From: Candidatus Latescibacterota bacterium
Lineage (GTDB): Bacteria; Latescibacterota; UBA2968; GCA-2709665
Direction of reading: 5' to 3'
NCBI GenBank assembly: GCA_965116875.1
Contig: OZ220733.1
Coordinates: 3,168,001-3,232,000 of the forward strand
Length of the DNA: 64,000 nucleotides
In this document: positions 1 to 64,000 of the stretch, one piece after another
How positions within the stretch are numbered: position 1 is the stretch's first letter
Layout: each line of letters opens with the position of its first letter
Made by a program: the position numbers and the translations under genes
Notes under the pieces: generated by a model
The model's input: the letters and a program-made list of their open reading frames with translations, nothing else
What the model was told of the DNA's origin: nothing
The model's database searches: none

Positions 1-28
1 CGGGTGTTATCGTTAATCGAAAGCAAAG

Positions 29-168
29 CCTGAAAGGCGGGTAGAGGTAAGACGGTAGACGGGAGAGATTACCTGCCGTGCGAGGTTTCTTCTCATGCCG
101 CAGGCAAAGAGGAATAACATACCGGGCAAAGACTTCCTCTACCGTCTACCCTCTCCCGTCTCCCCGCC
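29..168. repeat. ~135-140-bp dispersed element with heptamer inverted arms, copy 1
   Basis: Left arm GGCGG..GTAAGACGGTAGACGGGAGAG is complementary to right arm CTCTACCGTCTACCCTCTCCCGTCTCCCCGCC; the core aligns by eye with 39281-39411. Confidence 0.75.
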
Positions 169-236
169 TGAAGAAAATACACGCGAATGGGAGACGAAAT
201 GGTTGTGGAGCGTAATTAAATTGAAAAGGAGTAACC

Positions 237-1400
237 ATGGTTCTTCGCGGGAAGATTGTGGGCACGGAAACACCCGTGTCGGTATCCATTGAAGACGGTC
301 GAATCTCGGGCATCGAAGAAGCGGGAACGGCGGCACAGGGAGGCGACGACGTGTGGATTTCGCCCGGGATATTCGACGTTCAGGTCAACGGGGCCGGCGG
401 GATCAACTACAGTTCCGGGGACCTGACGGTGGACCGCGTGCTGCAGGCCAGCGAGTGGCCGTACCGGGCGGGGACGGCGCTGTTCTGCCCCACGGTGACA
501 ACCTCCCCGGCGGAGCAGGCGATCGCGGGGCTGCGAACGCTGGCCAGGGCGTGCGAACAGTCGGCCGCCGCGAATGGCTCATTTGTCGGTTTCCACGTGG
601 AGGGGCCGTACATCGCGTCCGAAGACGGTCCCAGGGGGGCGCATCCCCTGGAACATACGCGGGACCCGGACTGGGACGAGTTCCGCCGCTATCAGGATGC
701 CGCGAATGGCCGGATCACGATTCTGACCCTCGCGCCCGAACGGGAGGGTTCGCTGGCCTTCATCGAGAAGGTCTCCGAAACGGGCGTCATCGTTGCCCTT
801 GGGCATACCGGCGCCAGCAGGGCGCGGATCCGGGAGGCCGTGGCGGCAGGGGCGCGGATGTCCACGCATCTGGGCAACGGGGCTCACGCCGAGATTCCCC
901 GTCACGACAACTATATCTGGGAGCAACTCGCCGCCGACGAACTCTGGGCGGGGATCATCCCGGACGGCCACCATCTTCCGCCGCCGGTGCTGAAGAGCGT
1001 CTGCAGGGCAAAGCAGAAAGAGCGCATCTGTCTGGTCAGCGACGTGTCGTCCATCGCCGGTCTGCCGCCGGGCGTATACGGCCGGAGCTATGGAACGGAC
1101 GAGGTGGAGATTCACGAGAACGGGAAGATCTCGCTGGCAGGTACGCCGTACCTGGCCGGAGCGTCGCTGTTTCTGGATCACGGGATTCCCAATACGGTGG
1201 GATTTACCGATGCCACGCTGGCCGACGCGGTGGACATGGCATCCGTCAACCCGGCGCGACTGCTGGGCGTGGACGACAGGCTGGGGCGTGTGTCGCCGGG
1301 TATGGAGGCCAGTCTCACGATGTTCCGCTGGACGGAGGGACAGCGCGCGCTTTCCGTCGAGGCGACGATTGTCCGGGGTGAGGTCGTCTACAAGGCGTAG
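237..1400 (+). CDS. nagA: N-acetylglucosamine-6-phosphate deacetylase family amidohydrolase
   Basis: Motifs PGIFDVQVNG, HVEGPYI, GAH, TLAPE, GHT, THLGN, DGHH; RBS AAAGGAG upstream of the ATG. Confidence 0.85.
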   Translation: MVLRGKIVGTETPVSVSIEDGRISGIEEAGTAAQGGDDVWISPGIFDVQVNGAGGINYSSGDLTVDRVLQASEWPYRAGTALFCPTVTTSPAEQAIAGLRTLARACEQSAAANGSFVGFHVEGPYIASEDGPRGAHPLEHTRDPDWDEFRRYQDAANGRITILTLAPEREGSLAFIEKVSETGVIVALGHTGASRARIREAVAAGARMSTHLGNGAHAEIPRHDNYIWEQLAADELWAGIIPDGHHLPPPVLKSVCRAKQKERICLVSDVSSIAGLPPGVYGRSYGTDEVEIHENGKISLAGTPYLAGASLFLDHGIPNTVGFTDATLADAVDMASVNPARLLGVDDRLGRVSPGMEASLTMFRWTEGQRALSVEATIVRGEVVYKA

Positions 1401-1481
1401 TCTTCATGCGTTGGAACAGGGTTTTCGCATCGTCCGCTTCCTGCGCTTTGCATATCCGATGTGAGTCGAGAGGTTCGGTCC

Positions 1482-3665
1482 ATGGAACGGATCCAGGGGG
1501 TTGTGGAGCGGATCACGTTTCAGAATGAGGAGAGCGGGTACACGGTTGCCCGATTCCAGCCGGAGGGCAGGAGGGAACCTGTGACCGTGGTTGGCAATAC
1601 GCTCTCGTTGACCGCGGGGGAGTGCGTCGCGGTCAAGGGCGAGTGGACCACCCACGCGAAGTTCGGCCGTCAGTTCAAGATCGAGTCCTACGAAAAGGTA
1701 CATCCGTACACGGTTGAGGGAATGCGAAAGTACCTGGGCTCAGGCCTGATCAAGGGAATCGGACCGGTCATGGCGGGAAGGATCGTGGACCACTTCGGCG
1801 AAAAAACGCTGGAGGTGATCGAGAAGGCCTCAAAAAGGCTGGTCGAGGTGGAGGGGCTGGGCAGGAAGCGCGCGGGGATGATCGAGGATGCCTGGAAGGA
1901 ACAGCGCGAAATTCACAATGTGATGGTGTTCCTGCAGTCGCACGACGTGGGCACGGGGCATGCCGTAAAGATCTGGAAGCGATACGGCCAGGATGCAATC
2001 TCGCTGATCCGGGAGAATCCGTACCGGTTGTCGGCCGACGTATGGGGAATCGGGTTCACGAGCGCCGACCGAATCGCACAGAAAATGGGGGTCGAGCCCC
2101 ATTCCGATCAACGGATCATGGCCGGCATTCGGCACGTGCTGGGAACGGCCGCGGAAACGGAGGGGCACGTCTACCTGCCAAGGGCGGAACTGTCGACGGT
2201 CTGCGCCGAGACGCTGGACGTATCTCCGGAATTGATCGCCCCGTGCATCGACCAGTTGCAAACAACCGAAGAAGTCGTCGTCGAGGAAAACCGCATCTAC
2301 AATCCGCCGCTCTACTTTGCGGAAAAGGGCGTCGCGACGCGCGTACATCAGTTTTCCAGCATCGAGCGAATTGAGACCGGCGATACCGGCCGGGAGATTG
2401 CAGCCATTGAGAAACGGACCGGCGTCCGGTTCGCCGCGCGGCAGAAGGTCGCCCTGAAAAACGCCCTCGCCCACAGCCTGCTGGTCCTGACGGGCGGACC
2501 GGGCACGGGCAAGACCACGACCATCAGGGGATTGATCGCCCTCTTCGAGGCGCGGGGCAAGGACGTTGCGCTGGCGGCGCCAACCGGTCGCGCGGCAAAG
2601 CGGATGTCGGAAGCCACCGGGCGGGACGCGAGTACCATCCACAGGCTGCTGAAGTTCAGTCCCGGAGAGAATCGATTCGAGAGGAACTTCGAGAATCAAC
2701 TGTCCGCGGGCGCGGTCATCATTGACGAGGTTTCGATGATGGACGTGAGGCTGATGAACAGCCTGCTGCAGGCGGTGCCATTGAATGCTTCCGTTGTTCT
2801 TGTTGGCGACGTGGACCAGTTGCCTTCGGTGGGCCCGGGGAATATCCTGAAGGATATCATCGGCTCCGGAAAGACGGAAACGGTGGCGCTCAACGAAATC
2901 TTCCGGCAGGCGCGCGAGAGCCGGATCGTGACGAACGCGCACAGCATCCTGGCCGGTGAAATCCCCGAGGTGGACAACAGCCGGAAGTCGGATTTCTTCT
3001 TTTCGGAGGTGGACGACCCCGAGGAGGTGGTGGACACGGTCTGCGGTCTCTGCCGGAACAGGTTGCCCCGCGCCTACGGGGTGGACGCTATTGACGACAT
3101 CCAGGTCCTGGCGCCCATGTACCGGGGTGAAACAGGCGCGATCAATCTGAATCAGGTACTCCAGGAGCGGCTCAATCCGGGCGGCCAGGAACTCCTTCGC
3201 GGCGGCGTTCGCTTCCGCGTGGGAGACAAGGTGATGCAGGTCCGGAACAACTACGACAAGGACGTGTTCAACGGGGACATCGGGCGCGTGGCGGCAATCG
3301 ATATGACGAATCACGCGCTGGCGGTGAGGTATCCCGAGCGCACCGTGGGGTACGATTTCACGGAGCTGGACGAGATCGTGCTGGCTTACGCCACGAGCGT
3401 CCACAAGAGCCAGGGATCGGAGTATCCGGTTGTGGTGCTGCCCCTGACCACCCAGCACTATATGATGCTGCAGAGAAACCTGCTCTACACCGCCGTCACC
3501 CGAGCGAAGAACCTGGTGGTCATCGTCGGCACGCGCAAGGCCATGGCCATTGCCATCAAAAACAACCGGGTTGCCGACCGGTACACCTCGCTGCCCCCAC
3601 GCATCCGGGCGGGCGCGGGTGACGAGTCACGAGATAGGAATCCACATCGATTCGAGGAAAGATAG
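1482..3665 (+). CDS. recD2: RecD2 (YrrC-type) ATP-dependent DNA helicase
   Basis: N-terminal OB-like region, YLGSGLIKGIG HhH, Walker A GGPGTGKTT, APTGRAA, DEVSM, GDVDQL, HKSQGSEY; ATG 1482 after GAGAGG preferred over GTG 1461. Confidence 0.93.
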   Translation: MERIQGVVERITFQNEESGYTVARFQPEGRREPVTVVGNTLSLTAGECVAVKGEWTTHAKFGRQFKIESYEKVHPYTVEGMRKYLGSGLIKGIGPVMAGRIVDHFGEKTLEVIEKASKRLVEVEGLGRKRAGMIEDAWKEQREIHNVMVFLQSHDVGTGHAVKIWKRYGQDAISLIRENPYRLSADVWGIGFTSADRIAQKMGVEPHSDQRIMAGIRHVLGTAAETEGHVYLPRAELSTVCAETLDVSPELIAPCIDQLQTTEEVVVEENRIYNPPLYFAEKGVATRVHQFSSIERIETGDTGREIAAIEKRTGVRFAARQKVALKNALAHSLLVLTGGPGTGKTTTIRGLIALFEARGKDVALAAPTGRAAKRMSEATGRDASTIHRLLKFSPGENRFERNFENQLSAGAVIIDEVSMMDVRLMNSLLQAVPLNASVVLVGDVDQLPSVGPGNILKDIIGSGKTETVALNEIFRQARESRIVTNAHSILAGEIPEVDNSRKSDFFFSEVDDPEEVVDTVCGLCRNRLPRAYGVDAIDDIQVLAPMYRGETGAINLNQVLQERLNPGGQELLRGGVRFRVGDKVMQVRNNYDKDVFNGDIGRVAAIDMTNHALAVRYPERTVGYDFTELDEIVLAYATSVHKSQGSEYPVVVLPLTTQHYMMLQRNLLYTAVTRAKNLVVIVGTRKAMAIAIKNNRVADRYTSLPPRIRAGAGDESRDRNPHRFEER

Positions 3666-4121
3666 CCGTCAAATCGGCCGCAGAAGGCACAAGAGACACA
3701 AAGGGTTCTGGTGCGAAACGGGGTGTGCCGCAACGCGGTGACCCTGCTTTCGGACCCTGCTTCTTCCCGCGGGCCTTGCTGAGAATATTTCAGCAGGGCC
3801 CTCTTTTTTGAGATTTCGCGACCCCGACCGGGCTGACTCAGAGCCCATAAACCAACTCCGACCTGTCCGCGGTCGATTCCACGCGGCGGCCGCCCACCTA
3901 CCTTTCCTCGCACTCGACCGTCCGTTCGCGAAATTCAGATGGCGCTTCAGGCTCTTCCCTGGACGCCATACCCTCCCATCGATGTTTTGATTGTACTCCG
4001 GTGCGATCTGATCCGAGATCGTCGGCAACCGCCTGTCACAGGTGTACCGACCGGCATCTCCGGGAATCCTTGTAGTTTTCGCGAGAATTCACGAAAATAT
4101 CACGATTAATAGACGCAATAG

Positions 4122-4142
4122 TCACTATAAAATCACTATAAT
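4122..4142 (+). promoter_or_regulatory. Direct repeat TCACTATAA x2 with 11-bp period overlapping a TATAAT -10 box
   Basis: AT-rich patch upstream of the giant gene at 4476; TCACTATAA at 4122 and 4133, TATAAT at 4137-4142. Confidence 0.4.
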
Positions 4143-4305
4143 GTGGTATATTATCATGATATTTATATCTTAAATACCGCTAAGGGCAATCCGGAAGTCA
4201 TCTCAACGGGAGGACTATCGCGAATGCTCATCATCTCGGACAAATCAAGGCGTGTTTTGTTGCTTCTATGTGGTTTGTGCAGCCGGACATGGGTGCGATG
4301 TGCGT

Positions 4306-4379
4306 GCAGAGGCGTCCCTTGCGGACGCCCTCACCACGAAGGACCGGTCTGAAGGTGGGGCGGACATTCCTGTCTGCCC
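4306..4379 (+). repeat. REP doublet (BIME-like), copy 1
   Basis: Palindromes GCAGAGGCGTCCCTTGCGGACGCCC and GTGGGGCGGACATTCCTGTCTGCCC with starts 49 bp apart; same arrangement at 10682-10755. Confidence 0.7.
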
Positions 4380-4417
4380 ACGTGTGAGAGACACGTCTGT
4401 CAGGTCTCGGCACAAAC

Positions 4418-4455
4418 TGTCATCCTGAAGAGGCCGTCAGGCTGACGAAGGATCT
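4418..4455 (+). repeat. TGTCATCCTGA...CGAAGGATCT REP-like palindrome
   Basis: Related copy TGTCATTCAGAGCGGAGCGAAGAATCT at 16712-16738. Confidence 0.5.
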
Positions 4456-4475
4456 GCTATGGAGGTTATAGGATC

Positions 4476-7400
4476 GTGAACCGACGGGTTTTTCAACGGT
4501 CGATTCGATGGCTGACGCCGGCCGCGTTTTTTCTTTCGTTGGCGGTCTTTGTCACCCCCTGGTCGCCATCTTCGCAGTCCACCGGCTTTTCGCTTTCCCT
4601 GGATCTGAACGAAGCCACGGGCGACCAAGCGGTTTCCTCGCTCGACCTCCTTCCCGGTCAGCCATTCTCCGTACAGATGTTCGCCACGGATATTCAGAGC
4701 GCTCAGGGTGTTTCCGCGCGTTTGCGTTTCGACGCATCCCAGGTCGTATACGAGGAGCTCGATCCCGGCGATGCGCTGCCGAACGTGCAGGCCGTTGCCC
4801 GGCAGGATTCCACGTCGCTCCGGGTCAGCGTGTCTTCGCTTGGCGGATCGGCAACGGTCAGCGAAGGTTGGGTCGCCACGCTGCGTTTCCGCACGACCGC
4901 CGCATTTACAGACACGGAAGTGTGGCTGGTGGACGCCGAACGTACACGCGGCGGTCAGACCGAGACCGTCTCGCTTGCCGTTGGCGTGGCGCTGCAGGTT
5001 GTGGCGCCGCCATCTCCGGACTTCGACGGCAACGGCATGGTGGGCTTCTCCGACTTCGTGGCGTTCGCCAGGTTCTTCGGGGCTCGGCGTGGCGACGCCA
5101 AGTACGCCGCGCCGTACGATCTGAACCACGACGAAGAGATCGCGTTCGAAGATTTCGTAATATTCGCCAGAAGCTTCGGAGAATCGGTGAACCGTGCGCC
5201 GGTTTTCGCAGAACCAGCGCCCCTGACGCGTTCCGTGATGGAGAACACGTCCGGCGGTGAGCCGATCGGCGATCCCGTCACGGCCACGGACGCCGACGGC
5301 GATTCTATCACGTACGGGCTGCGCGGCGTTCACGCGGACAGCTTTGCGATCGGCGCGGACACGGGTCAGCTCTTCGCACGGGAGGGAGTCGCGTACGACC
5401 ATGAAGGCAACGACACCTATTCCGTGACCGTCCGCGCAGCCGACGGCCGGGGGGGCCGCGCGACGGTTGCGGTGGACATCACCGTCGCCGACGTGGACGA
5501 ACCTCCCTCAGCGGCGCCAGACAGCGTGCGGGTGGCCTCCCGCGACACCGCGCTGGCCGTGACTTGGCTCGCGGCGATCGACGAGCCGGGCAGACCGCCT
5601 GTGAGCGGGTACGAGGTGGGGCACAAGGTGGAAGAAGCCGAGATTTGGCCGGGCGGGCTGCTGGTGGAGGGCCGCGCGGGAACGAGCGTCACGTTAGCAG
5701 GCCTGACCAACGATCAGGCGTACCAGGTACGGGTACGCACGTTGAACGACGAGGGAAGGGGACCATGGTCGGCGCCAGTCGCCGGCGTGCCCGCGGTGGG
5801 GCCCAGGCCTCGCGGCGAATTGCGCGACCAGACGGCGCTCATCGGCCGCGATCTGGAAATCAACCTTGCCAGCCTCTTCACGCGACCCGCACGGGGGACG
5901 TGGACCTTTGGCGCGACGTCTTCCAACGAGGGGGTGGCCACGGTCGCGGTGTCGGATACGATGGCGGTGGTGCGCGGCGTCGTCCCAGGGCGCACGACCA
6001 TCACCGCTACCGCAAGCAACAGGTATGGCAACAGTTCATGGACCACCTTCGACGTGGTGGTCACGACACCCCCAGCCCCACCGCCGCCGCCTCCTCCAAC
6101 GACGCCGCCGCCGCCTCCTCCAACGACGCCGCCGCCACCTCCTCCAACCACGCCGCCGCCACCTCCTCCTCCGCCCCAGGACACGCCGACGGTTTCCTCG
6201 ATCACCTTCACGTCCACCCCGGCATCGGGGCAGAATGGCACGTACAAGCTGGGCGACTTGATTTCCGTAACCGCGTCCTTTAGCGAAGCGGTCACGGTCA
6301 CCGGCACGCCGCAGGTCGACCTGAGGATCGGTTCCACTTTGCGGAGGGCCAACTATGCGAGCGGCTCCTCGACGAGCGCGCTCCTGTTTCAGTATACCGT
6401 ACAGGCCACCGACGAGGACACCGACGGGGCGACCATCAACGCGAACGGGCTCAAGCTCAACAATGGCAGCATCAGGAAAAACAATACGACGACGAGCGCT
6501 CAGCTTGGGCACGGGGCAGAGGTGAATCAATCCGCCCACAAGGTGGATGGAATGGTACCGGCGCTGACCGGCGCGGCGGTAACGGGCGACAAGCTGACCC
6601 TGTCTTACGGGGAGGCGCTCGACGACGATCCGATTCCGGCGAACGGCGATTTCGCAGTTACCGTAGAAGGGACCGCGCGCAACGTCGCAGCGGTCGGCGT
6701 GAACGGCAGCGCGGTGACGCTCACCCTCGCCTCTGCCGCAATCCTGGGCGAGACGGTGAGGCTGACCTACACGCCCGGGACCCACCCGATCCGCGACCTG
6801 GCGCAGAACCCGGCAGGCGCGTACGCCAACGGAACTGTTGTCAACCTGACCGGTGGCGTATGCGACCGCACTCCGCAGGTGAGTGACGCGATCGTTGAGG
6901 CGGCAGGCGCGAGCGATTGCAATGCGGTCACGGCCGCGCATCTGTGGGCGATAACAGAACTCCCTCTGAATGAAAGGGATATCTCAGCGTTGAAAACTGG
7001 TGATTTTTCCGGTTTGACAGCGCTGGCAAAGCTCAATCTGGCGGGCAACAGGTTAAGCACGCTACCCGCGAACCTCTTCTCTGATTTGCCTGCGATAAAC
7101 CTGGTCAGCTTGCGCGAAAACAACATCAGCACGCTTCCGGCCAGCCTATTCTCGAATCCGTCACCGCTCAAGGATCTTGATCTGACACATAACGTCCTGT
7201 CAGGCATCAATAAGTCCACGTTTTCGGGATTGACGGCACTGGAGCGCATTGGCCTGGCAAATAACCGCCTTCAAGAGAGTTCTCTTCCGTCAGGCATATT
7301 CGCAAGCTTGCCTTCACTCAAATTCATCAATCTGGGCACCAACCATTTCCCCGACATCACCGCAGATTTCTTCTCCGACCTGACGGGTTTGGAAATCCTC

Positions 7401-10400
7401 TATCTGACCGACGTTGGCCTCACCACGCTGACCGGGGATCTTTTCTCCAATCTGTCCTCGCTCAATATTCTCAGTCTGTCGCATAACGATATATCGAGCG
7501 TGAGTGCGAACGCGTTCTCGGGGCTGACGTCACTGGAATATCTTTGGATGGACTTCGCCGATCTCGAATCAAGCGTTCTTCCATCGGGGGTATTCTCAAG
7601 CTTGACATCGCTGCGGACGCTGTCACTCAGGGTTAACCGACTGGAGAGCCTACCCGCAGGAGTATTCCTTGGGCTGACTTCTTTGACAGATCTTCACGTT
7701 TCCGAGAACCCGATCGACCCCTTGCCCATTACGATATCGCTGGAGCGGATCGATGACGGACAGTTCAATGCGAGCGCGCACACCGGCGCGCCGTTCAACG
7801 TGACGCTGCCACTTCAGCTGGTCAACGGTTCGGTCAGCGGCGGCGCAGCCAGCATTGTCATTCCCCGCGGCAGGCTGGAAAGCGACGCCGTCACGGTAAC
7901 CCGAACAGTCGGATCCATCGGCGCCGTCACAGTCGACATCGAGTCGCTGCCGGTACCGCCGCCCCCTCCGGACCACCGGGGCTATGCGCTCGTGAGACCC
8001 AACGACGAACCGCTTGAAGTTCTGGCCCCGGTTCCCAAAGTGATCATCTACCCGACCGCCGTTACCGTGGCGGCGGGATACAGCAACGTCTACAGAGTCG
8101 CGCTGAACGCGCAGCCGACGGCGGACGTGACGGTCAGTGTGAACGCCCCCTCGAATAGCGAATTCTCGGTTTACCCCACGGAGCGGACGTTTACTCCCGT
8201 AACGTTCGACATGTTGCAAATCGTGACAGTGGCTGCCGATACCGATGCGGTGGCTGCAGACGCGGTCGCGATCAGCCATGCCGTCAGCGGCGGGAACTAT
8301 CATGATCTTGACGTTGATGACGTGGTCGTGACCGTCGCGGCAGCCCCGAGCACCAGCCAGTCGCCCGTATTCACCAGCGGCGGCACTTTCGATATCAAGG
8401 AGAATGAAACCGAGGTCGGTACGGTGGTCGCGATGGATCCGGACGCGATAGACTACGTTACCGGCTATGAGATCAGCGGCGGAGACCACCAGGCGCAGTT
8501 TGCCGTCTCGGACGAGGGTGCGTTGTCGTTCATCCATGCTCCTGATTTCGAGCGACCCGTCGCGACCGGCAACGTATATGCAGTCGAGGTCACTGCGACC
8601 AGCGGCATGGACGCAAGGCAAAGGGACGCAACCCAGACGATACAGGTCAACGTCGAAGACGTGGAGGAACGCCCGGGAACGCCGCCTGCGCCGGTTTTGA
8701 GTGTTCGCCAGCAATCACGGGAGATAGCTGTCGGCCCGAGTTCGAGTCCGACCGAAAATACAGGACCCGACGTCACGTCGTGGGACATACGGTACCGTGT
8801 CAAGGACAACCGCCATCTCCACAGCCATACCACCGTCGCGGAACCGAATTGGGAGTTCGTGATCCAGCACGCGGTGGCATCCTGGGTCTACGAGGCGCAG
8901 GTGCGCGCTGAGAGTGACGAGGGAGTCAGTGACTGGTCTCCTTTCGCCGAGGCGACGATTCCGAACGAACAACCTGTCGCCAATGGTTCCATCAACGATT
9001 TGACGCTGCCGGCCGGTGGTGCTGCCGAGGTTGTCACCGTCGATGGCGTTTTCGCCGATCCCGATGGATTCAGGCTCACGGCCTCCTCGAGCAATGAAAC
9101 GGTCGCCGCAGCAGGAATGTACGGCAATGCAGTGATGGTCGATCCCCTCAGCGCCGGCAGTGCGACCATTACGTTGACTGCGACCGATCCGTGGGGGCTT
9201 TCGGGTTCGTACAGTTTCGATGCGACGATACAGACGCCGTCGCTACAGGCCCCCACGCTCAGCATTGCTGACAGCGTCGCGACTCTTGGTTTCACGGATG
9301 CTTTCCTTGCGCTCGAAACCCGCGCCTATGACGTCAGAATCCGGCACAAGACCCCCACGGGGCCGTGGGCAGTCGGGTGCATCAGCATAACGAATCCGGA
9401 GGAAAACTCCGCGGCCATCACCACGTCGCGGGATATCACCGCCTCAGGCTTCTTCGAACCCGGCACCCTCTATGAGGCGGACTACATTTACCTGGGGAGC
9501 GGATGTGAATCGAGCGCTGCGGGACTCTCTTCAGCCGCTGCAGAGGCGACCACATCCGGAACCCCTTCGTTCGATATCGAAACCGTCTTCCCGGAAGGGC
9601 CCCCGTCTTCGGATCACCTGGCCGTGATTGAAGCGGCCGTCGCAAGATGGGAACGCATCGTCACCCACGACGTTCCCAACTATCGGCTGTCTGCAACGCA
9701 GATCAGTCAGTTGAAGGCCACATATCCCGGCGTCACGGTACCTGAGGTCGTTGACGACGTGATCATCTTCATACGGATAGGTTCCTATAGCTATGTTTCG
9801 GCGTTGCACCGCCTCGAACTGCGCCCATCCGTGTCGTCCTTGCCGTGGCAATCCGAAATCTCAATTGGATCGCCGTATATCTTCGTTTCTGTCCTTTCTC
9901 AGCGGATCGGCCACTCGATGGGTTTCCACGAAAGCGTGTGGAAGCATCACTACCTGTTGCAGCACGAGTCCAGTTCGGGCCGTCCCCTACCCCAACCCGA
10001 CACGCATTTCTCCGGCGCCGCGGCTATCGACGCCTTCGATGCGGCAGGCGGAACGAGCTACCCGGACGCAAAGGTACCCGTGGAAAACGAGAGAGATTGG
10101 GCCTGGAACCATTCCTGGAGGGTGGACGTGTTCCCGGCGTCCAGAGAATTGATGGGACCGTACGCCGGAGCGTCACTCAGTGCAATCACGATCCAGGCGA
10201 TGGCCGATCTGGGCTATCGCGTTGACGTCACGCAGGCCGACCCATACACCCTTCCCTTGTCAGGCTTGTCCAAGGTAACAGAGGATCTCCTTGAAGAGGC
10301 ATTACCGGAAGGCCCCGAAGGTCAAATCTACCTTGACTTCGTCGCAGAACAACGCGAACACGCGGTCGTCGAATCCACCCCGTTTGTCCTGACGGTGATC

Positions 10401-10421
10401 AACAGCTCGGAGAGCGATTAG
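4476..10421 (+). CDS. Giant secreted protein: cohesin-like, dockerin/EF-hand, cadherin, FN3, Ig-like, Pro-rich linker, SwmB-like, LRR, cadherin, FN3, C-terminal leishmanolysin(M8)-like domain
   Basis: 1981-aa ORF; RBS GGAGG; signal-like N-terminus; PDFDGNGMVGFSDF..YDLNHDEEIAFEDF; DADGD/NRAPVF cadherin motifs; 24-aa LRRs LPANLFSDL/VSANAFSGL; KVPVENE..ELM..LSAITIQAMADLGY. Confidence 0.85.
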   Translation: MNRRVFQRSIRWLTPAAFFLSLAVFVTPWSPSSQSTGFSLSLDLNEATGDQAVSSLDLLPGQPFSVQMFATDIQSAQGVSARLRFDASQVVYEELDPGDALPNVQAVARQDSTSLRVSVSSLGGSATVSEGWVATLRFRTTAAFTDTEVWLVDAERTRGGQTETVSLAVGVALQVVAPPSPDFDGNGMVGFSDFVAFARFFGARRGDAKYAAPYDLNHDEEIAFEDFVIFARSFGESVNRAPVFAEPAPLTRSVMENTSGGEPIGDPVTATDADGDSITYGLRGVHADSFAIGADTGQLFAREGVAYDHEGNDTYSVTVRAADGRGGRATVAVDITVADVDEPPSAAPDSVRVASRDTALAVTWLAAIDEPGRPPVSGYEVGHKVEEAEIWPGGLLVEGRAGTSVTLAGLTNDQAYQVRVRTLNDEGRGPWSAPVAGVPAVGPRPRGELRDQTALIGRDLEINLASLFTRPARGTWTFGATSSNEGVATVAVSDTMAVVRGVVPGRTTITATASNRYGNSSWTTFDVVVTTPPAPPPPPPPTTPPPPPPTTPPPPPPTTPPPPPPPPQDTPTVSSITFTSTPASGQNGTYKLGDLISVTASFSEAVTVTGTPQVDLRIGSTLRRANYASGSSTSALLFQYTVQATDEDTDGATINANGLKLNNGSIRKNNTTTSAQLGHGAEVNQSAHKVDGMVPALTGAAVTGDKLTLSYGEALDDDPIPANGDFAVTVEGTARNVAAVGVNGSAVTLTLASAAILGETVRLTYTPGTHPIRDLAQNPAGAYANGTVVNLTGGVCDRTPQVSDAIVEAAGASDCNAVTAAHLWAITELPLNERDISALKTGDFSGLTALAKLNLAGNRLSTLPANLFSDLPAINLVSLRENNISTLPASLFSNPSPLKDLDLTHNVLSGINKSTFSGLTALERIGLANNRLQESSLPSGIFASLPSLKFINLGTNHFPDITADFFSDLTGLEILYLTDVGLTTLTGDLFSNLSSLNILSLSHNDISSVSANAFSGLTSLEYLWMDFADLESSVLPSGVFSSLTSLRTLSLRVNRLESLPAGVFLGLTSLTDLHVSENPIDPLPITISLERIDDGQFNASAHTGAPFNVTLPLQLVNGSVSGGAASIVIPRGRLESDAVTVTRTVGSIGAVTVDIESLPVPPPPPDHRGYALVRPNDEPLEVLAPVPKVIIYPTAVTVAAGYSNVYRVALNAQPTADVTVSVNAPSNSEFSVYPTERTFTPVTFDMLQIVTVAADTDAVAADAVAISHAVSGGNYHDLDVDDVVVTVAAAPSTSQSPVFTSGGTFDIKENETEVGTVVAMDPDAIDYVTGYEISGGDHQAQFAVSDEGALSFIHAPDFERPVATGNVYAVEVTATSGMDARQRDATQTIQVNVEDVEERPGTPPAPVLSVRQQSREIAVGPSSSPTENTGPDVTSWDIRYRVKDNRHLHSHTTVAEPNWEFVIQHAVASWVYEAQVRAESDEGVSDWSPFAEATIPNEQPVANGSINDLTLPAGGAAEVVTVDGVFADPDGFRLTASSSNETVAAAGMYGNAVMVDPLSAGSATITLTATDPWGLSGSYSFDATIQTPSLQAPTLSIADSVATLGFTDAFLALETRAYDVRIRHKTPTGPWAVGCISITNPEENSAAITTSRDITASGFFEPGTLYEADYIYLGSGCESSAAGLSSAAAEATTSGTPSFDIETVFPEGPPSSDHLAVIEAAVARWERIVTHDVPNYRLSATQISQLKATYPGVTVPEVVDDVIIFIRIGSYSYVSALHRLELRPSVSSLPWQSEISIGSPYIFVSVLSQRIGHSMGFHESVWKHHYLLQHESSSGRPLPQPDTHFSGAAAIDAFDAAGGTSYPDAKVPVENERDWAWNHSWRVDVFPASRELMGPYAGASLSAITIQAMADLGYRVDVTQADPYTLPLSGLSKVTEDLLEEALPEGPEGQIYLDFVAEQREHAVVESTPFVLTVINSSESD
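6081..6176 (+). repeat. 24-nt tandem repeat encoding (PPPPPPTT)n linker
   Basis: CCGCCGCCGCCTCCTCCAACGACG-like unit, three copies plus a poly-Pro tail. Confidence 0.85.
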
Positions 10422-10681
10422 ATGTCTTGTTCCGACGCAGTGGATCACGTGAGACCCATAGCGCAACATCCTATACGTCGTTTCAATCGGAATCGCGCTC
10501 GGTGAGCCAGCGGTTTGAAGGTACGGACGTTCCAGTCTGCCGGGGCCGCAACGTCCTACCCCACCTGGAGTCGCGGAGGGACCGGGAGAGAGGCCTCGAT
10601 CGGGCGACGCATTTTGGGACACACCTGCTGTGCCGCGAACTGCCAATTCGCGGTACCTCTTTGCCCGGCCCTGCTGCCATC

Positions 10682-10755
10682 GTAGGGGCGTCCCTTGTGG
10701 GCGCCCGCACCGTTAAGAACCGGTCTGAAAGTGGGGCAGACATTCCTGTCTGCCC
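10682..10755 (+). repeat. REP doublet (BIME-like), copy 2
   Basis: GTAGGGGCGTCCCTTGTGGGCGCCC and GTGGGGCAGACATTCCTGTCTGCCC with starts 49 bp apart; conserved ACCGGTCTGAA spacer. Confidence 0.75.
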
Positions 10756-10823
10756 AGGTGCGCAGGACCAGTCTGCCACGTCCAAACCAAAACCTGCATA
10801 GGGCCACATCTCACCCAGATAAC

Positions 10824-13800
10824 ATGCTATCAACAAGCGTCCGGACCATTCCTGCAGTTTTGTTTCTGTCTTCAGCTCTAATCACTGTCGCAGCTGAAGC
10901 GCAAGGCTTCTTCCCTTCGTTTCGAACGCTGCAGGAGCCGTGTGAAAGCGGCGGCTATGACCCGACGCCGACGGAGATCACGGTCACGGCGGTTCCCATC
11001 GTGGTCACGTCTACGACCGACGACTACTTCGTCCTCTACGTGACGTTCGACCTGGACGGCACGGAGCTTCAGGTGCCGGTGGCGGTGACCCGGGGAGAGG
11101 CGGGCACGACCACGCTGTCGGAGAACCTGGCGGCCTTGCCCGCGGATCGCTATCGGGTGGAGAAGTACCTGATCGCCGACCCGGCCGACGTCGACGGCGA
11201 CTGCACCGACGACGTCACCGAACTCGACAACATGGGGAGCATGAACCCGGTCAATCCTGCCACGATTCCGGATCCGAACGACGGCGTTGTGGCAGTCCCC
11301 GACCTCGCAGCGTTCCAGACCCAGGGAACCGGGGTCTACAGGGGAACGGTAGTGAAGTTCGTTCTGCTGAACCTGGATACCGCGCATCCGGCGGTTTACA
11401 TCATGAACACGAAGCTGCACCGGAGCCACCAGCCCTTTTTTGACGCGGTGGGCCTGGCGAGAGAGGGAGCGATTACCGGCACCATCACCTACGATCCGGG
11501 ACTCACGGTTCCAGGCGGCGAGGTTGATCGTTTCTACTACAAATACTTCCCGCGGCTGGCCGGGGAGTCCGTCCCTCGCGCAGAGCTGGTGCACACCGTA
11601 CTCGCTGCCAGCCTGGGGTTCCTCGACGACAACCTCACCCTGCACGTCGAAAGCGTTCTGCTTCCCCTTATCCAGGAACGGTTGCCCCAGCTTCGGGCGT
11701 CCCGGATCCCCCTGGTGTACGATTCCGACCTCTTCGGCGACGTGGAGTTCCTGGCGCTCAACACCGGGACGGGCTACGGGCGGCTAAGGATCCTGGGTGC
11801 AGACGAACGCCCCCATCCTCGCGACATCATCGCCCTGGCAACGCTGCCCAACGAGCTGCCCCGCGTGGCCGGCATCCTCACCGCCGCGCCCCAGACGCCG
11901 CTTTCGCACGTGAACCTGCGCGCAGTGCAGGACGGCATCCCCAACGCCTACGCGAAGGACGCCCTCGACCACGCCGACGTGATTTCCCTCGAGGGGAGCT
12001 ACGTCCGGTACGAAGTGACGGAGCGCCGGTGGGAATTGCGGGCGGCGACCCTCCAGGAAGTGGAGGACCACTACGAGTCGTCCCGCCCCGCCGGGACCCA
12101 GACGCCGGAACGCGATCTCTCGATCACAGAGATTACACCGCTCAGCCAGATTGGCTTCGACGACTGGAAGGCGTTCGGCGTCAAGGCTGCCAATCTGGCG
12201 GTGCTACGTACGCTCGGATTCCCGGAGGGCACCGTGCGCGACGGATTCGCCATCCCCTTCTATTTCTACGGCGAGTTCATGAAGCAGCCCCTGGGAGAGG
12301 AGACCGTCTTCGGCAGGGGGAGCGCACCCGATGAGGAAAAGCTCACCCTGGCGGCCGACACGATGCTCGTCGAGGCCGTCGAGGCGATCCTGGCCCATCC
12401 GAGGTTCCAGACCGACCTGGATATCCAGGTCGAGATGCTCGACGACCTGCGAGACGCCATCAAGGACGCGCAGGCGCCCCAATGGATCATCGACGCTCTC
12501 ACCACGATGCATACGACGTTCCCCGCTGGGACGTCGCTGCGCTACCGCTCCAGCACGAACAACGAGGACCTGCCGGGTTTCAACGGCGCGGGACTGTACG
12601 ACTCGAAGACGCAGCATCCGGACGAGACCATAGAAGACGGCATTGACAAGTCGTTCAAGCAGGTACTCGCCGGCCTGTGGACCTTCCGGGCGTTCTCGGA
12701 GCGGGAGTTTCACCGCGTCGACCACCTCGCAGCCGCGATGGGCGTGCTGGTCCATCCCAATTTCTCCGATGAACTGGTGAACGGGGTGGCCGTCAGCTTC
12801 GACCCCGCCACTTCCATTGTGGGCCGACACTACGTCAACTCGCAGGTAGGCGAGGATCTGGTCACCAATCCCGAAGCGTACTCCGTTCCCGAAGAGATCG
12901 TTCTCCTGCCGGGCGATGGCCTTTCCGTTCGAGCATTCTCAAACCTGGTTGAACCGGGCGAGTTGCTGATGAGCCAGGACCAGATGCGCCAACTGCGCGA
13001 GAACCTCAAGGTGATCCACGACCACTTCGAGGGGTTGTACAACCCGGCGCCTGGTGAGCCATTCGCTATGGAGATCGAGTTCAAGATTACCAGCGAGAAC
13101 ATCCTCGCGATCAAGCAGGCTCGCCCCTGGGTCTTCGGCGAGAGCGCGAGCGAGCCGCCACCGCCTCCACCCCCTCCGCCACCGCCGCCCCCGCCCCCTC
13201 CACCTCCCCCGCCTCCGCCTCCACCACCACCGCCGCCACCACCTCCGCCAACACCGCCCCTCCCTCCGGTGTCTCCCACGGTGACGGGTGTGTTTACGAC
13301 GAGCGTCGCGTTGCAATGGAAGACGCCGACCGGCGACGGTCCTCTGATCAGGAACTACGACGTGCGCTACCGTGACGGCGGCGACGGGGAGTGGGCGGAC
13401 GGCCCTCAGGACGTGAGGGGTACCAGCACCACCATAGAGGGTCTGGACCCGGATACGGAATACGAAGTGCAGGTGCGGTCGAGCGGCAACTCGGATCACA
13501 GCGCGTGGATGTCCCTGGAGCCGGTGCGTACGCTTGCGCCGCCGCCCCCGCCGGTGGAACCCGCGGTGACACAGACGTCGCCGGGCAGCGTGACCATCGG
13601 CTGGACGGCCCCGGCCACCGGTGACGGGCTGATCGTTACGGGCTATGACGTGCGGTACCGTGAAGGCGGCGAGGGTGAATGGAAGGATGGGCCTCAGGAC
13701 GTGACGGTCACGAGCGCGATCATCGAGGGACTGGACCCCGACACGGAATTCGAGGTTCAGGTGCGGTCGAACAGCGCTGGCGGCGACGGCGACTGGCTGA

Positions 13801-14756
13801 CCCTTGGGCTGGTGCGTACGGACGTCCTGGTGCTGTATGACCTGTTCTCCTTCTGTCTGGACCTGGATGCGTCGGAGAAAGACCAGCACCTCTGGACGAT
13901 GGGTGTGGCACCCGGTCGGGTCGTGTCCATACAGGTTTTCGGGGCGGATATCCGGGGAACGCGCAGCGTCGATCTGCGGGTGGGCTATGACACGACACAG
14001 GTTGTGTTCGAGGGCTTCGACGCGGGCGATGCGCTGCCGGGTGCGACGGCGCTGGTGGCAAGGGATTCGACGATCGTGGAGATCGGTGTTTCGTCTCTGG
14101 GCGGCGCTGCTCTGGTGGACAGCGGGCACGTGGGCACGGTGCGGTTCAGGACGATGGAGGGGCTTACGGAGACGGAGGTCCGGTTGGCGGGAGCGGACCT
14201 GGTACGTGGGGAGCATCCGGAGGCGATGACGCGCAGTGTGAGCGTATTGCTTCATGCTCCCGCGCCGCCATCGCCTGATTTCGATGGGAGCGGTTTGGTG
14301 GGCTTCGCCGACTTTGTGCTGTTTTCCGGTGCGTTCGGATACCGCGAGGGTGACGACGGGTACCAGTCGGGATACGACCTGACCGGGGACGGCCAGATCA
14401 CGTTTGCCGATTTCGTGGCGTTCGCCGGGCGCTTTGGAGAAAGCATGAACCGCAATCCTGTGTTTGCGCCCGATCTGCCCACAACGCTTGTCGTGGCCGC
14501 CGGAACGTCACCGGGAGAGCCGATCGGGGACCCCATCGCAGCGACTGACGAGGACGGGGATCCGCTTACGTACACCCTGTGGGGCGCCGACGCGGAGCAC
14601 TTCGACGTCGACCCCACATCCGGGCAGTTGTTGACGAAGGGCGCGTATGACGTCATCAAGAAACGCGGATATACCGTGATCGTGCGGGCACTCGACGGGA
14701 ACGGGGGCAGCGCAAACACCGTCATACCTATCCTGATCGCAGACAATTCCGGGTAA
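10824..14756 (+). CDS. Secreted PPDK/PEP-synthase-superfamily dikinase (His domain then nucleotide-binding domain) fused to poly-Pro, 2x FN3, cohesin-like, dockerin/EF-hand and cadherin
   Basis: Signal-like MLSTSVRTIPAVLFLSSALITVAAEA; AGILTAAPQTPLSHVNLRA; FGVKAANLA; RSSTNNEDLPGFNGAGLYDS; EIEFK..IKQARP; ATG 10824 preferred because the upstream in-frame part runs through REP DNA. Confidence 0.8.
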   Translation: MLSTSVRTIPAVLFLSSALITVAAEAQGFFPSFRTLQEPCESGGYDPTPTEITVTAVPIVVTSTTDDYFVLYVTFDLDGTELQVPVAVTRGEAGTTTLSENLAALPADRYRVEKYLIADPADVDGDCTDDVTELDNMGSMNPVNPATIPDPNDGVVAVPDLAAFQTQGTGVYRGTVVKFVLLNLDTAHPAVYIMNTKLHRSHQPFFDAVGLAREGAITGTITYDPGLTVPGGEVDRFYYKYFPRLAGESVPRAELVHTVLAASLGFLDDNLTLHVESVLLPLIQERLPQLRASRIPLVYDSDLFGDVEFLALNTGTGYGRLRILGADERPHPRDIIALATLPNELPRVAGILTAAPQTPLSHVNLRAVQDGIPNAYAKDALDHADVISLEGSYVRYEVTERRWELRAATLQEVEDHYESSRPAGTQTPERDLSITEITPLSQIGFDDWKAFGVKAANLAVLRTLGFPEGTVRDGFAIPFYFYGEFMKQPLGEETVFGRGSAPDEEKLTLAADTMLVEAVEAILAHPRFQTDLDIQVEMLDDLRDAIKDAQAPQWIIDALTTMHTTFPAGTSLRYRSSTNNEDLPGFNGAGLYDSKTQHPDETIEDGIDKSFKQVLAGLWTFRAFSEREFHRVDHLAAAMGVLVHPNFSDELVNGVAVSFDPATSIVGRHYVNSQVGEDLVTNPEAYSVPEEIVLLPGDGLSVRAFSNLVEPGELLMSQDQMRQLRENLKVIHDHFEGLYNPAPGEPFAMEIEFKITSENILAIKQARPWVFGESASEPPPPPPPPPPPPPPPPPPPPPPPPPPPPPPPPTPPLPPVSPTVTGVFTTSVALQWKTPTGDGPLIRNYDVRYRDGGDGEWADGPQDVRGTSTTIEGLDPDTEYEVQVRSSGNSDHSAWMSLEPVRTLAPPPPPVEPAVTQTSPGSVTIGWTAPATGDGLIVTGYDVRYREGGEGEWKDGPQDVTVTSAIIEGLDPDTEFEVQVRSNSAGGDGDWLTLGLVRTDVLVLYDLFSFCLDLDASEKDQHLWTMGVAPGRVVSIQVFGADIRGTRSVDLRVGYDTTQVVFEGFDAGDALPGATALVARDSTIVEIGVSSLGGAALVDSGHVGTVRFRTMEGLTETEVRLAGADLVRGEHPEAMTRSVSVLLHAPAPPSPDFDGSGLVGFADFVLFSGAFGYREGDDGYQSGYDLTGDGQITFADFVAFAGRFGESMNRNPVFAPDLPTTLVVAAGTSPGEPIGDPIAATDEDGDPLTYTLWGADAEHFDVDPTSGQLLTKGAYDVIKKRGYTVIVRALDGNGGSANTVIPILIADNSG
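13155..13250 (+). repeat. 32 consecutive proline codons
   Basis: Uninterrupted CCN run from 13155 to 13250 using all four Pro codons. Confidence 0.9.
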
Positions 14757-14844
14757 CACAGACGCATATGCGATCCTGCACTGCGTTCTTTCTCAGCGGG
14801 TCGCCCTCAACCCGTGAGTGTGATCCGGATTCCGGCACTTCCGG

Positions 14845-16593
14845 TCACAGATCGACCTTGATCTCCTCTTCGAAGGCAGTGATCGACTCCCACCGCTGAA
14901 CGACGCCGTCTCCGTCGTTTTCGAAAACAGCCAGTTCCTGGGTAACGCCCGCCTTTCCATCCAGGCTGAGACGTGCAGACCTGCCGTCGGGCGTGGACGC
15001 GGCCGCGATCCACGATTCGTCCCGGGAGCGGGTGTACTCCGCGGCTTCGTCGTGGCCCACGCCCCGGATATCGAATCGTTCCGTCCGCTGCGCCACCAGC
15101 GACAGCCACCGGTCGATCTCCTTGAGCGAAAGCACACCGAACTTCTGCTCGTGGGTCGTGATCTCCGAGAAGAACCCGCTGTCCAGCGCCAGGCGGACCG
15201 AGCCGGCCGCCCGTTCCGCGGCCTTGTCCATATCGTTGGTCGGATTGTCCCCGGCCCACGTCGTGCAGCCCGTGAGCACGTCGGGCTCCACGAGATGGCG
15301 GGGAAGCATGGCGCCGATGTTGTACATCTCCGGGTCTTCGGGGATATAGTCGTAGAACAGGCTGTTGAGACCGTAGGGCCACCAGTTGGGGAACAGCCGC
15401 TCCCACTTCACCTGCCCCAGATGGTAGGTTGAATAGACGAACGTCCGCCCCCGGTCCTTCAGAAAGGGCAGAACGCGCACGCCAACCTCGCCCCAGTGAA
15501 ACGCGGCGCGGCGGGGCGGCTTCAGGCCCCGTTCGTCGTACCATTGGTCCACCCGCTCGAAGATCTCCTTCAACTGAGCCTCGCTGTACTCCCCGATGCC
15601 GAAATCGAACGGTATCAGCTTGTAGTAGTCGAATGCGTGCGCGTCCCAGTCCACCTGTCCCGCCCTGTAACGCTCGCGCATGAACGGTACGACTTCGTCC
15701 GGAACGAGATCCAGGAAGCAGGAGACCATCGGGCGGTAACCGTGCCGGTTCATCACCTCCGTATAGCGGAAATCGTGGCGTCCCCTGCCGTCGTCCACCC
15801 GGATGGTCACGTAGGGCGGCATCATCTGCGCGACGAACGGCTTTCGCGCCGCCCAGACGATGGCGCGCCAGAAGAAGGCGTCCAGCCCCATCGCGTGGCC
15901 CAGGAACTCCTGGTGCCAGACGCGGGGCGAACAGGCAAACTGCACGGCGCGGCCGCTGCCGCAGACCCCGGCCAGCACGGCCGGAAACTGGTCCGGCTCG
16001 TAGGCCGTGCCCGGCACGTTGTGGCGGGAGAAAATGAGCTGGTCCTTGCCCATCGCCGCCTGCGCCAGTTCCACAACGTGCCGCCCCACTCCCCTGATCT
16101 GCGCAATGGTCACGGGTCGCTTCAGCCGGACCATACTACCCGCCTGCTGCGTCCAGTTGATGAAGTGGTCGCTGCTTCCGATGCGGAACAGGTCCGATGC
16201 CATTGGAATCCGGTCGACCTCCAGTCCCAACAGCCGAAGCAGCGGCGGCTTGTACAGCCGCAGTTCACCGTCGAAATTGACCAGGCCCATCCCGGCCTCT
16301 TCCACACCCGCGGCGAGCAGTTCCGTCTCTTCGTACGATAGGGATTCGCCCAGGCGCGCCTGTGCGACAACGACCGCGGCGCAGCCGTCGAGCAGTTCGG
16401 CGGTCAGCGGTCCGGCCGCAAGATCGTGGATCCTGAAAGGAAACCCGAAATGCTGCAAGGCCACCAGTACGGTCTGATCCACGATGCTCGTATCCGTATA
16501 GCTGCCCCGGCTGTCCGCCAGTACCAACAGGGCCCGGTTGCCGGTGCTCTCGCGCCGGGGGCGCTGCACCATTTGTCGCGGTGAGAATCGCAT
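14845..16593 (-). CDS. Hypothetical protein, possible carbohydrate deacetylase (NodB-like barrel) C-terminal region
   Basis: Long ORF with high GC3; VTIRVDD and DAHAFD resemble NodB-type metal motifs; start at MRFSPRQ after AGGGAA. Confidence 0.55.
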   Translation of the reverse strand: MRFSPRQMVQRPRRESTGNRALLVLADSRGSYTDTSIVDQTVLVALQHFGFPFRIHDLAAGPLTAELLDGCAAVVVAQARLGESLSYEETELLAAGVEEAGMGLVNFDGELRLYKPPLLRLLGLEVDRIPMASDLFRIGSSDHFINWTQQAGSMVRLKRPVTIAQIRGVGRHVVELAQAAMGKDQLIFSRHNVPGTAYEPDQFPAVLAGVCGSGRAVQFACSPRVWHQEFLGHAMGLDAFFWRAIVWAARKPFVAQMMPPYVTIRVDDGRGRHDFRYTEVMNRHGYRPMVSCFLDLVPDEVVPFMRERYRAGQVDWDAHAFDYYKLIPFDFGIGEYSEAQLKEIFERVDQWYDERGLKPPRRAAFHWGEVGVRVLPFLKDRGRTFVYSTYHLGQVKWERLFPNWWPYGLNSLFYDYIPEDPEMYNIGAMLPRHLVEPDVLTGCTTWAGDNPTNDMDKAAERAAGSVRLALDSGFFSEITTHEQKFGVLSLKEIDRWLSLVAQRTERFDIRGVGHDEAAEYTRSRDESWIAAASTPDGRSARLSLDGKAGVTQELAVFENDGDGVVQRWESITAFEEEIKVDL

Positions 16594-16711
16594 CAGTGGT
16601 GTTTCCCTGGTTAACAGTTTCGGCGAAGGCGTGGATTCAGCGATTCGACACTGGATGACGAAATCGGCGAACACTTGACGGACACATATCGCCAGCGGTT
16701 ATCGCAAAGCA

Positions 16712-16838
16712 TGTCATTCAGAGCGGAGCGAAGAATCTCCCGTCGCTATTGTACGTGTCGCATATGGTCTTCGTAGACGAACCGGTGCGCGGAGACAACA
16801 TTGGCATTGACGCGGGCAGACAGGAATGTTCGCCCCAC
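16712..16838. repeat. Two REP-like palindromes from the same families as 4355 and 4418
   Basis: TGTCATTCAGAGCGGAGCGAAGAATCT (16712) and reverse-strand GTGGGGCGAACATTCCTGTCTGCCC (16814-16838). Confidence 0.65.
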
Positions 16839-16912
16839 CCTCAAACCGGCTTATTCCGCGTCCGGCACAGTTCATCCCCTCAATCAAAAAATACGCTCGC
16901 GACTTGCCTGCG

Positions 16913-17548
16913 TCAATCTGATTTCAAACTCAGAACCCGGTTGATATCCGTTTCCGAGACACGCCCGGGACGGAGGATTCGTGGTTGCGGGACGGAGACG
17001 TCGACGAGGGTGGAGGGGCGTGAATCGGGCGCCGTGCCGCCGTCCAGGATCAGATCGACGTCGCCGCCAAGGGTGTCGAGGGCTTCCCGGGCGCTTCGGG
17101 CGGGGGGCCGGCCCGAGCGGTTGGCGCTGGTGCTGGTCAGGGGGCCGCCGGCATGCCGCAGTAATGAGCTGGCGACGGGCGCATCGGACATGCGGAGGGC
17201 GATTGTGGACCTGGACCCAAGCAGGTGATCCGGCAGCCTGGGCGACGCGGGAAACACGAGGGTGAGCGGCCCCGGCCAGAATGCGTCCATAAGGTCTTCA
17301 GCGGCACGCGGAATGTCCGCGACGAGCGCGTCCAGGTCCCGTCTGCCGCGAATGAGCAGGATCAGGCCCTTTTCCGCTTCCCGACCCTTAAGGCTGAAGA
17401 TGCGCTCGAAAGCAACGGGATTGAATGGATCGGCGCCCAGGCCGTACACGGTTTCGGTTGGATAGACGACGACGCCGCCTGAACGGATGCGATCGGCAGT
17501 CCGGACGATTCCCGGATCGTCGGCCGTCAGGACGGGCGCCCGTTGCAT
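16913..17548 (-). CDS. tsaC: L-threonylcarbamoyladenylate synthase (Sua5/YrdC/TsaC)
   Basis: YPTETVYGLG, LKGR, FWPGPLTLV, TSTSANRSG, PSTLVD. Confidence 0.93.
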   Translation of the reverse strand: MQRAPVLTADDPGIVRTADRIRSGGVVVYPTETVYGLGADPFNPVAFERIFSLKGREAEKGLILLIRGRRDLDALVADIPRAAEDLMDAFWPGPLTLVFPASPRLPDHLLGSRSTIALRMSDAPVASSLLRHAGGPLTSTSANRSGRPPARSAREALDTLGGDVDLILDGGTAPDSRPSTLVDVSVPQPRILRPGRVSETDINRVLSLKSD

Positions 17549-17550
17549 CG

Positions 17551-20500
17551 TCAGAAACGGCTTCCCGGCCGGAATCGCGCCGTAGGCGGTGTCTGTTCGA
17601 AGGCGTTGGTGAAGGCGATAAAATCTCCGAATCCGACCGTTCCGTCGCCGTCGAGGTCATAGCGCATATCGGTGGAACCGTATGCCCGCGCGAAGAGGAG
17701 GAAGTCGGCAAAGTCAACCGCGCCGTCGCCGTTGAAATCGGCCCGGCCATCTGTAGGCGGAGGCGGTGGGGGTGGAGGTGGAGGCGGGACCGGCGGGGAC
17801 TCGCGTTGATATTCCGGGGGGAAGTCTACGGTGAGTTGAAGGATGCTGTTGTTGTTCGTGTCGGCAACGTAGACCCTGCCCTCCGGATCCTTGGCGAGGC
17901 CCGACGGCGAATTCAGCGTCGTCTCGGTACCGGCGCCTTCGGCCTGGTTGAATCCCGGAAATCCCGTACCGGCCACGGTCTGTATGATGCCCAGGGTCAG
18001 GTCCAGCACCCGTATCCGATGGTTGCCGGTGTCCGCGATGTAGAGGTATCCGTTGTTGTCCACCGCCACGTCAACCGGGCCGTTCAGCAGGGCCGTTTTG
18101 CCGGGTCCGCCGTCGCCGGAAAAGCCGGCGTCTCCGGTACCGGCCACCGTGGAGATAAGGCCCTCGGCGTCCACCATCCGGATGCGATGGTTGCCCGTAT
18201 CGGCGATGAACAGGCGCCCCCGGCTGTCCGCGGCAACGCCCTCGGGCCCGTTCAGCGCCGCCATCGTAGCGGGTTCTCCATCGCCCGCGTAACCCTCCTG
18301 AAAGCTGCCGGCAGCGGTGGAGATGATGCCGCCGGCGTCCACCTTGCGGACCCTGTGATTGAAGCGTTCCGCAATCCAGACGTTTCCCTGCGGGTCCGCC
18401 GCTACACCCACGGGACCAGACAGATTCGCATCCGCCGCCGCGCGCCCGTCGCCTCCGTAACCCGGGATGTCCCTGCCGGCGAAGGCGAGGATGTCCTCGC
18501 TTGAAAGGTCGATCCGGCGCACGATATGACCGCTCACTTCACCAACGATCAGATCGCCGTCCGGAATGAGCGCGAGGCCCCGGGGATCACCGAGACTGGC
18601 TTCTGTTGCCGGTCCCCCCGTGCCGATGGAAATCCCGATTCCATCTCCTGCGATCGTGTTGATCGAGCCATCCGCGTCGACCCGTCGCACCCGGTTGTTG
18701 CCCGAATCGGCGATGTAGAGGACGCCGTCTGCTGCGACCGCGACGCCCCTCGGGGTGTTCAGGAACGCCTGGTCGGCGTTGCCGCCGTCACCCCCGAAGC
18801 TGCTCTGGCTCCCGCCGATTCCGGCGAGGGTGCGTATGGACGTGTGGTCCGGCCCGATGGGCGGCAGCAGGCTGATCGTGATCCGTCCGGGGGGAAGGCG
18901 CTGGAACCGCGCGACTGCGGATACGTCGCCGGGCGTTGTACCGGCCTGAAAGAGGATGGATGCCATCCCGTCCCTCACCACCGCCGTATCGCTCCCGACG
19001 AAGGCGCCGTCACCGGATGAAACGCTGAAGATCAGGGGACGGTTGCCGATGAGCGTGACTTCGTCCCTGGCGTCCAGGATGCGGGCGCGGATTCGCGTTT
19101 GCGCCTCGCCGTTGGCCGCCAGGACGGGCACAGCGGCATCCAGCGCGACGCGTTCGGGCGGGGGTGGGGCCGTTTCGGTGACTTCAAGGACGGTGTTCAC
19201 GGCGATGTTCCTGAGGCGCTGTGCGATACCCGACGGCCATCGAACGGTCAGGGTATCCACCCGGTCGGCGTCGCCCAGGCCGAAGACTGCCGTCAGGGCG
19301 TCCTGGGAAAGATAGGACGCGCCGCCCGTGATCTCCCGGGTCGCGGCGTTGCCATCGAAGGCGATTTCGAATCGCGTGCCGATGGCATCCGGGCTGCTCC
19401 TCGTGGCGCGCGGGCGAATGGCCAGCCAGTTTCCATTGAACTCCCGGTTCCGGTAAAGATGGTCGGCGCCGTCCTGAACGACCACGAAGATGTCCAGCCC
19501 GCCGTCCCCGTTGAAGTCCGCCAGGGCCACGCCGCGGCTGTTGGCGCCGCCCGCCACGCGGAAGGAATCAGCCATGTCCGTGAAGGTCCCGCCTTCGTTC
19601 CGGTAGAGATTGTTCTTCCCGCCGGCATTGGAGACGAAGAGGTCCAGATCTCCGTCGCTGTCGAAATCACCCCAGACTGCGCCCCTGCTGTCCACGGTGT
19701 CCGGTCCCGCCACGTCGAAACTGCTGCTGGACTCCTCGAAACGGCCATTGGTATTGACATAGAGGCGGTTGCCTTCGCCGAAGTACGTCACGTACAGATC
19801 CAGGTCCCTGTCGTTGTCGAAATCGCCCCAGGCCGCGCCGAAGCTGGGACCGCCCAGTCCGAGTTCCTCCAGGCCCGCGTCCGACGATGCGTCCGCAAAG
19901 CTGCCGCCGTCGTTTCTGAAGAGTCGATTCGGCCCGCTGTTGGCAAGGAAGAGATCCGGGTCGCCGTCGCCGTCGTAGTCCGCCCACGCCGGCTGCAGGC
20001 TGCTGTTGTCGTCGTCCAGACCGGCATCCGCGGCGGCTTCGACAAAGCGTCCCCCTTCATTCCGGTAGTACCGGTTTTCGCCGAAGTTGGCCACGTAGAG
20101 GTCGGGGTCTCCGTCTCCTTCCACGTCCGCCCATGCGGCGCCGTATCCGTCTCCGGCGTCGTCCACTCCGGCTTGTGCGGCGATTTCGGAGAATCGGCTG
20201 CCATCGTTGCGGTAGAGCCGGTTGGGCTGTCCGAAATTCGTGACGTACAGGTCCAGGTCGCCGTCGCCGTCAACGTCCGCCCAGGCGGCCGCGCTGCCGT
20301 CGCCGTCGTCCGCCACGCCAACCACGGAGGCCACCTCCGTAAAGCCGTCGCCGTCGTTCCGGTAGAGCAGGTTGGACTGCAGACTGCGCACCACGTAGAG
20401 ATCGGGATCTCCGTCTCCGTCGTAATCCGCCCAGGCCGCGCCGAAACCGGCGCCCTCATCGGCCATGCCGCCGACATTCGCCACGTCGAGAAAACCGCCC

Positions 20501-22284
20501 GGCCTGGACTCCCTGCCGAATCCCCGGAGGGGTATTTTCAGCTCCGGGTCGTTCGGATCGTTGCTGTACAGGGTGAGTTCCGCCCGCTGCATCCCTGTGT
20601 TGACCGGACGGAAAACGACGTCCAGGCTCTGTCTCAGGCTCGACGGGATGCGCAGGGTATCGTCCAGACTGACGGAGAATTGTACCGGGTCCGTCAGTTC
20701 GGCGCGGAAGACGGTCAGAACGCCCGCGCCGAGGTTTGCAACCCGCAGGACGGTTGACTGCTCGCGGCCCACGTACGTACGATCGAATTCGATGCTTTCC
20801 GGGAACACACCGATGTCCGGCGCCGCGCCCGTTCCCGAGAGAGGTACGGTGAGCTCGGGACGCCATGGATCGTCGGTAATGACCGTGAGCGTTCCCTGCA
20901 CGACGCCTTCGTCCAATGGGCTGAACCGCACCTGAATCTCAATCTCCCCGGACGGATCGATTTCGATTGGAAACGCGTTCAGGAGGACGAACTCCTGCCG
21001 GTCGGTCGAAGCGCCGGACAGCGTGAGGGTGCGCCTCCCCACGTTTCCGACCGTAAACGTGCGCGTCACCTGGTCTTCCACGACGACCGCACCGAAGTCG
21101 ACTCGGGCGGCAGTCAGACGGAGAACGGGCGACTGAAAGGCGGGATCGAGGAGTTTTCGGATACGGCTGTTGCCCGTATCCACGACGATCAGGTCACCGT
21201 CGGGGTCCAGAACCACGCGAGAGGGCCCGCGGAGTTCGGCCAGCGGCGCCGGTCCGCCGTCGCCGGCGGACCCGAAATCGCCTGTGCCCGCCAGGGTGAA
21301 GATGTTCCCTGTTCCTGGGTCCACGGCCCGGACGCGGTTATTGCCGGTATCCGAGATATAGAGGGTTCCGTCCGCGCCCACGGCCACGCCGCCGGGCAGA
21401 TCGAGCCGCGCGTCGGTGGCCGGGCCGCCGTCGCCAGAGAATGCGCCGCCGCCGCCGAAAATGGGTCCGCGGCCGGCCACGGTGCTGATAATGCCTGTCT
21501 GACCGTCGATACGCCTGATGCGATAATTGTTGAAGTCCGCGATGAAGATATTTCCCGACGCGTCCACCGCAACGCCTTCTACCGTCAGTCCCGCTTCCAC
21601 CGCCGGGCCGTCGTCGCCGCCGAATGAGAAATCACCGTCGCCCGCAAGGGTGGCAATCACGCCGGTATCGAGGTCGATCCTCCGCACCCGGTTGTTGCCC
21701 CGGGCCTGTCCGTCCAGCCCGTCTGCAACATAGAGTCCGCCGCGGGGGCCCATCGCCAGGGCGACGATTTCACCGAGTACGGCGGAGACGGCCGGGCCTC
21801 CGTCGCCGTCGAAACCAAACTCGCCGCTGCCCGCGATTGTGGTGATGATCCCCGTGACGGCGTCGATGCGCCGGATGCGCCGGTTGCCCGTATCGCCGAT
21901 GTACACGTTGCCGGCCCCGTCAACCGCGACGCCCTGGGGCCTGTCCAGCTCCGCTTCGGTGGCGGGTCCGCCGTCGCCGGAGAATCCGGCTTCTCCGGTA
22001 CCGGCCAGGGTCGTGATTCGCCCGGTGACCGCATCCACCCTGCGGATGCGGTGCGTGCCGGTATCGGCGATATAGACGTGACCATCGGCGTCGGCAGCAG
22101 CGCCCAGGGGGACGCTCAGGGCAAGGTCCGTCGCGGGGATATTCTCGCCTTCCCGGTCGCCGCCGCCGGCAATGGTAATCAGCGAACCGCGATTCTGGGC
22201 GAATGACGCGTCGGCCAGGGCGAGCAGGAAACAAAGGACGAACGGTATTCTGCAGTTTTTTCGTATGATGCGCATAGACTGCAT
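17551..22284 (-). CDS. Giant secreted protein: NHL propeller, two ASH/Ig-like domains, FG-GAP/CRTAC1 with ASPIC-UnbV, Ig-like, second NHL propeller, Pro linker, C-terminal dockerin/EF-hand
   Basis: YIADTGNHRIR/GDGGPATxA repeats; WADYDGDGDPDLYV repeats; GASYLSQD..FGLG..VRWPSG; ADFNGDGAVDFADF..YDLDGDGTVGFGDF; signal FVLCFLLALADASFA; start 22284 or 22275 avoids overlap with the upstream gene. Confidence 0.85.
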   Translation of the reverse strand: MQSMRIIRKNCRIPFVLCFLLALADASFAQNRGSLITIAGGGDREGENIPATDLALSVPLGAAADADGHVYIADTGTHRIRRVDAVTGRITTLAGTGEAGFSGDGGPATEAELDRPQGVAVDGAGNVYIGDTGNRRIRRIDAVTGIITTIAGSGEFGFDGDGGPAVSAVLGEIVALAMGPRGGLYVADGLDGQARGNNRVRRIDLDTGVIATLAGDGDFSFGGDDGPAVEAGLTVEGVAVDASGNIFIADFNNYRIRRIDGQTGIISTVAGRGPIFGGGGAFSGDGGPATDARLDLPGGVAVGADGTLYISDTGNNRVRAVDPGTGNIFTLAGTGDFGSAGDGGPAPLAELRGPSRVVLDPDGDLIVVDTGNSRIRKLLDPAFQSPVLRLTAARVDFGAVVVEDQVTRTFTVGNVGRRTLTLSGASTDRQEFVLLNAFPIEIDPSGEIEIQVRFSPLDEGVVQGTLTVITDDPWRPELTVPLSGTGAAPDIGVFPESIEFDRTYVGREQSTVLRVANLGAGVLTVFRAELTDPVQFSVSLDDTLRIPSSLRQSLDVVFRPVNTGMQRAELTLYSNDPNDPELKIPLRGFGRESRPGGFLDVANVGGMADEGAGFGAAWADYDGDGDPDLYVVRSLQSNLLYRNDGDGFTEVASVVGVADDGDGSAAAWADVDGDGDLDLYVTNFGQPNRLYRNDGSRFSEIAAQAGVDDAGDGYGAAWADVEGDGDPDLYVANFGENRYYRNEGGRFVEAAADAGLDDDNSSLQPAWADYDGDGDPDLFLANSGPNRLFRNDGGSFADASSDAGLEELGLGGPSFGAAWGDFDNDRDLDLYVTYFGEGNRLYVNTNGRFEESSSSFDVAGPDTVDSRGAVWGDFDSDGDLDLFVSNAGGKNNLYRNEGGTFTDMADSFRVAGGANSRGVALADFNGDGGLDIFVVVQDGADHLYRNREFNGNWLAIRPRATRSSPDAIGTRFEIAFDGNAATREITGGASYLSQDALTAVFGLGDADRVDTLTVRWPSGIAQRLRNIAVNTVLEVTETAPPPPERVALDAAVPVLAANGEAQTRIRARILDARDEVTLIGNRPLIFSVSSGDGAFVGSDTAVVRDGMASILFQAGTTPGDVSAVARFQRLPPGRITISLLPPIGPDHTSIRTLAGIGGSQSSFGGDGGNADQAFLNTPRGVAVAADGVLYIADSGNNRVRRVDADGSINTIAGDGIGISIGTGGPATEASLGDPRGLALIPDGDLIVGEVSGHIVRRIDLSSEDILAFAGRDIPGYGGDGRAAADANLSGPVGVAADPQGNVWIAERFNHRVRKVDAGGIISTAAGSFQEGYAGDGEPATMAALNGPEGVAADSRGRLFIADTGNHRIRMVDAEGLISTVAGTGDAGFSGDGGPGKTALLNGPVDVAVDNNGYLYIADTGNHRIRVLDLTLGIIQTVAGTGFPGFNQAEGAGTETTLNSPSGLAKDPEGRVYVADTNNNSILQLTVDFPPEYQRESPPVPPPPPPPPPPPTDGRADFNGDGAVDFADFLLFARAYGSTDMRYDLDGDGTVGFGDFIAFTNAFEQTPPTARFRPGSRF

Positions 22285-22316
22285 TCGGGCGACAACCCGC
22301 TGTATGGCCGCCGGGC

Positions 22317-23318
22317 TCAACGCCCTTCGAAAAGGTCCCGTCCCCTTACGAGGGCTTCGATCTTCCGGTCGGCAACGCTGCGTTGGAGCATCCAGAAGCC
22401 GCAATCGGGATGGACGCAGGCGATTCGATCCGGCCCGAGGTGGCCCGCCGCGGCTTCGATGTCGGATGCGATTTCGTCAGGTGTCTCCACCACGTTGGTT
22501 TTGATGTCGATCACACCGATCCCTATCCGTACGGACTCGGGAACGTCCTTCAGGTATGCCGCGTGTTCGATTCCCCAGCGTTTGAATTCAAGGACGAGAT
22601 GGTCCGCCCGCAACGCGGCGAGAAACGGGACCAGGTCCTGCCACGCGCCTTTCTGAACGGTCTGGCCTCCGTAGTTCCCGAAGCAGACGTGTACCGCTTT
22701 TTCGACCTGAACCGCGTCGAGTACGGTGTTTAGCGCGCGCGCAGCCCAGACGGCTTCCTCAGGGTGACCTGGAATATTGGCTTCGTCGATCTGGATCACG
22801 TCCGCGTCGACGTCGGCAACCTGTCTGGCGAGGAGTTCTCCCAGCGCCAGGGCCGCGGCCGCCGGGTCCCCATAGTGGCGGTCCATCAGGACTTTGCTGA
22901 GCATGTGCGGCCCGGTGAGGGTGAATTTGAGCCTGGAACGCGTCAGGGGCCGGACCATGCGGCAGTCCCCGGGCAGATTGAGCGCGCCTTCGTCCAGTTC
23001 GCGCTCGATTATGCCCGCGGGGTCCGCGCGATAGGAAAGGCCGGCTTCCGAGCGAAATGCATTCAGGTCCTCACGCCCTAACCCGGTGGTGATACCGCCC
23101 AGTCTTCGTGCGAAATAGTCGATCATGCCGTTGGTTTCGGGATGATTGACGTCGAACCGGTAGAGCTCTCCGTCTGCGACAACGTCAATACCCGCGTCTT
23201 CCTGGGTTTTCAACACGACACGAATGGCATCGATCAACGTCTGTCGTGAGGGTGAGGTTTCAAGCCAGCCCGGCACGGGATAGCTTCCAACGACGGTGGT
23301 GAGAATGCGATGGGACAT
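22317..23318 (-). CDS. Cobalamin-independent methionine synthase II (MetE catalytic-domain-only) family protein
   Basis: TTVVGSYP, DGE, QIDE, HVCFGN, LEF, HPDCG zinc ligands. Confidence 0.85.
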   Translation of the reverse strand: MSHRILTTVVGSYPVPGWLETSPSRQTLIDAIRVVLKTQEDAGIDVVADGELYRFDVNHPETNGMIDYFARRLGGITTGLGREDLNAFRSEAGLSYRADPAGIIERELDEGALNLPGDCRMVRPLTRSRLKFTLTGPHMLSKVLMDRHYGDPAAAALALGELLARQVADVDADVIQIDEANIPGHPEEAVWAARALNTVLDAVQVEKAVHVCFGNYGGQTVQKGAWQDLVPFLAALRADHLVLEFKRWGIEHAAYLKDVPESVRIGIGVIDIKTNVVETPDEIASDIEAAAGHLGPDRIACVHPDCGFWMLQRSVADRKIEALVRGRDLFEGR

Positions 23319-23361
23319 GGCAGAAGGTTTCGTTGGGAATACCGGCAACTTGTGTCCGGAT

Positions 23362-24561
23362 TTAATCTTGCCGGTTTTTCGGGGGCCCGAACTCCCGGCG
23401 GATCGCATCCAGCCGGCTGCGGTTTTCCGGAGCGGGACTTCGCAGGGCCTCCATCAGGAATGCGAACAGGATGCTCAGGAGCAGGCTCAGACCGGCGGCG
23501 GTGCCAACCAGGAGTGCGCGCCGTGGACGGCTCCGGAAGTCGGGCGGCACGGCCGGGTCCAGGACTACGACAAGGGACGTTTCCTTTTTCTCTTCAAAGC
23601 TGCTTTTTTCGTATTCCTGAAGTACGAACTGATAGATCAGATTTCGGATTTCCATCTCGCGCATCAGCCGCATGGCCTGCAGTCCCAGGTCGGGGATCTT
23701 GTCCATCGGGAGCATGATACCGGGCATATCTCGAACGCCGCTCCCGCCGCTGTCCGGGTCCGATCCGGCGATGATGCTTTCCAGCGCCTCTCTCGCGCCT
23801 TCGATTTCGATTTCGAGCTGCCTGACCCTGCTGTTGTCGGGGTTCATCTGCAGCGCGGCGATTTCCCGTCGGATTTTCATTTCGCCCAGCGTTGTGGCGA
23901 TAAGGGAGGAGTAGGCGTCGATCTGGGCCTTGGTCTGACTCTCGATGTCAATGGCAGAATGTTCCTTCTGGAAGGCATTGTAGGCCACTTCGGCTTCGAT
24001 CATGCCGCGTTCGGCCTGCGCCAGGCGTTTTTCCAGGTAGCTGCGGAGGTCTCGCGCCTGTTGCTCGCGACGGTGCTTCAACGCAAGATCGAGCTCTTCC
24101 ACAAAGGCATTGGTAATCTCGGCGGCCGTTTCCGGTGATTCCGCTTCGTAGGAAACGGTCAGGAACTGTTCACGGGAGAGTTCCACTTCCAGCCGATCGT
24201 CGACCATCTGCAGGAGTTCCTCGCGGGTTTCGGCGTCGTACGTTTCCTGAAGATCGAAGCGGCGGATGATGCCTTCGGCCACGCGCTGGCTCTTGAGGAT
24301 GGGCACGAACTCGGTAGCCGAAACGACGCTTTCCCCGATGCCCAGCATGCCCACCGGGAGTTTTTCGAGAATGGCGGAGATTCCCAGCGTTCCCTGGCTT
24401 TCGCTGGGCGGAAAGAGGACGGCGCTTGCACGGTAGACCGGGGCGATGATCAGGCTGATGCCCGCCGTAACGACGGTTACCGTGAGACAGGTGACGAGTA
24501 TCATCCGCCGCCAGCGCACAAGGACAGCGAGATGGTCGAGGAAGTTCTTTTCAGTTTCCAT
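23362..24561 (-). CDS. Wzz/GumC-like polysaccharide chain-length determinant
   Basis: N- and C-terminal TM helices, coiled coil, VLDPAVPP..SRPRR; no kinase domain. Confidence 0.82.
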   Translation of the reverse strand: METEKNFLDHLAVLVRWRRMILVTCLTVTVVTAGISLIIAPVYRASAVLFPPSESQGTLGISAILEKLPVGMLGIGESVVSATEFVPILKSQRVAEGIIRRFDLQETYDAETREELLQMVDDRLEVELSREQFLTVSYEAESPETAAEITNAFVEELDLALKHRREQQARDLRSYLEKRLAQAERGMIEAEVAYNAFQKEHSAIDIESQTKAQIDAYSSLIATTLGEMKIRREIAALQMNPDNSRVRQLEIEIEGAREALESIIAGSDPDSGGSGVRDMPGIMLPMDKIPDLGLQAMRLMREMEIRNLIYQFVLQEYEKSSFEEKKETSLVVVLDPAVPPDFRSRPRRALLVGTAAGLSLLLSILFAFLMEALRSPAPENRSRLDAIRREFGPPKNRQD

Positions 24562-24755
24562 TAACCTTGATTCGTAAGTTTTCGTTGACGTTAAGTCGAA
24601 TATGTGCAAGTTAATAAAGGCGATTAGAAGGCGGATTACCAGGATACATCAGGTCGCTGGACGTGAACTGAAAAAATGTCCGTCCGGACGATGTTACCAC
24701 CCCGTTTCGGTGGGTTTTATCACGACGCCCGGTTGCAGTTTTTTTTGAATTGGGG

Positions 24756-26435
24756 TTAACGACTGATGCTCCGTACCGCAATGACCAGGGCGGCCACCTG
24801 TGAGAGCACGACCAGCGTCTCGCGGAAGAGCCGCCAGCCGTGAACGGGCTTCTTGCCCATGACGAAGATCGTGTCTCCGGGATTGACCTGCTGAACCCGT
24901 GAGGCTTTCGTCCAGTTGCCGGTGCTGCCCTGTATCACGTAGATTTCGCCCCTCTCGGCCTGTTCGTTCAACCCGCCCGCCCTGCTGATGTAGTCCTGTA
25001 CGCCGAGATTCGGTTCGTAGGGAACCGCGCCGGGCGTGATGACGTATCCGTTCACCGCAACCGAAGGCACGAGCCTGGGAATCCTGACGATATCCCCGTC
25101 CCTGAGCAGGATGTTCTGTGAGTCGTCCTTTTTCTCGAAAAGGGCGACAAAGTCGACCGGCAGGCGCCCCGCCATCTGCTGTTTCTGCATGGCCATATAG
25201 GTCCGCTGGGCGTCGGTCAGGCTGATGGGGCCGACGCTCTGCAACTGCTTTGGACCCGCCACCCCTTTCGAAAACTCGACGCGGCGGACCACGATGGACT
25301 GGGCGAGAGAGGCTCTGGACGTGAATCCGCCTGCTTTCCCGATCAGATCTTGCAGCGTCATCCCCGAACCGATGAAATAGGTACCGGGAAAGAACACTTC
25401 GCCTTCCACGTTGACCCGTCGCTCCTTCACGGCCACGTGGAGTTTGTCTCCCGCGCGAAGCGGCAGGTCCGCCTTCACGTCGCCGGCCAGCGCCCGCGAA
25501 ATCCGGATGGCGTGCCGTTCTTCACTTCCTTCCGCGAAGAACGAACGGAGCAGATCAGCGCTGGCGGTAGCGGCATCTCCGTGCAATCCCCCGGCCAGAG
25601 CAATCAGGTTGGAAACACGATCGCCGGAGACGAACTCGTAGCTCCCGGGCTTGTAGACCGCGCCAGAGATACGCACGGAGTCCGTGAGCGCCGGCACGAA
25701 GATCTGGTCGCCATCCAGCAGGAAGGGGTTGTGGACGATATCGCCCGAAAGCCGCCACAGGGCGAGGTCCGCCACGCGTCCGCCATCCGTTGGCGCGCCG
25801 CTTGCGGATAACCGCTGGATCTGAATATTCCGGTTGGAAGCTCTGCCATCCGGAGGTTTCAGTAATCCGCCCGCCTGGCTGATCAGTTCGGAAACCTGCT
25901 CCGTTCCCTCCACCATGTAGGTACCGGGATGGACCACCTGCCCCACGACGTTGACGGGAAAACTCCGCAGCCGGGCGAGAGAGATCTGGACGTCGAGATT
26001 GCGCAGGTTGTCGGTGACGGCGTCCTGAATCCGCTTGCGGCTTTCTCCAAGGTTGAGTCCCGCCAGTTGGATGGCGCCGACGTACGGGATGACCAGTTTG
26101 CCTTCCGCATTGACGAGAACGGGGAGCGTCACGGGTTCTTCGCCGGCTTCGATGTGGATGCTGAACGTGTCGCCGGGACCGACAATGTAGCGCTCTGATC
26201 GGATAATGGCGTCGTATGCGACTTTACCGATCCACTTCACGTCCAGGCCCTGCATTTCGTCCGTCTGAAGCGTTGCGCCGATCGATTTGCGATCGGACCT
26301 CCTCCGGCCGAGTTCCCGCCCCGGTCCGGATTGCGCGAACAGCATGACGGGTTCCGAGACGAGCCCGAAGGAAAGCACGATTGCGATCAGACGCAAGACA
26401 GGATTCGGTTTGCTGTAGGAGAAAAACCCGGTCAT
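24756..26435 (-). CDS. Wza/KpsD-like polysaccharide export protein with SLBB repeats
   Basis: YIVGPGD, GKLVIPYVGAI, repeated VxGxVxxPGxY and AGG motifs, amphipathic C-terminal helix. Confidence 0.85.
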   Translation of the reverse strand: MTGFFSYSKPNPVLRLIAIVLSFGLVSEPVMLFAQSGPGRELGRRRSDRKSIGATLQTDEMQGLDVKWIGKVAYDAIIRSERYIVGPGDTFSIHIEAGEEPVTLPVLVNAEGKLVIPYVGAIQLAGLNLGESRKRIQDAVTDNLRNLDVQISLARLRSFPVNVVGQVVHPGTYMVEGTEQVSELISQAGGLLKPPDGRASNRNIQIQRLSASGAPTDGGRVADLALWRLSGDIVHNPFLLDGDQIFVPALTDSVRISGAVYKPGSYEFVSGDRVSNLIALAGGLHGDAATASADLLRSFFAEGSEERHAIRISRALAGDVKADLPLRAGDKLHVAVKERRVNVEGEVFFPGTYFIGSGMTLQDLIGKAGGFTSRASLAQSIVVRRVEFSKGVAGPKQLQSVGPISLTDAQRTYMAMQKQQMAGRLPVDFVALFEKKDDSQNILLRDGDIVRIPRLVPSVAVNGYVITPGAVPYEPNLGVQDYISRAGGLNEQAERGEIYVIQGSTGNWTKASRVQQVNPGDTIFVMGKKPVHGWRLFRETLVVLSQVAALVIAVRSISR

Positions 26436-27334
26436 TCCGTGGTTACCCCGTCATGATCGACACGCAGGACGGCAGTGTCGACGTGCATGTTCCGTCGCGC
26501 CCACGCGTTCTTCATGGCATCCGCTATATTCGCGGCGTCATCGGTCGCAAAGGCCAGCAACGTCGGCCCGGCCCCGCTGAGGCAGGCGCCCATGGCTCCG
26601 GCGCCGTCCGCGGCTTCCAGGACCTCTTCGATTCCGGGCACGAGCGATGCCCTGTAGGGCTGATGGAGACGGTCGCGCATCGCGGATTTCAAAGCACAGA
26701 ATTCACCGCTCATCAGCGCCGCCGTTACCAGGCACGCGCGTCCCACGTTGAACACGGCGTCCCTGTGCGGCACCTGTTCCGGAAGGGCAGCCCGCGCGGC
26801 TTCGGTTTCGAGTTCGAAGCGGGGAACCGCGACCACGGCGCGGAGTTTCCGAGGCGGCAGGGCGCGAATCGTCTCGACGAGACCGTTTTCGCAGGAGCAG
26901 ACGACGAGGCCGCCCATGAGGCACGGCGCGACGTTATCGGGATGGCCTTCCAGTTCCGCGGCGAGGTTGAGCAGGGCGGGCCTGGATAAGGGTTCGTCCA
27001 TGAGCAGGTTGGCCGCATAGACGCCGGTTACAATTGCGGTGGAACTGCTGCCCAACCCGCGGGAGAGCGGAACACCGTTGTGCATCTCCACTTCCAGCCC
27101 GGGCAGGGACCGCCCGGCGCGCTGAGCGGCCGCGTCGGCGGACCTGAAAAAGAGGTTGGATTCGTCCAGCGGGAGTCTCCCGGCGCCTTTCCCGGTAATG
27201 AACATCCTCCTGCGGCGGTCATCGGACCGGGTTCGAATGACAACCCGGTTGTAGAGGGTCAGGGCAAGGCCGAGCGCGTCGAATCCGGGACCCAGGTTGG
27301 AGGTGGAGCCGGGCGCTCTCAGGCGGATTTCCAT
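26432..27334 (-). CDS. thrB: Homoserine kinase
   Basis: PGSTSNLGPGFD, PLSRGLGSS, EGHPDN, DRLHQPYR, LSGAGPT. Confidence 0.95.
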   Translation of the reverse strand: MEIRLRAPGSTSNLGPGFDALGLALTLYNRVVIRTRSDDRRRRMFITGKGAGRLPLDESNLFFRSADAAAQRAGRSLPGLEVEMHNGVPLSRGLGSSSTAIVTGVYAANLLMDEPLSRPALLNLAAELEGHPDNVAPCLMGGLVVCSCENGLVETIRALPPRKLRAVVAVPRFELETEAARAALPEQVPHRDAVFNVGRACLVTAALMSGEFCALKSAMRDRLHQPYRASLVPGIEEVLEAADGAGAMGACLSGAGPTLLAFATDDAANIADAMKNAWARRNMHVDTAVLRVDHDGVTTE

Positions 27335-28437
27335 TCCGTCTCCCTGAGAAGTTCCGTACAGACCAGATCCGCCAGCAGGAGTCCGCGGCGGGTGAGCCGG
27401 ACACGCCCGTCACCGCGTTCAAGGAGGTGATCGGGAATGAACGAGGTCCATCCGCGGCCTGCCCCCAACAGCCTTTCGGGAATGCCATCGGAGCGGCGGA
27501 GGCCGAGCATCACCTGTTCCACGCGCCTCTCACGCGAGGAGATCACCTCTTCCCCTTCAGTGGCGACGCCCGAGGATTCCACACTCCCTATATACGCCAT
27601 GAGCGGGCGGATGTTCCAGGTCCGGCGGTCATTGAAGAAGGAGTGGGCGGAAAGCCCGACGCCAAGGTACGCGCGCCTTTCCCAGCAGGCGATATTGTGG
27701 CGGCAGGCAAAACCGGGTTGTGCGAAGTTCGAGACTTCGTACTGGACGTAACCGGCCTCGCTCAGCTTCTCCTGTGCGACCTCGTACATTTCCGCCTGAG
27801 TGTCTTCGGGAGGCAGCGGCAGGCGGCCTCTCTTCAATCGGCGGCCGAATGCGGTGTCCGGTTCGATGGTCAGCCCGTAAACGGAGACGTGTTGCGGAAA
27901 GAGGTCTATGGCCCGGTCCAGCGTTTTTCGCCACGTGGATACCGTCTGTCCGGGCGCGGAGAACATCAGGTCGATATTGAGATTGCTGAAGCCGGCCCGG
28001 CGCGCCGCGTCCACGGCTGCCCCGGCCTCCGCGGGCGTGTGCCGCCTGCCCAGGGCACGGAGCGTGGCGCCGTCCAGGGCCTGCACGCCCATGCTCAGGC
28101 GGTTGATACCCATGGCCGCCATCCTTGCAAAATGCGAATGGTCCTCGGGATTGGCTTCAGCGGAAATTTCCGCCTCCGGCGCGATTCCTGATATCGCCCG
28201 GGCGGCGTCAAGAATTCGGCTCAGCAAGTCCGGCGGAATCTCGGATGGCGTACCGCCGCCGAAATAGACCGTGTCGAACGCAGTGCGGCCGCCCATCTCC
28301 GGGAGCCGGGTCCGGAATTCGCGGATGACCGCCGCCGTGTACCGTTCCGCCAGGTGCGTCTTGCCCACGTCGAATGCGAAGTCGCAATAGGGACACCTGG
28401 ATTTGCAGAACGGGATGTGGACGTATAGGCTGGGCAT
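27319..28437 (-). CDS. hemW: Radical SAM heme chaperone HemW
   Basis: LYVHIPFCKSRCPYCDF, YFGGGTPS, EANP, QYEVSNF, HN..W; true start MPSLYV, the upstream ORF extension runs through repeat DNA. Confidence 0.9.
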   Translation of the reverse strand: MPSLYVHIPFCKSRCPYCDFAFDVGKTHLAERYTAAVIREFRTRLPEMGGRTAFDTVYFGGGTPSEIPPDLLSRILDAARAISGIAPEAEISAEANPEDHSHFARMAAMGINRLSMGVQALDGATLRALGRRHTPAEAGAAVDAARRAGFSNLNIDLMFSAPGQTVSTWRKTLDRAIDLFPQHVSVYGLTIEPDTAFGRRLKRGRLPLPPEDTQAEMYEVAQEKLSEAGYVQYEVSNFAQPGFACRHNIACWERRAYLGVGLSAHSFFNDRRTWNIRPLMAYIGSVESSGVATEGEEVISSRERRVEQVMLGLRRSDGIPERLLGAGRGWTSFIPDHLLERGDGRVRLTRRGLLLADLVCTELLRETEWKSA

Positions 28438-28505
28438 AAGGGAACGTGTTCTGTCACGGAATTGGATTGGTTGAATTACGTCGTTGAGTCGTTGGGCCTG
28501 CATCT

Positions 28506-28692
28506 CTTCGACAGGCTTAGGATCCAGCGACTGCAACCTGAGCCGCTCCCTGAGCTGCCAGCCTGAGCCTGTCGAAGGGCTGTCGAAGGGTCGGCAAAGG
28601 GCGTAATGGAATGCCAAGCAGATTACGAAACTCGGGCATTTCGACAAGCTCAATGACCACGATTCGATAGGACGCTTCGGATTGCTCAGCAC
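28506..28692. repeat. Cluster of TTCGACA(G/A)GCTCA / CTGAGCCTGTCGAAGG REP-like inverted repeats
   Basis: CTTCGACAGGCTTAGG (28506), CCTGAGCCTGTCGAAGGG (28562) with a duplicated tail, TTCGACAAGCTCAATGACC (28640). Confidence 0.65.
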
Positions 28693-28792
28693 AAGGCGTG
28701 CAAACGACGCAGCGAGACTGGTTGAATCCGTGAATGAATAGTGCCCAGTTTCCGGAACGGAACGCCAGAACAAGCGAAACCGCGAAATGTCA

Positions 28793-29554
28793 TCATCTGA
28801 CAATCCGTCCGATACGGCTCCAACGAGCGCGGCCGAATCCATGGATCAGGTTATAGAATGCTATTTTGGGAATCGAAAGGATATTTTCGAAGGCCGGCGC
28901 CCCGGGGTCCGGCGTCCACGACCAGTAGATGACGTTCGCCTGCGCCCGGATGCGCCCTTTGTCCAGAAAGCTCCAGTAGCGGCTGTCCTCACTGTTATCG
29001 CGGTTGTCTCCCATGACGAAGTAGTGGCCCTCGGGAACTCTCGAGAGGCGCATGTTGTCGCGAACCCCCGCGGGAGACGAAGCGGGCAGGATGACCGGAT
29101 CCGTGTATTTGGAGAGCGGGGGATCCACGGCGCGCTTTCCATCGACATAGAGGATCTTGTCGCGAATTTCAACCTCCTGTCCGGGCCCCGCCACCACGCG
29201 TTTGATAAAGTCCCTGTCCGGATTTACCGGATACTGGAAAATGACGATATCCCCCGGTTCGGGATTCCTGAAGCCGGGAAGCCGCGCGTCCGTAAAGGGA
29301 ATCCTCGCACCGTAGACGATCTTGTTCGCCAGCAGAAAATCGCCCGCCAGCAGCGTATTCTCCATTGAGCCCGTGGGAATGCTGAACGCCTGGACAACGA
29401 AGGTTCGCAGAAAAAGCGCCAGGGCGACGGCTACCAGTATGGCTTCGAGGTATTCTCTGGCCACTGACTTTCTTCCTCTGCGGGATCGTCCCTTCCGTGC
29501 CTTCCGGGTGGGGGCCTTTTTACCGGCCCTCGTGCGTCGTGCGGGTTTGACCAT
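28793..29554 (-). CDS. lepB: Signal peptidase I
   Basis: IPTGSMENTL (Ser), DFIKRVV (Lys), GDNRDNSEDSRYW; directly downstream of lepA. Confidence 0.95.
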   Translation of the reverse strand: MVKPARRTRAGKKAPTRKARKGRSRRGRKSVAREYLEAILVAVALALFLRTFVVQAFSIPTGSMENTLLAGDFLLANKIVYGARIPFTDARLPGFRNPEPGDIVIFQYPVNPDRDFIKRVVAGPGQEVEIRDKILYVDGKRAVDPPLSKYTDPVILPASSPAGVRDNMRLSRVPEGHYFVMGDNRDNSEDSRYWSFLDKGRIRAQANVIYWSWTPDPGAPAFENILSIPKIAFYNLIHGFGRARWSRIGRIVR

Positions 29555-29590
29555 AGTCTTGTTAAACGCCTCGGGCGCCGCGGGTATACT

Positions 29591-31390
29591 CTACACTTCC
29601 ATACTCAGGACGGCGAGGAACGCCTCCTGTGGAATCTCGATGTTCCCCACCTGCTTCATCCTTCGTTTTCCTTCCCTCTGTCTTTCCAGAAGCTTCCGCT
29701 TTCTGGTCACGTCTCCACCGTAACACTTCGCGGTTACGTTCTTGCGGAAGGGACGTACGGACGCTCTTGAGATGATTTTCCTGCCGATGGCGGCCTGGAT
29801 GACAACCTCGAACATCTGTCGCGGAATGAGTTCCTTGAGTCTGGAACAGATCGCACGACCCCATTCGTAGGCTTTGTCGCGATGGACGACGGCGGACAGC
29901 GCGTCTACCGGGTCTTCGTTGATGAGCAGGTCCAGTTTGACCAGGTCGGCGGCCCGGTGTTCCTTGTATTCGTAGTCGAACGAGGCGTAGCCCCGGCTGA
30001 CGGACTTCAGGCGGTCGTAAAAGTCCAGTACGATTTCGGAAAGGGGGAGTTCGTAACGCAGCAGCGCGCGCGTGGGATCCACGAACTCCGTGGTAATATA
30101 GATTCCCCTGCGGTCCTGGGCAACCTGCATGGCCGCGCCGATGTATTCAGCCGGAACCAGAATCTGCGCGTTGAGCACCGGTTCTGCGATTTCTTCGATC
30201 TGAACGGCGGGCGGCATCTCGGCGGGATTGTGTACGATTTCGACGTCCCCGTCGGTGAGCAGGACTTCGTACTCCACGTTGGGAACCGTGGTGATGATGT
30301 CCATGTCGAATTCCCGGGCGAGGCGCTCCTGTACGATCTCCATGTGAAGCAGGCCCAGGAAGCCGCAGCGGAAGCCGAACCCCAGGGCCGTGGACGTTTC
30401 CGGCTCGAAACGGAGCGACGCGTCGTTCAGTCGCAATTTCTCAAGGGCGGTTCGGAGGTCCGTGTAGTCCTCCGCGTTGACCGGATAGACGCCGGAAAAG
30501 ACCATGGGCTTCACTTCCTGGTACCCGGGCAGCGGTTCCCCGGCCGGCCGGTCGCACCCGGTAACGGTGTCACCCATATGGAGTTCGTCCAGGTCCTTCA
30601 CGCCGGCGATGAGATAGCCGACTTCTCCGGCCTGCAGCGTGCCCGTTTTGACGCGCTTGAGTTGCAGTACACCGATTTCCTCGGCCTCGAATTGACGCCC
30701 GGTGGAAAAGAACCGGATGGGCATGCCGGTCTGCAGGCTCCCCTGGAAAACGCGGACCGAGGCGACCGCCCCGCGGTACTGGTCGAAGATCGAGTCGAAA
30801 ATCAGGGCCTGGAGCGCCGCATCGGGGTCGCCCTTCGGCGGTGGAATCCGTTCGATGATCGCCTGCAGCACTCCCTCCACGCCCGCGCCATCTTTGGCGC
30901 TGATCTTGTGGATTTCGGACTCTTCGACACCGAGCAGGTCGTGGATCTGCATGACCACCCGGTCCACGTCCACATTGGGCAGATCGATCTTGTTGATCAC
31001 GGGGATGATCTCGAGGTCCTGCTCGAGAGCGAGCAGCACGTTGCTGATCGTCTGCGCCTCCACGCCCTGCGCCGCGTCTACCAGGAGGAGCGCGCCTTCG
31101 CAGGCGGCCAGGCTTCTGGAAACCTCGTAAGAAAAGTCGACGTGCCCCGGCGTGTCGATGAGGTTGAGGATGAATCGACGGCCGTCGGCACGCAGGAACT
31201 CCATCCGGACGGCGTGCGACTTGATGGTGATGCCGCGTTCCCTTTCCAGGTCCATATCGTCCAGAACCTGGTCCACCATCTCATTCTGAGAGAGGGTCGA
31301 GGTCGTTTCCAGGAGGCGGTCCGCCAGGGTGGATTTGCCGTGATCGATATGTGCGATGATGCAGAAGTTTCTGATATTCCGGTTATTCAT
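29591..31390 (-). CDS. lepA: Elongation factor 4
   Basis: [44 protein letters not shown]. Confidence 0.98.
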
Positions 31391-31678
31391 CCTCAGGACA
31401 CGCTCTCGCTTCTGTTCTATCCCGGAAAAAGGCGGCCGAACGCCGGCGGGTTTCAGGACAGGACAATATTTACAACTTCAAAAAATTCAACCGTCTACAC
31501 ACACCTCATATAGAAAGTCTGAATATACTCTGTTCGGGGATTGAAGTCAACCGCGGAAGCGGATTACACCGGGGTCCCGGCAGCTATGCAGACAGCAATT
31601 CGACGGCGGGGCCGGAAGATCGGATCGGGGCCGGGAAAATTGAAGAACGTGATCGGGACCGGTTTTGGCGCAAAAGGG

Positions 31679-31708
31679 TTGACACCCCTCGAAACCGGTA
31701 GGTATATT
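31679..31708 (+). promoter_or_regulatory. sigma70-type promoter
   Basis: TTGACA-N18-TATATT about 40 nt upstream of ATG 31748. Confidence 0.6.
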
Positions 31709-31747
31709 GAAAAAAATGTCAACGGCGATCAGAAGAAAGAGGCATCT

Positions 31748-32959
31748 ATGCAAAGGCTTCGGATTGCGGTGATCGGTGTGGGCGTGGATCCGGGTTCACG
31801 GGCGCGTCAGTACCTCAGTACGATCGCCCGGCTGGAGGATCATTATGAATTGGTGGCGGTCTGCGACCGGGATGAACGCGCGCTGGCCGAAGCCTCAGCA
31901 GGCGCTTCTACGGCCTGTTTCCGGGATATCGGGTCTCTCTTCGCCTCGGCCGGACCCGAGGTTGTGCTGAGCATGACGCCCAAGGACTCCCACGGCGTGA
32001 TCGCGGCGACGGCCGCGCGGCACGGCGCGCACGTCATCACCGAAATCCCGGTGGGGCTCACACGGCGCTACGCGAGGGCCGTTGCGCGGACATGCGAAGA
32101 ACACGGCGTACTGTGGGAGGTGGCGGAGCAGGTGTGGCTGTGGCCCAGGGAGCGGCTGAAGAGAATGGTCGTCGAGGCTGGCTTGCTCGGAGAGCTGACC
32201 CATTCCCGTCTGTGGTACCTGACGGGTCAATACCACGGATTCAACGGAGTCCGCACGTTGCTGGGCAGAGAGGCGAAGCGGGTGCTGGGCTATTGCGGAG
32301 AAGCGCCGGCGCTGCCCTATGAGGCCTACGGCGGAGAGCGCGAGACCTCGGTGATGTGGGACCACGCGGTGGTGGAGTTCGAGGGAGGTATCGTCTGTCT
32401 CTTCGAAAAACCGCCGCGCGTCTTCCCCTCCCCGGCGCAGGGATTCGCTACCGGTTGGCACGTGGAGGGGACACGTGGATACCTGGACCAGAACCAACTC
32501 GTGCTGTACGGCGAGAAAACTGCGCGGGCATACGACCTTCAGGAACGTTTCGTGGAAGTCGAAGGGCGCGACGTGCTGGACGTCGCGCACGTGGATACGG
32601 ACCCTCCCGTCACGTGGGAGAATCCGTACCGGAAGTGGCGAATCGGGTCGGCCGACGACGTTGCCAAGGCGAGCATTCTCGTCAGCTTTCACGATGCGAT
32701 AACCGGTGGGGGCCGGCCGCAGTATGGGCATGAAAATGCATTGAAAGACTGGGAAATCTGCCTTGCCGTGCGGGAAAGCGCGAGGAGGGGGAATACGTGG
32801 GTGGATCTTCCCCTGGGCGAACCCACGGAACTCGAGAGGAAAATCGAGGCGGAATTCGTGCGGCGTTACGGCCACGACCCCGTTGAAGCGCCCGAAAAGC
32901 TCCTGGACGCAAACTTCACCCGGTCGGCAACCCTGTGGCCCTACGCGCACTGGCTGTGA
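31748..32959 (+). CDS. Gfo/Idh/MocA family oxidoreductase
   Basis: RIAVIGVG, LVAVCD, HVITEIP (variant of the EKP motif); start MQRLR after AAGAGG. Confidence 0.8.
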   Translation: MQRLRIAVIGVGVDPGSRARQYLSTIARLEDHYELVAVCDRDERALAEASAGASTACFRDIGSLFASAGPEVVLSMTPKDSHGVIAATAARHGAHVITEIPVGLTRRYARAVARTCEEHGVLWEVAEQVWLWPRERLKRMVVEAGLLGELTHSRLWYLTGQYHGFNGVRTLLGREAKRVLGYCGEAPALPYEAYGGERETSVMWDHAVVEFEGGIVCLFEKPPRVFPSPAQGFATGWHVEGTRGYLDQNQLVLYGEKTARAYDLQERFVEVEGRDVLDVAHVDTDPPVTWENPYRKWRIGSADDVAKASILVSFHDAITGGGRPQYGHENALKDWEICLAVRESARRGNTWVDLPLGEPTELERKIEAEFVRRYGHDPVEAPEKLLDANFTRSATLWPYAHWL

Positions 32960-33285
32960 GAGAGGGGAGCGGAGCCGGAGGTTTGTTTATTGTCCGCCGG
33001 TCGACGGCCAGCGAGTTTATCCGTACCAGGGACGGCGTTGATGATGGCGGAGGCAACGTAATTGGCTTGGCAATTATTGATGGGGCGAAGAGGTTGATCA
33101 AGCGTGTTGTAAAGGGCGGGCGGTCCGTCGATTCCGCAGTGGACGCTCCGGTTGACGATGCTTGGGACCGAGCTCAGGCGGCTGATATAGATCAGTGCCT
33201 TCGTCGCGGAAGGATTGAGATGCTGTCTGCAGAGGAATCCCAGGAAGCGATTGATGCTCTGAAAAAGAAGTGGGACATGCCTTGA
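32935..33285 (+). CDS. Hypothetical or degenerate ORF; C-terminus weakly resembles addiction-module antitoxins
   Basis: VDDAWDRAQAADIDQCLRRGRIEMLSAEES; lower GC; start uncertain. Confidence 0.25.
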   Translation: MALRALAVREGSGAGGLFIVRRSTASEFIRTRDGVDDGGGNVIGLAIIDGAKRLIKRVVKGGRSVDSAVDAPVDDAWDRAQAADIDQCLRRGRIEMLSAEESQEAIDALKKKWDMP

Positions 33286-33300
33286 GTAGGCGGCTGGCGA

Positions 33301-33782
33301 TTAAAGATTCTGCAAATGGGTGAAATTTACGGCGGCTGAAGGGTGTTTTTCGAGGGCGGCGAGGTAAAGGGCCAGATCTACGGTAAGCAACGGCGTATTC
33401 TCCGTCACGGCCTCCAGAAGTGCGGCGTCTGTCAGCCCGAGCCGTCTGAATTCAGGTCTTTGCGACGCAGTGGTACTCGCAACCACTATTTCTTCGCTTT
33501 CCTGAATGATATAGCGAAGCCGGTCGAAAAAGTGTGAACGCTCCGGTTCCCGGTGTTGTGCGAGCAGATTGGATGTTTCTGTGAGCGTGTTCGGTGTGAC
33601 GTACACACGTGTTACCGGGTCGATAACGTTTAGCAATAGGTCGTAGTCTTGCTCGCCGAATTTTGCAGTCTGCGATGCCTGGTGATCAGGTCGCGACGTA
33701 CGCTTCCAACGACGAACAATACGAGAAGATTCGCGTCAATGAATAATCCGGTCGACTGTATCCGTTCATTCCGAAGCCGCAA
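33301..33782 (-). pseudogene. PIN-domain (VapC-like) toxin with a 1-nt frameshift near 33661-33664
   Basis: Frame 1 from TTG 33782 reads GLFIDANLLVLFVVGSVRRDLITRHRRLQ; frame 2 continues FGEQDYDLLLNV..TPNTLTETSNL..GLTDAALL..LLTVDLAL; junction CTGCAAAATTCGGC is one base short. Confidence 0.75.
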
Positions 33783-34062
33783 AGACGCGTTCCTTCACGG
33801 ATATGACTCGGCCGTCCTCGTCGTTGATTCGAAGGACCTTATAAGACCGTGCCGGGCGTCCTTCACTGAGTGCCGCGGTTAGAGGATTCTTATGGTCCCA
33901 CGGACGCGAAAAGCCGACGGTTATTTTCCAATCAAAGGACTTCTCGTCAAACTCCACTTCCTCGAGACCGACGTTGGTGATCCCCTCGCCGTCGAATAGG
34001 TCAATCAAATAATCTTTCGCCACTAGTGCGGCTTCTCTTACGTCCATATTCGTATCGTCCAT
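33766..34062 (-). CDS. Small protein upstream of the PIN gene, probable partner/antitoxin
   Basis: GLEEVEFDE..WKITVGFSRPW..RSYKVLRI; RBS GGAGA before ATG 34062; overlaps the PIN start. Confidence 0.65.
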   Translation of the reverse strand: MDDTNMDVREAALVAKDYLIDLFDGEGITNVGLEEVEFDEKSFDWKITVGFSRPWDHKNPLTAALSEGRPARSYKVLRINDEDGRVISVKERVFAASE

Positions 34063-34211
34063 CGGGTTCTCCACCATCTGTTCACAACAGTGAGACTTTA
34101 CAACATGTGACTGTCGCCCAATATACCCAAAACCACAACCTCGGGCAACCTGCCCGCTCGAATATCCGTGACATCGGCCGATGAAACTCGGCATTTGGAA
34201 AGGTATTGTTC

Positions 34212-35321
34212 GTGAAGATCGACTCCGCGGAAATACGATACGTCGAACTGCCGCTGATATCGCCGTGGCGGACCGCATACGGCGAGGATGCGTCGATACA
34301 TTCCGTGATGGTCAGGCTGTGCGGCGGCGGGGCGGAGGCGTGGGGCGAGGCGGCGCCGTTCTATGCCCCGACCTATTCGCCCGAATCGGCGCGGTCCGTC
34401 TATGAGACCGCCCGGGAGTTTTTCCTGCCGCGAATTGTGGGCCATACGCTGGATACCGCCGAGGAGGTCGTTGAGCGGTTGTCCATCTTCAAGGGGAATT
34501 CCTTCTCCAAAGCCGCGGTGGAAACGGCCTGGTGGGCGCTCGACAGTACGTTAAGGGGAGTCCCCCTATGGCGCGCGCTGGGGGCGGACGATCCGGTGGT
34601 GCGGTGCGGCGCCGATTTCGGGGTCCAGGACACGATCGACGAGCTTCTCGCCCTGATACAGGGCGCCGTGGACGCGGGCTTTCCGCGGATCAAGCTGAAG
34701 GTGAAACACGGATGGGATATCGAGATGCTGGATGCCGTGAGGTCGGCCTTTCCGGGTCCCGTGATTCACGTGGACTGCAACTCCGGCTACGACCTGAAGG
34801 CGGATATTGATACGCTGGTGGGTTTCGACCGGTTCAATCTGGCGATGATCGAGCAACCTCTGGACCATACGGACCTCGTCGAACACGCCGAGTTGCAGCG
34901 TCGGATCGAGACGCCCGTGTGCCTGGACGAATCGGTCACGCGCCCTCGTGACTTCGAGTTGGCGCTGAAAATCGACGCCTGCCGCGTGATCAACGTAAAG
35001 CCGGGACGCGTGGGCGGGCTGTCTAACGCGGTACGGATTCACAATATGGCGCGCGACGCGGGGATGCCCGCGTGGGTGGGGGGCATGCTGGAAAGCGGGG
35101 TAGGCGCGGGAATCTGCGCCGCGCTGGGAACGCTGCCCGGATTCACCTATCCGGCGGACGTGTTTCCATCTTCAAAATTCTATGCGGAGGATATTACGAA
35201 GCGATGGGTGGAGCAGGACGAAAACTGCAACGTCGTGCTGGACGAAACGCCCGGCGTGGGGTTCGATCCGGTTCAGGAACGCCTGGATGCGGTGACGGCG
35301 ATGCGGGAGGTGATTGAATAA
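34212..35321 (+). CDS. menC: o-succinylbenzoate synthase / N-acylamino acid racemase (NSAR/OSBS subfamily)
   Basis: RIKLKV, DCNSGY, IEQP, CLDES, NVKPGRVGG, WVGGMLESGVG, YPAD. Confidence 0.8.
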   Translation: MKIDSAEIRYVELPLISPWRTAYGEDASIHSVMVRLCGGGAEAWGEAAPFYAPTYSPESARSVYETAREFFLPRIVGHTLDTAEEVVERLSIFKGNSFSKAAVETAWWALDSTLRGVPLWRALGADDPVVRCGADFGVQDTIDELLALIQGAVDAGFPRIKLKVKHGWDIEMLDAVRSAFPGPVIHVDCNSGYDLKADIDTLVGFDRFNLAMIEQPLDHTDLVEHAELQRRIETPVCLDESVTRPRDFELALKIDACRVINVKPGRVGGLSNAVRIHNMARDAGMPAWVGGMLESGVGAGICAALGTLPGFTYPADVFPSSKFYAEDITKRWVEQDENCNVVLDETPGVGFDPVQERLDAVTAMREVIE

Positions 35322-35404
35322 GGGGGTGTTTCAACCGCGCGCAGAGTGACATGGTCGCCGGACGTCGAGCCCGTCGCAGGTTGAAATCGCGGCGGGTTTT
35401 TGTC

Positions 35405-36751
35405 TTAAAAAAGTTGCGCCAGCAGGTCGTCTGCGAGGGACTCCATGGCCGGGGCCGTGCCCACGCCGCCCAGAGAGGAGTTGGCCGCCCAGGTTTCGTA
35501 TCCGCCCTCCTCGGTAAGAGCTCTGTCAGTACAGATATAGCCGATGTAGCCGTTGGCAAGACTGACGATAAAGACAGGACTGGCGGACGTCCGTGACTTG
35601 ATACCCAGGCCCGATTCAACGAAAACCTCGCCGGGAAGGGCCACGATGGCGGCGTCGCTGAGTCTGAAGATCTGCACCTGGGCGCTCATTCTGGACGGGA
35701 GTTTGGCCAGGCGCCGGCATTCCATGGCGTAGATATCCACGATGGACCGGGGGATGGGTTGGCCCACAACCCAGCTGAAGGGGCCTTCGTCGTATTCCGG
35801 CGGATCGTTGGGCGACGCCAGGATTTTTCCGGCCATTTCCAGGTCTTCAGGCGTGATGGTTCTGGGCGAGAAATCGAACGTGCCCGCAGCGGTCCGAAGG
35901 TCCAGGGAATCCTGCATATCCATCAGCTGGATTTCGGTGAGCATGTGGCCTGCCAGGACGTTGGCCATTTTCTTCGCGTGGGCGTGGCCCCGTTCCTTCC
36001 ACCTTCGGCGCCCGCTGAAGTCGATATTGTTGATCTGGCCGGACGCGGCATTCCACAGCAGGGAAACGCATTCGCCGCCCAGATAACGGCGCATCAGCCT
36101 GAAGAAGTGTCCGAAGTAGTCGGCCGAGATGCCACCTCCGGCGCCGATGTAGTGGAGTGAATAGCATGCAACGGCCGACAGCGGGTTGCCGTTCACGTCC
36201 TCCACGTAGGCCATTGCGAGTTCCGGGTCCGTCGGGCCCGAGGGTTCGACCAGGTTCGGGTCGGCCACCCCCGGGTTCATCCGCACGGTCCCGTCCTTCA
36301 TCCGCCAGCGGCGGTTGAATGCGATCCGGTCTTCCTGCACGCTCGCGAAGCCGATTCGGGCGGGGCGCAGGCGGCGGCACGCGAGTTCGGCGGCGTCCGC
36401 GATCTTGAGGTGAAGCCATTCGATATAGTCCGAATCGCCGTCCGTGCCCAGCAAGTCGGCGATGCCGCCCCCGCTGTGCGTGTGGGTTGCGTTGATCATC
36501 GTGTTTTCGATGGGGATGCCGCACCGTTCGGCCACGCGCTGTCTCGCGCGGTCCGCGATATTCCGCGGCATGGCGATGAGATCGCAGGTGATGAAGGCGA
36601 CGCGGGCATGGCCGTTGTCCAGGACGAGCGCTTTGGCCAGGAGTTCGTCGTGGACGTCTACGGCGTATCCCGGGCGATGCCCGCCCGGAATGGTCACGCC
36701 CAGCCAGGGCGTGATGTTGGCCGTGGCGGCGCCTGCGTGTAAAGCGCCCAT
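35405..36751 (-). CDS. Neutral-ceramidase-like amidohydrolase
   Basis: HDELLAKALVL, NATHTHSG, FNRR, ISADY, LPGEVF, LANGYIGYI, GGYE. Confidence 0.7.
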   Translation of the reverse strand: MGALHAGAATANITPWLGVTIPGGHRPGYAVDVHDELLAKALVLDNGHARVAFITCDLIAMPRNIADRARQRVAERCGIPIENTMINATHTHSGGGIADLLGTDGDSDYIEWLHLKIADAAELACRRLRPARIGFASVQEDRIAFNRRWRMKDGTVRMNPGVADPNLVEPSGPTDPELAMAYVEDVNGNPLSAVACYSLHYIGAGGGISADYFGHFFRLMRRYLGGECVSLLWNAASGQINNIDFSGRRRWKERGHAHAKKMANVLAGHMLTEIQLMDMQDSLDLRTAAGTFDFSPRTITPEDLEMAGKILASPNDPPEYDEGPFSWVVGQPIPRSIVDIYAMECRRLAKLPSRMSAQVQIFRLSDAAIVALPGEVFVESGLGIKSRTSASPVFIVSLANGYIGYICTDRALTEEGGYETWAANSSLGGVGTAPAMESLADDLLAQLF

Positions 36752-36765
36752 TGGAGGTCTCCTGT

Positions 36766-37767
36766 TTATCCGATGCTCAGAAACTCGCCGCCCCGGCGTG
36801 CGGATTCCTCCGCCATGATGCATGCTCGGGCAACGGCCAGCACATCGGAGGTGGTAATGAAGTTCTCTTCGCCGCCGGAGAACGCGTTCACCATGGTTTC
36901 CACAAAGCTGCTGTTGCGTGCGTGCGGGAAATCGGGTTCGTACGCACCCTTGCCGTCTGCGACGATGAGCAGGCTGTCCGCCGCGTACGCCCGGAGGTGT
37001 GCGGATCCCTTCGTGCCCATGATGATGAAGCGCGTGTCGCCGAAAGAAGGGGAGTCGGCGGGGGTCAGCCAGTCCGCGGTAAGCAGCGCGCAGGCTCCTG
37101 TGCTCAACTGAAATGATGCCTGAATGTGGTCCATTTCCAGCTTTTGAGGGTCGTGGGTATGTCTCTTGCACGTGCCGAGGGCGTGTACGCCCACACATTC
37201 CGCGCCCGTGAGCCATCGGACCTGGTCAACGCCGTGGCACGCGACGTCGCTGAAGGTGCCCGTGTAGGTCAGGGGATCGAAATACCATTCGGGGGCCCAA
37301 TCGCCCAGTTTGTGGGGATGGGTGGAGATGAGGCTGACGATCTCGCCGAGTTCTCCCGCCAGAATGGCTTCCCTCAGCGCGATGAAGGGCGGGTAACTGC
37401 GTGAGGTATAGAACATGGTCAGGCGGATATTGTGCTCCCGGACAGCGGTATGGATGCGTCTCCAATCTTCCAGAGACCTGCAAAGAGGTTTGTCCAGGAA
37501 TACATGGGCGCCCGCCGCGGCGCAGGTCTCGATCGTGTCCACCTTCTCGTGGTGGCCCACGCCTTCCATCACGACGTCTGCGCGGGTTGCGTCAAGCATG
37601 TCCGCCAGCGTGGGATAGCGGGGTACGTTGACGTCGCGTGTGTATTGTTCGTACAGGGCGTCGTCCGGTTCGACGATGCCCACCAGTTCCGCGTTGGGGG
37701 CGTTGACCGCGGACCGGAACATGCTGCCGATGTGTCCGTAGTGGACGCCCATGACTCCGATTTTCAT
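36766..37767 (-). CDS. Gfo/Idh/MocA family oxidoreductase
   Basis: MKIGVMG, HVFLDKP, DVACHGVD. Confidence 0.8.
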   Translation of the reverse strand: MKIGVMGVHYGHIGSMFRSAVNAPNAELVGIVEPDDALYEQYTRDVNVPRYPTLADMLDATRADVVMEGVGHHEKVDTIETCAAAGAHVFLDKPLCRSLEDWRRIHTAVREHNIRLTMFYTSRSYPPFIALREAILAGELGEIVSLISTHPHKLGDWAPEWYFDPLTYTGTFSDVACHGVDQVRWLTGAECVGVHALGTCKRHTHDPQKLEMDHIQASFQLSTGACALLTADWLTPADSPSFGDTRFIIMGTKGSAHLRAYAADSLLIVADGKGAYEPDFPHARNSSFVETMVNAFSGGEENFITTSDVLAVARACIMAEESARRGGEFLSIG

Positions 37768-37777
37768 GGTATGACTC

Positions 37778-38896
37778 CTACCCCGAATACTTTTCGATTC
37801 GCTCCCGGTCCAGTTCGATTCCAAGCCCAGGTGTGGTGGGTATGGTTAGCAGGCCGTTATCGTCGAGTTGGAAGGGTTCGGTCAGGATGTCTTCGATGTA
37901 AGGCGACGGCGTGATGTACTCCACCCAGCGAGCCGTGGGATGGGCGGCGGCAAGATGCAGGTCCGCAGCGAGGCCGACGGCTGTATTCCATCCGTGGGTG
38001 ACCAGCAGTACGTTGTGATTGCAGGCGTGCCAGAGGATACGGCGCGTTTCCGACAGGCCGCCGACCTTTGTGGCGTCCGGCTGAACGATATCGAAGGCGC
38101 CGCGCGCGATCCAGGACAGGAAGCTCTGCCGCCTCGTCAGGACCTCACCGCCGGCAATGGGGACCGGGGCGTTTTGACGGAGGGCGATGAATCCATCCAG
38201 ATCGTCAGGAGGGAGGGCTTCCTCGAACCAGACCACGTCGTAGTCGGCCAGCATCCTTGCGGTTTCCAGGGCCCACTTGTACCCGTGCGGCCAGAACTGA
38301 TCGCTCCCGCCGGCATCGACCATCAGTTCGACGTCCGGTCCCACGGTATCGCGGGCGAGTTTGACGAGCCGCTCGTCGGTATGCTTATCCACGCGGCCGA
38401 ACGGTCCCCATCCGAGCTTGAGCGCGCGGAATCCCCGGGAAACGGCCGACACCAGCGTCTGTTTGAACGCCGAGTCATTCGCTTCGAAGAGGAGAGAGCC
38501 ATAGGGCTTGATCTTCCGCCGGTAGTATCCGCCCAGGAGGCGCCCCACGGGCTGTCCGCTGGCTTTGCCCAGAAGGTCCCACAGCGCGATGTCGATGCCG
38601 GAAATCGCATGCGTGACCGAACCGCCCCGCCCCTGCCAGAAGGTCGACTGGTGGAGCTTTTCGGAAACGCGCTCCGGCTCGATGGCCGACTCTCCGATAA
38701 AATGGGGTTTCAGAAGGTCCAGAGCGGCATCGACCAGGGCCTGGCTGGTGGCGACGCTTCCCAGTCCGGTCAGGCCGCTGTCCGTATGTACTTCAAGGAG
38801 CGTGTGCAGGTTCTCTGACGGCGGGGTTTCGGCCGTCCAGCCGGATTTCGGCGTTGCGCCCCTCAGGGCGATTGTCTGTATACCGGTAATTCTCAT
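37778..38896 (-). CDS. Mandelate racemase/muconate lactonizing enzyme family (acid-sugar dehydratase-like)
   Basis: SGIDIALWDLLGK, LMVDAG, WFEE, AGGE, VQPD..VGG, HGWN. Confidence 0.88.
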   Translation of the reverse strand: MRITGIQTIALRGATPKSGWTAETPPSENLHTLLEVHTDSGLTGLGSVATSQALVDAALDLLKPHFIGESAIEPERVSEKLHQSTFWQGRGGSVTHAISGIDIALWDLLGKASGQPVGRLLGGYYRRKIKPYGSLLFEANDSAFKQTLVSAVSRGFRALKLGWGPFGRVDKHTDERLVKLARDTVGPDVELMVDAGGSDQFWPHGYKWALETARMLADYDVVWFEEALPPDDLDGFIALRQNAPVPIAGGEVLTRRQSFLSWIARGAFDIVQPDATKVGGLSETRRILWHACNHNVLLVTHGWNTAVGLAADLHLAAAHPTARWVEYITPSPYIEDILTEPFQLDDNGLLTIPTTPGLGIELDRERIEKYSG

Positions 38897-39280
38897 TCGG
38901 TCGAAACCGTGTTGAAAGGAGCCGACCAGGTCGGTCCGGAGGTTTGGATTGCGAGGAAGAGAAGCTGAGCGGCACCGGTAACGCGATGATTCCGGCGCCT
39001 GAACCTTTCCGGGTTGGTGCCCGGACGCCAATATATGGATTCGGTGTCTTCGCTTCAACAGGAAATCGAGGCTGACTGGCGCACTTCGAGCTGCCAAAAT
39101 GGCAGATCACCATTCTTCGAAGGGTCCATTTGAAAGCGAAATCGATTTCCATTTCCGACTTGATGTTATAAATTCTTGTATATCAACATGATACGGAATT
39201 TTTCAGCATTCGGGCACAATAGTTGCATGTATTCTGGCGATATCAATTCGCGACGGCCGCGGAAGCCTCTCCCCCCGATC

Positions 39281-39411
39281 CCTGAAAAGCGGTGAGACGG
39301 GAGGGGAGAGATTGCCTGCCTTGTGAGGAATCGTTTCGTGCCGGAGGCAGGAACGTATAAAATACGGGGCAAGGATTTCTTCTACCGTCTACCCTCTACC
39401 GTCTTACCGCC
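39281..39411. repeat. Dispersed heptamer-armed element, copy 2
   Basis: CCTGAAAAGCGGTGAGACGGGAGGGGAGAG-core-TCTACCGTCTACCCTCTACCGTCTTACCGCC; homologous to 29-168. Confidence 0.75.
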
Positions 39412-39525
39412 TTTTGGCGACCCGTCACTCCAACTCCTCTCTTACAGGAAAGGGAAAAATCCCGGGTTGACCAATCACGTTATGTCGCGAATCGGAACGT
39501 CCGAAACACACAAGGAGCGTACAGG

Positions 39526-42030
39526 ATGTCGGACAAGAAGACATCAGATAGCATCGAAGTGATCGACCGGACACACGTCCCGGGCGAAGTGCCCGTGTTG
39601 AGAAGCAGGGAAGTGGTAATCTTTCCCCATATGCTGTCACCGTTGTCTATTGAAAGCGAGCAGGCGATCCGCGCGGTGGACACCGCGGTGAACGGGGGAC
39701 ACCGGGTCGTTGCGTTGTTCGGGCAGAAACCGGGCCCGGAACAGGGGAACACGGAAACTGAAAACGACGCCGGCGAGGAAGAGAGCGATATTCAGGCCGA
39801 GGACCTGTACCAGGTGGGGACGGCCGTGCAGGTGGTCCGGATGCAGAGAACGCCGGACAACAAGCTGCAGGTCCTTGTCAACGGAATTGCGCGCGTGGGC
39901 CTGGAGGCGCTGGTTCAGACCACGCCGTTTCCTCTGGCGCGGATCAGGGTGCTGGAGAGTTGGGCGGAGAAGACCAACGAGTTGGAAGCGCTTTCCCAGA
40001 ACGTGCTTGGTCTGTTCAAGAGGGCGATGCATCTGGTGCCCAACGTGCCCAAAGAGCTGATGGCGGCGCTGGATGCTCTGAACGAACAGGAACAGAAGGC
40101 GGATTTTATCGCTTCCCAGTTCAACCTCAGGTTCGAGGAACGCCAGGAAGTCCTGTCCGAACTCAACCTGCGTCTCAGGTTCGAATTGATTCACAAGTTC
40201 CTGACGAGAGAAGTGGAAATCCTGGAGTTGCGGCAGAAGATCGAAAGCAATGCGGCCGGGTCCATGGATGAGGCGCAGCGCGAGTATTTCCTCCGTCAGC
40301 AGCTCAAGGCCATTCGCGAGGAACTGGGGGAAGGCGGGGACGAGGTCGAGGAGATCGAGGAGTTGGCCGACAAGATCGAAGCCGCGGGCATGCCGGACGA
40401 GGCAAGAAAGGCCGCCGATCGAGAGCTCTCGAGAATGGAGAAGATGCCGGGCGAGTCCGCGGAATATACGGTGTCTCGAACGTATCTCGACTGGCTGGTG
40501 GAACTGCCGTGGAGCAAGGCAAGCGAAGACCGTATCGACGTGGACCGGGCGCAGAAGATTCTGGATGACGACCATTTCGGGATCGAAAAGCCGAAGGACC
40601 GGATCCTGGAGTATCTGGCGGTTCGCGGGCTGAAAAATGACATGCGCGGGCCCATTCTGTGTCTGGTGGGTCCTCCGGGCACGGGAAAGACGTCGCTGGG
40701 TCGGTCCGTGGCGCGTGCGCTGGACCGCACCTTTGTGCGGGTTTCGCTTGGCGGGGTGCGGGACGAATCGGAAGTGAGGGGCCACAGGCGGACCTACGTC
40801 GGCGCGCTTCCAGGCCGGATCATTCAGGGGCTGCGCCGGGCGGGTACGAACAACCCGGTGTTCATGCTGGACGAGATCGACAAACTGGGCGCCGATTTCC
40901 GGGGCGACCCGTCGGCGGCGCTGCTGGAGGTTCTGGATCCCGAACAGAATTGCAGATTTGAGGACCACTACCTGGACGTGCCGTTCGATCTTTCACAGGT
41001 CATGTTCATCGCTACGGCAAACACGCTGCATACAATCCCGCCCGCCCTGCTGGACCGGATGGAAATCCTTGAACTGCCGGGCTACACCGAGCAGGAAAAA
41101 CTGGAGATCGCCCGCAGCTATCTCGTGCCCAGGCAGCTCGAGGAGCACGGGTTGACGGCCAGGCGGCTGGAGATCGACACCGAAGCGATAACGGGCCTGA
41201 TCCGGTACTATACCAGCGAGGCGGGGCTGCGCAACCTGGAGCGGGCCGTGGGAACACTGTGCCGCAAGGTGGCGCGCCGATTCGCCCAGGGACGGAAGCG
41301 GAAGGTGAGGGTGAAGACAGGACATTTGCAGGAATTCCTGGGGCCCCGGCAGTTCCTGCACGAAATCGCCGAGGAAAACGATGAAGTGGGCGTTGCGGCC
41401 GGCCTGGCGGTGACGTCCACGGGAGGCGACGTGATGTTCGTGGAGGCGACCCTGATGCCTGGCGGCGGAAACGTGAAGCTGACCGGACAGGTTGGCGACG
41501 TGATGCAGGAGTCCGTCCAGGCCGCGACGACGTACGTGCGCTCCCGGTGGGAGAGCCTGGGGTTGGCCGAAAAGTTCAACGAGGAAAAGGACGTGCACGT
41601 CCATGCGCCGGCGGGAGCGGTGCCCAAGGACGGTCCGTCGGCTGGGATCACGATGGCGGCTGTGCTGGCGTCGGTCTTCACGGGCCGCCCGGTTCGGAAG
41701 GACGTGGCGATGACCGGGGAGATCACGTTGCGAGGCAAGGTGTTGCCCGTCGGCGGCATTCGCGACAAGGTGCTGGCGGCCCACCGGGCGGGCATCCGGA
41801 CGGTGATCCTCCCCGAGAAAAACCGGAAGGACCTGGAAGAAGTGCCGGATGCCGTTCGCAAGGACGTCAGGCTGGTGTTCGTGGATCAGATGGACAAGGT
41901 GCTGGACACTGCGCTGGTCAAAAAGAAAAGGGCGCCGGCCAAACGCCGCTCAGGGGCCGCAGGAAACAGGCCGTCCGTCAGAACAGGCAACCGCCGCCGT
42001 CCGGCGGTAACGGCAAGTCCCGGAGAGTGA
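39526..42030 (+). CDS. lon: ATP-dependent protease Lon
   Basis: LON N-domain, GPPGTGKTS, GHRRTYVGALPG, PKDGPSAG (Ser) and GGIRDK (Lys); RBS AAGGAG. Confidence 0.97.
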   Translation: MSDKKTSDSIEVIDRTHVPGEVPVLRSREVVIFPHMLSPLSIESEQAIRAVDTAVNGGHRVVALFGQKPGPEQGNTETENDAGEEESDIQAEDLYQVGTAVQVVRMQRTPDNKLQVLVNGIARVGLEALVQTTPFPLARIRVLESWAEKTNELEALSQNVLGLFKRAMHLVPNVPKELMAALDALNEQEQKADFIASQFNLRFEERQEVLSELNLRLRFELIHKFLTREVEILELRQKIESNAAGSMDEAQREYFLRQQLKAIREELGEGGDEVEEIEELADKIEAAGMPDEARKAADRELSRMEKMPGESAEYTVSRTYLDWLVELPWSKASEDRIDVDRAQKILDDDHFGIEKPKDRILEYLAVRGLKNDMRGPILCLVGPPGTGKTSLGRSVARALDRTFVRVSLGGVRDESEVRGHRRTYVGALPGRIIQGLRRAGTNNPVFMLDEIDKLGADFRGDPSAALLEVLDPEQNCRFEDHYLDVPFDLSQVMFIATANTLHTIPPALLDRMEILELPGYTEQEKLEIARSYLVPRQLEEHGLTARRLEIDTEAITGLIRYYTSEAGLRNLERAVGTLCRKVARRFAQGRKRKVRVKTGHLQEFLGPRQFLHEIAEENDEVGVAAGLAVTSTGGDVMFVEATLMPGGGNVKLTGQVGDVMQESVQAATTYVRSRWESLGLAEKFNEEKDVHVHAPAGAVPKDGPSAGITMAAVLASVFTGRPVRKDVAMTGEITLRGKVLPVGGIRDKVLAAHRAGIRTVILPEKNRKDLEEVPDAVRKDVRLVFVDQMDKVLDTALVKKKRAPAKRRSGAAGNRPSVRTGNRRRPAVTASPGE

Positions 42031-42073
42031 GGGTCGGCGCAGAATACACGACGGGAAGTCAGGAAAAAAACAG

Positions 42074-42104
42074 AAGGGTCGAAGCGTGAGCGGCTTCGAC
42101 CCTT
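42074..42104. terminator. Bidirectional intrinsic terminator
   Basis: AAGGGTCGAAGC-loop-GCTTCGACCCTT with A-run on the left and T-rich run on the right, between convergent genes. Confidence 0.7.
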
Positions 42105-42242
42105 GTTTGTGTGGATAGCTGCAATTACGTGTTGGGGACTGGATCTTCTGTCGTCGCGGAAGGATTGATGGAGTGTCCGGTGCGGAAGCGCAAACGACCA
42201 ACGGCATTCCGTGCGGACGATTCGTCACTACCAGGAGCCGGT

Positions 42243-43025
42243 CTACTCGGCTGCGGATACGCTCAGCACCCGGATGCGGGCGCTGATCGCCTCGACGGTC
42301 TCCGTCACGGCCGAAAGCAGCGCATCGCAGTCTTCGATAGCCACCTGTGGATCTGAGTAGCGGTAACGTACGGCATACCCGGTCAGCCACGCCAGCTTCT
42401 CACCGGCCGGAGTGTCTTTTTCATCAGGATGCTGCCGCACGATAGCGGCAAGCGTCGCCAGATCGTGCGTGGTGCCATAGTCGGTATCAAGTGAGGAAAT
42501 CCAGCCTTTCAATGCGTTTTCCATTGCTTGCTGTGCGTGAAACCCGATGGCTTCCTGAGCGGATTTGGCTTCTACGAGAATTCTTAGAACCCCGAGTTCG
42601 CGCTCGGCGTTGGCGATCCGCTGCCGAATGTCGGGCCAGTTGGACGGTCCCGGGTTGTTGTAGTGTACTTTGTCACCGTTTCCGTCAAGACCATCACGTA
42701 CAGCCTGGCCCGCCAAATGGTTTCGCGCCCGGCGACCGTCGTGGAATGCCCGCTCGCTCAGGCACACCAGGTCGACGCCGATCGAGGCGCCGTACAATTC
42801 CTCAACCACGCGATGGGCCGCCGCACTGGTTTTTTGATACTCTTGCCTGTCCGTGGAATCGGAGCCGGTGATGATGAGCAGGTCGATGTCCGACTGCGCG
42901 CTGTAGTCTCCGCGGGCTCGAGAGCCGAACAGGATGACCCGGTCCGGGCGGACCGCTTCGCCGACGGCACGTGCGACGGCGCAGGCCTTCGGATCGGGCG
43001 CGCGGTGTGTCGGGAACTTTGTCAT
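42243..43025 (-). CDS. MNT (minimal nucleotidyltransferase)-HEPN fusion protein, copy A
   Basis: LFGSRARGDY..SDIDLL; GFHAQQAMENALKG, THDL, YAVRYRY; start MTKFPTH chosen by homology to copy B. Confidence 0.85.
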   Translation of the reverse strand: MTKFPTHRAPDPKACAVARAVGEAVRPDRVILFGSRARGDYSAQSDIDLLIITGSDSTDRQEYQKTSAAAHRVVEELYGASIGVDLVCLSERAFHDGRRARNHLAGQAVRDGLDGNGDKVHYNNPGPSNWPDIRQRIANAERELGVLRILVEAKSAQEAIGFHAQQAMENALKGWISSLDTDYGTTHDLATLAAIVRQHPDEKDTPAGEKLAWLTGYAVRYRYSDPQVAIEDCDALLSAVTETVEAISARIRVLSVSAAE

Positions 43026-43190
43026 GGTAAACGTTGACCTTCCGCGCCGCACGGTCGTTTTCCGTACTTCCGCTCGGCAGGTCGACGGGAGGATAGTCAA
43101 ATTGGGACCAAGTACGTGAGCATGGAGAGACAGGTTGGACAGATGGAAGAACGTCACGTGTCAGCGGCTGATCGTGCGTACGATGCGTCC

Positions 43191-43991
43191 CTACTCTGAG
43201 TCGGGCTCCTCTGTTGGTGTTGCGCTCAGCGCCCGGATGCGGGCGATAATCGCCTCGACGGTCTCCGTCACGGCCGAAAGCAGCGCAACGCGGTCTTCGA
43301 TGACCACCTGTGGATCTGAGTAGCGATAGCGTACTGCATACCCCGTCAGCCACGCCAGCTTCTCGCCGGCCGGGGTGTCATTTTCTGCCGGATGCCAACG
43401 GACGATCGACGCCAGATCGGTCAGATTGTGCGTGTTGCCATAGTCGGAGTCGAGCGCCGATATCCAGCCTTTCAGCGCATTCTCAAGCGCCTGTTGGGCG
43501 GTAAATCCAATCAGTTCTTGTGAAGACCGCGGGCTTTCCACAAGGACTTCCAGATCCTGGAGACACCGCCTGGCATTGGCGATACGCTGCCGAATGTCGG
43601 GCCAGTTGGACGGTTCCGGGTTTTTGTAGTGTACTTTGTCACCGTTTCCGTCAAGACCATCACGTACAGCCTGGCCCGCCACGTGGTTTCGCGACCGGCG
43701 ACCATCGTGGAAGGCTTTCTCGCTCAGGTGGACCAGGTCAACGCCGATCAAGTCTCCATACAGTTCGTCGACCTTGCGGTGGGCCGCCGCGCTCGTGTCC
43801 CGATACGTCTGCTCGTCCGTGGAATCGGAGTCGGTAATGATGAGCAGGTCGATATCCGAATCTGTGCGGTAGTCGCCCCGGGCGCGCGATCCGAACAGGA
43901 TGACCCGATCCGGGTGGACCGCTTCGCCGACAGCACGGGCGACGGCGCAGGCATTCGAGTCAGGTGCGGTGTGTGTCGTGAGCTTTGTCAT
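43191..43991 (-). CDS. MNT-HEPN fusion protein, copy B
   Basis: LFGSRARGDY..SDIDLL; GFTAQQALENALKG, THNL, YAVRYRY. Confidence 0.85.
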   Translation of the reverse strand: MTKLTTHTAPDSNACAVARAVGEAVHPDRVILFGSRARGDYRTDSDIDLLIITDSDSTDEQTYRDTSAAAHRKVDELYGDLIGVDLVHLSEKAFHDGRRSRNHVAGQAVRDGLDGNGDKVHYKNPEPSNWPDIRQRIANARRCLQDLEVLVESPRSSQELIGFTAQQALENALKGWISALDSDYGNTHNLTDLASIVRWHPAENDTPAGEKLAWLTGYAVRYRYSDPQVVIEDRVALLSAVTETVEAIIARIRALSATPTEEPDSE

Positions 43992-44074
43992 TATGTTCGT
44001 AGACCTTCAGATTTACACGGCCATTTTTGGCTCTTCCGGTTGCAGCGGCGGAGGGACTTGATTGAGTTCCCGGC

Positions 44075-45442
44075 TCAGCCCGTCCAGGGCCCGGTGATGG
44101 CCAGCGTGATCCCGGGCGACTGGATGTTGGCGTACAGAGTGCGGCCGTCGGGCGAGAACGTAGCGCCGGCAAACTCGGACTCGTTGAAGGCGTTGCGGCC
44201 GAGCTTGTAGATCCGTCCGTCCGGGGTGACCCCCACCAGGTGATTGTCCCCGCCGCCGTCCTCACAGAGCACGAGGTCGCCCCAGGGCGCAACCGTCAGG
44301 TTGTCGCAGTTCTCCACCAGGTTGCCGTCGTTGGGCTCGATGAACAGCTCGAGTGTCCCGGGCGAGGCCGTTTCGTCGGGGGTTCCCTCACCAGGGCTTG
44401 GCTCGTAGCGCCACACCTGCCCCTTCTTTTTCTTACCGCCGCTGGTGCAAGCGAAGTAGACGGCCTCCCGGCCGTACCACATGCCCTCGCCACGGGCGAA
44501 GAGGGCGGCGCCCTTGTTGAATCCCTGGAGACGCAGGTCATTGTCCGGGGACTCCACGTCCTCCATGCTGACCCAGGCCGCGGCCAGGCGGTCCCCGGGA
44601 GCGACGGTCTGCGACCTGTGGTTGGACGTGTCGAGGCTCCGCCGGTCGAGTACCATGAGCGCCTGCAGCCGTCCACCGGCCGCGAGACGTCCGGGCTCGT
44701 CGGGCAGGTATCGGTAGATGAGACCGTCGCCGGCGTCCTCGGTCTGATAGACGATGCCCGTCGCCGGATGGACGGCCACGGCCTCGTGGTTGAATCGGCC
44801 CATCGCCTTCAGAGCCACCGGCTCCACCGGTCCCGTTGCCGGGCCCACCGCGACCTCGAAGTTGAACCCGTGGTCCTGTTCGTGGCGTTCGTCGGCGCGC
44901 TGGGTCGTTTCCTCGCAGGTGATCCAGCTCTCCCATGGGGTGAGGCCGCCGGCGCAGTTGCGCACGGTGCCGGCAAGGCTGAGGAAATGTTTCTCCAGTT
45001 CACCGTCGGGGCCGAGTACGAAGGTCGTCGTCCCTCCCTGCGGCGGATCACCGCGGCCCCAGTCGTAGAACCGCTCCCGCGGCAACTTGCCGAGACGCTC
45101 GTTCTCATCGCCGAAGGCGCCCACCTTGCGGGCCCCCGCGGTGAGTTCGTGGTTGCAGATCAACAGGGTCCGTCCCTCCGCCCCGGGAAAGGCGGCCATG
45201 GCGTCGGGCAGTCCCGGCACCAGGAGACCATCGTCCATTTCATCGCCGGTGCGGGAGATCACCCGGTAGGTGAATCCCGCGGGGAGGTCGATGATCCCGC
45301 CCGGGTCCGGTAGCATGGGGCCGTAGCCGGCAGCGATCCCCTTCGCGGACGCTTCCCCCCAGACCACGAAGTGCTGCAACCCCTGGAATCCCAGGGTGAC
45401 GGCGGTCGTCGACTTCAGAAACTGCCTTCTGGTGACGGGCAT
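44075..45442 (-). CDS. phoX: Tat-exported PhoX-family (DUF839) alkaline phosphatase
   Basis: Tat motif TRRQFLK; NHE, NCAGG.TPW..W.TCEE, GRFNHEA, RGEG, CDN, CED, EFAG..FSPDG, NIQ.PG. Confidence 0.85.
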   Translation of the reverse strand: MPVTRRQFLKSTTAVTLGFQGLQHFVVWGEASAKGIAAGYGPMLPDPGGIIDLPAGFTYRVISRTGDEMDDGLLVPGLPDAMAAFPGAEGRTLLICNHELTAGARKVGAFGDENERLGKLPRERFYDWGRGDPPQGGTTTFVLGPDGELEKHFLSLAGTVRNCAGGLTPWESWITCEETTQRADERHEQDHGFNFEVAVGPATGPVEPVALKAMGRFNHEAVAVHPATGIVYQTEDAGDGLIYRYLPDEPGRLAAGGRLQALMVLDRRSLDTSNHRSQTVAPGDRLAAAWVSMEDVESPDNDLRLQGFNKGAALFARGEGMWYGREAVYFACTSGGKKKKGQVWRYEPSPGEGTPDETASPGTLELFIEPNDGNLVENCDNLTVAPWGDLVLCEDGGGDNHLVGVTPDGRIYKLGRNAFNESEFAGATFSPDGRTLYANIQSPGITLAITGPWTG

Positions 45443-45539
45443 TTGGTCGATCCTCCCTTAGCATTAAGAAAAAAGGAAAAACTGCCTTCCCGCGGACCCG
45501 GAAACCGTAGACTGCGCAGACCCGCTCGAGGGCTGCCGC

Positions 45540-46595
45540 CTATTGCTCCTCAGTCGTTGCCGTGTCGTCCGGATCGGTACCCTGATCGGTCCTCGTCTGA
45601 TCATCAAGCCTGCGTTTTTCTTCTTCGCGTCTGCCCAGTTCCAGGATGGCATTCCGGTATTTTCCGCTGGATTTCCTCGCGTAAGCTTCCTTCAGTGCGG
45701 TCCGAGCCGGATCGAACCGGTCCGAATACATTAAGCTCAGACCAAGATCGTAATAGGCCTTGTGGACTTCCGGTGACCTGGAATAGGCCTCCGTCGCTTC
45801 CTGAAAGACGTTGACCGCGCCATCCCAGTTACCGGCCTGGACCATTCTGAAGCCGCGTTCCAGTTCCGGCATTTCCTTGTCGGTTTCAAACGACACATTT
45901 ACCCGTTCGGTATACGGCACGATCATCCGCTCGATGGCCCGTACGATATCCGAGCGGCATTCCGCGAAGAGTCGCCTGCGGGCGGCATTGTCGATTCTTG
46001 CCTTCGCCGGCGTGTCTCCTGATGTCCTCATCGTTTCACGCCTGGAAAAATTCCTGCTGGCCAGTATCCTGGATGTTCGCAAGTCCACGACTTTCAGTTG
46101 AACTTCCACGTGCGCGGTACCCTTGCGTTTGTATTTCTGCCCGGTGGCTCCCTTTTCCGTCTTTCTGTTTTTCTTCTGAACGTCTTCGACGATTTCCTCT
46201 TCGTCGTAATCGTATGCCAGGATATCGCCCGAGATGAGGACGACGTTGCCGTTGTCGTCTTCCCGGCTGTGCCCGGCTTTCAGGCTCTCATAATCGAGAA
46301 GTTCAAATCGATCGGACCGTGCAAGGATCCGCGACACCTCCGCGGCGAATCGTCGGATCCAGGTGTCTCTGGATTCCACGCCTTGCAGGAATTTATTCAA
46401 TCCGTCCAGTTTCGATACGAATCCGCTCCCCGCTCCCTTGATTTCACCGATCATGATCCTGTCATACTCGCTCAGGTTGATTTCAGCCGGACGGGTGACG
46501 AGAATGGAGACGTTCCTTCCCGCACAACCCGTGATCCATCCCGAGACGACGAAGGCTGACAGGAGAATGAGATTGCACGTACACTTTCTGTTCAT
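45540..46595 (-). CDS. Putative lipoprotein with C-terminal TPR
   Basis: Lipobox ITGC; TPR-like KAYYDLGLSLMY. Confidence 0.65.
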   Translation of the reverse strand: MNRKCTCNLILLSAFVVSGWITGCAGRNVSILVTRPAEINLSEYDRIMIGEIKGAGSGFVSKLDGLNKFLQGVESRDTWIRRFAAEVSRILARSDRFELLDYESLKAGHSREDDNGNVVLISGDILAYDYDEEEIVEDVQKKNRKTEKGATGQKYKRKGTAHVEVQLKVVDLRTSRILASRNFSRRETMRTSGDTPAKARIDNAARRRLFAECRSDIVRAIERMIVPYTERVNVSFETDKEMPELERGFRMVQAGNWDGAVNVFQEATEAYSRSPEVHKAYYDLGLSLMYSDRFDPARTALKEAYARKSSGKYRNAILELGRREEEKRRLDDQTRTDQGTDPDDTATTEEQ

Positions 46596-46664
46596 CGGGT
46601 CCTGCTCCGGATGTCATGTCGACCCGCTGTATCGGCGTTCGGCCACGGGTATGGATTCAAACAC

Positions 46665-46701
46665 AAAAAAGAGTCGAGGCGCTCTTCAACAGCCTCGACC
46701 C
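46665..46701 (-). terminator. Intrinsic terminator downstream of the selenoprotein gene
   Basis: Minus strand GGGTCGAGGC-loop-GCCTCGACTC-TTTTTT, about 20 nt after the stop at 46720. Confidence 0.75.
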
Positions 46702-46719
46702 TCGCCTTACGACAATACA

Positions 46720-46956
46720 TCATACGCGTTTGGCGACCTCGGGCTGGATCTCATCGTATTCGGGAAAGCGGCCCTCTTTGAGCTTGGAGAACGCGAGTTC
46801 GCCGTCGATGGTGACTTCAAAACGTCCGCCGCCGGAGGGGATGAGCGCGAAGCTCTCAATGTCCTGCTTGAATTCTCTCAGAAGCCTGTCCGTCAAACTG
46901 ACGGTCTGATCTTCGTAGCCTCAGGCCGCGCAGTATTCGATGTCGATTCTGGGCAT
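46720..46956 (-). CDS. Rdx family (SelW/SelT/SelH) selenoprotein, CxxU, 78 aa; in-frame TGA at 46923-46921 read as Sec
   Basis: RBS AAGGAGG; MPRIDIEYCAA-U-GYEDQTVSLTDRLLREFKQDIESFALIPSGGGRFEVTIDGELAFSKLKEGRFPEYDEIQPEVAKRV carries the Rdx motifs IEYCxxU, GxFEV and GRFP. Confidence 0.9.
46881..46914 (-). promoter_or_regulatory. Bacterial SECIS hairpin
   Basis: mRNA CCGUCA-GUU-UGACGG with G-containing apical loop 22 nt after the UGA; lower GAAG/CUUC pairing. Confidence 0.7.
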
Positions 46957-46984
46957 GTGGCGCCTCCTTGACGTCTTCGGATGA

Positions 46985-47036
46985 AAGATGAGTAGAGGAG
47001 TGAAGAGCGAGGAGAGAGGAAAGAGGAGTGAGTAAC
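46985..47036. repeat. Degenerate heptamer array, inverted relative to the 45-nt array
   Basis: + strand GAGTAGA GGAGTGA AGAGCGA GGAGAGA GGAAAGA GGAGTGA GTAACGA. Confidence 0.7.
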
Positions 47037-47090
47037 GATAAAGAGCGGATCCGGAAACGCGAATGGAAAGAGGAGTGTGAGGCCTTTGAC

Positions 47091-47405
47091 TCGCCTTCTC
47101 TCTTTTCTCACTTCTCTCCGCTCTCTCCTCGATTTTCGCCTTCTCTCTTTTCTCACTTCTCTCCGCTCTCTCCTCGCTTTTCGCCTTCTCTCTTTTCTCA
47201 CTTCTCTCCGCTCTCTCCTCGCTTTTCGCCTTCTCTCTTTTCTCACTTCTCTCCGCTCTCTCCTCGATTTTCGCCTTCTCTCTTTTCTCACTTCTCTCCG
47301 CTCTCTCCTCGATTTTCGCCTTCTCTCTCTTCTCACTTCTCTCCGCTCTCTCCTCGATTTTCGCCTTCTCTCTCTTCTCACTTCTCTCCACTCTCTCCTC
47401 GATGT
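47091..47405. repeat. 7 x 45-bp tandem repeat, pyrimidine-rich on + strand
   Basis: Unit TCGCCTTCTCTCTTTTCTCACTTCTCTCCGCTCTCTCCTCGATTT at 47091, 47136, 47181, 47226, 47271, 47316, 47361; each unit is six heptamers plus 3 nt. Confidence 0.95.
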
Positions 47406-47414
47406 CCACTGTCT

Positions 47415-47443
47415 AATATATCCCGTCCGGCCATGATTGTCAA
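47415..47443 (-). promoter_or_regulatory. sigma70-type promoter for the repeat-selenoprotein transcript
   Basis: Minus strand TTGACA-N17-TATATT; predicted start site about 47408-47409. Confidence 0.7.
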
Positions 47444-47481
47444 TGTCAGGCCCGTGGTATCGGTGTATATGGGAAATCCGC

Positions 47482-47510
47482 TTGACCGTCAACCTCGCGA
47501 AGGTTAGATT
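47482..47510 (+). promoter_or_regulatory. sigma70-type promoter of the carboxypeptidase operon (divergent)
   Basis: TTGACC-N17-TAGATT, 50 nt upstream of ATG 47560. Confidence 0.55.
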
Positions 47511-47559
47511 GAGGCGGCATTCCAGACCGATGTCGGCAAGGTAAAAAAGGAGAGGTACA

Positions 47560-49071
47560 ATGTCTCCGGAGCGGGCTTACGACGGCCTCATCGGCCGGTG
47601 GAAGGAACTTCATTTGCTGGAGTCCTGCGCGGCCGTGCTGGGTTGGGATGAACGCACGTATATGCCCCGCGGCGGCGCGGCGCACCGTGCCGAACAGCAC
47701 GCCCTGATGGCCGGGATGGCGCACGACCGCGCAACGGCGCCCGAGGTGGGGGATTTGCTGTCGCGCATCGAGGAAGGCGATGAGCAACTCCCGTCCGATT
47801 CGGCGTCCGCCGTAAACGTCAGGGAAATCCGGCGGGAGTACGACCGAAGGACGAAGTTGCAACGGTCACTGGTGGAGGCGCTTGCGAAGGCGACGACGTT
47901 GGCGGAGCATGCCTGGCAGGAGGCGAGGGAGAAATCGGCGTTCGAGCTGTTCCGGCCGGAGTTCGAGGACGTCCTGCGGCTCACCCGGGAGGTGGCGGAG
48001 GCCCTGAAGACCGGAGGTTCGGCCTACGACGCGCTTCTGGACCGGTTTGAACCCGGTGAGACCTCACGGAATCTCAAAAGGGTGTTCGGGGCGCTCCGGG
48101 ACGAACTGGCTCCCCTGGTTGCGGCCATCGTGGATACAGGCAGGGAGCCCGACGCGTCGATTCTGACGCGGGACTATCCCGTGGCAAAACAAACGGCGTT
48201 CGGCGTCGCCGCGGCAGAAGCCATCGGGTTCGACTTCGAGCGCGGGCGGCTGGACGAGACAGTGCATCCTTTCTGCACGGGGATCGGTCCGGGCGATACC
48301 AGAATAACCACCCGGTACGACCGCAACCAGTTCGCGCAGGCTTTCTTCGGGACGTTGCACGAGGCGGGTCACGGCCTGTACGACCAGGGGCTGGACGCCG
48401 CGCATTCCGGGACACCGATGGCTGAGGCCGTATCTCTGGGAATTCACGAGTCCCAGTCCCGGATGTGGGAGAATTTCGTAGGGCGCGGCAGTGCGTTCTG
48501 GACGCACTTTTTCCCGAAAGCGCGGGATGAGTTTCCCCCGGCGCTGTCGGATGTATCGTTGGATGCGTTCTATTTCGCGGTCAACGACGTGCGGCCGTCG
48601 TTCATCCGTGTGGAAGCGGACGAGGCCACGTACAATTTGCACATTCTGCTGCGGTTCGCGCTCGAGGAGGCGCTGGTGGAGGGCGATCTGGCGGTGGCGG
48701 ACGTTCCCGGCGCGTGGAACGAGCGGTTCGAGCGGGATTTCGGATTGAAGCCGCCGGACGATGCCCGCGGATGCCTGCAGGACGTACACTGGAGCGCCGG
48801 GTTGATCGGATACTTCCCTACCTATACCCTTGGTAACCTGTATGCCGCTCAGTTTTTCGAAGCGGCCCGAAACGACCTGGGCGATCTCGACGGACAGTTC
48901 GCCAAAGGCGAATTCGGTCCGCTGCTGGGTTGGCTGAGGGAAAGGATCCATCTGCACGGAAAGCGCTATCGGGCAACGGAACTGGTGGAGGTGGTTACAG
49001 GGAAACCTCTGGGTCACAGGGCATTGATGATGCATCTGAAGGCCAAATTCGGACCGCTGTATGGGGTCTGA
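47560..49071 (+). CDS. Carboxypeptidase Taq (M32)
   Basis: HPF, DTRITT, HEAGH, IHESQ, IRVEADE, QDVHW, GYFPTYTLG. Confidence 0.95.
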   Translation: MSPERAYDGLIGRWKELHLLESCAAVLGWDERTYMPRGGAAHRAEQHALMAGMAHDRATAPEVGDLLSRIEEGDEQLPSDSASAVNVREIRREYDRRTKLQRSLVEALAKATTLAEHAWQEAREKSAFELFRPEFEDVLRLTREVAEALKTGGSAYDALLDRFEPGETSRNLKRVFGALRDELAPLVAAIVDTGREPDASILTRDYPVAKQTAFGVAAAEAIGFDFERGRLDETVHPFCTGIGPGDTRITTRYDRNQFAQAFFGTLHEAGHGLYDQGLDAAHSGTPMAEAVSLGIHESQSRMWENFVGRGSAFWTHFFPKARDEFPPALSDVSLDAFYFAVNDVRPSFIRVEADEATYNLHILLRFALEEALVEGDLAVADVPGAWNERFERDFGLKPPDDARGCLQDVHWSAGLIGYFPTYTLGNLYAAQFFEAARNDLGDLDGQFAKGEFGPLLGWLRERIHLHGKRYRATELVEVVTGKPLGHRALMMHLKAKFGPLYGV

Positions 49072-50029
49072 GCCTTCCAGTCGCCGGCCGGTCATTCTGG
49101 ATGCGGATCCGGGCGTGGACGACGCACTGGCCATCATGCTGGCGCTGGGCTCTCCCGAACTGGACGTGCTTGGCATCTGCACCGTGAGCGGCAATGTGCC
49201 GCTGGATACCGGAACCGGGAACGCGCTGAAGGTGCTGGCATTATTGGGCCGCAGCGAGGTCCCGGTGTACACCGGCGCCAGGCGTCCGCTCAGGAGGGAA
49301 GCCGTTTACGCCACCGAGGTGCACGGGCTGGAAGGACTGGGAGATTCCGAATTGCCGCGGCCGGACCGCCCGCCTTCGGGTGATGCGGTTTCGTTTATCG
49401 CCGAAACCCTGTCGGCGCGTCCGGGGGAGGTGACCCTGATCGCCGTCGGTCCGTTGACCAACCTGGCCCTGGCCGAAGCGCGGGCGCCCGGGGTGTTGAA
49501 AACGGCCCGGGAGGTGTGTGCGATGGGCGGCGCCGTTGACGAGCCAGGCAACATTACGCCCGCGGCCGAGTTCAATTTCTTCGCGGATCCCGACGCCGCG
49601 AGGCAGGTCGTTCGTTCCGGGGCAAATATTACGCTGGCGCCGCTGGACGTCACCCATCGGGTGGCGTTGGTGGCATCGCACCTTGCACGGATGCCGGCAA
49701 CACCCGTGGGTCGATTCGTAAAGGAGGCGGTGCGGCCGGCCATGGAACTTGCCATGCGGCTTGAGGCGGGACGCCGGTTTTTTCTGCACGATCCGTTGGC
49801 TGTCGGGCTGGCGATCGATCCGTCCTTCTTCCGAATCGAAACGATATTCGCGGACGTGGAAACAGAGGGTGATCTCACCGCGGGCCAGGTGGTGGCGGAC
49901 CGGCGGTTGTTCACGCAGGAAGGGAACCGCAAGGGACTGCCGGTGAGATGCGCGGTGGACGTGGACGCCGCCCGTTTTCTGGAGCTGTTTCTGTCCCGGA
50001 TTTACCAGCGGAAGGGTTTGTCACATTGA
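49061..50029 (+). CDS. Nucleoside hydrolase (IUNH family)
   Basis: DADPGVDD, VHG..GLG, GPLTNLA, AEFNF.ADP, LHDP. Confidence 0.92.
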   Translation: MGSEPSSRRPVILDADPGVDDALAIMLALGSPELDVLGICTVSGNVPLDTGTGNALKVLALLGRSEVPVYTGARRPLRREAVYATEVHGLEGLGDSELPRPDRPPSGDAVSFIAETLSARPGEVTLIAVGPLTNLALAEARAPGVLKTAREVCAMGGAVDEPGNITPAAEFNFFADPDAARQVVRSGANITLAPLDVTHRVALVASHLARMPATPVGRFVKEAVRPAMELAMRLEAGRRFFLHDPLAVGLAIDPSFFRIETIFADVETEGDLTAGQVVADRRLFTQEGNRKGLPVRCAVDVDAARFLELFLSRIYQRKGLSH

Positions 50030-50772
50030 AAGCGATCATCATCGGCGCGGGGCGGGGATTGCGATTGATGCCGCACACGAAGAACGCGCCGAAATGCCTT
50101 GCCGAAGTGAAAGGCAGGCGCATTCTGGATTGGGGCCTCGACGCCTTGCGTTCGGCCGGTCTGCGGGATATCGTGTTCGTCGGCGGTTACCGCATCGAGC
50201 AGGTGCAGACCGAGTATCCCGGCCTTACGTATTGCCATAATGCGGACTGGCCCAATAACAACATCCTGATTTCGCTGATGCACGCGGAATTCCACATGGA
50301 CGATGGCTTCGTCTGCGCCTATTCGGACATTCTCTACAGGCCTGAGATTGTCTCGAACCTGATGCGCAGTTTGCACGAGATCACGCTGGTCTGCGACACG
50401 GCCTGGCGTGCGCGGTACCGAAAGCGGACCGAGCATCCCGAGAACGACGCCGAGAAAGTGGCCACCGTGGGCAACCGGGTGGTAACGATCGGAAGGAACG
50501 TACCCGGCGAAATCGCCCACGGCGAATATACGGGCGTCGCCCGATTCGGTCCGGAGGGAACCGTACAATTGCGGGATGCGTATCACCGGGCAAAGTCGCT
50601 CTACAACGGGCGGCCTTTCCAATCGGCCGCCACCTTTCAGAAAGCGTATCTGATCGACCTGTACCAGGAGATGCTGGACGCCGAGGTCCCGATCCATCTC
50701 ATGGAGACGGACGGAGGGTACATGGAAATCGATACGAATCAGGATTTCCGGATCGCACGGGAGGAATGGTAG
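50026..50772 (+). CDS. Phosphocholine/phosphonate-type cytidylyltransferase (LicC-like NTP transferase)
   Basis: KAIIIGAGRGLRL..PKCL, NNILISL, YSDI, EIDT..D; TTG start overlaps the upstream TGA. Confidence 0.78.
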   Translation: MKAIIIGAGRGLRLMPHTKNAPKCLAEVKGRRILDWGLDALRSAGLRDIVFVGGYRIEQVQTEYPGLTYCHNADWPNNNILISLMHAEFHMDDGFVCAYSDILYRPEIVSNLMRSLHEITLVCDTAWRARYRKRTEHPENDAEKVATVGNRVVTIGRNVPGEIAHGEYTGVARFGPEGTVQLRDAYHRAKSLYNGRPFQSAATFQKAYLIDLYQEMLDAEVPIHLMETDGGYMEIDTNQDFRIAREEW

Positions 50773-50773
50773 C

Positions 50774-51835
50774 TTGGGAAGCAACCGGATTCTATTCCCC
50801 GCGGGCGTCGTTGGGAGCATGCCCCGTTCGCAGTTCGTACAGGACCTGCTGGATCCCGATAAAGCGCCTGATGATCCCGACGAATTCTCCGTCCGGATGG
50901 ATGCCGCCGTGGACTACGTTCTGGCGTTGCAGGAGGCAGCCGGCCTGGACATCGTCTCCGACGGGGAGTACCGCCGCCGTTCCTATATCGGCATTATCGC
51001 CGACGTCGCGGACGGGTTCGTGCGCGAACGGAAGGAAGGAATCTGGTGGCACACGGTGGTGGAACCCGTCGAAGCGAAACGGACGGGTCTTGCCGCGGCC
51101 GAGGCGAAATATCTGAAGGCAAGGACCGGTAAAGCCGTCAAGGTGTGCCTGCCTTCTCCCTATCTGCTGGGCCAGCGGATGTGGCATCCGCAACGTTCGG
51201 TCGACGCGTATCCCACGCGCGAGGCGTTCATGCGCGCGCTGGTGCCCATTCTGCGTGGGGAACTGCTGCTGCTGCGGGACGCGGGCGCCGACGTGGTCCA
51301 GTTTGACGATCCGCACCTCTGTCTGTTCGTGGATTCCGATGTTCGCGGGAGGTACGCGAACCCGGACCGGGAGGTGGACCTCTGCGTGGATCTCATGAAC
51401 GAGATTGTGGACGGCGTTGACGGATTGGCCGTGGCCGTGCATCTGTGCCGGAGAAACAAGGGCCGGGCGGGCTGGGTCGGTGAGGGGGGATACGGGCCGA
51501 TTCTGCCCGCCCTGCTGCGATTGAACGTGGATCAATACGTAATGGAGTTTACCGTCCCCGCCGCGGGCGATATGGACGTATTGGAACAGATCCCGCGAGA
51601 CCGGCAGGTGGGATTGGGCTGTGTGGACTGCAGGTCTCCAGGCATCGATCCCGTTGCCGAGATTGCGCGTCGGGTGGAAACGGCTCTGGAATTCCTGCGT
51701 CCCGAACAGATTCTCCTGAATCCCGACTGCGGCTTTGCCCCGGGCAATGCGGCGGAGATCCCCGTTGAAGAGGCTTTCGCCAAACTGCGCAATGAGGCGG
51801 GCGCCGCGCGAGTGCTTAGAGGGAAATACGGCTAG
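50774..51835 (+). CDS. Cobalamin-independent methionine synthase II family protein
   Basis: VGSMPR, SDGEYRR, QFDDP, HLCRRN, MEF, NPDCGF. Confidence 0.85.
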   Translation: MGSNRILFPAGVVGSMPRSQFVQDLLDPDKAPDDPDEFSVRMDAAVDYVLALQEAAGLDIVSDGEYRRRSYIGIIADVADGFVRERKEGIWWHTVVEPVEAKRTGLAAAEAKYLKARTGKAVKVCLPSPYLLGQRMWHPQRSVDAYPTREAFMRALVPILRGELLLLRDAGADVVQFDDPHLCLFVDSDVRGRYANPDREVDLCVDLMNEIVDGVDGLAVAVHLCRRNKGRAGWVGEGGYGPILPALLRLNVDQYVMEFTVPAAGDMDVLEQIPRDRQVGLGCVDCRSPGIDPVAEIARRVETALEFLRPEQILLNPDCGFAPGNAAEIPVEEAFAKLRNEAGAARVLRGKYG

Positions 51836-51849
51836 GTTTCCCCGTCGCC

Positions 51850-52809
51850 TCAGGGATTCCTGCGGAGCTGGAGGTACGATTCGTATCGCTGGCGGGAGAC
51901 ATCCTCGCGGTCCACTGCATCCCTGACGATGCAACCCGGCTCGCCGACGTGGGTGCAGTCCCTGAACCGGCAGTGTCCGGAGAGGTTTCGAAACTCGGGA
52001 AAAAGCCCGGGGATTTCTTCCGTGTCGATCTCCCAAAGGTGGAATTCCCTCATGCCCGGCAGGTCGCCCACCATGCCGCCGGCTTCGAGTTCGACGAGTT
52101 CCGTGTGGGTGGTGGTGTGACGGCCTTCCCCCGTGGTTTCACTGACTTCACTCGTCCGCAACTCGAGTCCCGGCTGCAGCCAGTTGAGCAGGCTGGATTT
52201 ACCCACCCCCGACGGCCCCATGAAGAGCGAAATCCGGTTCCTGAGGAGGTTCAGGAACGCTTCCTCGCCTCTCCCGGAGATGATGCTGGTGAACGCAACC
52301 GGGTAGCCGATTTTTTCGTAAATCGACGCCGTCGTCTCGAACGCGGCGGGGCAGGGAAGATCCAGTTTGTTGAAACAGATGGCGGCCGGGATCTCACACC
52401 ATTCCGCAACGGCCAGCATACGGTCGAGCATACGCCAGTCCGGAGGCGGTTCAGCTACCGAAAAGACCGGGATGAGCTGGTCGATGTTGGCGGCCAGGAT
52501 CTGTTCTTTCCGTGAACTGCCGGATGCCCGTCTGGATATCTTGTTCCGCCTCGGCAGGATTTCACGGATCAGACCGGTATTCCCTTCGCCTGTATCGATT
52601 CGTACGTGGTCGCCTATGGCGACCGGATCCACGACGCGAGAGCGTCGAACGGCCTGTACCCGCTTTCTCCGCGAACCGGGCGCCGCTTCGGGATATTGAA
52701 GCTGTTTTCTCAGTTTGCTCGACACGGCACAATCCACCACCCGGCTTCCGGCGGCCACGTAATAGTGCCTTCGGTGTTCCCGGATAACAATGCCTTCTAC
52801 GTGTGCCAT
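51850..52809 (-). CDS. rsgA: Ribosome small subunit-dependent GTPase A
   Basis: NKLD, GPSGVGKSS, GRHTTT, DLPG, CRFRDCTHVGEPGC; exact start uncertain. Confidence 0.92.
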   Translation of the reverse strand: MAHVEGIVIREHRRHYYVAAGSRVVDCAVSSKLRKQLQYPEAAPGSRRKRVQAVRRSRVVDPVAIGDHVRIDTGEGNTGLIREILPRRNKISRRASGSSRKEQILAANIDQLIPVFSVAEPPPDWRMLDRMLAVAEWCEIPAAICFNKLDLPCPAAFETTASIYEKIGYPVAFTSIISGRGEEAFLNLLRNRISLFMGPSGVGKSSLLNWLQPGLELRTSEVSETTGEGRHTTTHTELVELEAGGMVGDLPGMREFHLWEIDTEEIPGLFPEFRNLSGHCRFRDCTHVGEPGCIVRDAVDREDVSRQRYESYLQLRRNP

Positions 52810-53183
52810 AACGGGTCCGGACGGTTGGGGACGTGTCGAATCGCTTTTCTGCGCCGGGATTCTCTGGCTTTCCAACATGCTGAAAAAAGAAGGCTTATGG
52901 TTGACGTCGGTCATCGAGCAATGGGTCGTGGGGGACCGAAAATACAGAGCCGGGGATTCGTTGTCAAGAGAAACGACTTCGCGGCGCATTTTCCGGATCG
53001 CGGCCGTGGGGAGCCCGGCGAATCGGGTTGACTTTGGACAGCCGTTTGTATATTCTTCAAAAGTGGGGGGACGTGTGACGGTAGGCAAAAAAGGACCGCA
53101 CCGCGCCAGTCGGTCTCCCGCTCCTTTTCGCGGTACGCCTCCAACTTTCTGATCGCGAAGGACCGTTTTCTCAGGGACCTCTT

Positions 53184-53933
53184 ATGGACCAGGATCTGTC
53201 ACCGATTTTCAATCGCTGGATCTTCGATCCTCGGAAGACCTGTGCCAGAAAGATCGTGGGAATCGACGGAAGAGAGAAGCTTCAGGTCCGTTTCGAGCTG
53301 GGCCTCCTTCAGATGGAAATGACCGGTCGACCGGACGGCAAGTCACCGAAGGGATACGGATCGGCCCTCGATGCGTACCTGGATCGCCTGGAAGCCCACC
53401 GCCGGCAACACGGTTCAGACGAAGGATTCCGGCTGGATGAACAGGCATGCAACGTGTTGTGGACGGAAGGCGTACAATTCTATCAGCGGTACGTCTGTCT
53501 GATGCACCTGGGCGATTACGAAGGCGTTCTGAGGGATACCACGCACAATCTGGCACTGCTGGATCTGGTGAGGACATTCGGTGGCGATGAAGAGATCAAA
53601 TGTGAATTCGAGCGTTCAAGAACGTGTGTGCTCATGGTACATACCAGGTCCAAGGGCGAAATCTGTCTGCAGAATGGAAATTCCGAGGGTGCGCTGGAGG
53701 TGGTGCGGGAGGGCATCGAGGAAATTCGGAGCTTCCTGATCGGGTCCGGGGAACCGGACTCGCTTGAATCCAGCGATGAGCTGCGTACGCTGGAAGACTG
53801 GGAGGAAGAGATTCGGCGGCAATATCCCGCCCCCGACAGGAAGGACCTTTTGGCGCAAATCCAGACGGCGGTTGCCCGTGAGCGTTACGAACAGGCCGCG
53901 ATCTTGAGAAACCGTCTTCGTGGATTGAACTGA
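53184..53933 (+). CDS. UvrB/UvrC-motif-containing protein
   Basis: KLQVRFELGLLQME..GRPDG; C-terminal AVARERYEQAAILRNRL. Confidence 0.75.
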   Translation: MDQDLSPIFNRWIFDPRKTCARKIVGIDGREKLQVRFELGLLQMEMTGRPDGKSPKGYGSALDAYLDRLEAHRRQHGSDEGFRLDEQACNVLWTEGVQFYQRYVCLMHLGDYEGVLRDTTHNLALLDLVRTFGGDEEIKCEFERSRTCVLMVHTRSKGEICLQNGNSEGALEVVREGIEEIRSFLIGSGEPDSLESSDELRTLEDWEEEIRRQYPAPDRKDLLAQIQTAVARERYEQAAILRNRLRGLN

Positions 53934-54113
53934 AACCGTTTTCCACAAGTGAACAGGATGTCCTCGCGGGGCTCCGGCGCCGGGTGGACGACAAGACCGC
54001 ATATTCCGAATCTGAACAGCAGTGCGTTTTCAGATCCGGTTTTTTTGTTTGTGGATGGGGAGCGGTTCGCCCGTTCGCAGCCGAAGGGCAGGCGGACTTG
54101 AAGGGAGCCGTGG

Positions 54114-55373
54114 ATGAATCCGGAGTTCATGATCGCGCGCAGGCACTTCCGGTCCTTGCGCGCCAGGAGACGAATCTCCTTTACGATATGTATCGCGGCG
54201 GTCGGCGTGGCGTTGGGTGTCTCGTCGCTGGAGATCGTGATGTCCGTCATGAACGGTTATGCCAATATGATCCGCGAGCGTCTGCTGGGCGTAAACGCGC
54301 ACGTGACGGTGCGCAGGTCCTATCGCAAGCCCATGGAGGACTACAAGCCCTTGATCCGCACCCTGGAAGACCAGCCTGAAGTGCTCGCGGCGTCTCCGTT
54401 TATCCACGCGGAAGGTTTTGTCTTCCGGAAACCGGCCGGAGCGGGCGTGGTGAAATCGGGTGTTCTGGTGCGAGGCGTGGACCCATCGGCCCTTGCGCGC
54501 ACCAGCGACATTGGCACGTACATCCGGGACGGAACAATCGACCTCCGTCCGCTTGCGAAAGTGGGGTCGCGTGCGGTACACGGCATCCTGTTGGGCCAGG
54601 TTCTGGCACAAAGGCTGGATGCGGGCCCGGGAGACGACCTGTACCTGGGTCTGGTACCGAAAGACGTTGTTGGCGGCCGCGGACGCCGTTGGCAGCGTTA
54701 CCGGGTAACCGGGGTCTTCAACACCGGTTATTTCGAGTTCGATTCCAGGCTCGTTTATATCTCGCTTGCCGCCGCGAGGCGGGATCTGGGCTGGCAGGAC
54801 GCCGTAACCGGTATTCGACTGCGATTGGAGGATCCAATGGCAGCCGAACAACTGGACGCGACGTTCAGGCAACTCCTCAGAGAGACGTATCCCGGTCTTT
54901 TCGCTTCGTCGTGGACTCGGAATTTCGGGAATTTCTACGTTTTGATCCAGTTGCAGAAGTGGACGTTTTTCCTGATTCTGAGCCTGATCGTGGTTGTGGC
55001 GGGGTTCAACATCATCAGCATTCTGACCATGAATGTCACGGACCGTCGCCGGGAGATTGGAATTCTGAAGGCAATGGGAATGATCCCGGGGCGAATCGGT
55101 CGGATTTTTACCCTGGAGGGCGTGGTCGTCGGCGTTACGGGAATCGCAACCGGGAATCTGCTCGGGTTTTCTCTTTGCTGGATTCAGAAGCGGTTCGAGT
55201 TGATTCGGGTGCCGGGAGAGGTCTATTACGTCAGTTCGCTGCCGGTGGAGATGCGCTCCGAGGATTTCGGGCTTGTATCCCTGTGCGCCGTTCTGATCTG
55301 TTATCTCTTCAGCCTGTTCCCTTCCCGGGACGCGGCGGCCCTGGATCCAGTGGATGCAATCCGCTATGAGTGA
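54114..55373 (+). CDS. LolC/E-family lipoprotein-releasing ABC permease
   Basis: GVALGV..IVMSVMNG, MacB-like periplasmic domain, AGFNI, REIGILKAMG, YYVSSLPV, LDPVDAIRYE. Confidence 0.88.
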   Translation: MNPEFMIARRHFRSLRARRRISFTICIAAVGVALGVSSLEIVMSVMNGYANMIRERLLGVNAHVTVRRSYRKPMEDYKPLIRTLEDQPEVLAASPFIHAEGFVFRKPAGAGVVKSGVLVRGVDPSALARTSDIGTYIRDGTIDLRPLAKVGSRAVHGILLGQVLAQRLDAGPGDDLYLGLVPKDVVGGRGRRWQRYRVTGVFNTGYFEFDSRLVYISLAAARRDLGWQDAVTGIRLRLEDPMAAEQLDATFRQLLRETYPGLFASSWTRNFGNFYVLIQLQKWTFFLILSLIVVVAGFNIISILTMNVTDRRREIGILKAMGMIPGRIGRIFTLEGVVVGVTGIATGNLLGFSLCWIQKRFELIRVPGEVYYVSSLPVEMRSEDFGLVSLCAVLICYLFSLFPSRDAAALDPVDAIRYE

Positions 55374-55426
55374 ACGTCACCGCGTGGTTCCCGACGACGT
55401 CTGCCAATCCGGACGGAGGACCTGTG

Positions 55427-56677
55427 ATGGTTGAGATCCTGATTGCACGACGGTATCTTCGCTCGATGCGGCGCCGGAAACGGGTCTCGTTCACGGTGGT
55501 GGTGGCGGCAGCCGGCGTAGGTCTGGGCGTGGCTGCGCTGGTGATCGTGTTGTCGGTGTCGAACGGGTTCTCAACACTGGTATGGGACCGGTTGCTGGGT
55601 GTGAACGCGCATGCCACGGTCAGGAAGGAAGCGGGGCAGCGGATCGAGGCCCCGCGGGAACTCCTGAACGCGCTGTCCTCCCAACCGCAGGTTACTGCCG
55701 TTTCTCCATTTGTGGCTTCGGAAGGCGCCCTGTTGCACCGGTCCTTCGAGGAGGAGGTATACAGCGCGGGTGTGATGGTGAGGGGCGTGACGCCGGACGG
55801 ACTGAAGGCGGTAAGCGATCTGGCGGATTATATCTGGGGTGGGGCCCTGGATCTGGGTCCCCGGGAAGCGAAAGGCCGGGGGCGGGTGTACGGAATCGTG
55901 ATCGGTCGCTACCTCGCCGATCAGCTGGGCGTACGGATAGGATCGGAAGTCCATCTCTGGATCCTGCCTCAGGAGATTTTCACGGCGGAGACCCGGTTCC
56001 GGCGTTACGTGGTCACCGGCATCTTCAGTTCCGGCAATCCTGAGTTCGATAGCGGACTGGCCTATGTGTCGCTCGACGCGGCCCGAAGGGACCTGGGTTG
56101 GGATCGCCACGTTACAGGCGTCCGCCTCCGGTTCGACGATGCGTTCCGTGCGCAGGAAATCAGTGCGGACATCGAGAAAGCGGTCAGGCGGCTGGACCCG
56201 GCGTTTGCCGTCCACCCATGGATGCGGGACCACGGCAATCTGTATTTTTCGATTCACCTGGAGAAGTGGGCGAGTTTTCTGGGTATCGGGCTGATCGTGG
56301 TGGTAGCCGGATTCAACATCGTCAGCGTGCTGACCATGAACGTCACGGAAAGACGCCGGGAGATCGGCATCCTGAAGGCCCTTGGGGTGCCGCCGCACAG
56401 GATTGGAAGGATATTCACGTGGCAGGGACTGGCTGTGGGGCTGTCCGGCGTTTTGCTTGGAAATCTGCTGGGGCTTGCCCTGTGTTGGGCGCAGCAGCGG
56501 TTCGAACTGCTGGAGATTCCGGGAGACGTCCTGATCACCCGGGCATTGCCCGTGGAGATGCAGGTCTCAGATTTCCTGGCGATCTCGGCTTCCGCCACAT
56601 TGATCTGCTATCTGTTCACGCTGTTCCCCGCCAGAGACGCCGCCGCGCTGGATCCCGTTGAGGCAATTAGGACGTAG
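55427..56677 (+). CDS. Second LolC/E-family ABC permease
   Basis: Same motifs as the upstream paralog; RBS GGAGGA before GTG 55424/ATG 55427. Confidence 0.88.
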   Translation: MVEILIARRYLRSMRRRKRVSFTVVVAAAGVGLGVAALVIVLSVSNGFSTLVWDRLLGVNAHATVRKEAGQRIEAPRELLNALSSQPQVTAVSPFVASEGALLHRSFEEEVYSAGVMVRGVTPDGLKAVSDLADYIWGGALDLGPREAKGRGRVYGIVIGRYLADQLGVRIGSEVHLWILPQEIFTAETRFRRYVVTGIFSSGNPEFDSGLAYVSLDAARRDLGWDRHVTGVRLRFDDAFRAQEISADIEKAVRRLDPAFAVHPWMRDHGNLYFSIHLEKWASFLGIGLIVVVAGFNIVSVLTMNVTERRREIGILKALGVPPHRIGRIFTWQGLAVGLSGVLLGNLLGLALCWAQQRFELLEIPGDVLITRALPVEMQVSDFLAISASATLICYLFTLFPARDAAALDPVEAIRT

Positions 56678-56697
56678 TCCGCACCCTGAAAGCCGGA

Positions 56698-56862
56698 ATG
56701 GACCCCGACCCTTACAAATCGTATCCGCCGGGCGACCCCAGGCGTCCGCCATCTCGGGTGTTTCTGGTGCTGCTGGCCGTTGCCGTTGCGATTGTGGTCA
56801 CGCTGTTCGCCGCGCTCATCGTCTATCTGCGCGACGTCTGGACTGCCCGGCCGCTGGGATAG
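56698..56862 (+). CDS. 54-aa single-pass membrane protein (below the ORF-track cutoff)
   Basis: MDPDPYKSYPPGDPRRPPSRVFLVLLAVAVAIVVTLFAALIVYLRDVWTARPLG; 24-residue hydrophobic run; lies between the lolC/E stop and the terminator. Confidence 0.6.
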   Translation: MDPDPYKSYPPGDPRRPPSRVFLVLLAVAVAIVVTLFAALIVYLRDVWTARPLG

Positions 56863-56889
56863 ATTGGATGGTTGAAGTCAAATGCGAAG

Positions 56890-56915
56890 AGGCCCGGGCT
56901 ACCGTCCGGGCCTTT
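56890..56915. terminator. Hairpin terminator between convergent genes
   Basis: AGGCCCGG-loop-CCGGGCCT followed by TT. Confidence 0.55.
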
Positions 56916-56940
56916 GACTTTACCCGCACCGCAGCGCCGT

Positions 56941-57678
56941 TCAGTACGTGGCGCGTCCGCCGCTGACGTCGTAACACTGCCCCGTTGTAAAGGTGGCCTC
57001 GTCGGAGGCCAGAAAGTGTACCAATGCGGCAACCTCACCGGGTTTGCCCAGGCGCCCCATCGGTATCTTGGAAGTGAGAATGGCGGCTCGTTCCGGATCC
57101 AGGCTCAGGGTCATCCCGGTTTCGATGAGAGCCGGCGCGACGCAGTTGACCCGGATGTTGTCGTCCAGAACCTCCTTCGCCAGTGCCTTCGTAAAACAGA
57201 TGACACCGGCTTTGGATACCGAGTAGGCCGCCATGTTGGCGTTTCCCTCTTTGCCGGAAATCGAGGCGATGGATACGATTGCGCCCCGCCTGCGTTCCGC
57301 CATGTGTCCGATGACCGCGCGCGAGCAGAGGAAGACGCCCTTGACGTTGGTGTTCATCACGCGGTCCCAGTCCGCTTCGCTCAGATCACGAACCGGCGCC
57401 TCCGGGCCCACAACACCGGCGTTATTGACCAGGATATCGATCCGGCCCAGTTGGTCAAGCACGTCGTTCACCATCCGGGATACATCCTCGCTGATGGAGA
57501 CATCCGCCCTCACGGCCATGCGAATGGTGGTAGAGGGGGCGGTCGGCGGGTCGAGATCCGCAATGGCGACGGTCGCGCCCGCACTCGACAGGCGTTCGGC
57601 GATCGCGGATCCGATGCCCCTGGCGGCGCCTGTGACGAGGGCAATACGGCCGGTAAGGTCCATGAACGTTTTCGGCAT
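56941..57678 (-). CDS. SDR family oxidoreductase
   Basis: TGAARGIG, NNAG, YSVSK, VNCVAPA. Confidence 0.92.
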   Translation of the reverse strand: MPKTFMDLTGRIALVTGAARGIGSAIAERLSSAGATVAIADLDPPTAPSTTIRMAVRADVSISEDVSRMVNDVLDQLGRIDILVNNAGVVGPEAPVRDLSEADWDRVMNTNVKGVFLCSRAVIGHMAERRRGAIVSIASISGKEGNANMAAYSVSKAGVICFTKALAKEVLDDNIRVNCVAPALIETGMTLSLDPERAAILTSKIPMGRLGKPGEVAALVHFLASDEATFTTGQCYDVSGGRATY

Positions 57679-57689
57679 TGTCGATTCTC

Positions 57690-58778
57690 TCAAAAGATCT
57701 CCGTCTGCTCCATGTATTCGATGAACTTCCGGTTTGCCCTGGAAAAAGCGTAATCTCCGAGATTGCCGGGGGCGGCCCATCTCACGTCAGAACATCCGCG
57801 CGCGTGCGCCTCGCCGCCAATGTAATCGCACTGAAACGCATGCATGGTCACGCTGAAGTGGGTAAACGCGTGCCTGACGGTCCTGAACCGGTCCCGGACG
57901 GCCGCATCCACGCCGGTTGACTCACGTACGGCGCGAATACAGGTATCGCCCAGGGGCTCTTCGTCCAATTGACGTGCTGAGGGAAATTCCCAGAGCCCGC
58001 CAAGAAGTCCGTTTTCCGGCCGCCGGGCAATCAGGACGCTGTCATTCCAGGATACGATTCCAACGCCCAGAGTGTAATGCGGACGGGGCTTCCTCGGCGC
58101 CCTGACCGGGAGCGAATCCGCATTGCCGGCGCGAAACGCCGCACAATGTTCGTTTACGGGGCAGGAACCGCAACGGGGCGCGCGGGGACGACAGACGGTT
58201 GCGCCAAGTTCCATAATCGCCTGGTTGTACTCGCCGGCGTCGCCCCGGTGGAGCAGGTTGTCCGCCAGTTTCTGGAGACTCGCTCTGGTTCGGGTCTGCC
58301 CGGTGTCGTCCTGAATCCCAAAAAGGCGACACAGCACGCGGATGACGTTTCCGTCGAGTACGGCATAGTCGCGGTCATAAGCGATGCTCAGGACTGCGGC
58401 CGTGGTATAAGGTCCGAAACCGGGCAGGGAGGCGAGTTCATCGTAGACGTCGGGCACGGCGCCGTCGAATCTGTCCACGATGTACCTGGCCGTCCTGTGC
58501 AGATTCCGGGCGCGGGTGTAGTATCCGAGGCCCTCCCAGGCCTTGAGAACACGGTCCCGAGGCGTATTCGCGAGAGCCTGTACGGTTGGAAAATCTCGAA
58601 GGAAGCGCCTGTAGTAAGGAATAACGGTCTCGACCCGTGTCTGCTGAAGCATGAACTCGGAGAGCAGGACGTGGTATGGATCTGTCGTACCGCGCCACGG
58701 AAGGTCCCGTTTCTCCTGTCGATACCAGGCGAGCAGGCGCCGTTTTATCGCTGCGCGTTTGGACGGATTGACATCCAT
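57690..58778 (-). CDS. mutY: A/G-specific adenine glycosylase
   Basis: RDLPWR, SEFMLQQT, WEGLGYY, LPGFGPYT, DGNV, CxxxxxxCxxCxxxxxC cluster, NUDIX-like C-terminus. Confidence 0.96.
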   Translation of the reverse strand: MDVNPSKRAAIKRRLLAWYRQEKRDLPWRGTTDPYHVLLSEFMLQQTRVETVIPYYRRFLRDFPTVQALANTPRDRVLKAWEGLGYYTRARNLHRTARYIVDRFDGAVPDVYDELASLPGFGPYTTAAVLSIAYDRDYAVLDGNVIRVLCRLFGIQDDTGQTRTRASLQKLADNLLHRGDAGEYNQAIMELGATVCRPRAPRCGSCPVNEHCAAFRAGNADSLPVRAPRKPRPHYTLGVGIVSWNDSVLIARRPENGLLGGLWEFPSARQLDEEPLGDTCIRAVRESTGVDAAVRDRFRTVRHAFTHFSVTMHAFQCDYIGGEAHARGCSDVRWAAPGNLGDYAFSRANRKFIEYMEQTEIF

Positions 58779-58796
58779 ATCTACAAGTGATGAGCG

Positions 58797-59114
58797 TCAG
58801 GTGGCCGCGCCCGGGCGGTCTTCATTGCGGCGACGTTTCTCTTCGGCAATATCACTGGCGTGCCCTTTGACGATATCCGGCGGGCTGCTTCTGATCAATT
58901 GCTGCAACGCCAGCAGGAACAACAGGATATCTTCACCATAACCCAGATGAGGAAACAACGCTTCCGGCAACAGGTCCACCGGAGATATCCCGTAGAGTAT
59001 GATGAGGTAGACCAGCAGTTTGCTGTACCATGGCACGCGCGGATCTTTCATCAGGCGCCATGAGAGCCTGATATATTGGGGCAGGCGAAAGAGAATGGAG
59101 AAGATGCCGCGCAT
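58797..59114 (-). CDS. DUF1232 (YkvA) family membrane protein
   Basis: DPRVPWYSK..YGISPVDLLPE..GYGED. Confidence 0.8.
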   Translation of the reverse strand: MRGIFSILFRLPQYIRLSWRLMKDPRVPWYSKLLVYLIILYGISPVDLLPEALFPHLGYGEDILLFLLALQQLIRSSPPDIVKGHASDIAEEKRRRNEDRPGAAT

Positions 59115-59224
59115 GGCGGTAGCGATCGGGGTGATGCGGAATACGACCCGTCTGACGTTCGGGCTGCTAGACAGTCCGTTGAGAAAGTCGCTCTGCAGCC
59201 CGGATGGAATTTTCCAACGGACTG

Positions 59225-60217
59225 CTAACCCCTGCCAAGGAAAGACCTGACCCTGGGGTGGTCCAACACGTCCGGATTGATGATGTGCGCGGGTTCGCGG
59301 CCCTCCAGAGCATCGGTGATCTGCCCGAAGGTCCGGTGGTCCAGGCGTACCGCGGAAGCGTCGGTCATTCCGGCGTTGTGGTTGGTACAGATGATACGCG
59401 GATGCCCCTTGTGGATGGCTCGGGGACCGTCTACCGGGTCGTCTACCACGTAGTACCAGAGTCGTTCTTCGACAATGGCGCGGTTGACGGCAACGTCGTC
59501 CACCAGAGTGCCCCTCGAGGGGTTGATCAGGGAAGCGTGGGGCTGCATCGCGTTCAGGAGATCGCGCGTAACAATGGTATCCGCGCCGGACACGTGAAGG
59601 GAGACGGTGTCGCACTCCCTGAACAGGTCGATCGGATCGCCGACAGGCTCCGCCCCGAATCGTGACGCGAGTTCGGCCACGTCCGGGCGGACGTCGTAGA
59701 CGAGCAGGCGCCCGCGGTCACCGAGGAGAGGCTTCGCGCGTTCGGCGACGGCCTGACCGATGCGTCCGAACCCGTAAAGGCCGAGCGTGGTTTCCGCGGC
59801 TTCGTAGGTCCGGATGAGTGAGAAGTCGCCGCTGTGGGAGAGACGGTTCAGCGTGTAGACCCTTTTCAGTGTCGCCATCCACTGGGCTATGGTGTATTCG
59901 GCCACCGTGACCAAATGTTCGGGAGCGATGGTGACGATCACGCCGTGCCGCGCGGCCGCCTCCAGGTTGACCTTCTCGTAGCCGACGCCCCACCTGGAGA
60001 TGATCCGCAAGTCCGTCGCCGCTTCATAGAAGCTGTCGTGAATCAGCGAGGAACTCGCGATAACGCCAACCACTCCGGTTCCTTCGTCTTCCGTCAGTTC
60101 GCCTGTATAGTAGTCCACACCGGCAAACTCACGCAGATTCTCCACTCCCTCACGGCGGCTTTCCGAGTCGAACTCGGGGTTCCTCATATTGGCGGACAAC
60201 AGGATTCTTCGTGACAT
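59225..60217 (-). CDS. D-isomer-specific 2-hydroxyacid dehydrogenase family
   Basis: RWGVGYEKV, VAEY, GLYGFGRIG, VSLH, INPSRG, TNHNAG. Confidence 0.85.
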   Translation of the reverse strand: MSRRILLSANMRNPEFDSESRREGVENLREFAGVDYYTGELTEDEGTGVVGVIASSSLIHDSFYEAATDLRIISRWGVGYEKVNLEAAARHGVIVTIAPEHLVTVAEYTIAQWMATLKRVYTLNRLSHSGDFSLIRTYEAAETTLGLYGFGRIGQAVAERAKPLLGDRGRLLVYDVRPDVAELASRFGAEPVGDPIDLFRECDTVSLHVSGADTIVTRDLLNAMQPHASLINPSRGTLVDDVAVNRAIVEERLWYYVVDDPVDGPRAIHKGHPRIICTNHNAGMTDASAVRLDHRTFGQITDALEGREPAHIINPDVLDHPRVRSFLGRG

Positions 60218-60335
60218 GCAATCCCTCTGTTGAATGAGTTACGCGGCGGCGGGTCTCTCGAAGCCTGCCGGGATTCGGACTGAGAGCCGGCATCCGGCTG
60301 AAAAACGCCTGCCGTGAACTACGGAACCCGCCCGA

Positions 60336-62015
60336 TTATGCTTCGTCCCTGTCCACCATTTCCTGTACGATTTCACGCAGGACGCTGCGCTGAACTTTTC
60401 CCGTGGACGTCACCGGCAGGCGGTCCGGATCGAACGGTATGGTCTTGCAGGGTGCTTCGAAGGGACTGAGGTTCGCAACGGTCCCTGCCTGCCCCGAGTT
60501 GAGAATGCGCCCGGCCGCGTCCTTCTGCATTGCGGGCGCCATTCCGTTGCGAAACACGAGCGCGGCGCACACCTCCTGTCCCCAGCGTTCGTCCTCGAGG
60601 CCGGTAACGTAGGCCGCGGTGAGTTCGGGAAAGGCTTCCACAAGGGCGTTTTCAACGGCGATCGGCGAGATGTTAACGCCTCCCTTGATCACAATCTCCT
60701 TTTTACGGCTGTGTACGACGTAGTAGTCCCGCCCGCCGATGGTGCGGCGGTAGCCGATATCGCCCGTGTGAAACCAGCCGTCCAGAAAGACCTCCTCCGT
60801 GGCCGCGGGCTGGTTGAGATAGCCGCCGGAAACAACGGGCCCGCGAACCAGAATCTCACCCGGTTCGCCAGGCGGTGGATCACCCTCCAGGCGGATATTG
60901 TTGTTGTCCAGCTCTACTCCGGCGGCGTTGTGCTTCAGTGCTTCCCTGTACTCGTCATCGGGCAGGTCGGGCGGAACGCCGGTCACCCGCAGGCTGACTT
61001 CGGTGGTGCCGTAGCCCTGGATCAGGCGCACCCCGAAACGATCGTGAAACCGCACGGCGTGGCCGGCGGGCACGGGCGCGCTGCCGATCATTATCTTTTC
61101 GAGCGCGGAGACGTCGTGTCCGGCCGGGTCGAACGTGTCGGCCTCTGAAAGAAGGTCTCGCATGATCGTTGGAACAATGCTGCTGGAAGTGGCTCTCTCT
61201 TCTGCGATGACCGGCCAGAAACCGGAGGCGCTGTAGCGGGAGTTGAGAATGAGCGTTCCACCGGCCATGAACAATGCAATCGAGAACACCGTTGAATTTA
61301 CGTGATGCAGCGGCAGAACCAGGCTCAGGCGTTCGTTTTTATCGAAGTGCAGCCAGCGGCCGATGCCGTCCGCATTGCTGACGATGCTCTGCCGTGTGAG
61401 CAGGACACCCTTGGGATTGCCGGTTGTTCCGGACGTATAGAGGATGATCCCCGTGGCCTGTTCCTCGATGAGGTCGCCGCTCCACTCGGGTTCGAGGTCG
61501 GTGGACCGGACAGCGTCGTCCGAAAGAAGGCTGTCCGTGGCCGCGATCGGGACTTCAGGTGCAACCTTCCGTTCGGATTCCAGATGCTCCGGGAGCACAC
61601 ACAGCAATCTGACGCTGGAGTCTTCGAGTTTGTATCGTTTCCGTTCCGGCGCGTCGCGCCTGAGATCCAGGGGGACCGCGGCGGCGCCAAGACGGAAGAG
61701 GGCCTGGGTGAACAGCAGGATTTCGGGACAGTTGGGCATGGCCAGAGATACACGGTCTCCCGGGCCGATGCCGTAGTCATCGTGGAGCCGGCACGCCAGC
61801 GCGGCCGTCCTCCGGTTCAGGTCTCCATATGTGACAACCGACCGCTCGTCCAGGTCCAGGTCGCGAAAGATGATGGCCGCCTGATCCTTGCCGTGCGATG
61901 CCCGATGCCGAAGAAGGTGCGTGAAGTTCTTCCAGGGAAAGCGATAGACGTGAGGGCGGCCGTTCTTGATACATGTGAAGATCCGTGGATCCATAGTGAC
62001 TGAACTGTCCGCCAT
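60336..62015 (-). CDS. AMP-dependent acyl-CoA synthetase
   Basis: YTSGTTGNPKG, LPLHH, QGYGTTE, WFHTGD, TSTGKVQR. Confidence 0.9.
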   Translation of the reverse strand: MADSSVTMDPRIFTCIKNGRPHVYRFPWKNFTHLLRHRASHGKDQAAIIFRDLDLDERSVVTYGDLNRRTAALACRLHDDYGIGPGDRVSLAMPNCPEILLFTQALFRLGAAAVPLDLRRDAPERKRYKLEDSSVRLLCVLPEHLESERKVAPEVPIAATDSLLSDDAVRSTDLEPEWSGDLIEEQATGIILYTSGTTGNPKGVLLTRQSIVSNADGIGRWLHFDKNERLSLVLPLHHVNSTVFSIALFMAGGTLILNSRYSASGFWPVIAEERATSSSIVPTIMRDLLSEADTFDPAGHDVSALEKIMIGSAPVPAGHAVRFHDRFGVRLIQGYGTTEVSLRVTGVPPDLPDDEYREALKHNAAGVELDNNNIRLEGDPPPGEPGEILVRGPVVSGGYLNQPAATEEVFLDGWFHTGDIGYRRTIGGRDYYVVHSRKKEIVIKGGVNISPIAVENALVEAFPELTAAYVTGLEDERWGQEVCAALVFRNGMAPAMQKDAAGRILNSGQAGTVANLSPFEAPCKTIPFDPDRLPVTSTGKVQRSVLREIVQEMVDRDEA

Positions 62016-62045
62016 CGGAACCGGATGAATCGCCGGGGAGCCTGT

Positions 62046-63137
62046 TCAGTTCTCTCCGGTTCCGCATCGGGCCCTGTGAAGAAGATAGTGGTCTGTCAGG
62101 ACGAGCGCGATCATGGATTCGACCATCGGCACAGCGCGGGGCAGGACGCAGGGATCGTGGCGGCCTCGGCCCGATAGCGTGGCGGGGTTGCCGTGAATAT
62201 CAACGGTTTCCTGGGTCCTGAGGATGGTTGCCGTCGGCTTGAAGGCGGCGCGGACCACAATGTTCTCTCCGTTGGAGATGCCGCCCTGGATACCGCCGGA
62301 ACGGTTGGTCCGCGTCCGTATCCTTTCGCCGTCGTTGTAGAACGGATCGTTGTGGCCGGAACCGGTGAGTTTCGTGCCGGCGAAACCGGATCCGATTTCG
62401 AAACCCTTGCAGGCCGGCAGAGAAAGGACGGCTTTGCCCAGGTCGGCTTCCAGTTTGTCGAACACGGGCTCCCCCAGACCGGCCGGCACGTTGCGGGCGA
62501 CGGCCTCCACGACGCCGCCGAGAGAGTCGCCGTCTTTGCGCGCCCGTTCGATCTGTTCGATCATCTGATCGGCGATTTCGGAATCGGGGCAGCGGACGAT
62601 GTTGGATTCAATCTGTTCCCGCGTGACGAGGTCGGGGTCGATGTCTGCCGCCAGGTCGCGTACGCGTTTGACAAAGGCCAGGATCTCGACCCCCATCGCC
62701 TGATGCAGGATCTTACGCCCGATCGCGCCGGCGGCCACGCGCCCGATGGTCTCTCTCGCGCTGGCCCGCCCGCCTCCCTGCCAGTCTCGAATCCCGAACT
62801 TTGCCTGGTAGGTGTAGTCGGCGTGAGAAGGCCGGTACTTTACCCGCATTTCCTCGTAGTCTCTGGATCGGGCGTCTCTGTTCCGGACAATCAGGGAGAC
62901 TGGCGTGCCCAGCGTCCTGCCTTCGAAGACGCCGGACAGGATTTCGACGCGGTCTTCTTCCTTTCGCTGGGTGGTTATCCTGCTCTGGCCGGGTCTGCGC
63001 CGGTCCAGTTCGGCCTGGATTTCCCCCGACGTGATTTCGAGATCGGGCGGGCAGCCGTCAACAACAACGCCCACTCCTGCGCCGTGGGACTCGCCCCACG
63101 TGGTGATGCGGAAGAGGCGGCCGAATGTGTTGCCCAT
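62046..63137 (-). CDS. aroC: Chorismate synthase
   Basis: [45 protein letters not shown]. Confidence 0.97.
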
Positions 63138-63215
63138 GCGACGTTCGCTCCTGGCTGGTTTCCTCTGGTTTTCCGACCTGCGAAGCCGTTGCCCCGACCC
63201 GCCGGAAACGGCCTC

Positions 63216-63244
63216 AATGTACCGAATCCGCAAATCAGGGTCAA
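63216..63244 (-). promoter_or_regulatory. sigma70-type promoter of aroC
   Basis: Minus strand TTGACC-N17-TACATT. Confidence 0.55.
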
Positions 63245-63315
63245 GCAAAAGTCTGTGTGTGAGAGCGCTTCCGGCGCAAGGACGGACGCGTCGCAAGCCC
63301 CCGATCCGCGACGTC

Positions 63316-63344
63316 TTGACAGGGTGGGGGCGCGGGCCTATCTT
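63316..63344 (+). promoter_or_regulatory. sigma70-type promoter of the creatininase-family gene
   Basis: TTGACA-N17-TATCTT. Confidence 0.55.
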
Positions 63345-63374
63345 GTGCTCGCCAATTCCAGTCAGGGGGATGAT

Positions 63375-64000
63375 ATGACGGAGCTTATTTCCGGAATTCT
63401 GGAAGAAATGACGATCGACCAGGTCAGGAGGCTGAAGCCGGACGTTGCCGTCATTCCGATCGGGTCAACGGAACCGCACGGGCCCGCACTGCCCTATGGT
63501 ACGGACAGTTATCGCGCCGAGGCAATCGCCCGCGGCGCCACCCGGGCGGCGAACGGACAGGGCGGCAGCGTGGTTTGCCTGCCCACCGTCCGCGTCAGCC
63601 TGAACAACAACTTTCGCGCCTTTCCGTTCGCCTGTCGCATGCGGGTGTCCACGTTCATGGCCCTGCTGAAGGACCTCGTAAACATGTGTGAGGCGGAGGG
63701 TATTGAAAAGGTGGTATTCATCAATGCCCACGGAGGCAATCCGGACGTGATCCGGGCGGCAATGCGCGATCTGGCCGCGGAAGACGGCGCTTTCGTCTGC
63801 ATGATACAGGCGTCATCCTGCGCGTCGCGGGAAGCGCGGCAGGTCTGCGAGAAACCCAGCGATCACGCCGGCGAGGAGGAGACGTCTCAAATGCTCTATC
63901 TTCGGCCCGACCTCGTCCATGAGGCGAAGATCGGCGACAATCCGCGGATGCAGCCGGCGCTGGAGGTCCTGACGGAGTTTCAGGTGGATTTCGTCAGGCC
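63375..64000 (+). CDS. Creatininase family protein, truncated by the window end
   Basis: [47 protein letters not shown]; open to the end of the window. Confidence 0.85.

Follow-up and report, generated by a model that had tools for sequence, protein, structure and literature searches.

The window analyzed here is a 64,000-nucleotide stretch of DNA from a Candidatus Latescibacterota bacterium. It contains a long + strand open reading frame, 10695..14756, whose first ATG lies at 10824; a relative that is 88% identical (L002) has an ATG at the same position. The encoded protein carries an enzyme head of ~750 residues, N-terminal to a stalk, and comprises the following features.

10824..14756, + strand: whole gene, 1310 aa plus stop from the first ATG, with an in-frame TTG at 10695 as alternative start
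10824..10907, + strand: signal-peptide-like N-terminus, residues 1-28, ending in AEA before QG (sequence; low model confidence)
10956..11177, + strand: D1 beta-sandwich, residues 45-118 (AlphaFold2 strands, pLDDT ~90 or more)
11178..11228, + strand: acidic DPADVDGDCTDD loop, residues 119-135, with Cys127 (conservation)
11229..11735, + strand: D2 alpha/beta domain, residues 136-304 (AlphaFold2; no convincing match among solved structures)
11736..12113, + strand: phosphohistidine (swivel-type) domain, residues 305-430, His362 codon at 11907-11909 (AlphaFold2, structure match, conservation)
12156..13151, + strand: ATP-grasp nucleotide-binding domain (PPDK_N), residues 445-776 (Pfam, structure match, conservation)
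13152..13274, + strand: proline-rich linker, a run of ~34 Pro (translation)
13275..13796, + strand: fibronectin type III domain pair, at residues 818-897 and 909-991 (two Pfam fn3 stretches, E 6.1e-24)
13908..14711, + strand: C-terminal cassette, cohesin-like at ~1029-1115, dockerin/EF-hand-like at ~1150-1204 and cadherin-like at ~1238-1296 (weak Pfam)

The motifs quoted in an earlier note on this DNA (AGILTAAPQTPLSHVNLRA, FGVKAANL, RSSTNNEDLPGFNGAGLYDS and IKQARP) are all present in the translation from 10824, and the histidine codon that it placed at 11907 is that of His362 (10824 + 361 × 3). The adhesin-like stalk that it described behind the enzyme head is also found, as the proline run, the two fn3 domains and segments with weak Pfam matches to cohesin (Cohesin, E 0.0055), dockerin (EF-hand_1, E 0.00026) and cadherin (Cadherin, E 0.011). 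An upstream ORF, 4476..10421, begins with a version of this C-terminal cassette, at 48% identity across 302 aa (E 2e-91). The enzyme module is more than a chance reading frame: at least 1084 cluster representatives (50% identity clusters) match it at E <= 1e-30, and 263 of the 265 copies aligned at this position retain His362.

A signal-like N-terminus had likewise been proposed, and two observations agree with it. The hydrophobic MLSTSVRTIPAVLFLSSALITVAAEAQG ends in A-x-A, and in the AlphaFold2 model residues 1-37 (pLDDT <50) are detached from the rest of the protein. We read this N-terminus as Sec-type. Similar N-termini occur in 164 of 264 family proteins and in 0 of 30 classical PPDKs, where export is called by our own hydrophobicity heuristic plus domain company. 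Among 33 members, four have a T9SS tail and one each has a CHU_C, SLH or CW_binding_2 domain. Every one of 15 long relatives carries cadherin, fn3, LRR or other Ig-type domains, and some also carry Calx-beta. Across relatives, four kinds of export signal are represented, namely signal peptides, lipoboxes, T9SS tails and SLH domains. The export signals of the protein and its family support the prediction, made at the level of sequence, of an exported enzyme.

The in-frame TTG at 10695 could instead mean that the start has been miscalled and that the gene encodes an ordinary cytoplasmic dikinase that is not exported. This reading is highly improbable. The hydrophobic segment comes after an ATG that the 88% identical relative has too, the family uses the four kinds of export signal just listed, and the stalk domains are of extracellular types. 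Moreover, the same genome has separate genes for a classical PPDK (884 aa) and an RPH-like protein (885 aa).

AlphaFold2 models the head (pLDDT 86.0, pTM 0.78) in five parts: the signal-like N-terminus, the beta-sandwich, the alpha/beta domain, the His domain and the ATP-grasp domain. The unassigned domain of the earlier note is present, although not as a single domain, because the region consists of the beta-sandwich (~45-118) plus the alpha/beta domain (~136-304).

The ATP-grasp domain is intact, as had been claimed. Pfam PPDK_N matches residues 451-770 at model positions 4-310 of 328 (E 2.8e-13, 50.3 bits versus a cut-off of 27). In VIA-align comparisons, the domain matches LmRPH 5hv1 with Z 29.2 and an rmsd of 2.3 across 292 aa (by Foldseek, E 4.3e-15), PEPS 2ols with Z 28.1 and PPDK 1dik with Z 20.1. 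The family shows almost no variation at the positions that touch nucleotide and Mg in RPH, PEPS and PPDK. In an alignment of 274 module copies, the counts for K454, R575, E750, E752, Q765 and R767 range from at least 255/259 to 265/266 (K454, 265/266; R575, 265/265; E752, 257/259; Q765, 258/258).

These residues also bear on the proposal that the same fold performs other chemistry, using a donor other than ATP or synthesizing nucleotide, for example from a phosphorylated polymer or polyphosphate. PPDK-type reactions are reversible, and no ATP supply is known in the compartment, both of which would suit such a role. However, the near-invariance of the nucleotide- and Mg-contact residues, the superposition of the grasp domain on AMPPNP-bound RPH at rmsd 2.3 and the fact that nothing points to another donor give this proposal a low probability.

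The segment around His362, which the earlier note expected to be a swivel domain, does adopt a swivel-type fold in the AlphaFold2 model. It has seven strands and three helices, and His362 opens a short helix (362-370). For residues 308-412, there is a moderate structural match to Enzyme I-Ntr 5t12, in its N-terminal domain (VIA-align Z 9.3, rmsd 4.0 over 97 aa).

Sequence evidence for the identity of this domain is marginal. The Pfam model GWD1_pHisD (PF22973) gives 16.7 bits (E 0.0057), which is below its threshold of 27. At E <= 1, this model matches 21 of 86 family segments, versus 4 of 86 for the next family, and it also matches weakly in 3 of 3 compact relatives tested; in a scan of the genome, another locus scores equally weakly. 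The PEP-utilizers model (PF00391) matches 0 of 86 family segments, and its genome scan recovered three other genes and missed the present one. With hhalign, a broader PEP-utilizers profile gives E 0.004 with the histidine in register, and a sliding-window control with a narrower profile gives 0.08-0.1 for windows containing the histidine and 0.05-0.7 elsewhere. Comparison of the His domain with the genome's own PPDK and RPH-like proteins by BLASTP and single-sequence hhalign yielded no signal, and hhalign with a profile of 30 PPDK sequences was equally negative. A profile search of the PDB with the alignment of 86 segments had no matches either.

Because the head is embedded in adhesin-like proteins, it might be a non-catalytic relic or a binding module that is kept for structure or for ligand binding on an adhesin. 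Conservation makes this very unlikely: a level of at least 95% is reached by 124 of the 330 columns in the ATP-grasp domain and by 27 of the 90 in the His domain, among them all catalytic positions that were checked, and this holds across proteins that are just 28-32% identical overall.

In plant GWD1 (StGWD1), the His domain precedes the C-terminal ATP-binding domain (PMC13553574). The model places the domains in this order, which is that of GWD1 and not of PPDK, PEPS or RPH, in agreement with the earlier note. The ATP domain is of the PPDK_N type in both proteins and is nearer RPH than PPDK, and the spacing from histidine to ATP domain is 84 residues here versus 77 in StGWD1. The GWD1 His domain also has seven strands and three helices, with the catalytic histidine starting a short helix (PMC13553574), and in each case a non-homologous domain lies directly N-terminal to the His domain.

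The resemblance to GWD claimed for the architecture holds for domain order, but does not extend to the starch-binding CBMs or the helical central domain. Pfam finds neither CBM45 (GWD) nor CBM20 (PWD) in the whole protein. Where StGWD1 has a 444-residue all-helical central domain (aa 483-926, 20 helices, PDB 9HA9), the present protein has the alpha/beta D2 of ~170 residues, a difference judged by secondary-structure make-up and not by the absence of 9HA9 from match lists. GWD entries were not listed by PDB profile searches. The plant enzymes are plastidial, whereas this protein is predicted to be exported. Judged by domain content, with no CBM45 or CBM20 and no helical central domain, the protein is not a member of the GWD family.

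Among bacterial dikinases, RPH, considered together with the phenolic phosphate synthetase of Bacillus subtilis, provides the best structural match of the ATP-grasp domain and shares the RSSxxxEDLP motif and the ATP/His/water dikinase logic. In RPH, however, the order runs from the ATP-grasp domain through a rifampin-binding domain to a C-terminal His domain, the acceptor domain differs as well, and the enzyme is cytoplasmic. The NCBIfam RPH model NF041857 gives 29.4 bits versus a cut-off of 999, over the ATP-grasp domain alone. PEPS and PPDK share the PPDK_N ATP-grasp domain and the swivelling-His mechanism, but their domain order is the reverse, PF00391 is unmatched here, and a Pfam scan of the protein confirms the reported absence of a PEP/pyruvate (TIM) barrel (PF02896). 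NCBIfam PEPS models reach at most 31 bits versus cut-offs of at least 598. The features that the protein does have in common with the PEPS/PPDK/RPH superfamily are the PPDK_N grasp domain with its nucleotide and Mg residues and the swivel-fold His domain. The earlier note's match of the motifs to those of plant GWD/PWD starch dikinases may hold; a literature search for a GWD motif returned no papers, and the one sequence link to GWD found here is the sub-threshold GWD1_pHisD match.

Upstream of the catalytic domains, D1 is modelled with strands at 50-52, 59-63, 67-77, 80-90, 94-98 and 110-116, and has no Pfam match. The acidic loop that follows it hardly varies at D122, D124, D126 and D130, each present in 246-248 of 247-248 copies. 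Conservation is 190 of 200 copies for C40 and 229 of 248 for C127. Since these are the only two cysteines of the module, they likely form a disulfide.

D2 has six to seven strands in the model, and yields pLDDT 84.1 and pTM 0.75 when modelled alone. Its best Foldseek match among solved structures has E 0.15, and comparison with 48,161 chains by VIA-align gives a best Z of 4.2, with 0 chains at Z >= 5. A phmmer search of the PDB with the N-terminal 317 residues produced a single chance-level match (E 0.83), and residues 29-339 have no Pfam matches even at E <= 10. The D2 positions that are at least 95% conserved in both subfamilies are just K178, Y192, H202 and F205. We infer that D2 is a candidate site for acceptor binding and phosphoryl transfer. 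As it has no known fold, the fold does not indicate the acceptor.

The family is encoded in 600 genome stretches; of 168 genomes from the phylum to which the window belongs, 17 contain the module. A tree of the module mixes five phyla, with 20 phylum changes versus a shuffled mean of 24.2; the phylum labels are taken from MAG titles, and possible binning errors in MAGs may inflate the apparent transfer. In four sponge-metagenome runs, contigs with 85-99% likeness span the gene, and none of the runs listed as containing it is an RNA run. A literature search for exported, secreted or lipoprotein dikinases, or for PPDK_N in sponge symbionts, found no paper. The PPDK_N mentioned in bioRxiv 10.1101/2023.11.21.568195 concerns intracellular domains, and no terms on bacterial relatives were found in PMC7569903. 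The family is best read as an accessory trait that sponge-associated bacteria from several phyla pass to one another. The module sits on repeat proteins with cadherin, fn3 and LRR domains, which are typical of sponge symbionts, and it moves between phyla; these data suggest a selected symbiosis trait.

A sister family (2859 matches) consists of compact exported "PEP/pyruvate-binding domain-containing proteins" of ~680 aa from Fibrobacterota, Myxococcota and others. Its D2, His and ATP-grasp core is 28-32% identical to that of the present family, and the invariant residues are shared. A hydrophobic N-terminus is found in 113 of 120 members and a lipobox in at least 84. In contrast to the present family, these proteins lack D1, the acidic loop and the stalk, are mostly lipoproteins, and are not tied to sponge-associated lineages.

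To our knowledge, histidine-swivel dikinases (PPDK, PEPS, RPH and GWD) are known solely as intracellular enzymes. Useful ATP is not expected outside cells or in the periplasm, and this scarcity makes an exported dikinase puzzling. We nevertheless somewhat favor the conclusion that the gene encodes an exported, stalk-mounted histidine-swivel dikinase. By analogy with GWD1, RPH, PEPS and PPDK, ATP would bind in the ATP-grasp domain, and His362 would attack its beta-phosphate. AMP would then leave, and the gamma-phosphate would pass to water. The His domain would pivot and give its phosphate to an acceptor at D2, near K178, Y192 and H202. The acceptor might be a hydroxyl on a glycan or matrix polymer, either from the host or from the environment. 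Fusions of one relative to two sulfatase domains and of another to a sugar dehydrogenase hint at glycans. The neighboring genes encode no source of ATP, which would have to be supplied from outside the cell, by the host or by lysed cells.

Water could also be the final acceptor, in which case the protein would convert external ATP to AMP and two phosphates, and thereby quench a host danger or purinergic signal or scavenge phosphorus. Such an ATP consumer needs just the parts observed, an intact ATP-grasp domain and the histidine. It would account for export without a defined acceptor and for a D2 that has no recognizable substrate-binding fold, and the host-associated habitat agrees with it. 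However, both subfamilies retain D2 with its conserved K178/Y192/H202/F205 cluster, as would be expected if there were a specific second half-reaction, and simpler ecto-nucleotidases serve this purpose elsewhere. We therefore regard consumption of ATP as unlikely, though less so than the other alternatives.

If the favored dikinase is active outside the cell, then it would phosphorylate an external polymer or host molecule or consume extracellular ATP. Both would be novel as chemistry between host and symbiont or at the cell surface. The family is very large and conserves all of the catalytic residues checked, yet it lies behind four kinds of export signal, and its acceptor-side domain D2 has no convincing match among solved structures. 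Its GWD-like domain order may bear on the origin of plant starch dikinases. A bolder version, which we offer as speculation, is that this is the first extracellular dikinase: a GWD-like surface machine of sponge symbionts and, through the sister family, of many other bacteria, which would use ATP leaked from host or prey cells to add phosphate to an external polymer, for example a matrix glycan, while a new-fold domain holds the acceptor. The bacterial family might also be the prokaryotic relative of plant starch dikinases that has long been sought.

In proteins that carry the module, its position varies among the N-terminus, the middle and the C-terminus. Neighboring genes in the window are housekeeping genes or encode other repeat proteins, and across 80 loci no family of neighbors is found at more than 10. 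The best reading of these 80 loci is that the module is autonomous of neighbor genes. A polymorphic toxin was considered and rejected because the module position varies and an immunity neighbor is absent.

Variable position also argues against a delivered effector, in which the stalk makes contact and the module acts inside a host or prey cell after uptake or translocation. Delivery would remove the problem of ATP supply. It would also be in keeping with PMC11706023, according to which host cells take up sponge symbionts, whose eukaryotic-like repeat proteins are thought to hinder phagocytosis. Nevertheless, neither a translocation domain nor an immunity-like neighbor is seen, sister-family members are plain lipoproteins, and the presence of just one pair of conserved cysteines fits an oxidising environment, so that we give delivery little credence.

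On the + strand of the window lies one long ORF (10695..14756), whose first ATG, at 10824, yields a protein of 1310 amino acids. The four motifs that the earlier note had claimed for a dikinase are all present in the translation, and the codon at 11907 indeed encodes a histidine, His362. The proposed nucleotide domain corresponds to Pfam PPDK_N (residues 451-770, model positions 4-310 of 328, E 2.8e-13), and, as was also claimed, no PEP/pyruvate barrel is detected by Pfam across the protein. NCBIfam models for PEP synthase and rifampin phosphotransferase (RPH) give weak partial matches to the ATP domain, with at most 31 bits against cut-offs of at least 598.

Residues 1-779 were modeled with AlphaFold2 by using a 33-sequence alignment. 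The head model has a mean pLDDT of 86.0 and a pTM of 0.78, with pLDDT below 50 solely at residues 1-37 and 772-779, and contains four domains:

Residues ~45-118: D1, a beta-sandwich
Residues ~136-304: D2, an alpha/beta domain
Residues 309-420: His domain, seven strands and three helices; His362 begins helix 362-370
Residues 445-776: ATP-grasp domain

The modeled ATP-grasp domain aligns with Listeria rifampin phosphotransferase 5hv1 at Z 29.2 and rmsd 2.3 Å over 292 residues in VIA-align, and at E 4.3e-15 in Foldseek; Z is 28.1 for PEP synthase 2ols and 20.1 for pyruvate phosphate dikinase (PPDK) 1dik. The His segment does model as a swivel-type domain: residues 308-412 match the N-terminal domain of Enzyme I-Ntr (5t12), which carries the phosphohistidine subdomain, with a Z of 9.3, a moderate match (rmsd 4.0 over 97 residues). 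D2, modeled alone with 62 sequences (pLDDT 84.1, pTM 0.75), has no convincing counterpart among solved structures in Foldseek (best E 0.15). In a full VIA-align search, its best Z was 4.2 and none of 48,161 chains reached Z 5; this best value is below the 7-8 stated as typical for unmatched models. A weak search result of this kind is no proof that the fold is new.

At the sequence level, the evidence for a His domain is weak. The Pfam PEP-utilizers model matched none of 86 module-family segments, and its scan of the organism's own genome found the PPDK, an RPH-like gene and a PtsI-like gene while missing the dikinase module. BLASTP and three hhalign attempts on the domain gave no signal. A broader profile of 126 sequences, combining the module family with a compact sister family, aligned with a 26-sequence PEP-utilizers profile at E 0.004 over 99 columns, and placed His362 onto the catalytic His. 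In a control with a narrower profile, His windows scored E 0.08-0.1 and other windows E 0.05-0.7. The Pfam model GWD1_pHisD matches the dikinase protein at E 0.0057 (16.7 bits against a cut-off of 27). It is the sole recurrent Pfam match (21 of 86 segments; the next family reaches 4 of 86), and all three compact relatives tried are matched too; an equally weak match occurs elsewhere in the organism's own genome.

Conservation was assessed in 274 module copies from retrieved proteins, aligned to a model that follows the query numbering:

H362: kept in 263 of 265 copies
K454: kept in 265 of 266 copies
R575: kept in 265 of 265 copies
E750: kept in 255 of 259 copies; 4 have Asp
E752: kept in 257 of 259 copies
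Q765: kept in 258 of 258 copies
R767: kept in 256 of 258 copies

The only module cysteines are C40 (190 of 200 copies) and C127 (229 of 248). Conservation is lowest in D2, where 13 of 205 columns reach 95%; across both subfamilies (60 sequences), its conserved residues are limited to K178, Y192, H202 and F205.

A simple hydrophobicity and charge heuristic finds a signal-like N-terminus in 164 of 264 module-family proteins and in none of 30 classical PPDK orthologs. Proteins failing it are mostly gene calls that start inside the module. Among 33 shorter members, four carry a T9SS sorting tail, and CHU_C, SLH and CW_binding_2 occur once each. In all 15 long relatives there are cadherin, fn3, LRR or other Ig-type domains, joined in some by Calx-beta; two sulfatase domains are present in one relative and a glucose/sorbosone dehydrogenase in another. 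Within its carriers, which reach 3769 amino acids, the module may be N-terminal, central or C-terminal. Several modules can occur within 18 kb (three in L039; two each in loci L003, L032, L037 and L051), and some proteins, such as P0123 and P0124, contain two PPDK_N stretches.

The excerpts of PMC13553574 describe StGWD1, a plant alpha-glucan, water dikinase (GWD), as CBM45_1, CBM45_2 and an all-helical central domain (483-926; PDB 9HA9, 9QVI), followed by the catalytic domains. Its His domain (931-1050) has three helices and seven strands, with H992 on a short helix; its ATP-binding domain (1069-1387) aligns better with LmRPH, and its domain order is unlike that of PPDK and LmRPH (PMC13553574). 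Measured against this description, the GWD-like architecture proposed for the dikinase protein stands in its domain order, His-domain make-up, RPH-like grasp and spacing (84 residues separate His362 from the grasp that follows it, compared with 77 in StGWD1). It does not extend to the CBMs, which are missing, or to D2, which is not helical. The dikinase protein therefore probably works like GWD but is not a member of the GWD family. Overall, the data show a carrier that is predicted to be exported and whose dikinase-type head is complete and strongly constrained. We infer the dikinase chemistry, its donor and its acceptor; the main difficulty for the dikinase reading is ATP supply.

The adhesin stalk suggested previously is real, given two Pfam fn3 domains, weak cohesin-like, EF-hand/dockerin-like and cadherin-like Pfam matches in the last third of the protein, and the likeness of its C-terminal cassette to the N-terminus of a neighboring repeat protein (48% identity over 302 residues, E 2e-91):

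4476-10421, + strand: upstream LRR/fn3/cadherin/SWM-repeat protein, 1981 amino acids; its N-terminus is the cassette that ends the dikinase protein
13800-14753, + strand: cohesin-like, dockerin-like and cadherin-like cassette of the dikinase protein, shared with the upstream neighbor

Binding between the cohesin-like and dockerin-like parts, if it occurs, could join the two neighbors in a cellulosome-like surface assembly. The C-terminus of the dikinase protein has no obvious anchor. A low-complexity run of proline codons (13153-13255) was passed over as a repeat when sponge contigs were placed, and its length may differ between strains. Between the window and the locus of its 88%-identical relative (L002, 7870-7991), the ~120 bases before the start codon (10700-10823) are roughly as conserved as the coding part; they may serve as a leader or in regulation, or be coding from an upstream TTG.

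Other window neighbors are RecD2, Sua5, a 609-amino-acid ORF directly downstream (14845-16674, - strand) with no Pfam match at E <= 1e-4, and an NHL/FG-GAP giant:

17551-22404, - strand: 1617-amino-acid ORF with NHL, FG-GAP, ASPIC/UnbV and Ig-like (ASH/HYDIN) repeats

This giant is another eukaryotic-like repeat protein, of a kind reported to be enriched in sponge symbionts. Leaving aside other repeat proteins and shadow ORFs, each neighbor family is found at no more than 10 of 80 loci.

A word-indexed search gave 1796 matches among 8000 scored, the best 120 being 58-84% identical. In an exhaustive search, 3300 clusters matched at E <= 0.001, of which 1084 reached E <= 1e-30. Of 604 pattern matches in species-representative genomes, 600 encode a relative, and the best 80 are all MAGs. 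Our literature search found no paper on such an exported dikinase family. A FastTree phylogeny was built from the window and 75 of the best 80 loci (five were omitted, two for an aligned piece below 600 residues); labeled rows comprise 49 Chloroflexota, 17 Actinomycetota, 5 Acidobacteriota, 3 Latescibacterota and 1 Thermodesulfobacteriota. Phylum labels require 20 changes on the tree (minimum 4, shuffled mean 24.2; 1 of 200 shuffles as low). Both the window and its 88% relative, which comes from a Latescibacterota MAG, are nested among Chloroflexota rows. Paralogy and binning errors could contribute to this scatter. The family-specific part occurs in 17 of 168 genomes searched from the phylum; within the genus, 4 of the 14 other genomes have it. 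The organism's own genome has one module copy.

Record titles of several relatives name Ca. Poriferisodalis and Aldehydirespiratoraceae, families with sponge-symbiotic lineages rich in cadherin, LRR, fn3 and Calx-beta proteins according to the excerpts of PMC11706023, which do not mention a dikinase. Contigs from four runs labeled as sponge metagenomes, from four studies, cover 30 of 30 gene bins at 85-99% likeness. Outside sponges, 41-47%-identical members with T9SS tails occur in Cryomorphaceae and Crocinitomicaceae MAGs.

The D2-His-grasp core is also present in the compact sister family (~680 amino acids; 2859 matches), in which 113 of 120 members have a hydrophobic N-terminus. Automatic annotation calls these proteins "pyruvate, water dikinase" or "PEP/pyruvate-binding domain-containing protein," and their sources include Fibrobacterota and Myxococcota. 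Examples are lipoproteins without a stalk (proteins P0299-P0418; for instance, locus L122, 2690-4723, - strand). Two copies may be decayed: a same-genus relative (G079:C1:5323738-5324967) has a TGA within the match, and in locus L121 (3048-6137) homolog similarity ends past the middle of the ATP-grasp domain, beside a transposase-like ORF.

Follow-up and report, generated by a model that had tools for sequence, protein, structure and literature searches.

The window, a stretch of 64,000 nucleotides corresponding to C1:3168001-3232000, belongs to the source genome G000 of a Candidatus Latescibacterota bacterium, which is assembled as one contig (C1) of 5.45 Mb and is 97.7% complete. On the minus strand of the window, a gene for an Rdx-type selenoprotein is preceded by a promoter-like site, a purine-rich tandem array, a pyrimidine-rich arm and a Shine-Dalgarno (SD) sequence, while a carboxypeptidase gene diverges on the plus strand. 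From the distal neighbor toward the selenoprotein gene, the features are:

47560-49071, plus strand: divergent neighbor, M32 carboxypeptidase (PF02074, E 2.1e-179), anchoring the synteny of the intergenic region
47443..47415, minus strand: promoter-like site TTGACA-N17-TATATT, 11/12 matches
47091-47403, minus strand: 45-nt purine-rich tandem array of 7.0 copies (Tandem Repeats Finder), the left arm of a hairpin element
46994-47180, minus strand: hairpin core, in which the last two units, the loop and the right arm are predicted by folding to form one long imperfect stem
46994-47090, minus strand: loop (GTCAAAGGCC...) and pyrimidine-rich right arm of about two units' length (inverted repeats I1-I7)
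46995-47000, minus strand: terminal CUCCUC, the unpaired remainder of the main stem according to a folding series of 5' truncations
46963-46969, minus strand: Shine-Dalgarno AAGGAGG, read from the sequence
46720-46956, minus strand: Rdx/SelW-like selenoprotein gene of 78 codons (PF10262, E 1.8e-21), ATG at 46954-46956
46881-46914, minus strand: candidate SECIS stem-loop with apical stem CCGUCA/UGACGG in the centroid structure, 7 nt after the UGA

The CAAU motif of the Rdx protein has its U encoded by an in-frame TGA at codon 12 (46921-46923), and a single in-frame TGA is retained in the best Rdx match of 40 of the 41 genomes of the order. Machinery for selenocysteine decoding is encoded in the genome (SelB and tRNA-SeC), and the reading of the Rdx TGA as selenocysteine is sound on sequence grounds. 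The energy of the candidate SECIS stem-loop taken alone is not significant (z -0.55). Besides, an in-frame TGA also occurs in another Rdx-family gene at G000:C1:711797-712018 (61% identity), which most congeners possess as well. The gene downstream of Rdx (45540-46595, minus strand) encodes a 351-aa protein with an N-terminus that looks lipoprotein-like by eye, a TPR region at the C-terminus and weak similarity to DUF6340 and CsgG; most of its Pfam matches, including DUF6340, are under the curated cut-offs, with only TPR_14 and CsgG reaching theirs.

Transcription from the promoter-like site is predicted to start near 47408-47409, and the array begins 11 bases behind this site. In the 1.4 kb scanned, four promoter-like sites were found versus 0.4 expected from shuffles. 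The array has a period of 45 with 98% matches, 0 indels and a score of 591 in Tandem Repeats Finder, and its minus strand consists of 89.5% purines, with 14 GGA in 313 nt (two per unit), 7 GAGGAG and 6 GCGGAG motifs. The 45-nt unit is itself built on a sub-period of about 7 nt (lag-7 autocorrelation 0.61). The DNA triplex potential suggested originally is not supported, the longest unbroken purine run being only 16 nt. Variants of the unit are ordered along the array, units 1-2 differing from units 3-7 and units 5-6 bearing AGC instead of ATC. The right arm corresponds to the unit in inverted and diverged form and contains CTCCTC four times. Over 46 nt, its complementarity is 74-76% with five of the units and 71-72% with the other two; the inverted repeats I1-I7 span 46-49 nt at 71-76% complementarity.

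When folded, only the hairpin core stands out (-76.4 kcal/mol, z -2.82, with 3 of 200 shuffles folding as well), the entire 470-nt leader folding no better than its shuffles (z 0.40). A terminator scan gave no terminator-like site on the minus strand within the leader, and attenuation by an intrinsic terminator was dropped as an explanation on this ground. Comparison with Rfam yielded 16 matches, all far under their gathering scores (plant miRNA precursors, Hsp83 3'UTR, snoR125), which mirror the long hairpin and the low complexity, so that no known RNA family applies. The copy in the window bears no gene and sits between a promoter and an SD sequence, not between two genes. The anatomy given by the original prediction is thus largely corroborated: the near-consensus minus-strand promoter before the array, the array of 7 x 45 nt and the promoter-leader-SD layout before the Rdx ATG are all real, as is a pyrimidine arm with several CTCCTC motifs. 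What had been described as a spacer of about 55 nt, however, is part of the two-unit right arm, whose pairing partner is formed by the last two units.

At about seven other loci of the genome, the units of the array recur at 88-96% identity; a three-unit query gave 19 matches at E <= 10, and about 8 loci remained after merging. All loci read share their build, loop and pyrimidine arm being common to them and the purine units numbering one to seven, and the window array is the longest of the family in its genome. By nhmmer, the right arm is also found at C1:2747878-2747981, at 3457454-3457549 and three times in 441338-441890. Within the genus, the family is present in 7 of the 15 genomes compared, including all six that carry the element in the Rdx leader. 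Scanning one genome per GTDB species for the exact pattern returned four stretches in three records only, these being metagenome-assembled genomes titled Candidatus Latescibacterota or Gemmatimonadota.

A full-form sibling is located at G000:C1:2747860-2748710, where units are present on both sides of a PF05635 gene encoding a four-helix-bundle protein annotated as '23S rRNA intervening-sequence protein' (C1:2748179-2748490, E 2.6e-36); loop and arm of this sibling are 88% identical to those of the window over 206 nt. Congener G014 shows the same layout, with a cassette of at least five units at 45-nt spacing. Moreover, immediately before the arrays at the loci 3240, 3457 and 3749 stands the end of the gene found in the full-form sibling, of which only the last 17-27 nt are kept. 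The two other PF05635 genes of the source genome are likewise wrapped in repeat arrays, each with a unit of its own. Across the genus, 26 loci out of 31 matches were surveyed, five fragmentary matches being left out, and the order purine array, gene, purine array, pyrimidine arm is clear in 8 of the 26. A search of the window copy for the 3' end of PF05635 found no remnant, and the frames across its array gave no Pfam match. Its descent from a PF05635 cassette is suggested by the identity of units, loop and arm, and the element is probably related to the flanks of PF05635 'ribosomal intervening-sequence' four-helix-bundle genes. Among titles and abstract openings, by which the literature was judged, no published description of repeat-flanked PF05635 cassettes outside rRNA was found.

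The individual surroundings of two PF05635 genes in the source genome show further duplications. At G000:C1:3462400-3463450, tandem copies of the last approximately 90 nt of the gene lie on both of its sides, each copy joined to AT-rich TTCTTAA-type repeats, so that a module of gene end and repeat is duplicated several times. The third PF05635 gene, at G000:C1:910100-911050, is placed between GAAGGAA-type purine arrays and the matching pyrimidine arm, and a fragment of its own coding sequence is repeated downstream.

For two of the dispersed copies, filled and empty orthologous sites could be compared within the genus. The neighbor context was read from the empty-site alignments, as lists of long ORFs are too noisy in this GC-rich genome. 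At the 3457 site (G000:C1:3457451-3457640), a 234-nt element is present in three of 15 genomes (G000, G005 and G014), while in five (G004, G008, G003, G002 and G007) the flanks are only 6-11 nt apart; the remaining seven genomes have other or diverged spacers. The 3749 site (G000:C1:3749735-3749905) is filled in G000, with 171 nt, and in G003 and is empty in 12 of 15, G006 being scored as neither. Here, the flanks overlap by 3 nt in six empty alleles (CTA, corresponding to a TAG stop on the coding strand), which may represent a target duplication, and the junctions at the 3457 and Rdx sites are ambiguous in this respect. Both the 3457 and the 3749 site are short spacers reaching from the TAG stop of one gene to the ribosome-binding site of the next. 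In the G014 orthologue of the 3457 site (G014:C1:1514155-1514712), a right-arm piece of about 82 nt is amplified about 6-7 times in tandem, and either arm of the element is hence able to expand. G006 has a different insert of 214 nt in the spacer orthologous to the 3457 site; it shares a module of about 30 nt (hairpin AGTCTT..AAGACT, then ACGCAAGATGC) with the tail of the 3749 insert of G000.

For the Rdx leader, the source genome was compared with 14 congeners. All 14 show synteny of Rdx with the divergent M32 carboxypeptidase gene, whose 5' end lies on the upstream side of the Rdx promoter. Every one of the 15 genomes retains the promoter (TTGACAA...GATATATT) and, ahead of the start codon, the motif (A/G)GGAGGCGC, with SD and start codon at the canonical place. 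Nine of the 15 leaders are free of the element; behind the same promoter, they extend for 73-75 nt from the -10 box and show no repeat. In the six filled leaders, about 27 nt of native leader are replaced and no clean insertion is seen. Unit number differs between relatives, as had been suspected, with seven units in the window, two each in G004 and G003 and about 1-1.5 in G005, G008 and G014. According to match strands and reading of the sequence, the element has the orientation of the window in G000 and G004 and the opposite one in G003, G005, G008 and G014. As a palindrome of purine arm, loop and pyrimidine arm reads purine-first on either strand, this layout is intrinsic to the element and uninformative on selection. 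The closest filled orthologue, G004, is devoid of the terminal CUCCUC heptad. In five of the six filled leaders (window 47409-47420), AG comes right after the -10 box, yielding TATATTAG, whereas TAG is found at this position in none of the nine empty ones; this TAG echoes those at the 3457 and 3749 sites.

In the Rdx leader, the element is confined to a young subclade of the genus, in which both orientations occur. A locus tree from the flanks of the Rdx site, with the leader excluded and all 15 rows included, unites all six filled genomes with the empty G010 (support 99/99); inside this clade of seven, G010 is sister to the filled G014. The history of the site may consist of one insertion followed by inversion and loss or of repeated insertion into a hot spot, the tree rejecting neither.

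The arrangement just upstream of the SD had led to the proposal that the CUCCUC arm pairs with either the SD or the array, so that the number of units tunes selenoprotein translation. This was modeled with contiguous 5' truncations of the real window leader retaining 0-7 units. Mean predicted pairing probability of the SD is 0.82, 0.75 and 0.74 at 0, 1 and 2 units, respectively, and 0.26-0.31 at 3-7 units; the predicted release of the SD at three or more units would be due to spare units competing for the terminal CUCCU. Hence, the alternative pairing holds in silico for the window allele. Its effect on the SD is not recovered in the orthologues, however, where predicted SD pairing amounts to 0.38-0.98 in filled versus 0.51-0.97 in empty leaders and shows no trend with the element, and the switch by unit number is confined to the truncation series of the window allele. 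The empty Rdx leaders share a CACCTCGCC-type motif able to pair with the SD region (predicted P 0.51-0.97), and Rdx may have had an anti-SD leader already before the element took its place.

Considering all this, array and inverted arm are most likely a gene-less copy of a dispersed, probably selfish family of hairpin repeats and not a leader dedicated to the selenoprotein. Such a stray element is indicated by the occurrence at several loci, by filled versus empty orthologous sites and by the sibling flanking a PF05635 gene. A genome-wide repeat insertion, the very finding named beforehand as speaking against the original prediction, is what the about 8 loci and the presence in 7 of the 15 genus genomes amount to. 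A repeat-tuned leader built for the selenoprotein is accordingly largely abandoned, with nine of 15 genus genomes lacking the element and the six filled ones carrying it in both orientations. It is still conceivable that the inserted element was co-opted, surplus purine units titrating the CUCCUC near the SD and slippage setting Rdx translation, because the window array is the longest of the family in the genome and frees the SD in silico. Promoter and array directly adjoin, unit number ranges from seven in the window over two in G004 to one in a contig of sequencing run X4, and the truncations with 3-7 units show the SD considerably freer than those with fewer (0.26-0.31 versus 0.74-0.82). 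Nevertheless, this reading is unlikely: its prediction is purely thermodynamic and does not extend to the orthologues, four of the six filled leaders have the other orientation, G004 has no terminal CUCCUC heptad, most leaders of the genus do without the element, and the latter also resides in unrelated spacers elsewhere. A bolder version would have gene-less, MITE-like forms of intervening sequences (IVS) landing immediately before ribosome-binding sites, in short transcribed spacers that follow a TAG stop or directly behind a promoter; at Rdx, one of them would have replaced a native leader hairpin and its purine array would act as length-dependent anti-SD decoy, rendering selenoprotein translation phase-variable with a threshold near three units. 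We regard this as quite improbable.

Sequestration of a CsrA- or Hfq-type regulator by the GGA-rich, ARN-like array had also been put forward, and the 14 GGA in 313 nt would suit such a sponge. Its GGA motifs, however, lie in a purine tract and are not displayed in hairpin loops, the array is missing in nine of the 15 genus genomes, and the one-contig, 97.7% complete genome gave 0 matches to CsrA (PF02599) and 0 to Hfq (PF17209), while the same searches were positive in 3 and 5 of 14 reference genomes, respectively. With neither protein found, the sponge has practically negligible probability. The same can be said of a coding function, either as an N-terminal Rdx extension of 15-residue repeats starting from a GTG at 47409 or as a separate repeat protein. 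The 45 nt of a unit do equal 15 codons, and an open frame of 162 aa (46921-47409, minus strand) runs in frame with the Rdx ATG, the leader having no in-frame stop. This reading becomes very unlikely because all of the other five filled orthologous leaders carry in-frame stops; furthermore, the frame has no Pfam match, all 15 genomes keep SD and start codon in canonical position, and purine-rich DNA is stop-poor by composition, with two of three frames open on each strand. The open leader frame is probably incidental, produced by the richness in purines together with the 45-nt period. As for the count of seven, it might be an assembly artefact in an otherwise real element. Sequencing runs were examined as Logan contigs only, and the contigs of the best-matching runs X1 and X2 stop at both array edges, none spanning the array. 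Against this stand the assembly of the genome as a single contig, the ordered variants among the internal units and the G014 cassette, a sibling with at least five units at 45-nt spacing, which makes an artefact very unlikely. In run X4, a 240-nt contig of depth 2 and about 95% identity joins 47090 to 47361 and corresponds to a 1-unit allele. Contigs of the RNA run X10 comprise pieces of arrays, at least one of them continuing into the flank of another genomic copy; this run also covers 47453-47631 but not the Rdx gene and has no bearing on transcription either way.

If the array and arm are a stray hairpin element, as we prefer to read them, the conserved promoter would transcribe through it, and the last two units would form an imperfect duplex with the right arm, each arm being about 85 nt long. 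Like the stems that close rRNA intervening sequences, it would be a likely substrate of RNase III, for which the host genome has a gene (PF14622, E 2.9e-34). Cleavage would leave a mature Rdx mRNA with its 5' end near the SD. Slippage or unequal recombination could have produced the five surplus units; alternatively, the four-helix-bundle gene could have been lost and the two arrays on its sides fused. If Rdx translation responds to unit number at all, this response would then be a by-product and not a selected function.

Since the repeat before the selenoprotein gene is most likely a stray copy of a genome-wide element, no selenium-specific regulation is to be read into the array. For the family of '23S rRNA intervening-sequence protein'/Avd-like genes, the locus suggests that repeat arms persist and vary without the gene. 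In sister lineages, one and the same spacer holds these arms in either orientation, and unit number shifts quickly, to seven, two or about one at the single Rdx site. Spread and RNase III processing of the element are testable here on a simple and conserved unit of promoter, leader and gene.

Leaders that sequester the SD are known as translational riboregulators and RNA thermometers. The window leader resembles these in that its CUCCU can pair with the SD in silico. Unlike them, it is not conserved, being without the element in 9 of 15 genomes, its pairing partner stems from a repeat insertion, and no ligand or signal is implied. Closer are MITE-, REP- and BIME-type repeats, which are short, non-coding, palindromic, dispersed in transcribed intergenic DNA and polymorphic between strains, with occasional side effects on mRNA stability or translation. 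The element shares with MITEs the presence at several unrelated loci and the filled versus empty orthologous sites, and departs from known MITEs in having arms that are tandem arrays of variable unit number and in its tie to a four-helix-bundle gene; no cognate transposase such as a RAYT was seen.

The nearest counterpart appears to be the 23S rRNA IVS of Coxiella burnetii, which is described as a selfish element and has an S23p four-helix-bundle ORF, a terminal stem of 28 bp at which RNase III cuts and heptamer repeats that vary in number between strains (PMC4990558). The window element likewise has complementary terminal arms predicted to form a long stem (71-76% over 46-49 nt) and heptamer-type sub-repeats in the arm, present at the Rdx site in a number of seven, two or about one; the PF05635 ORF is here found in the sibling copy at C1:2748179-2748490, and the host encodes RNase III. 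In contrast to the 23S rRNA IVS, however, the element resides in an mRNA leader and in operon spacers between protein genes and not in rRNA, and its cutting by RNase III is predicted by analogy. Furthermore, the window copy differs from the Coxiella IVS in being without an ORF, in the organization of its heptads into a 45-nt higher-order unit and in the five surplus units of its left arm. As far as can be read from sequence, the window copy is a gene-less, arms-only variant of an IVS-type element with a 45-nt higher-order unit.
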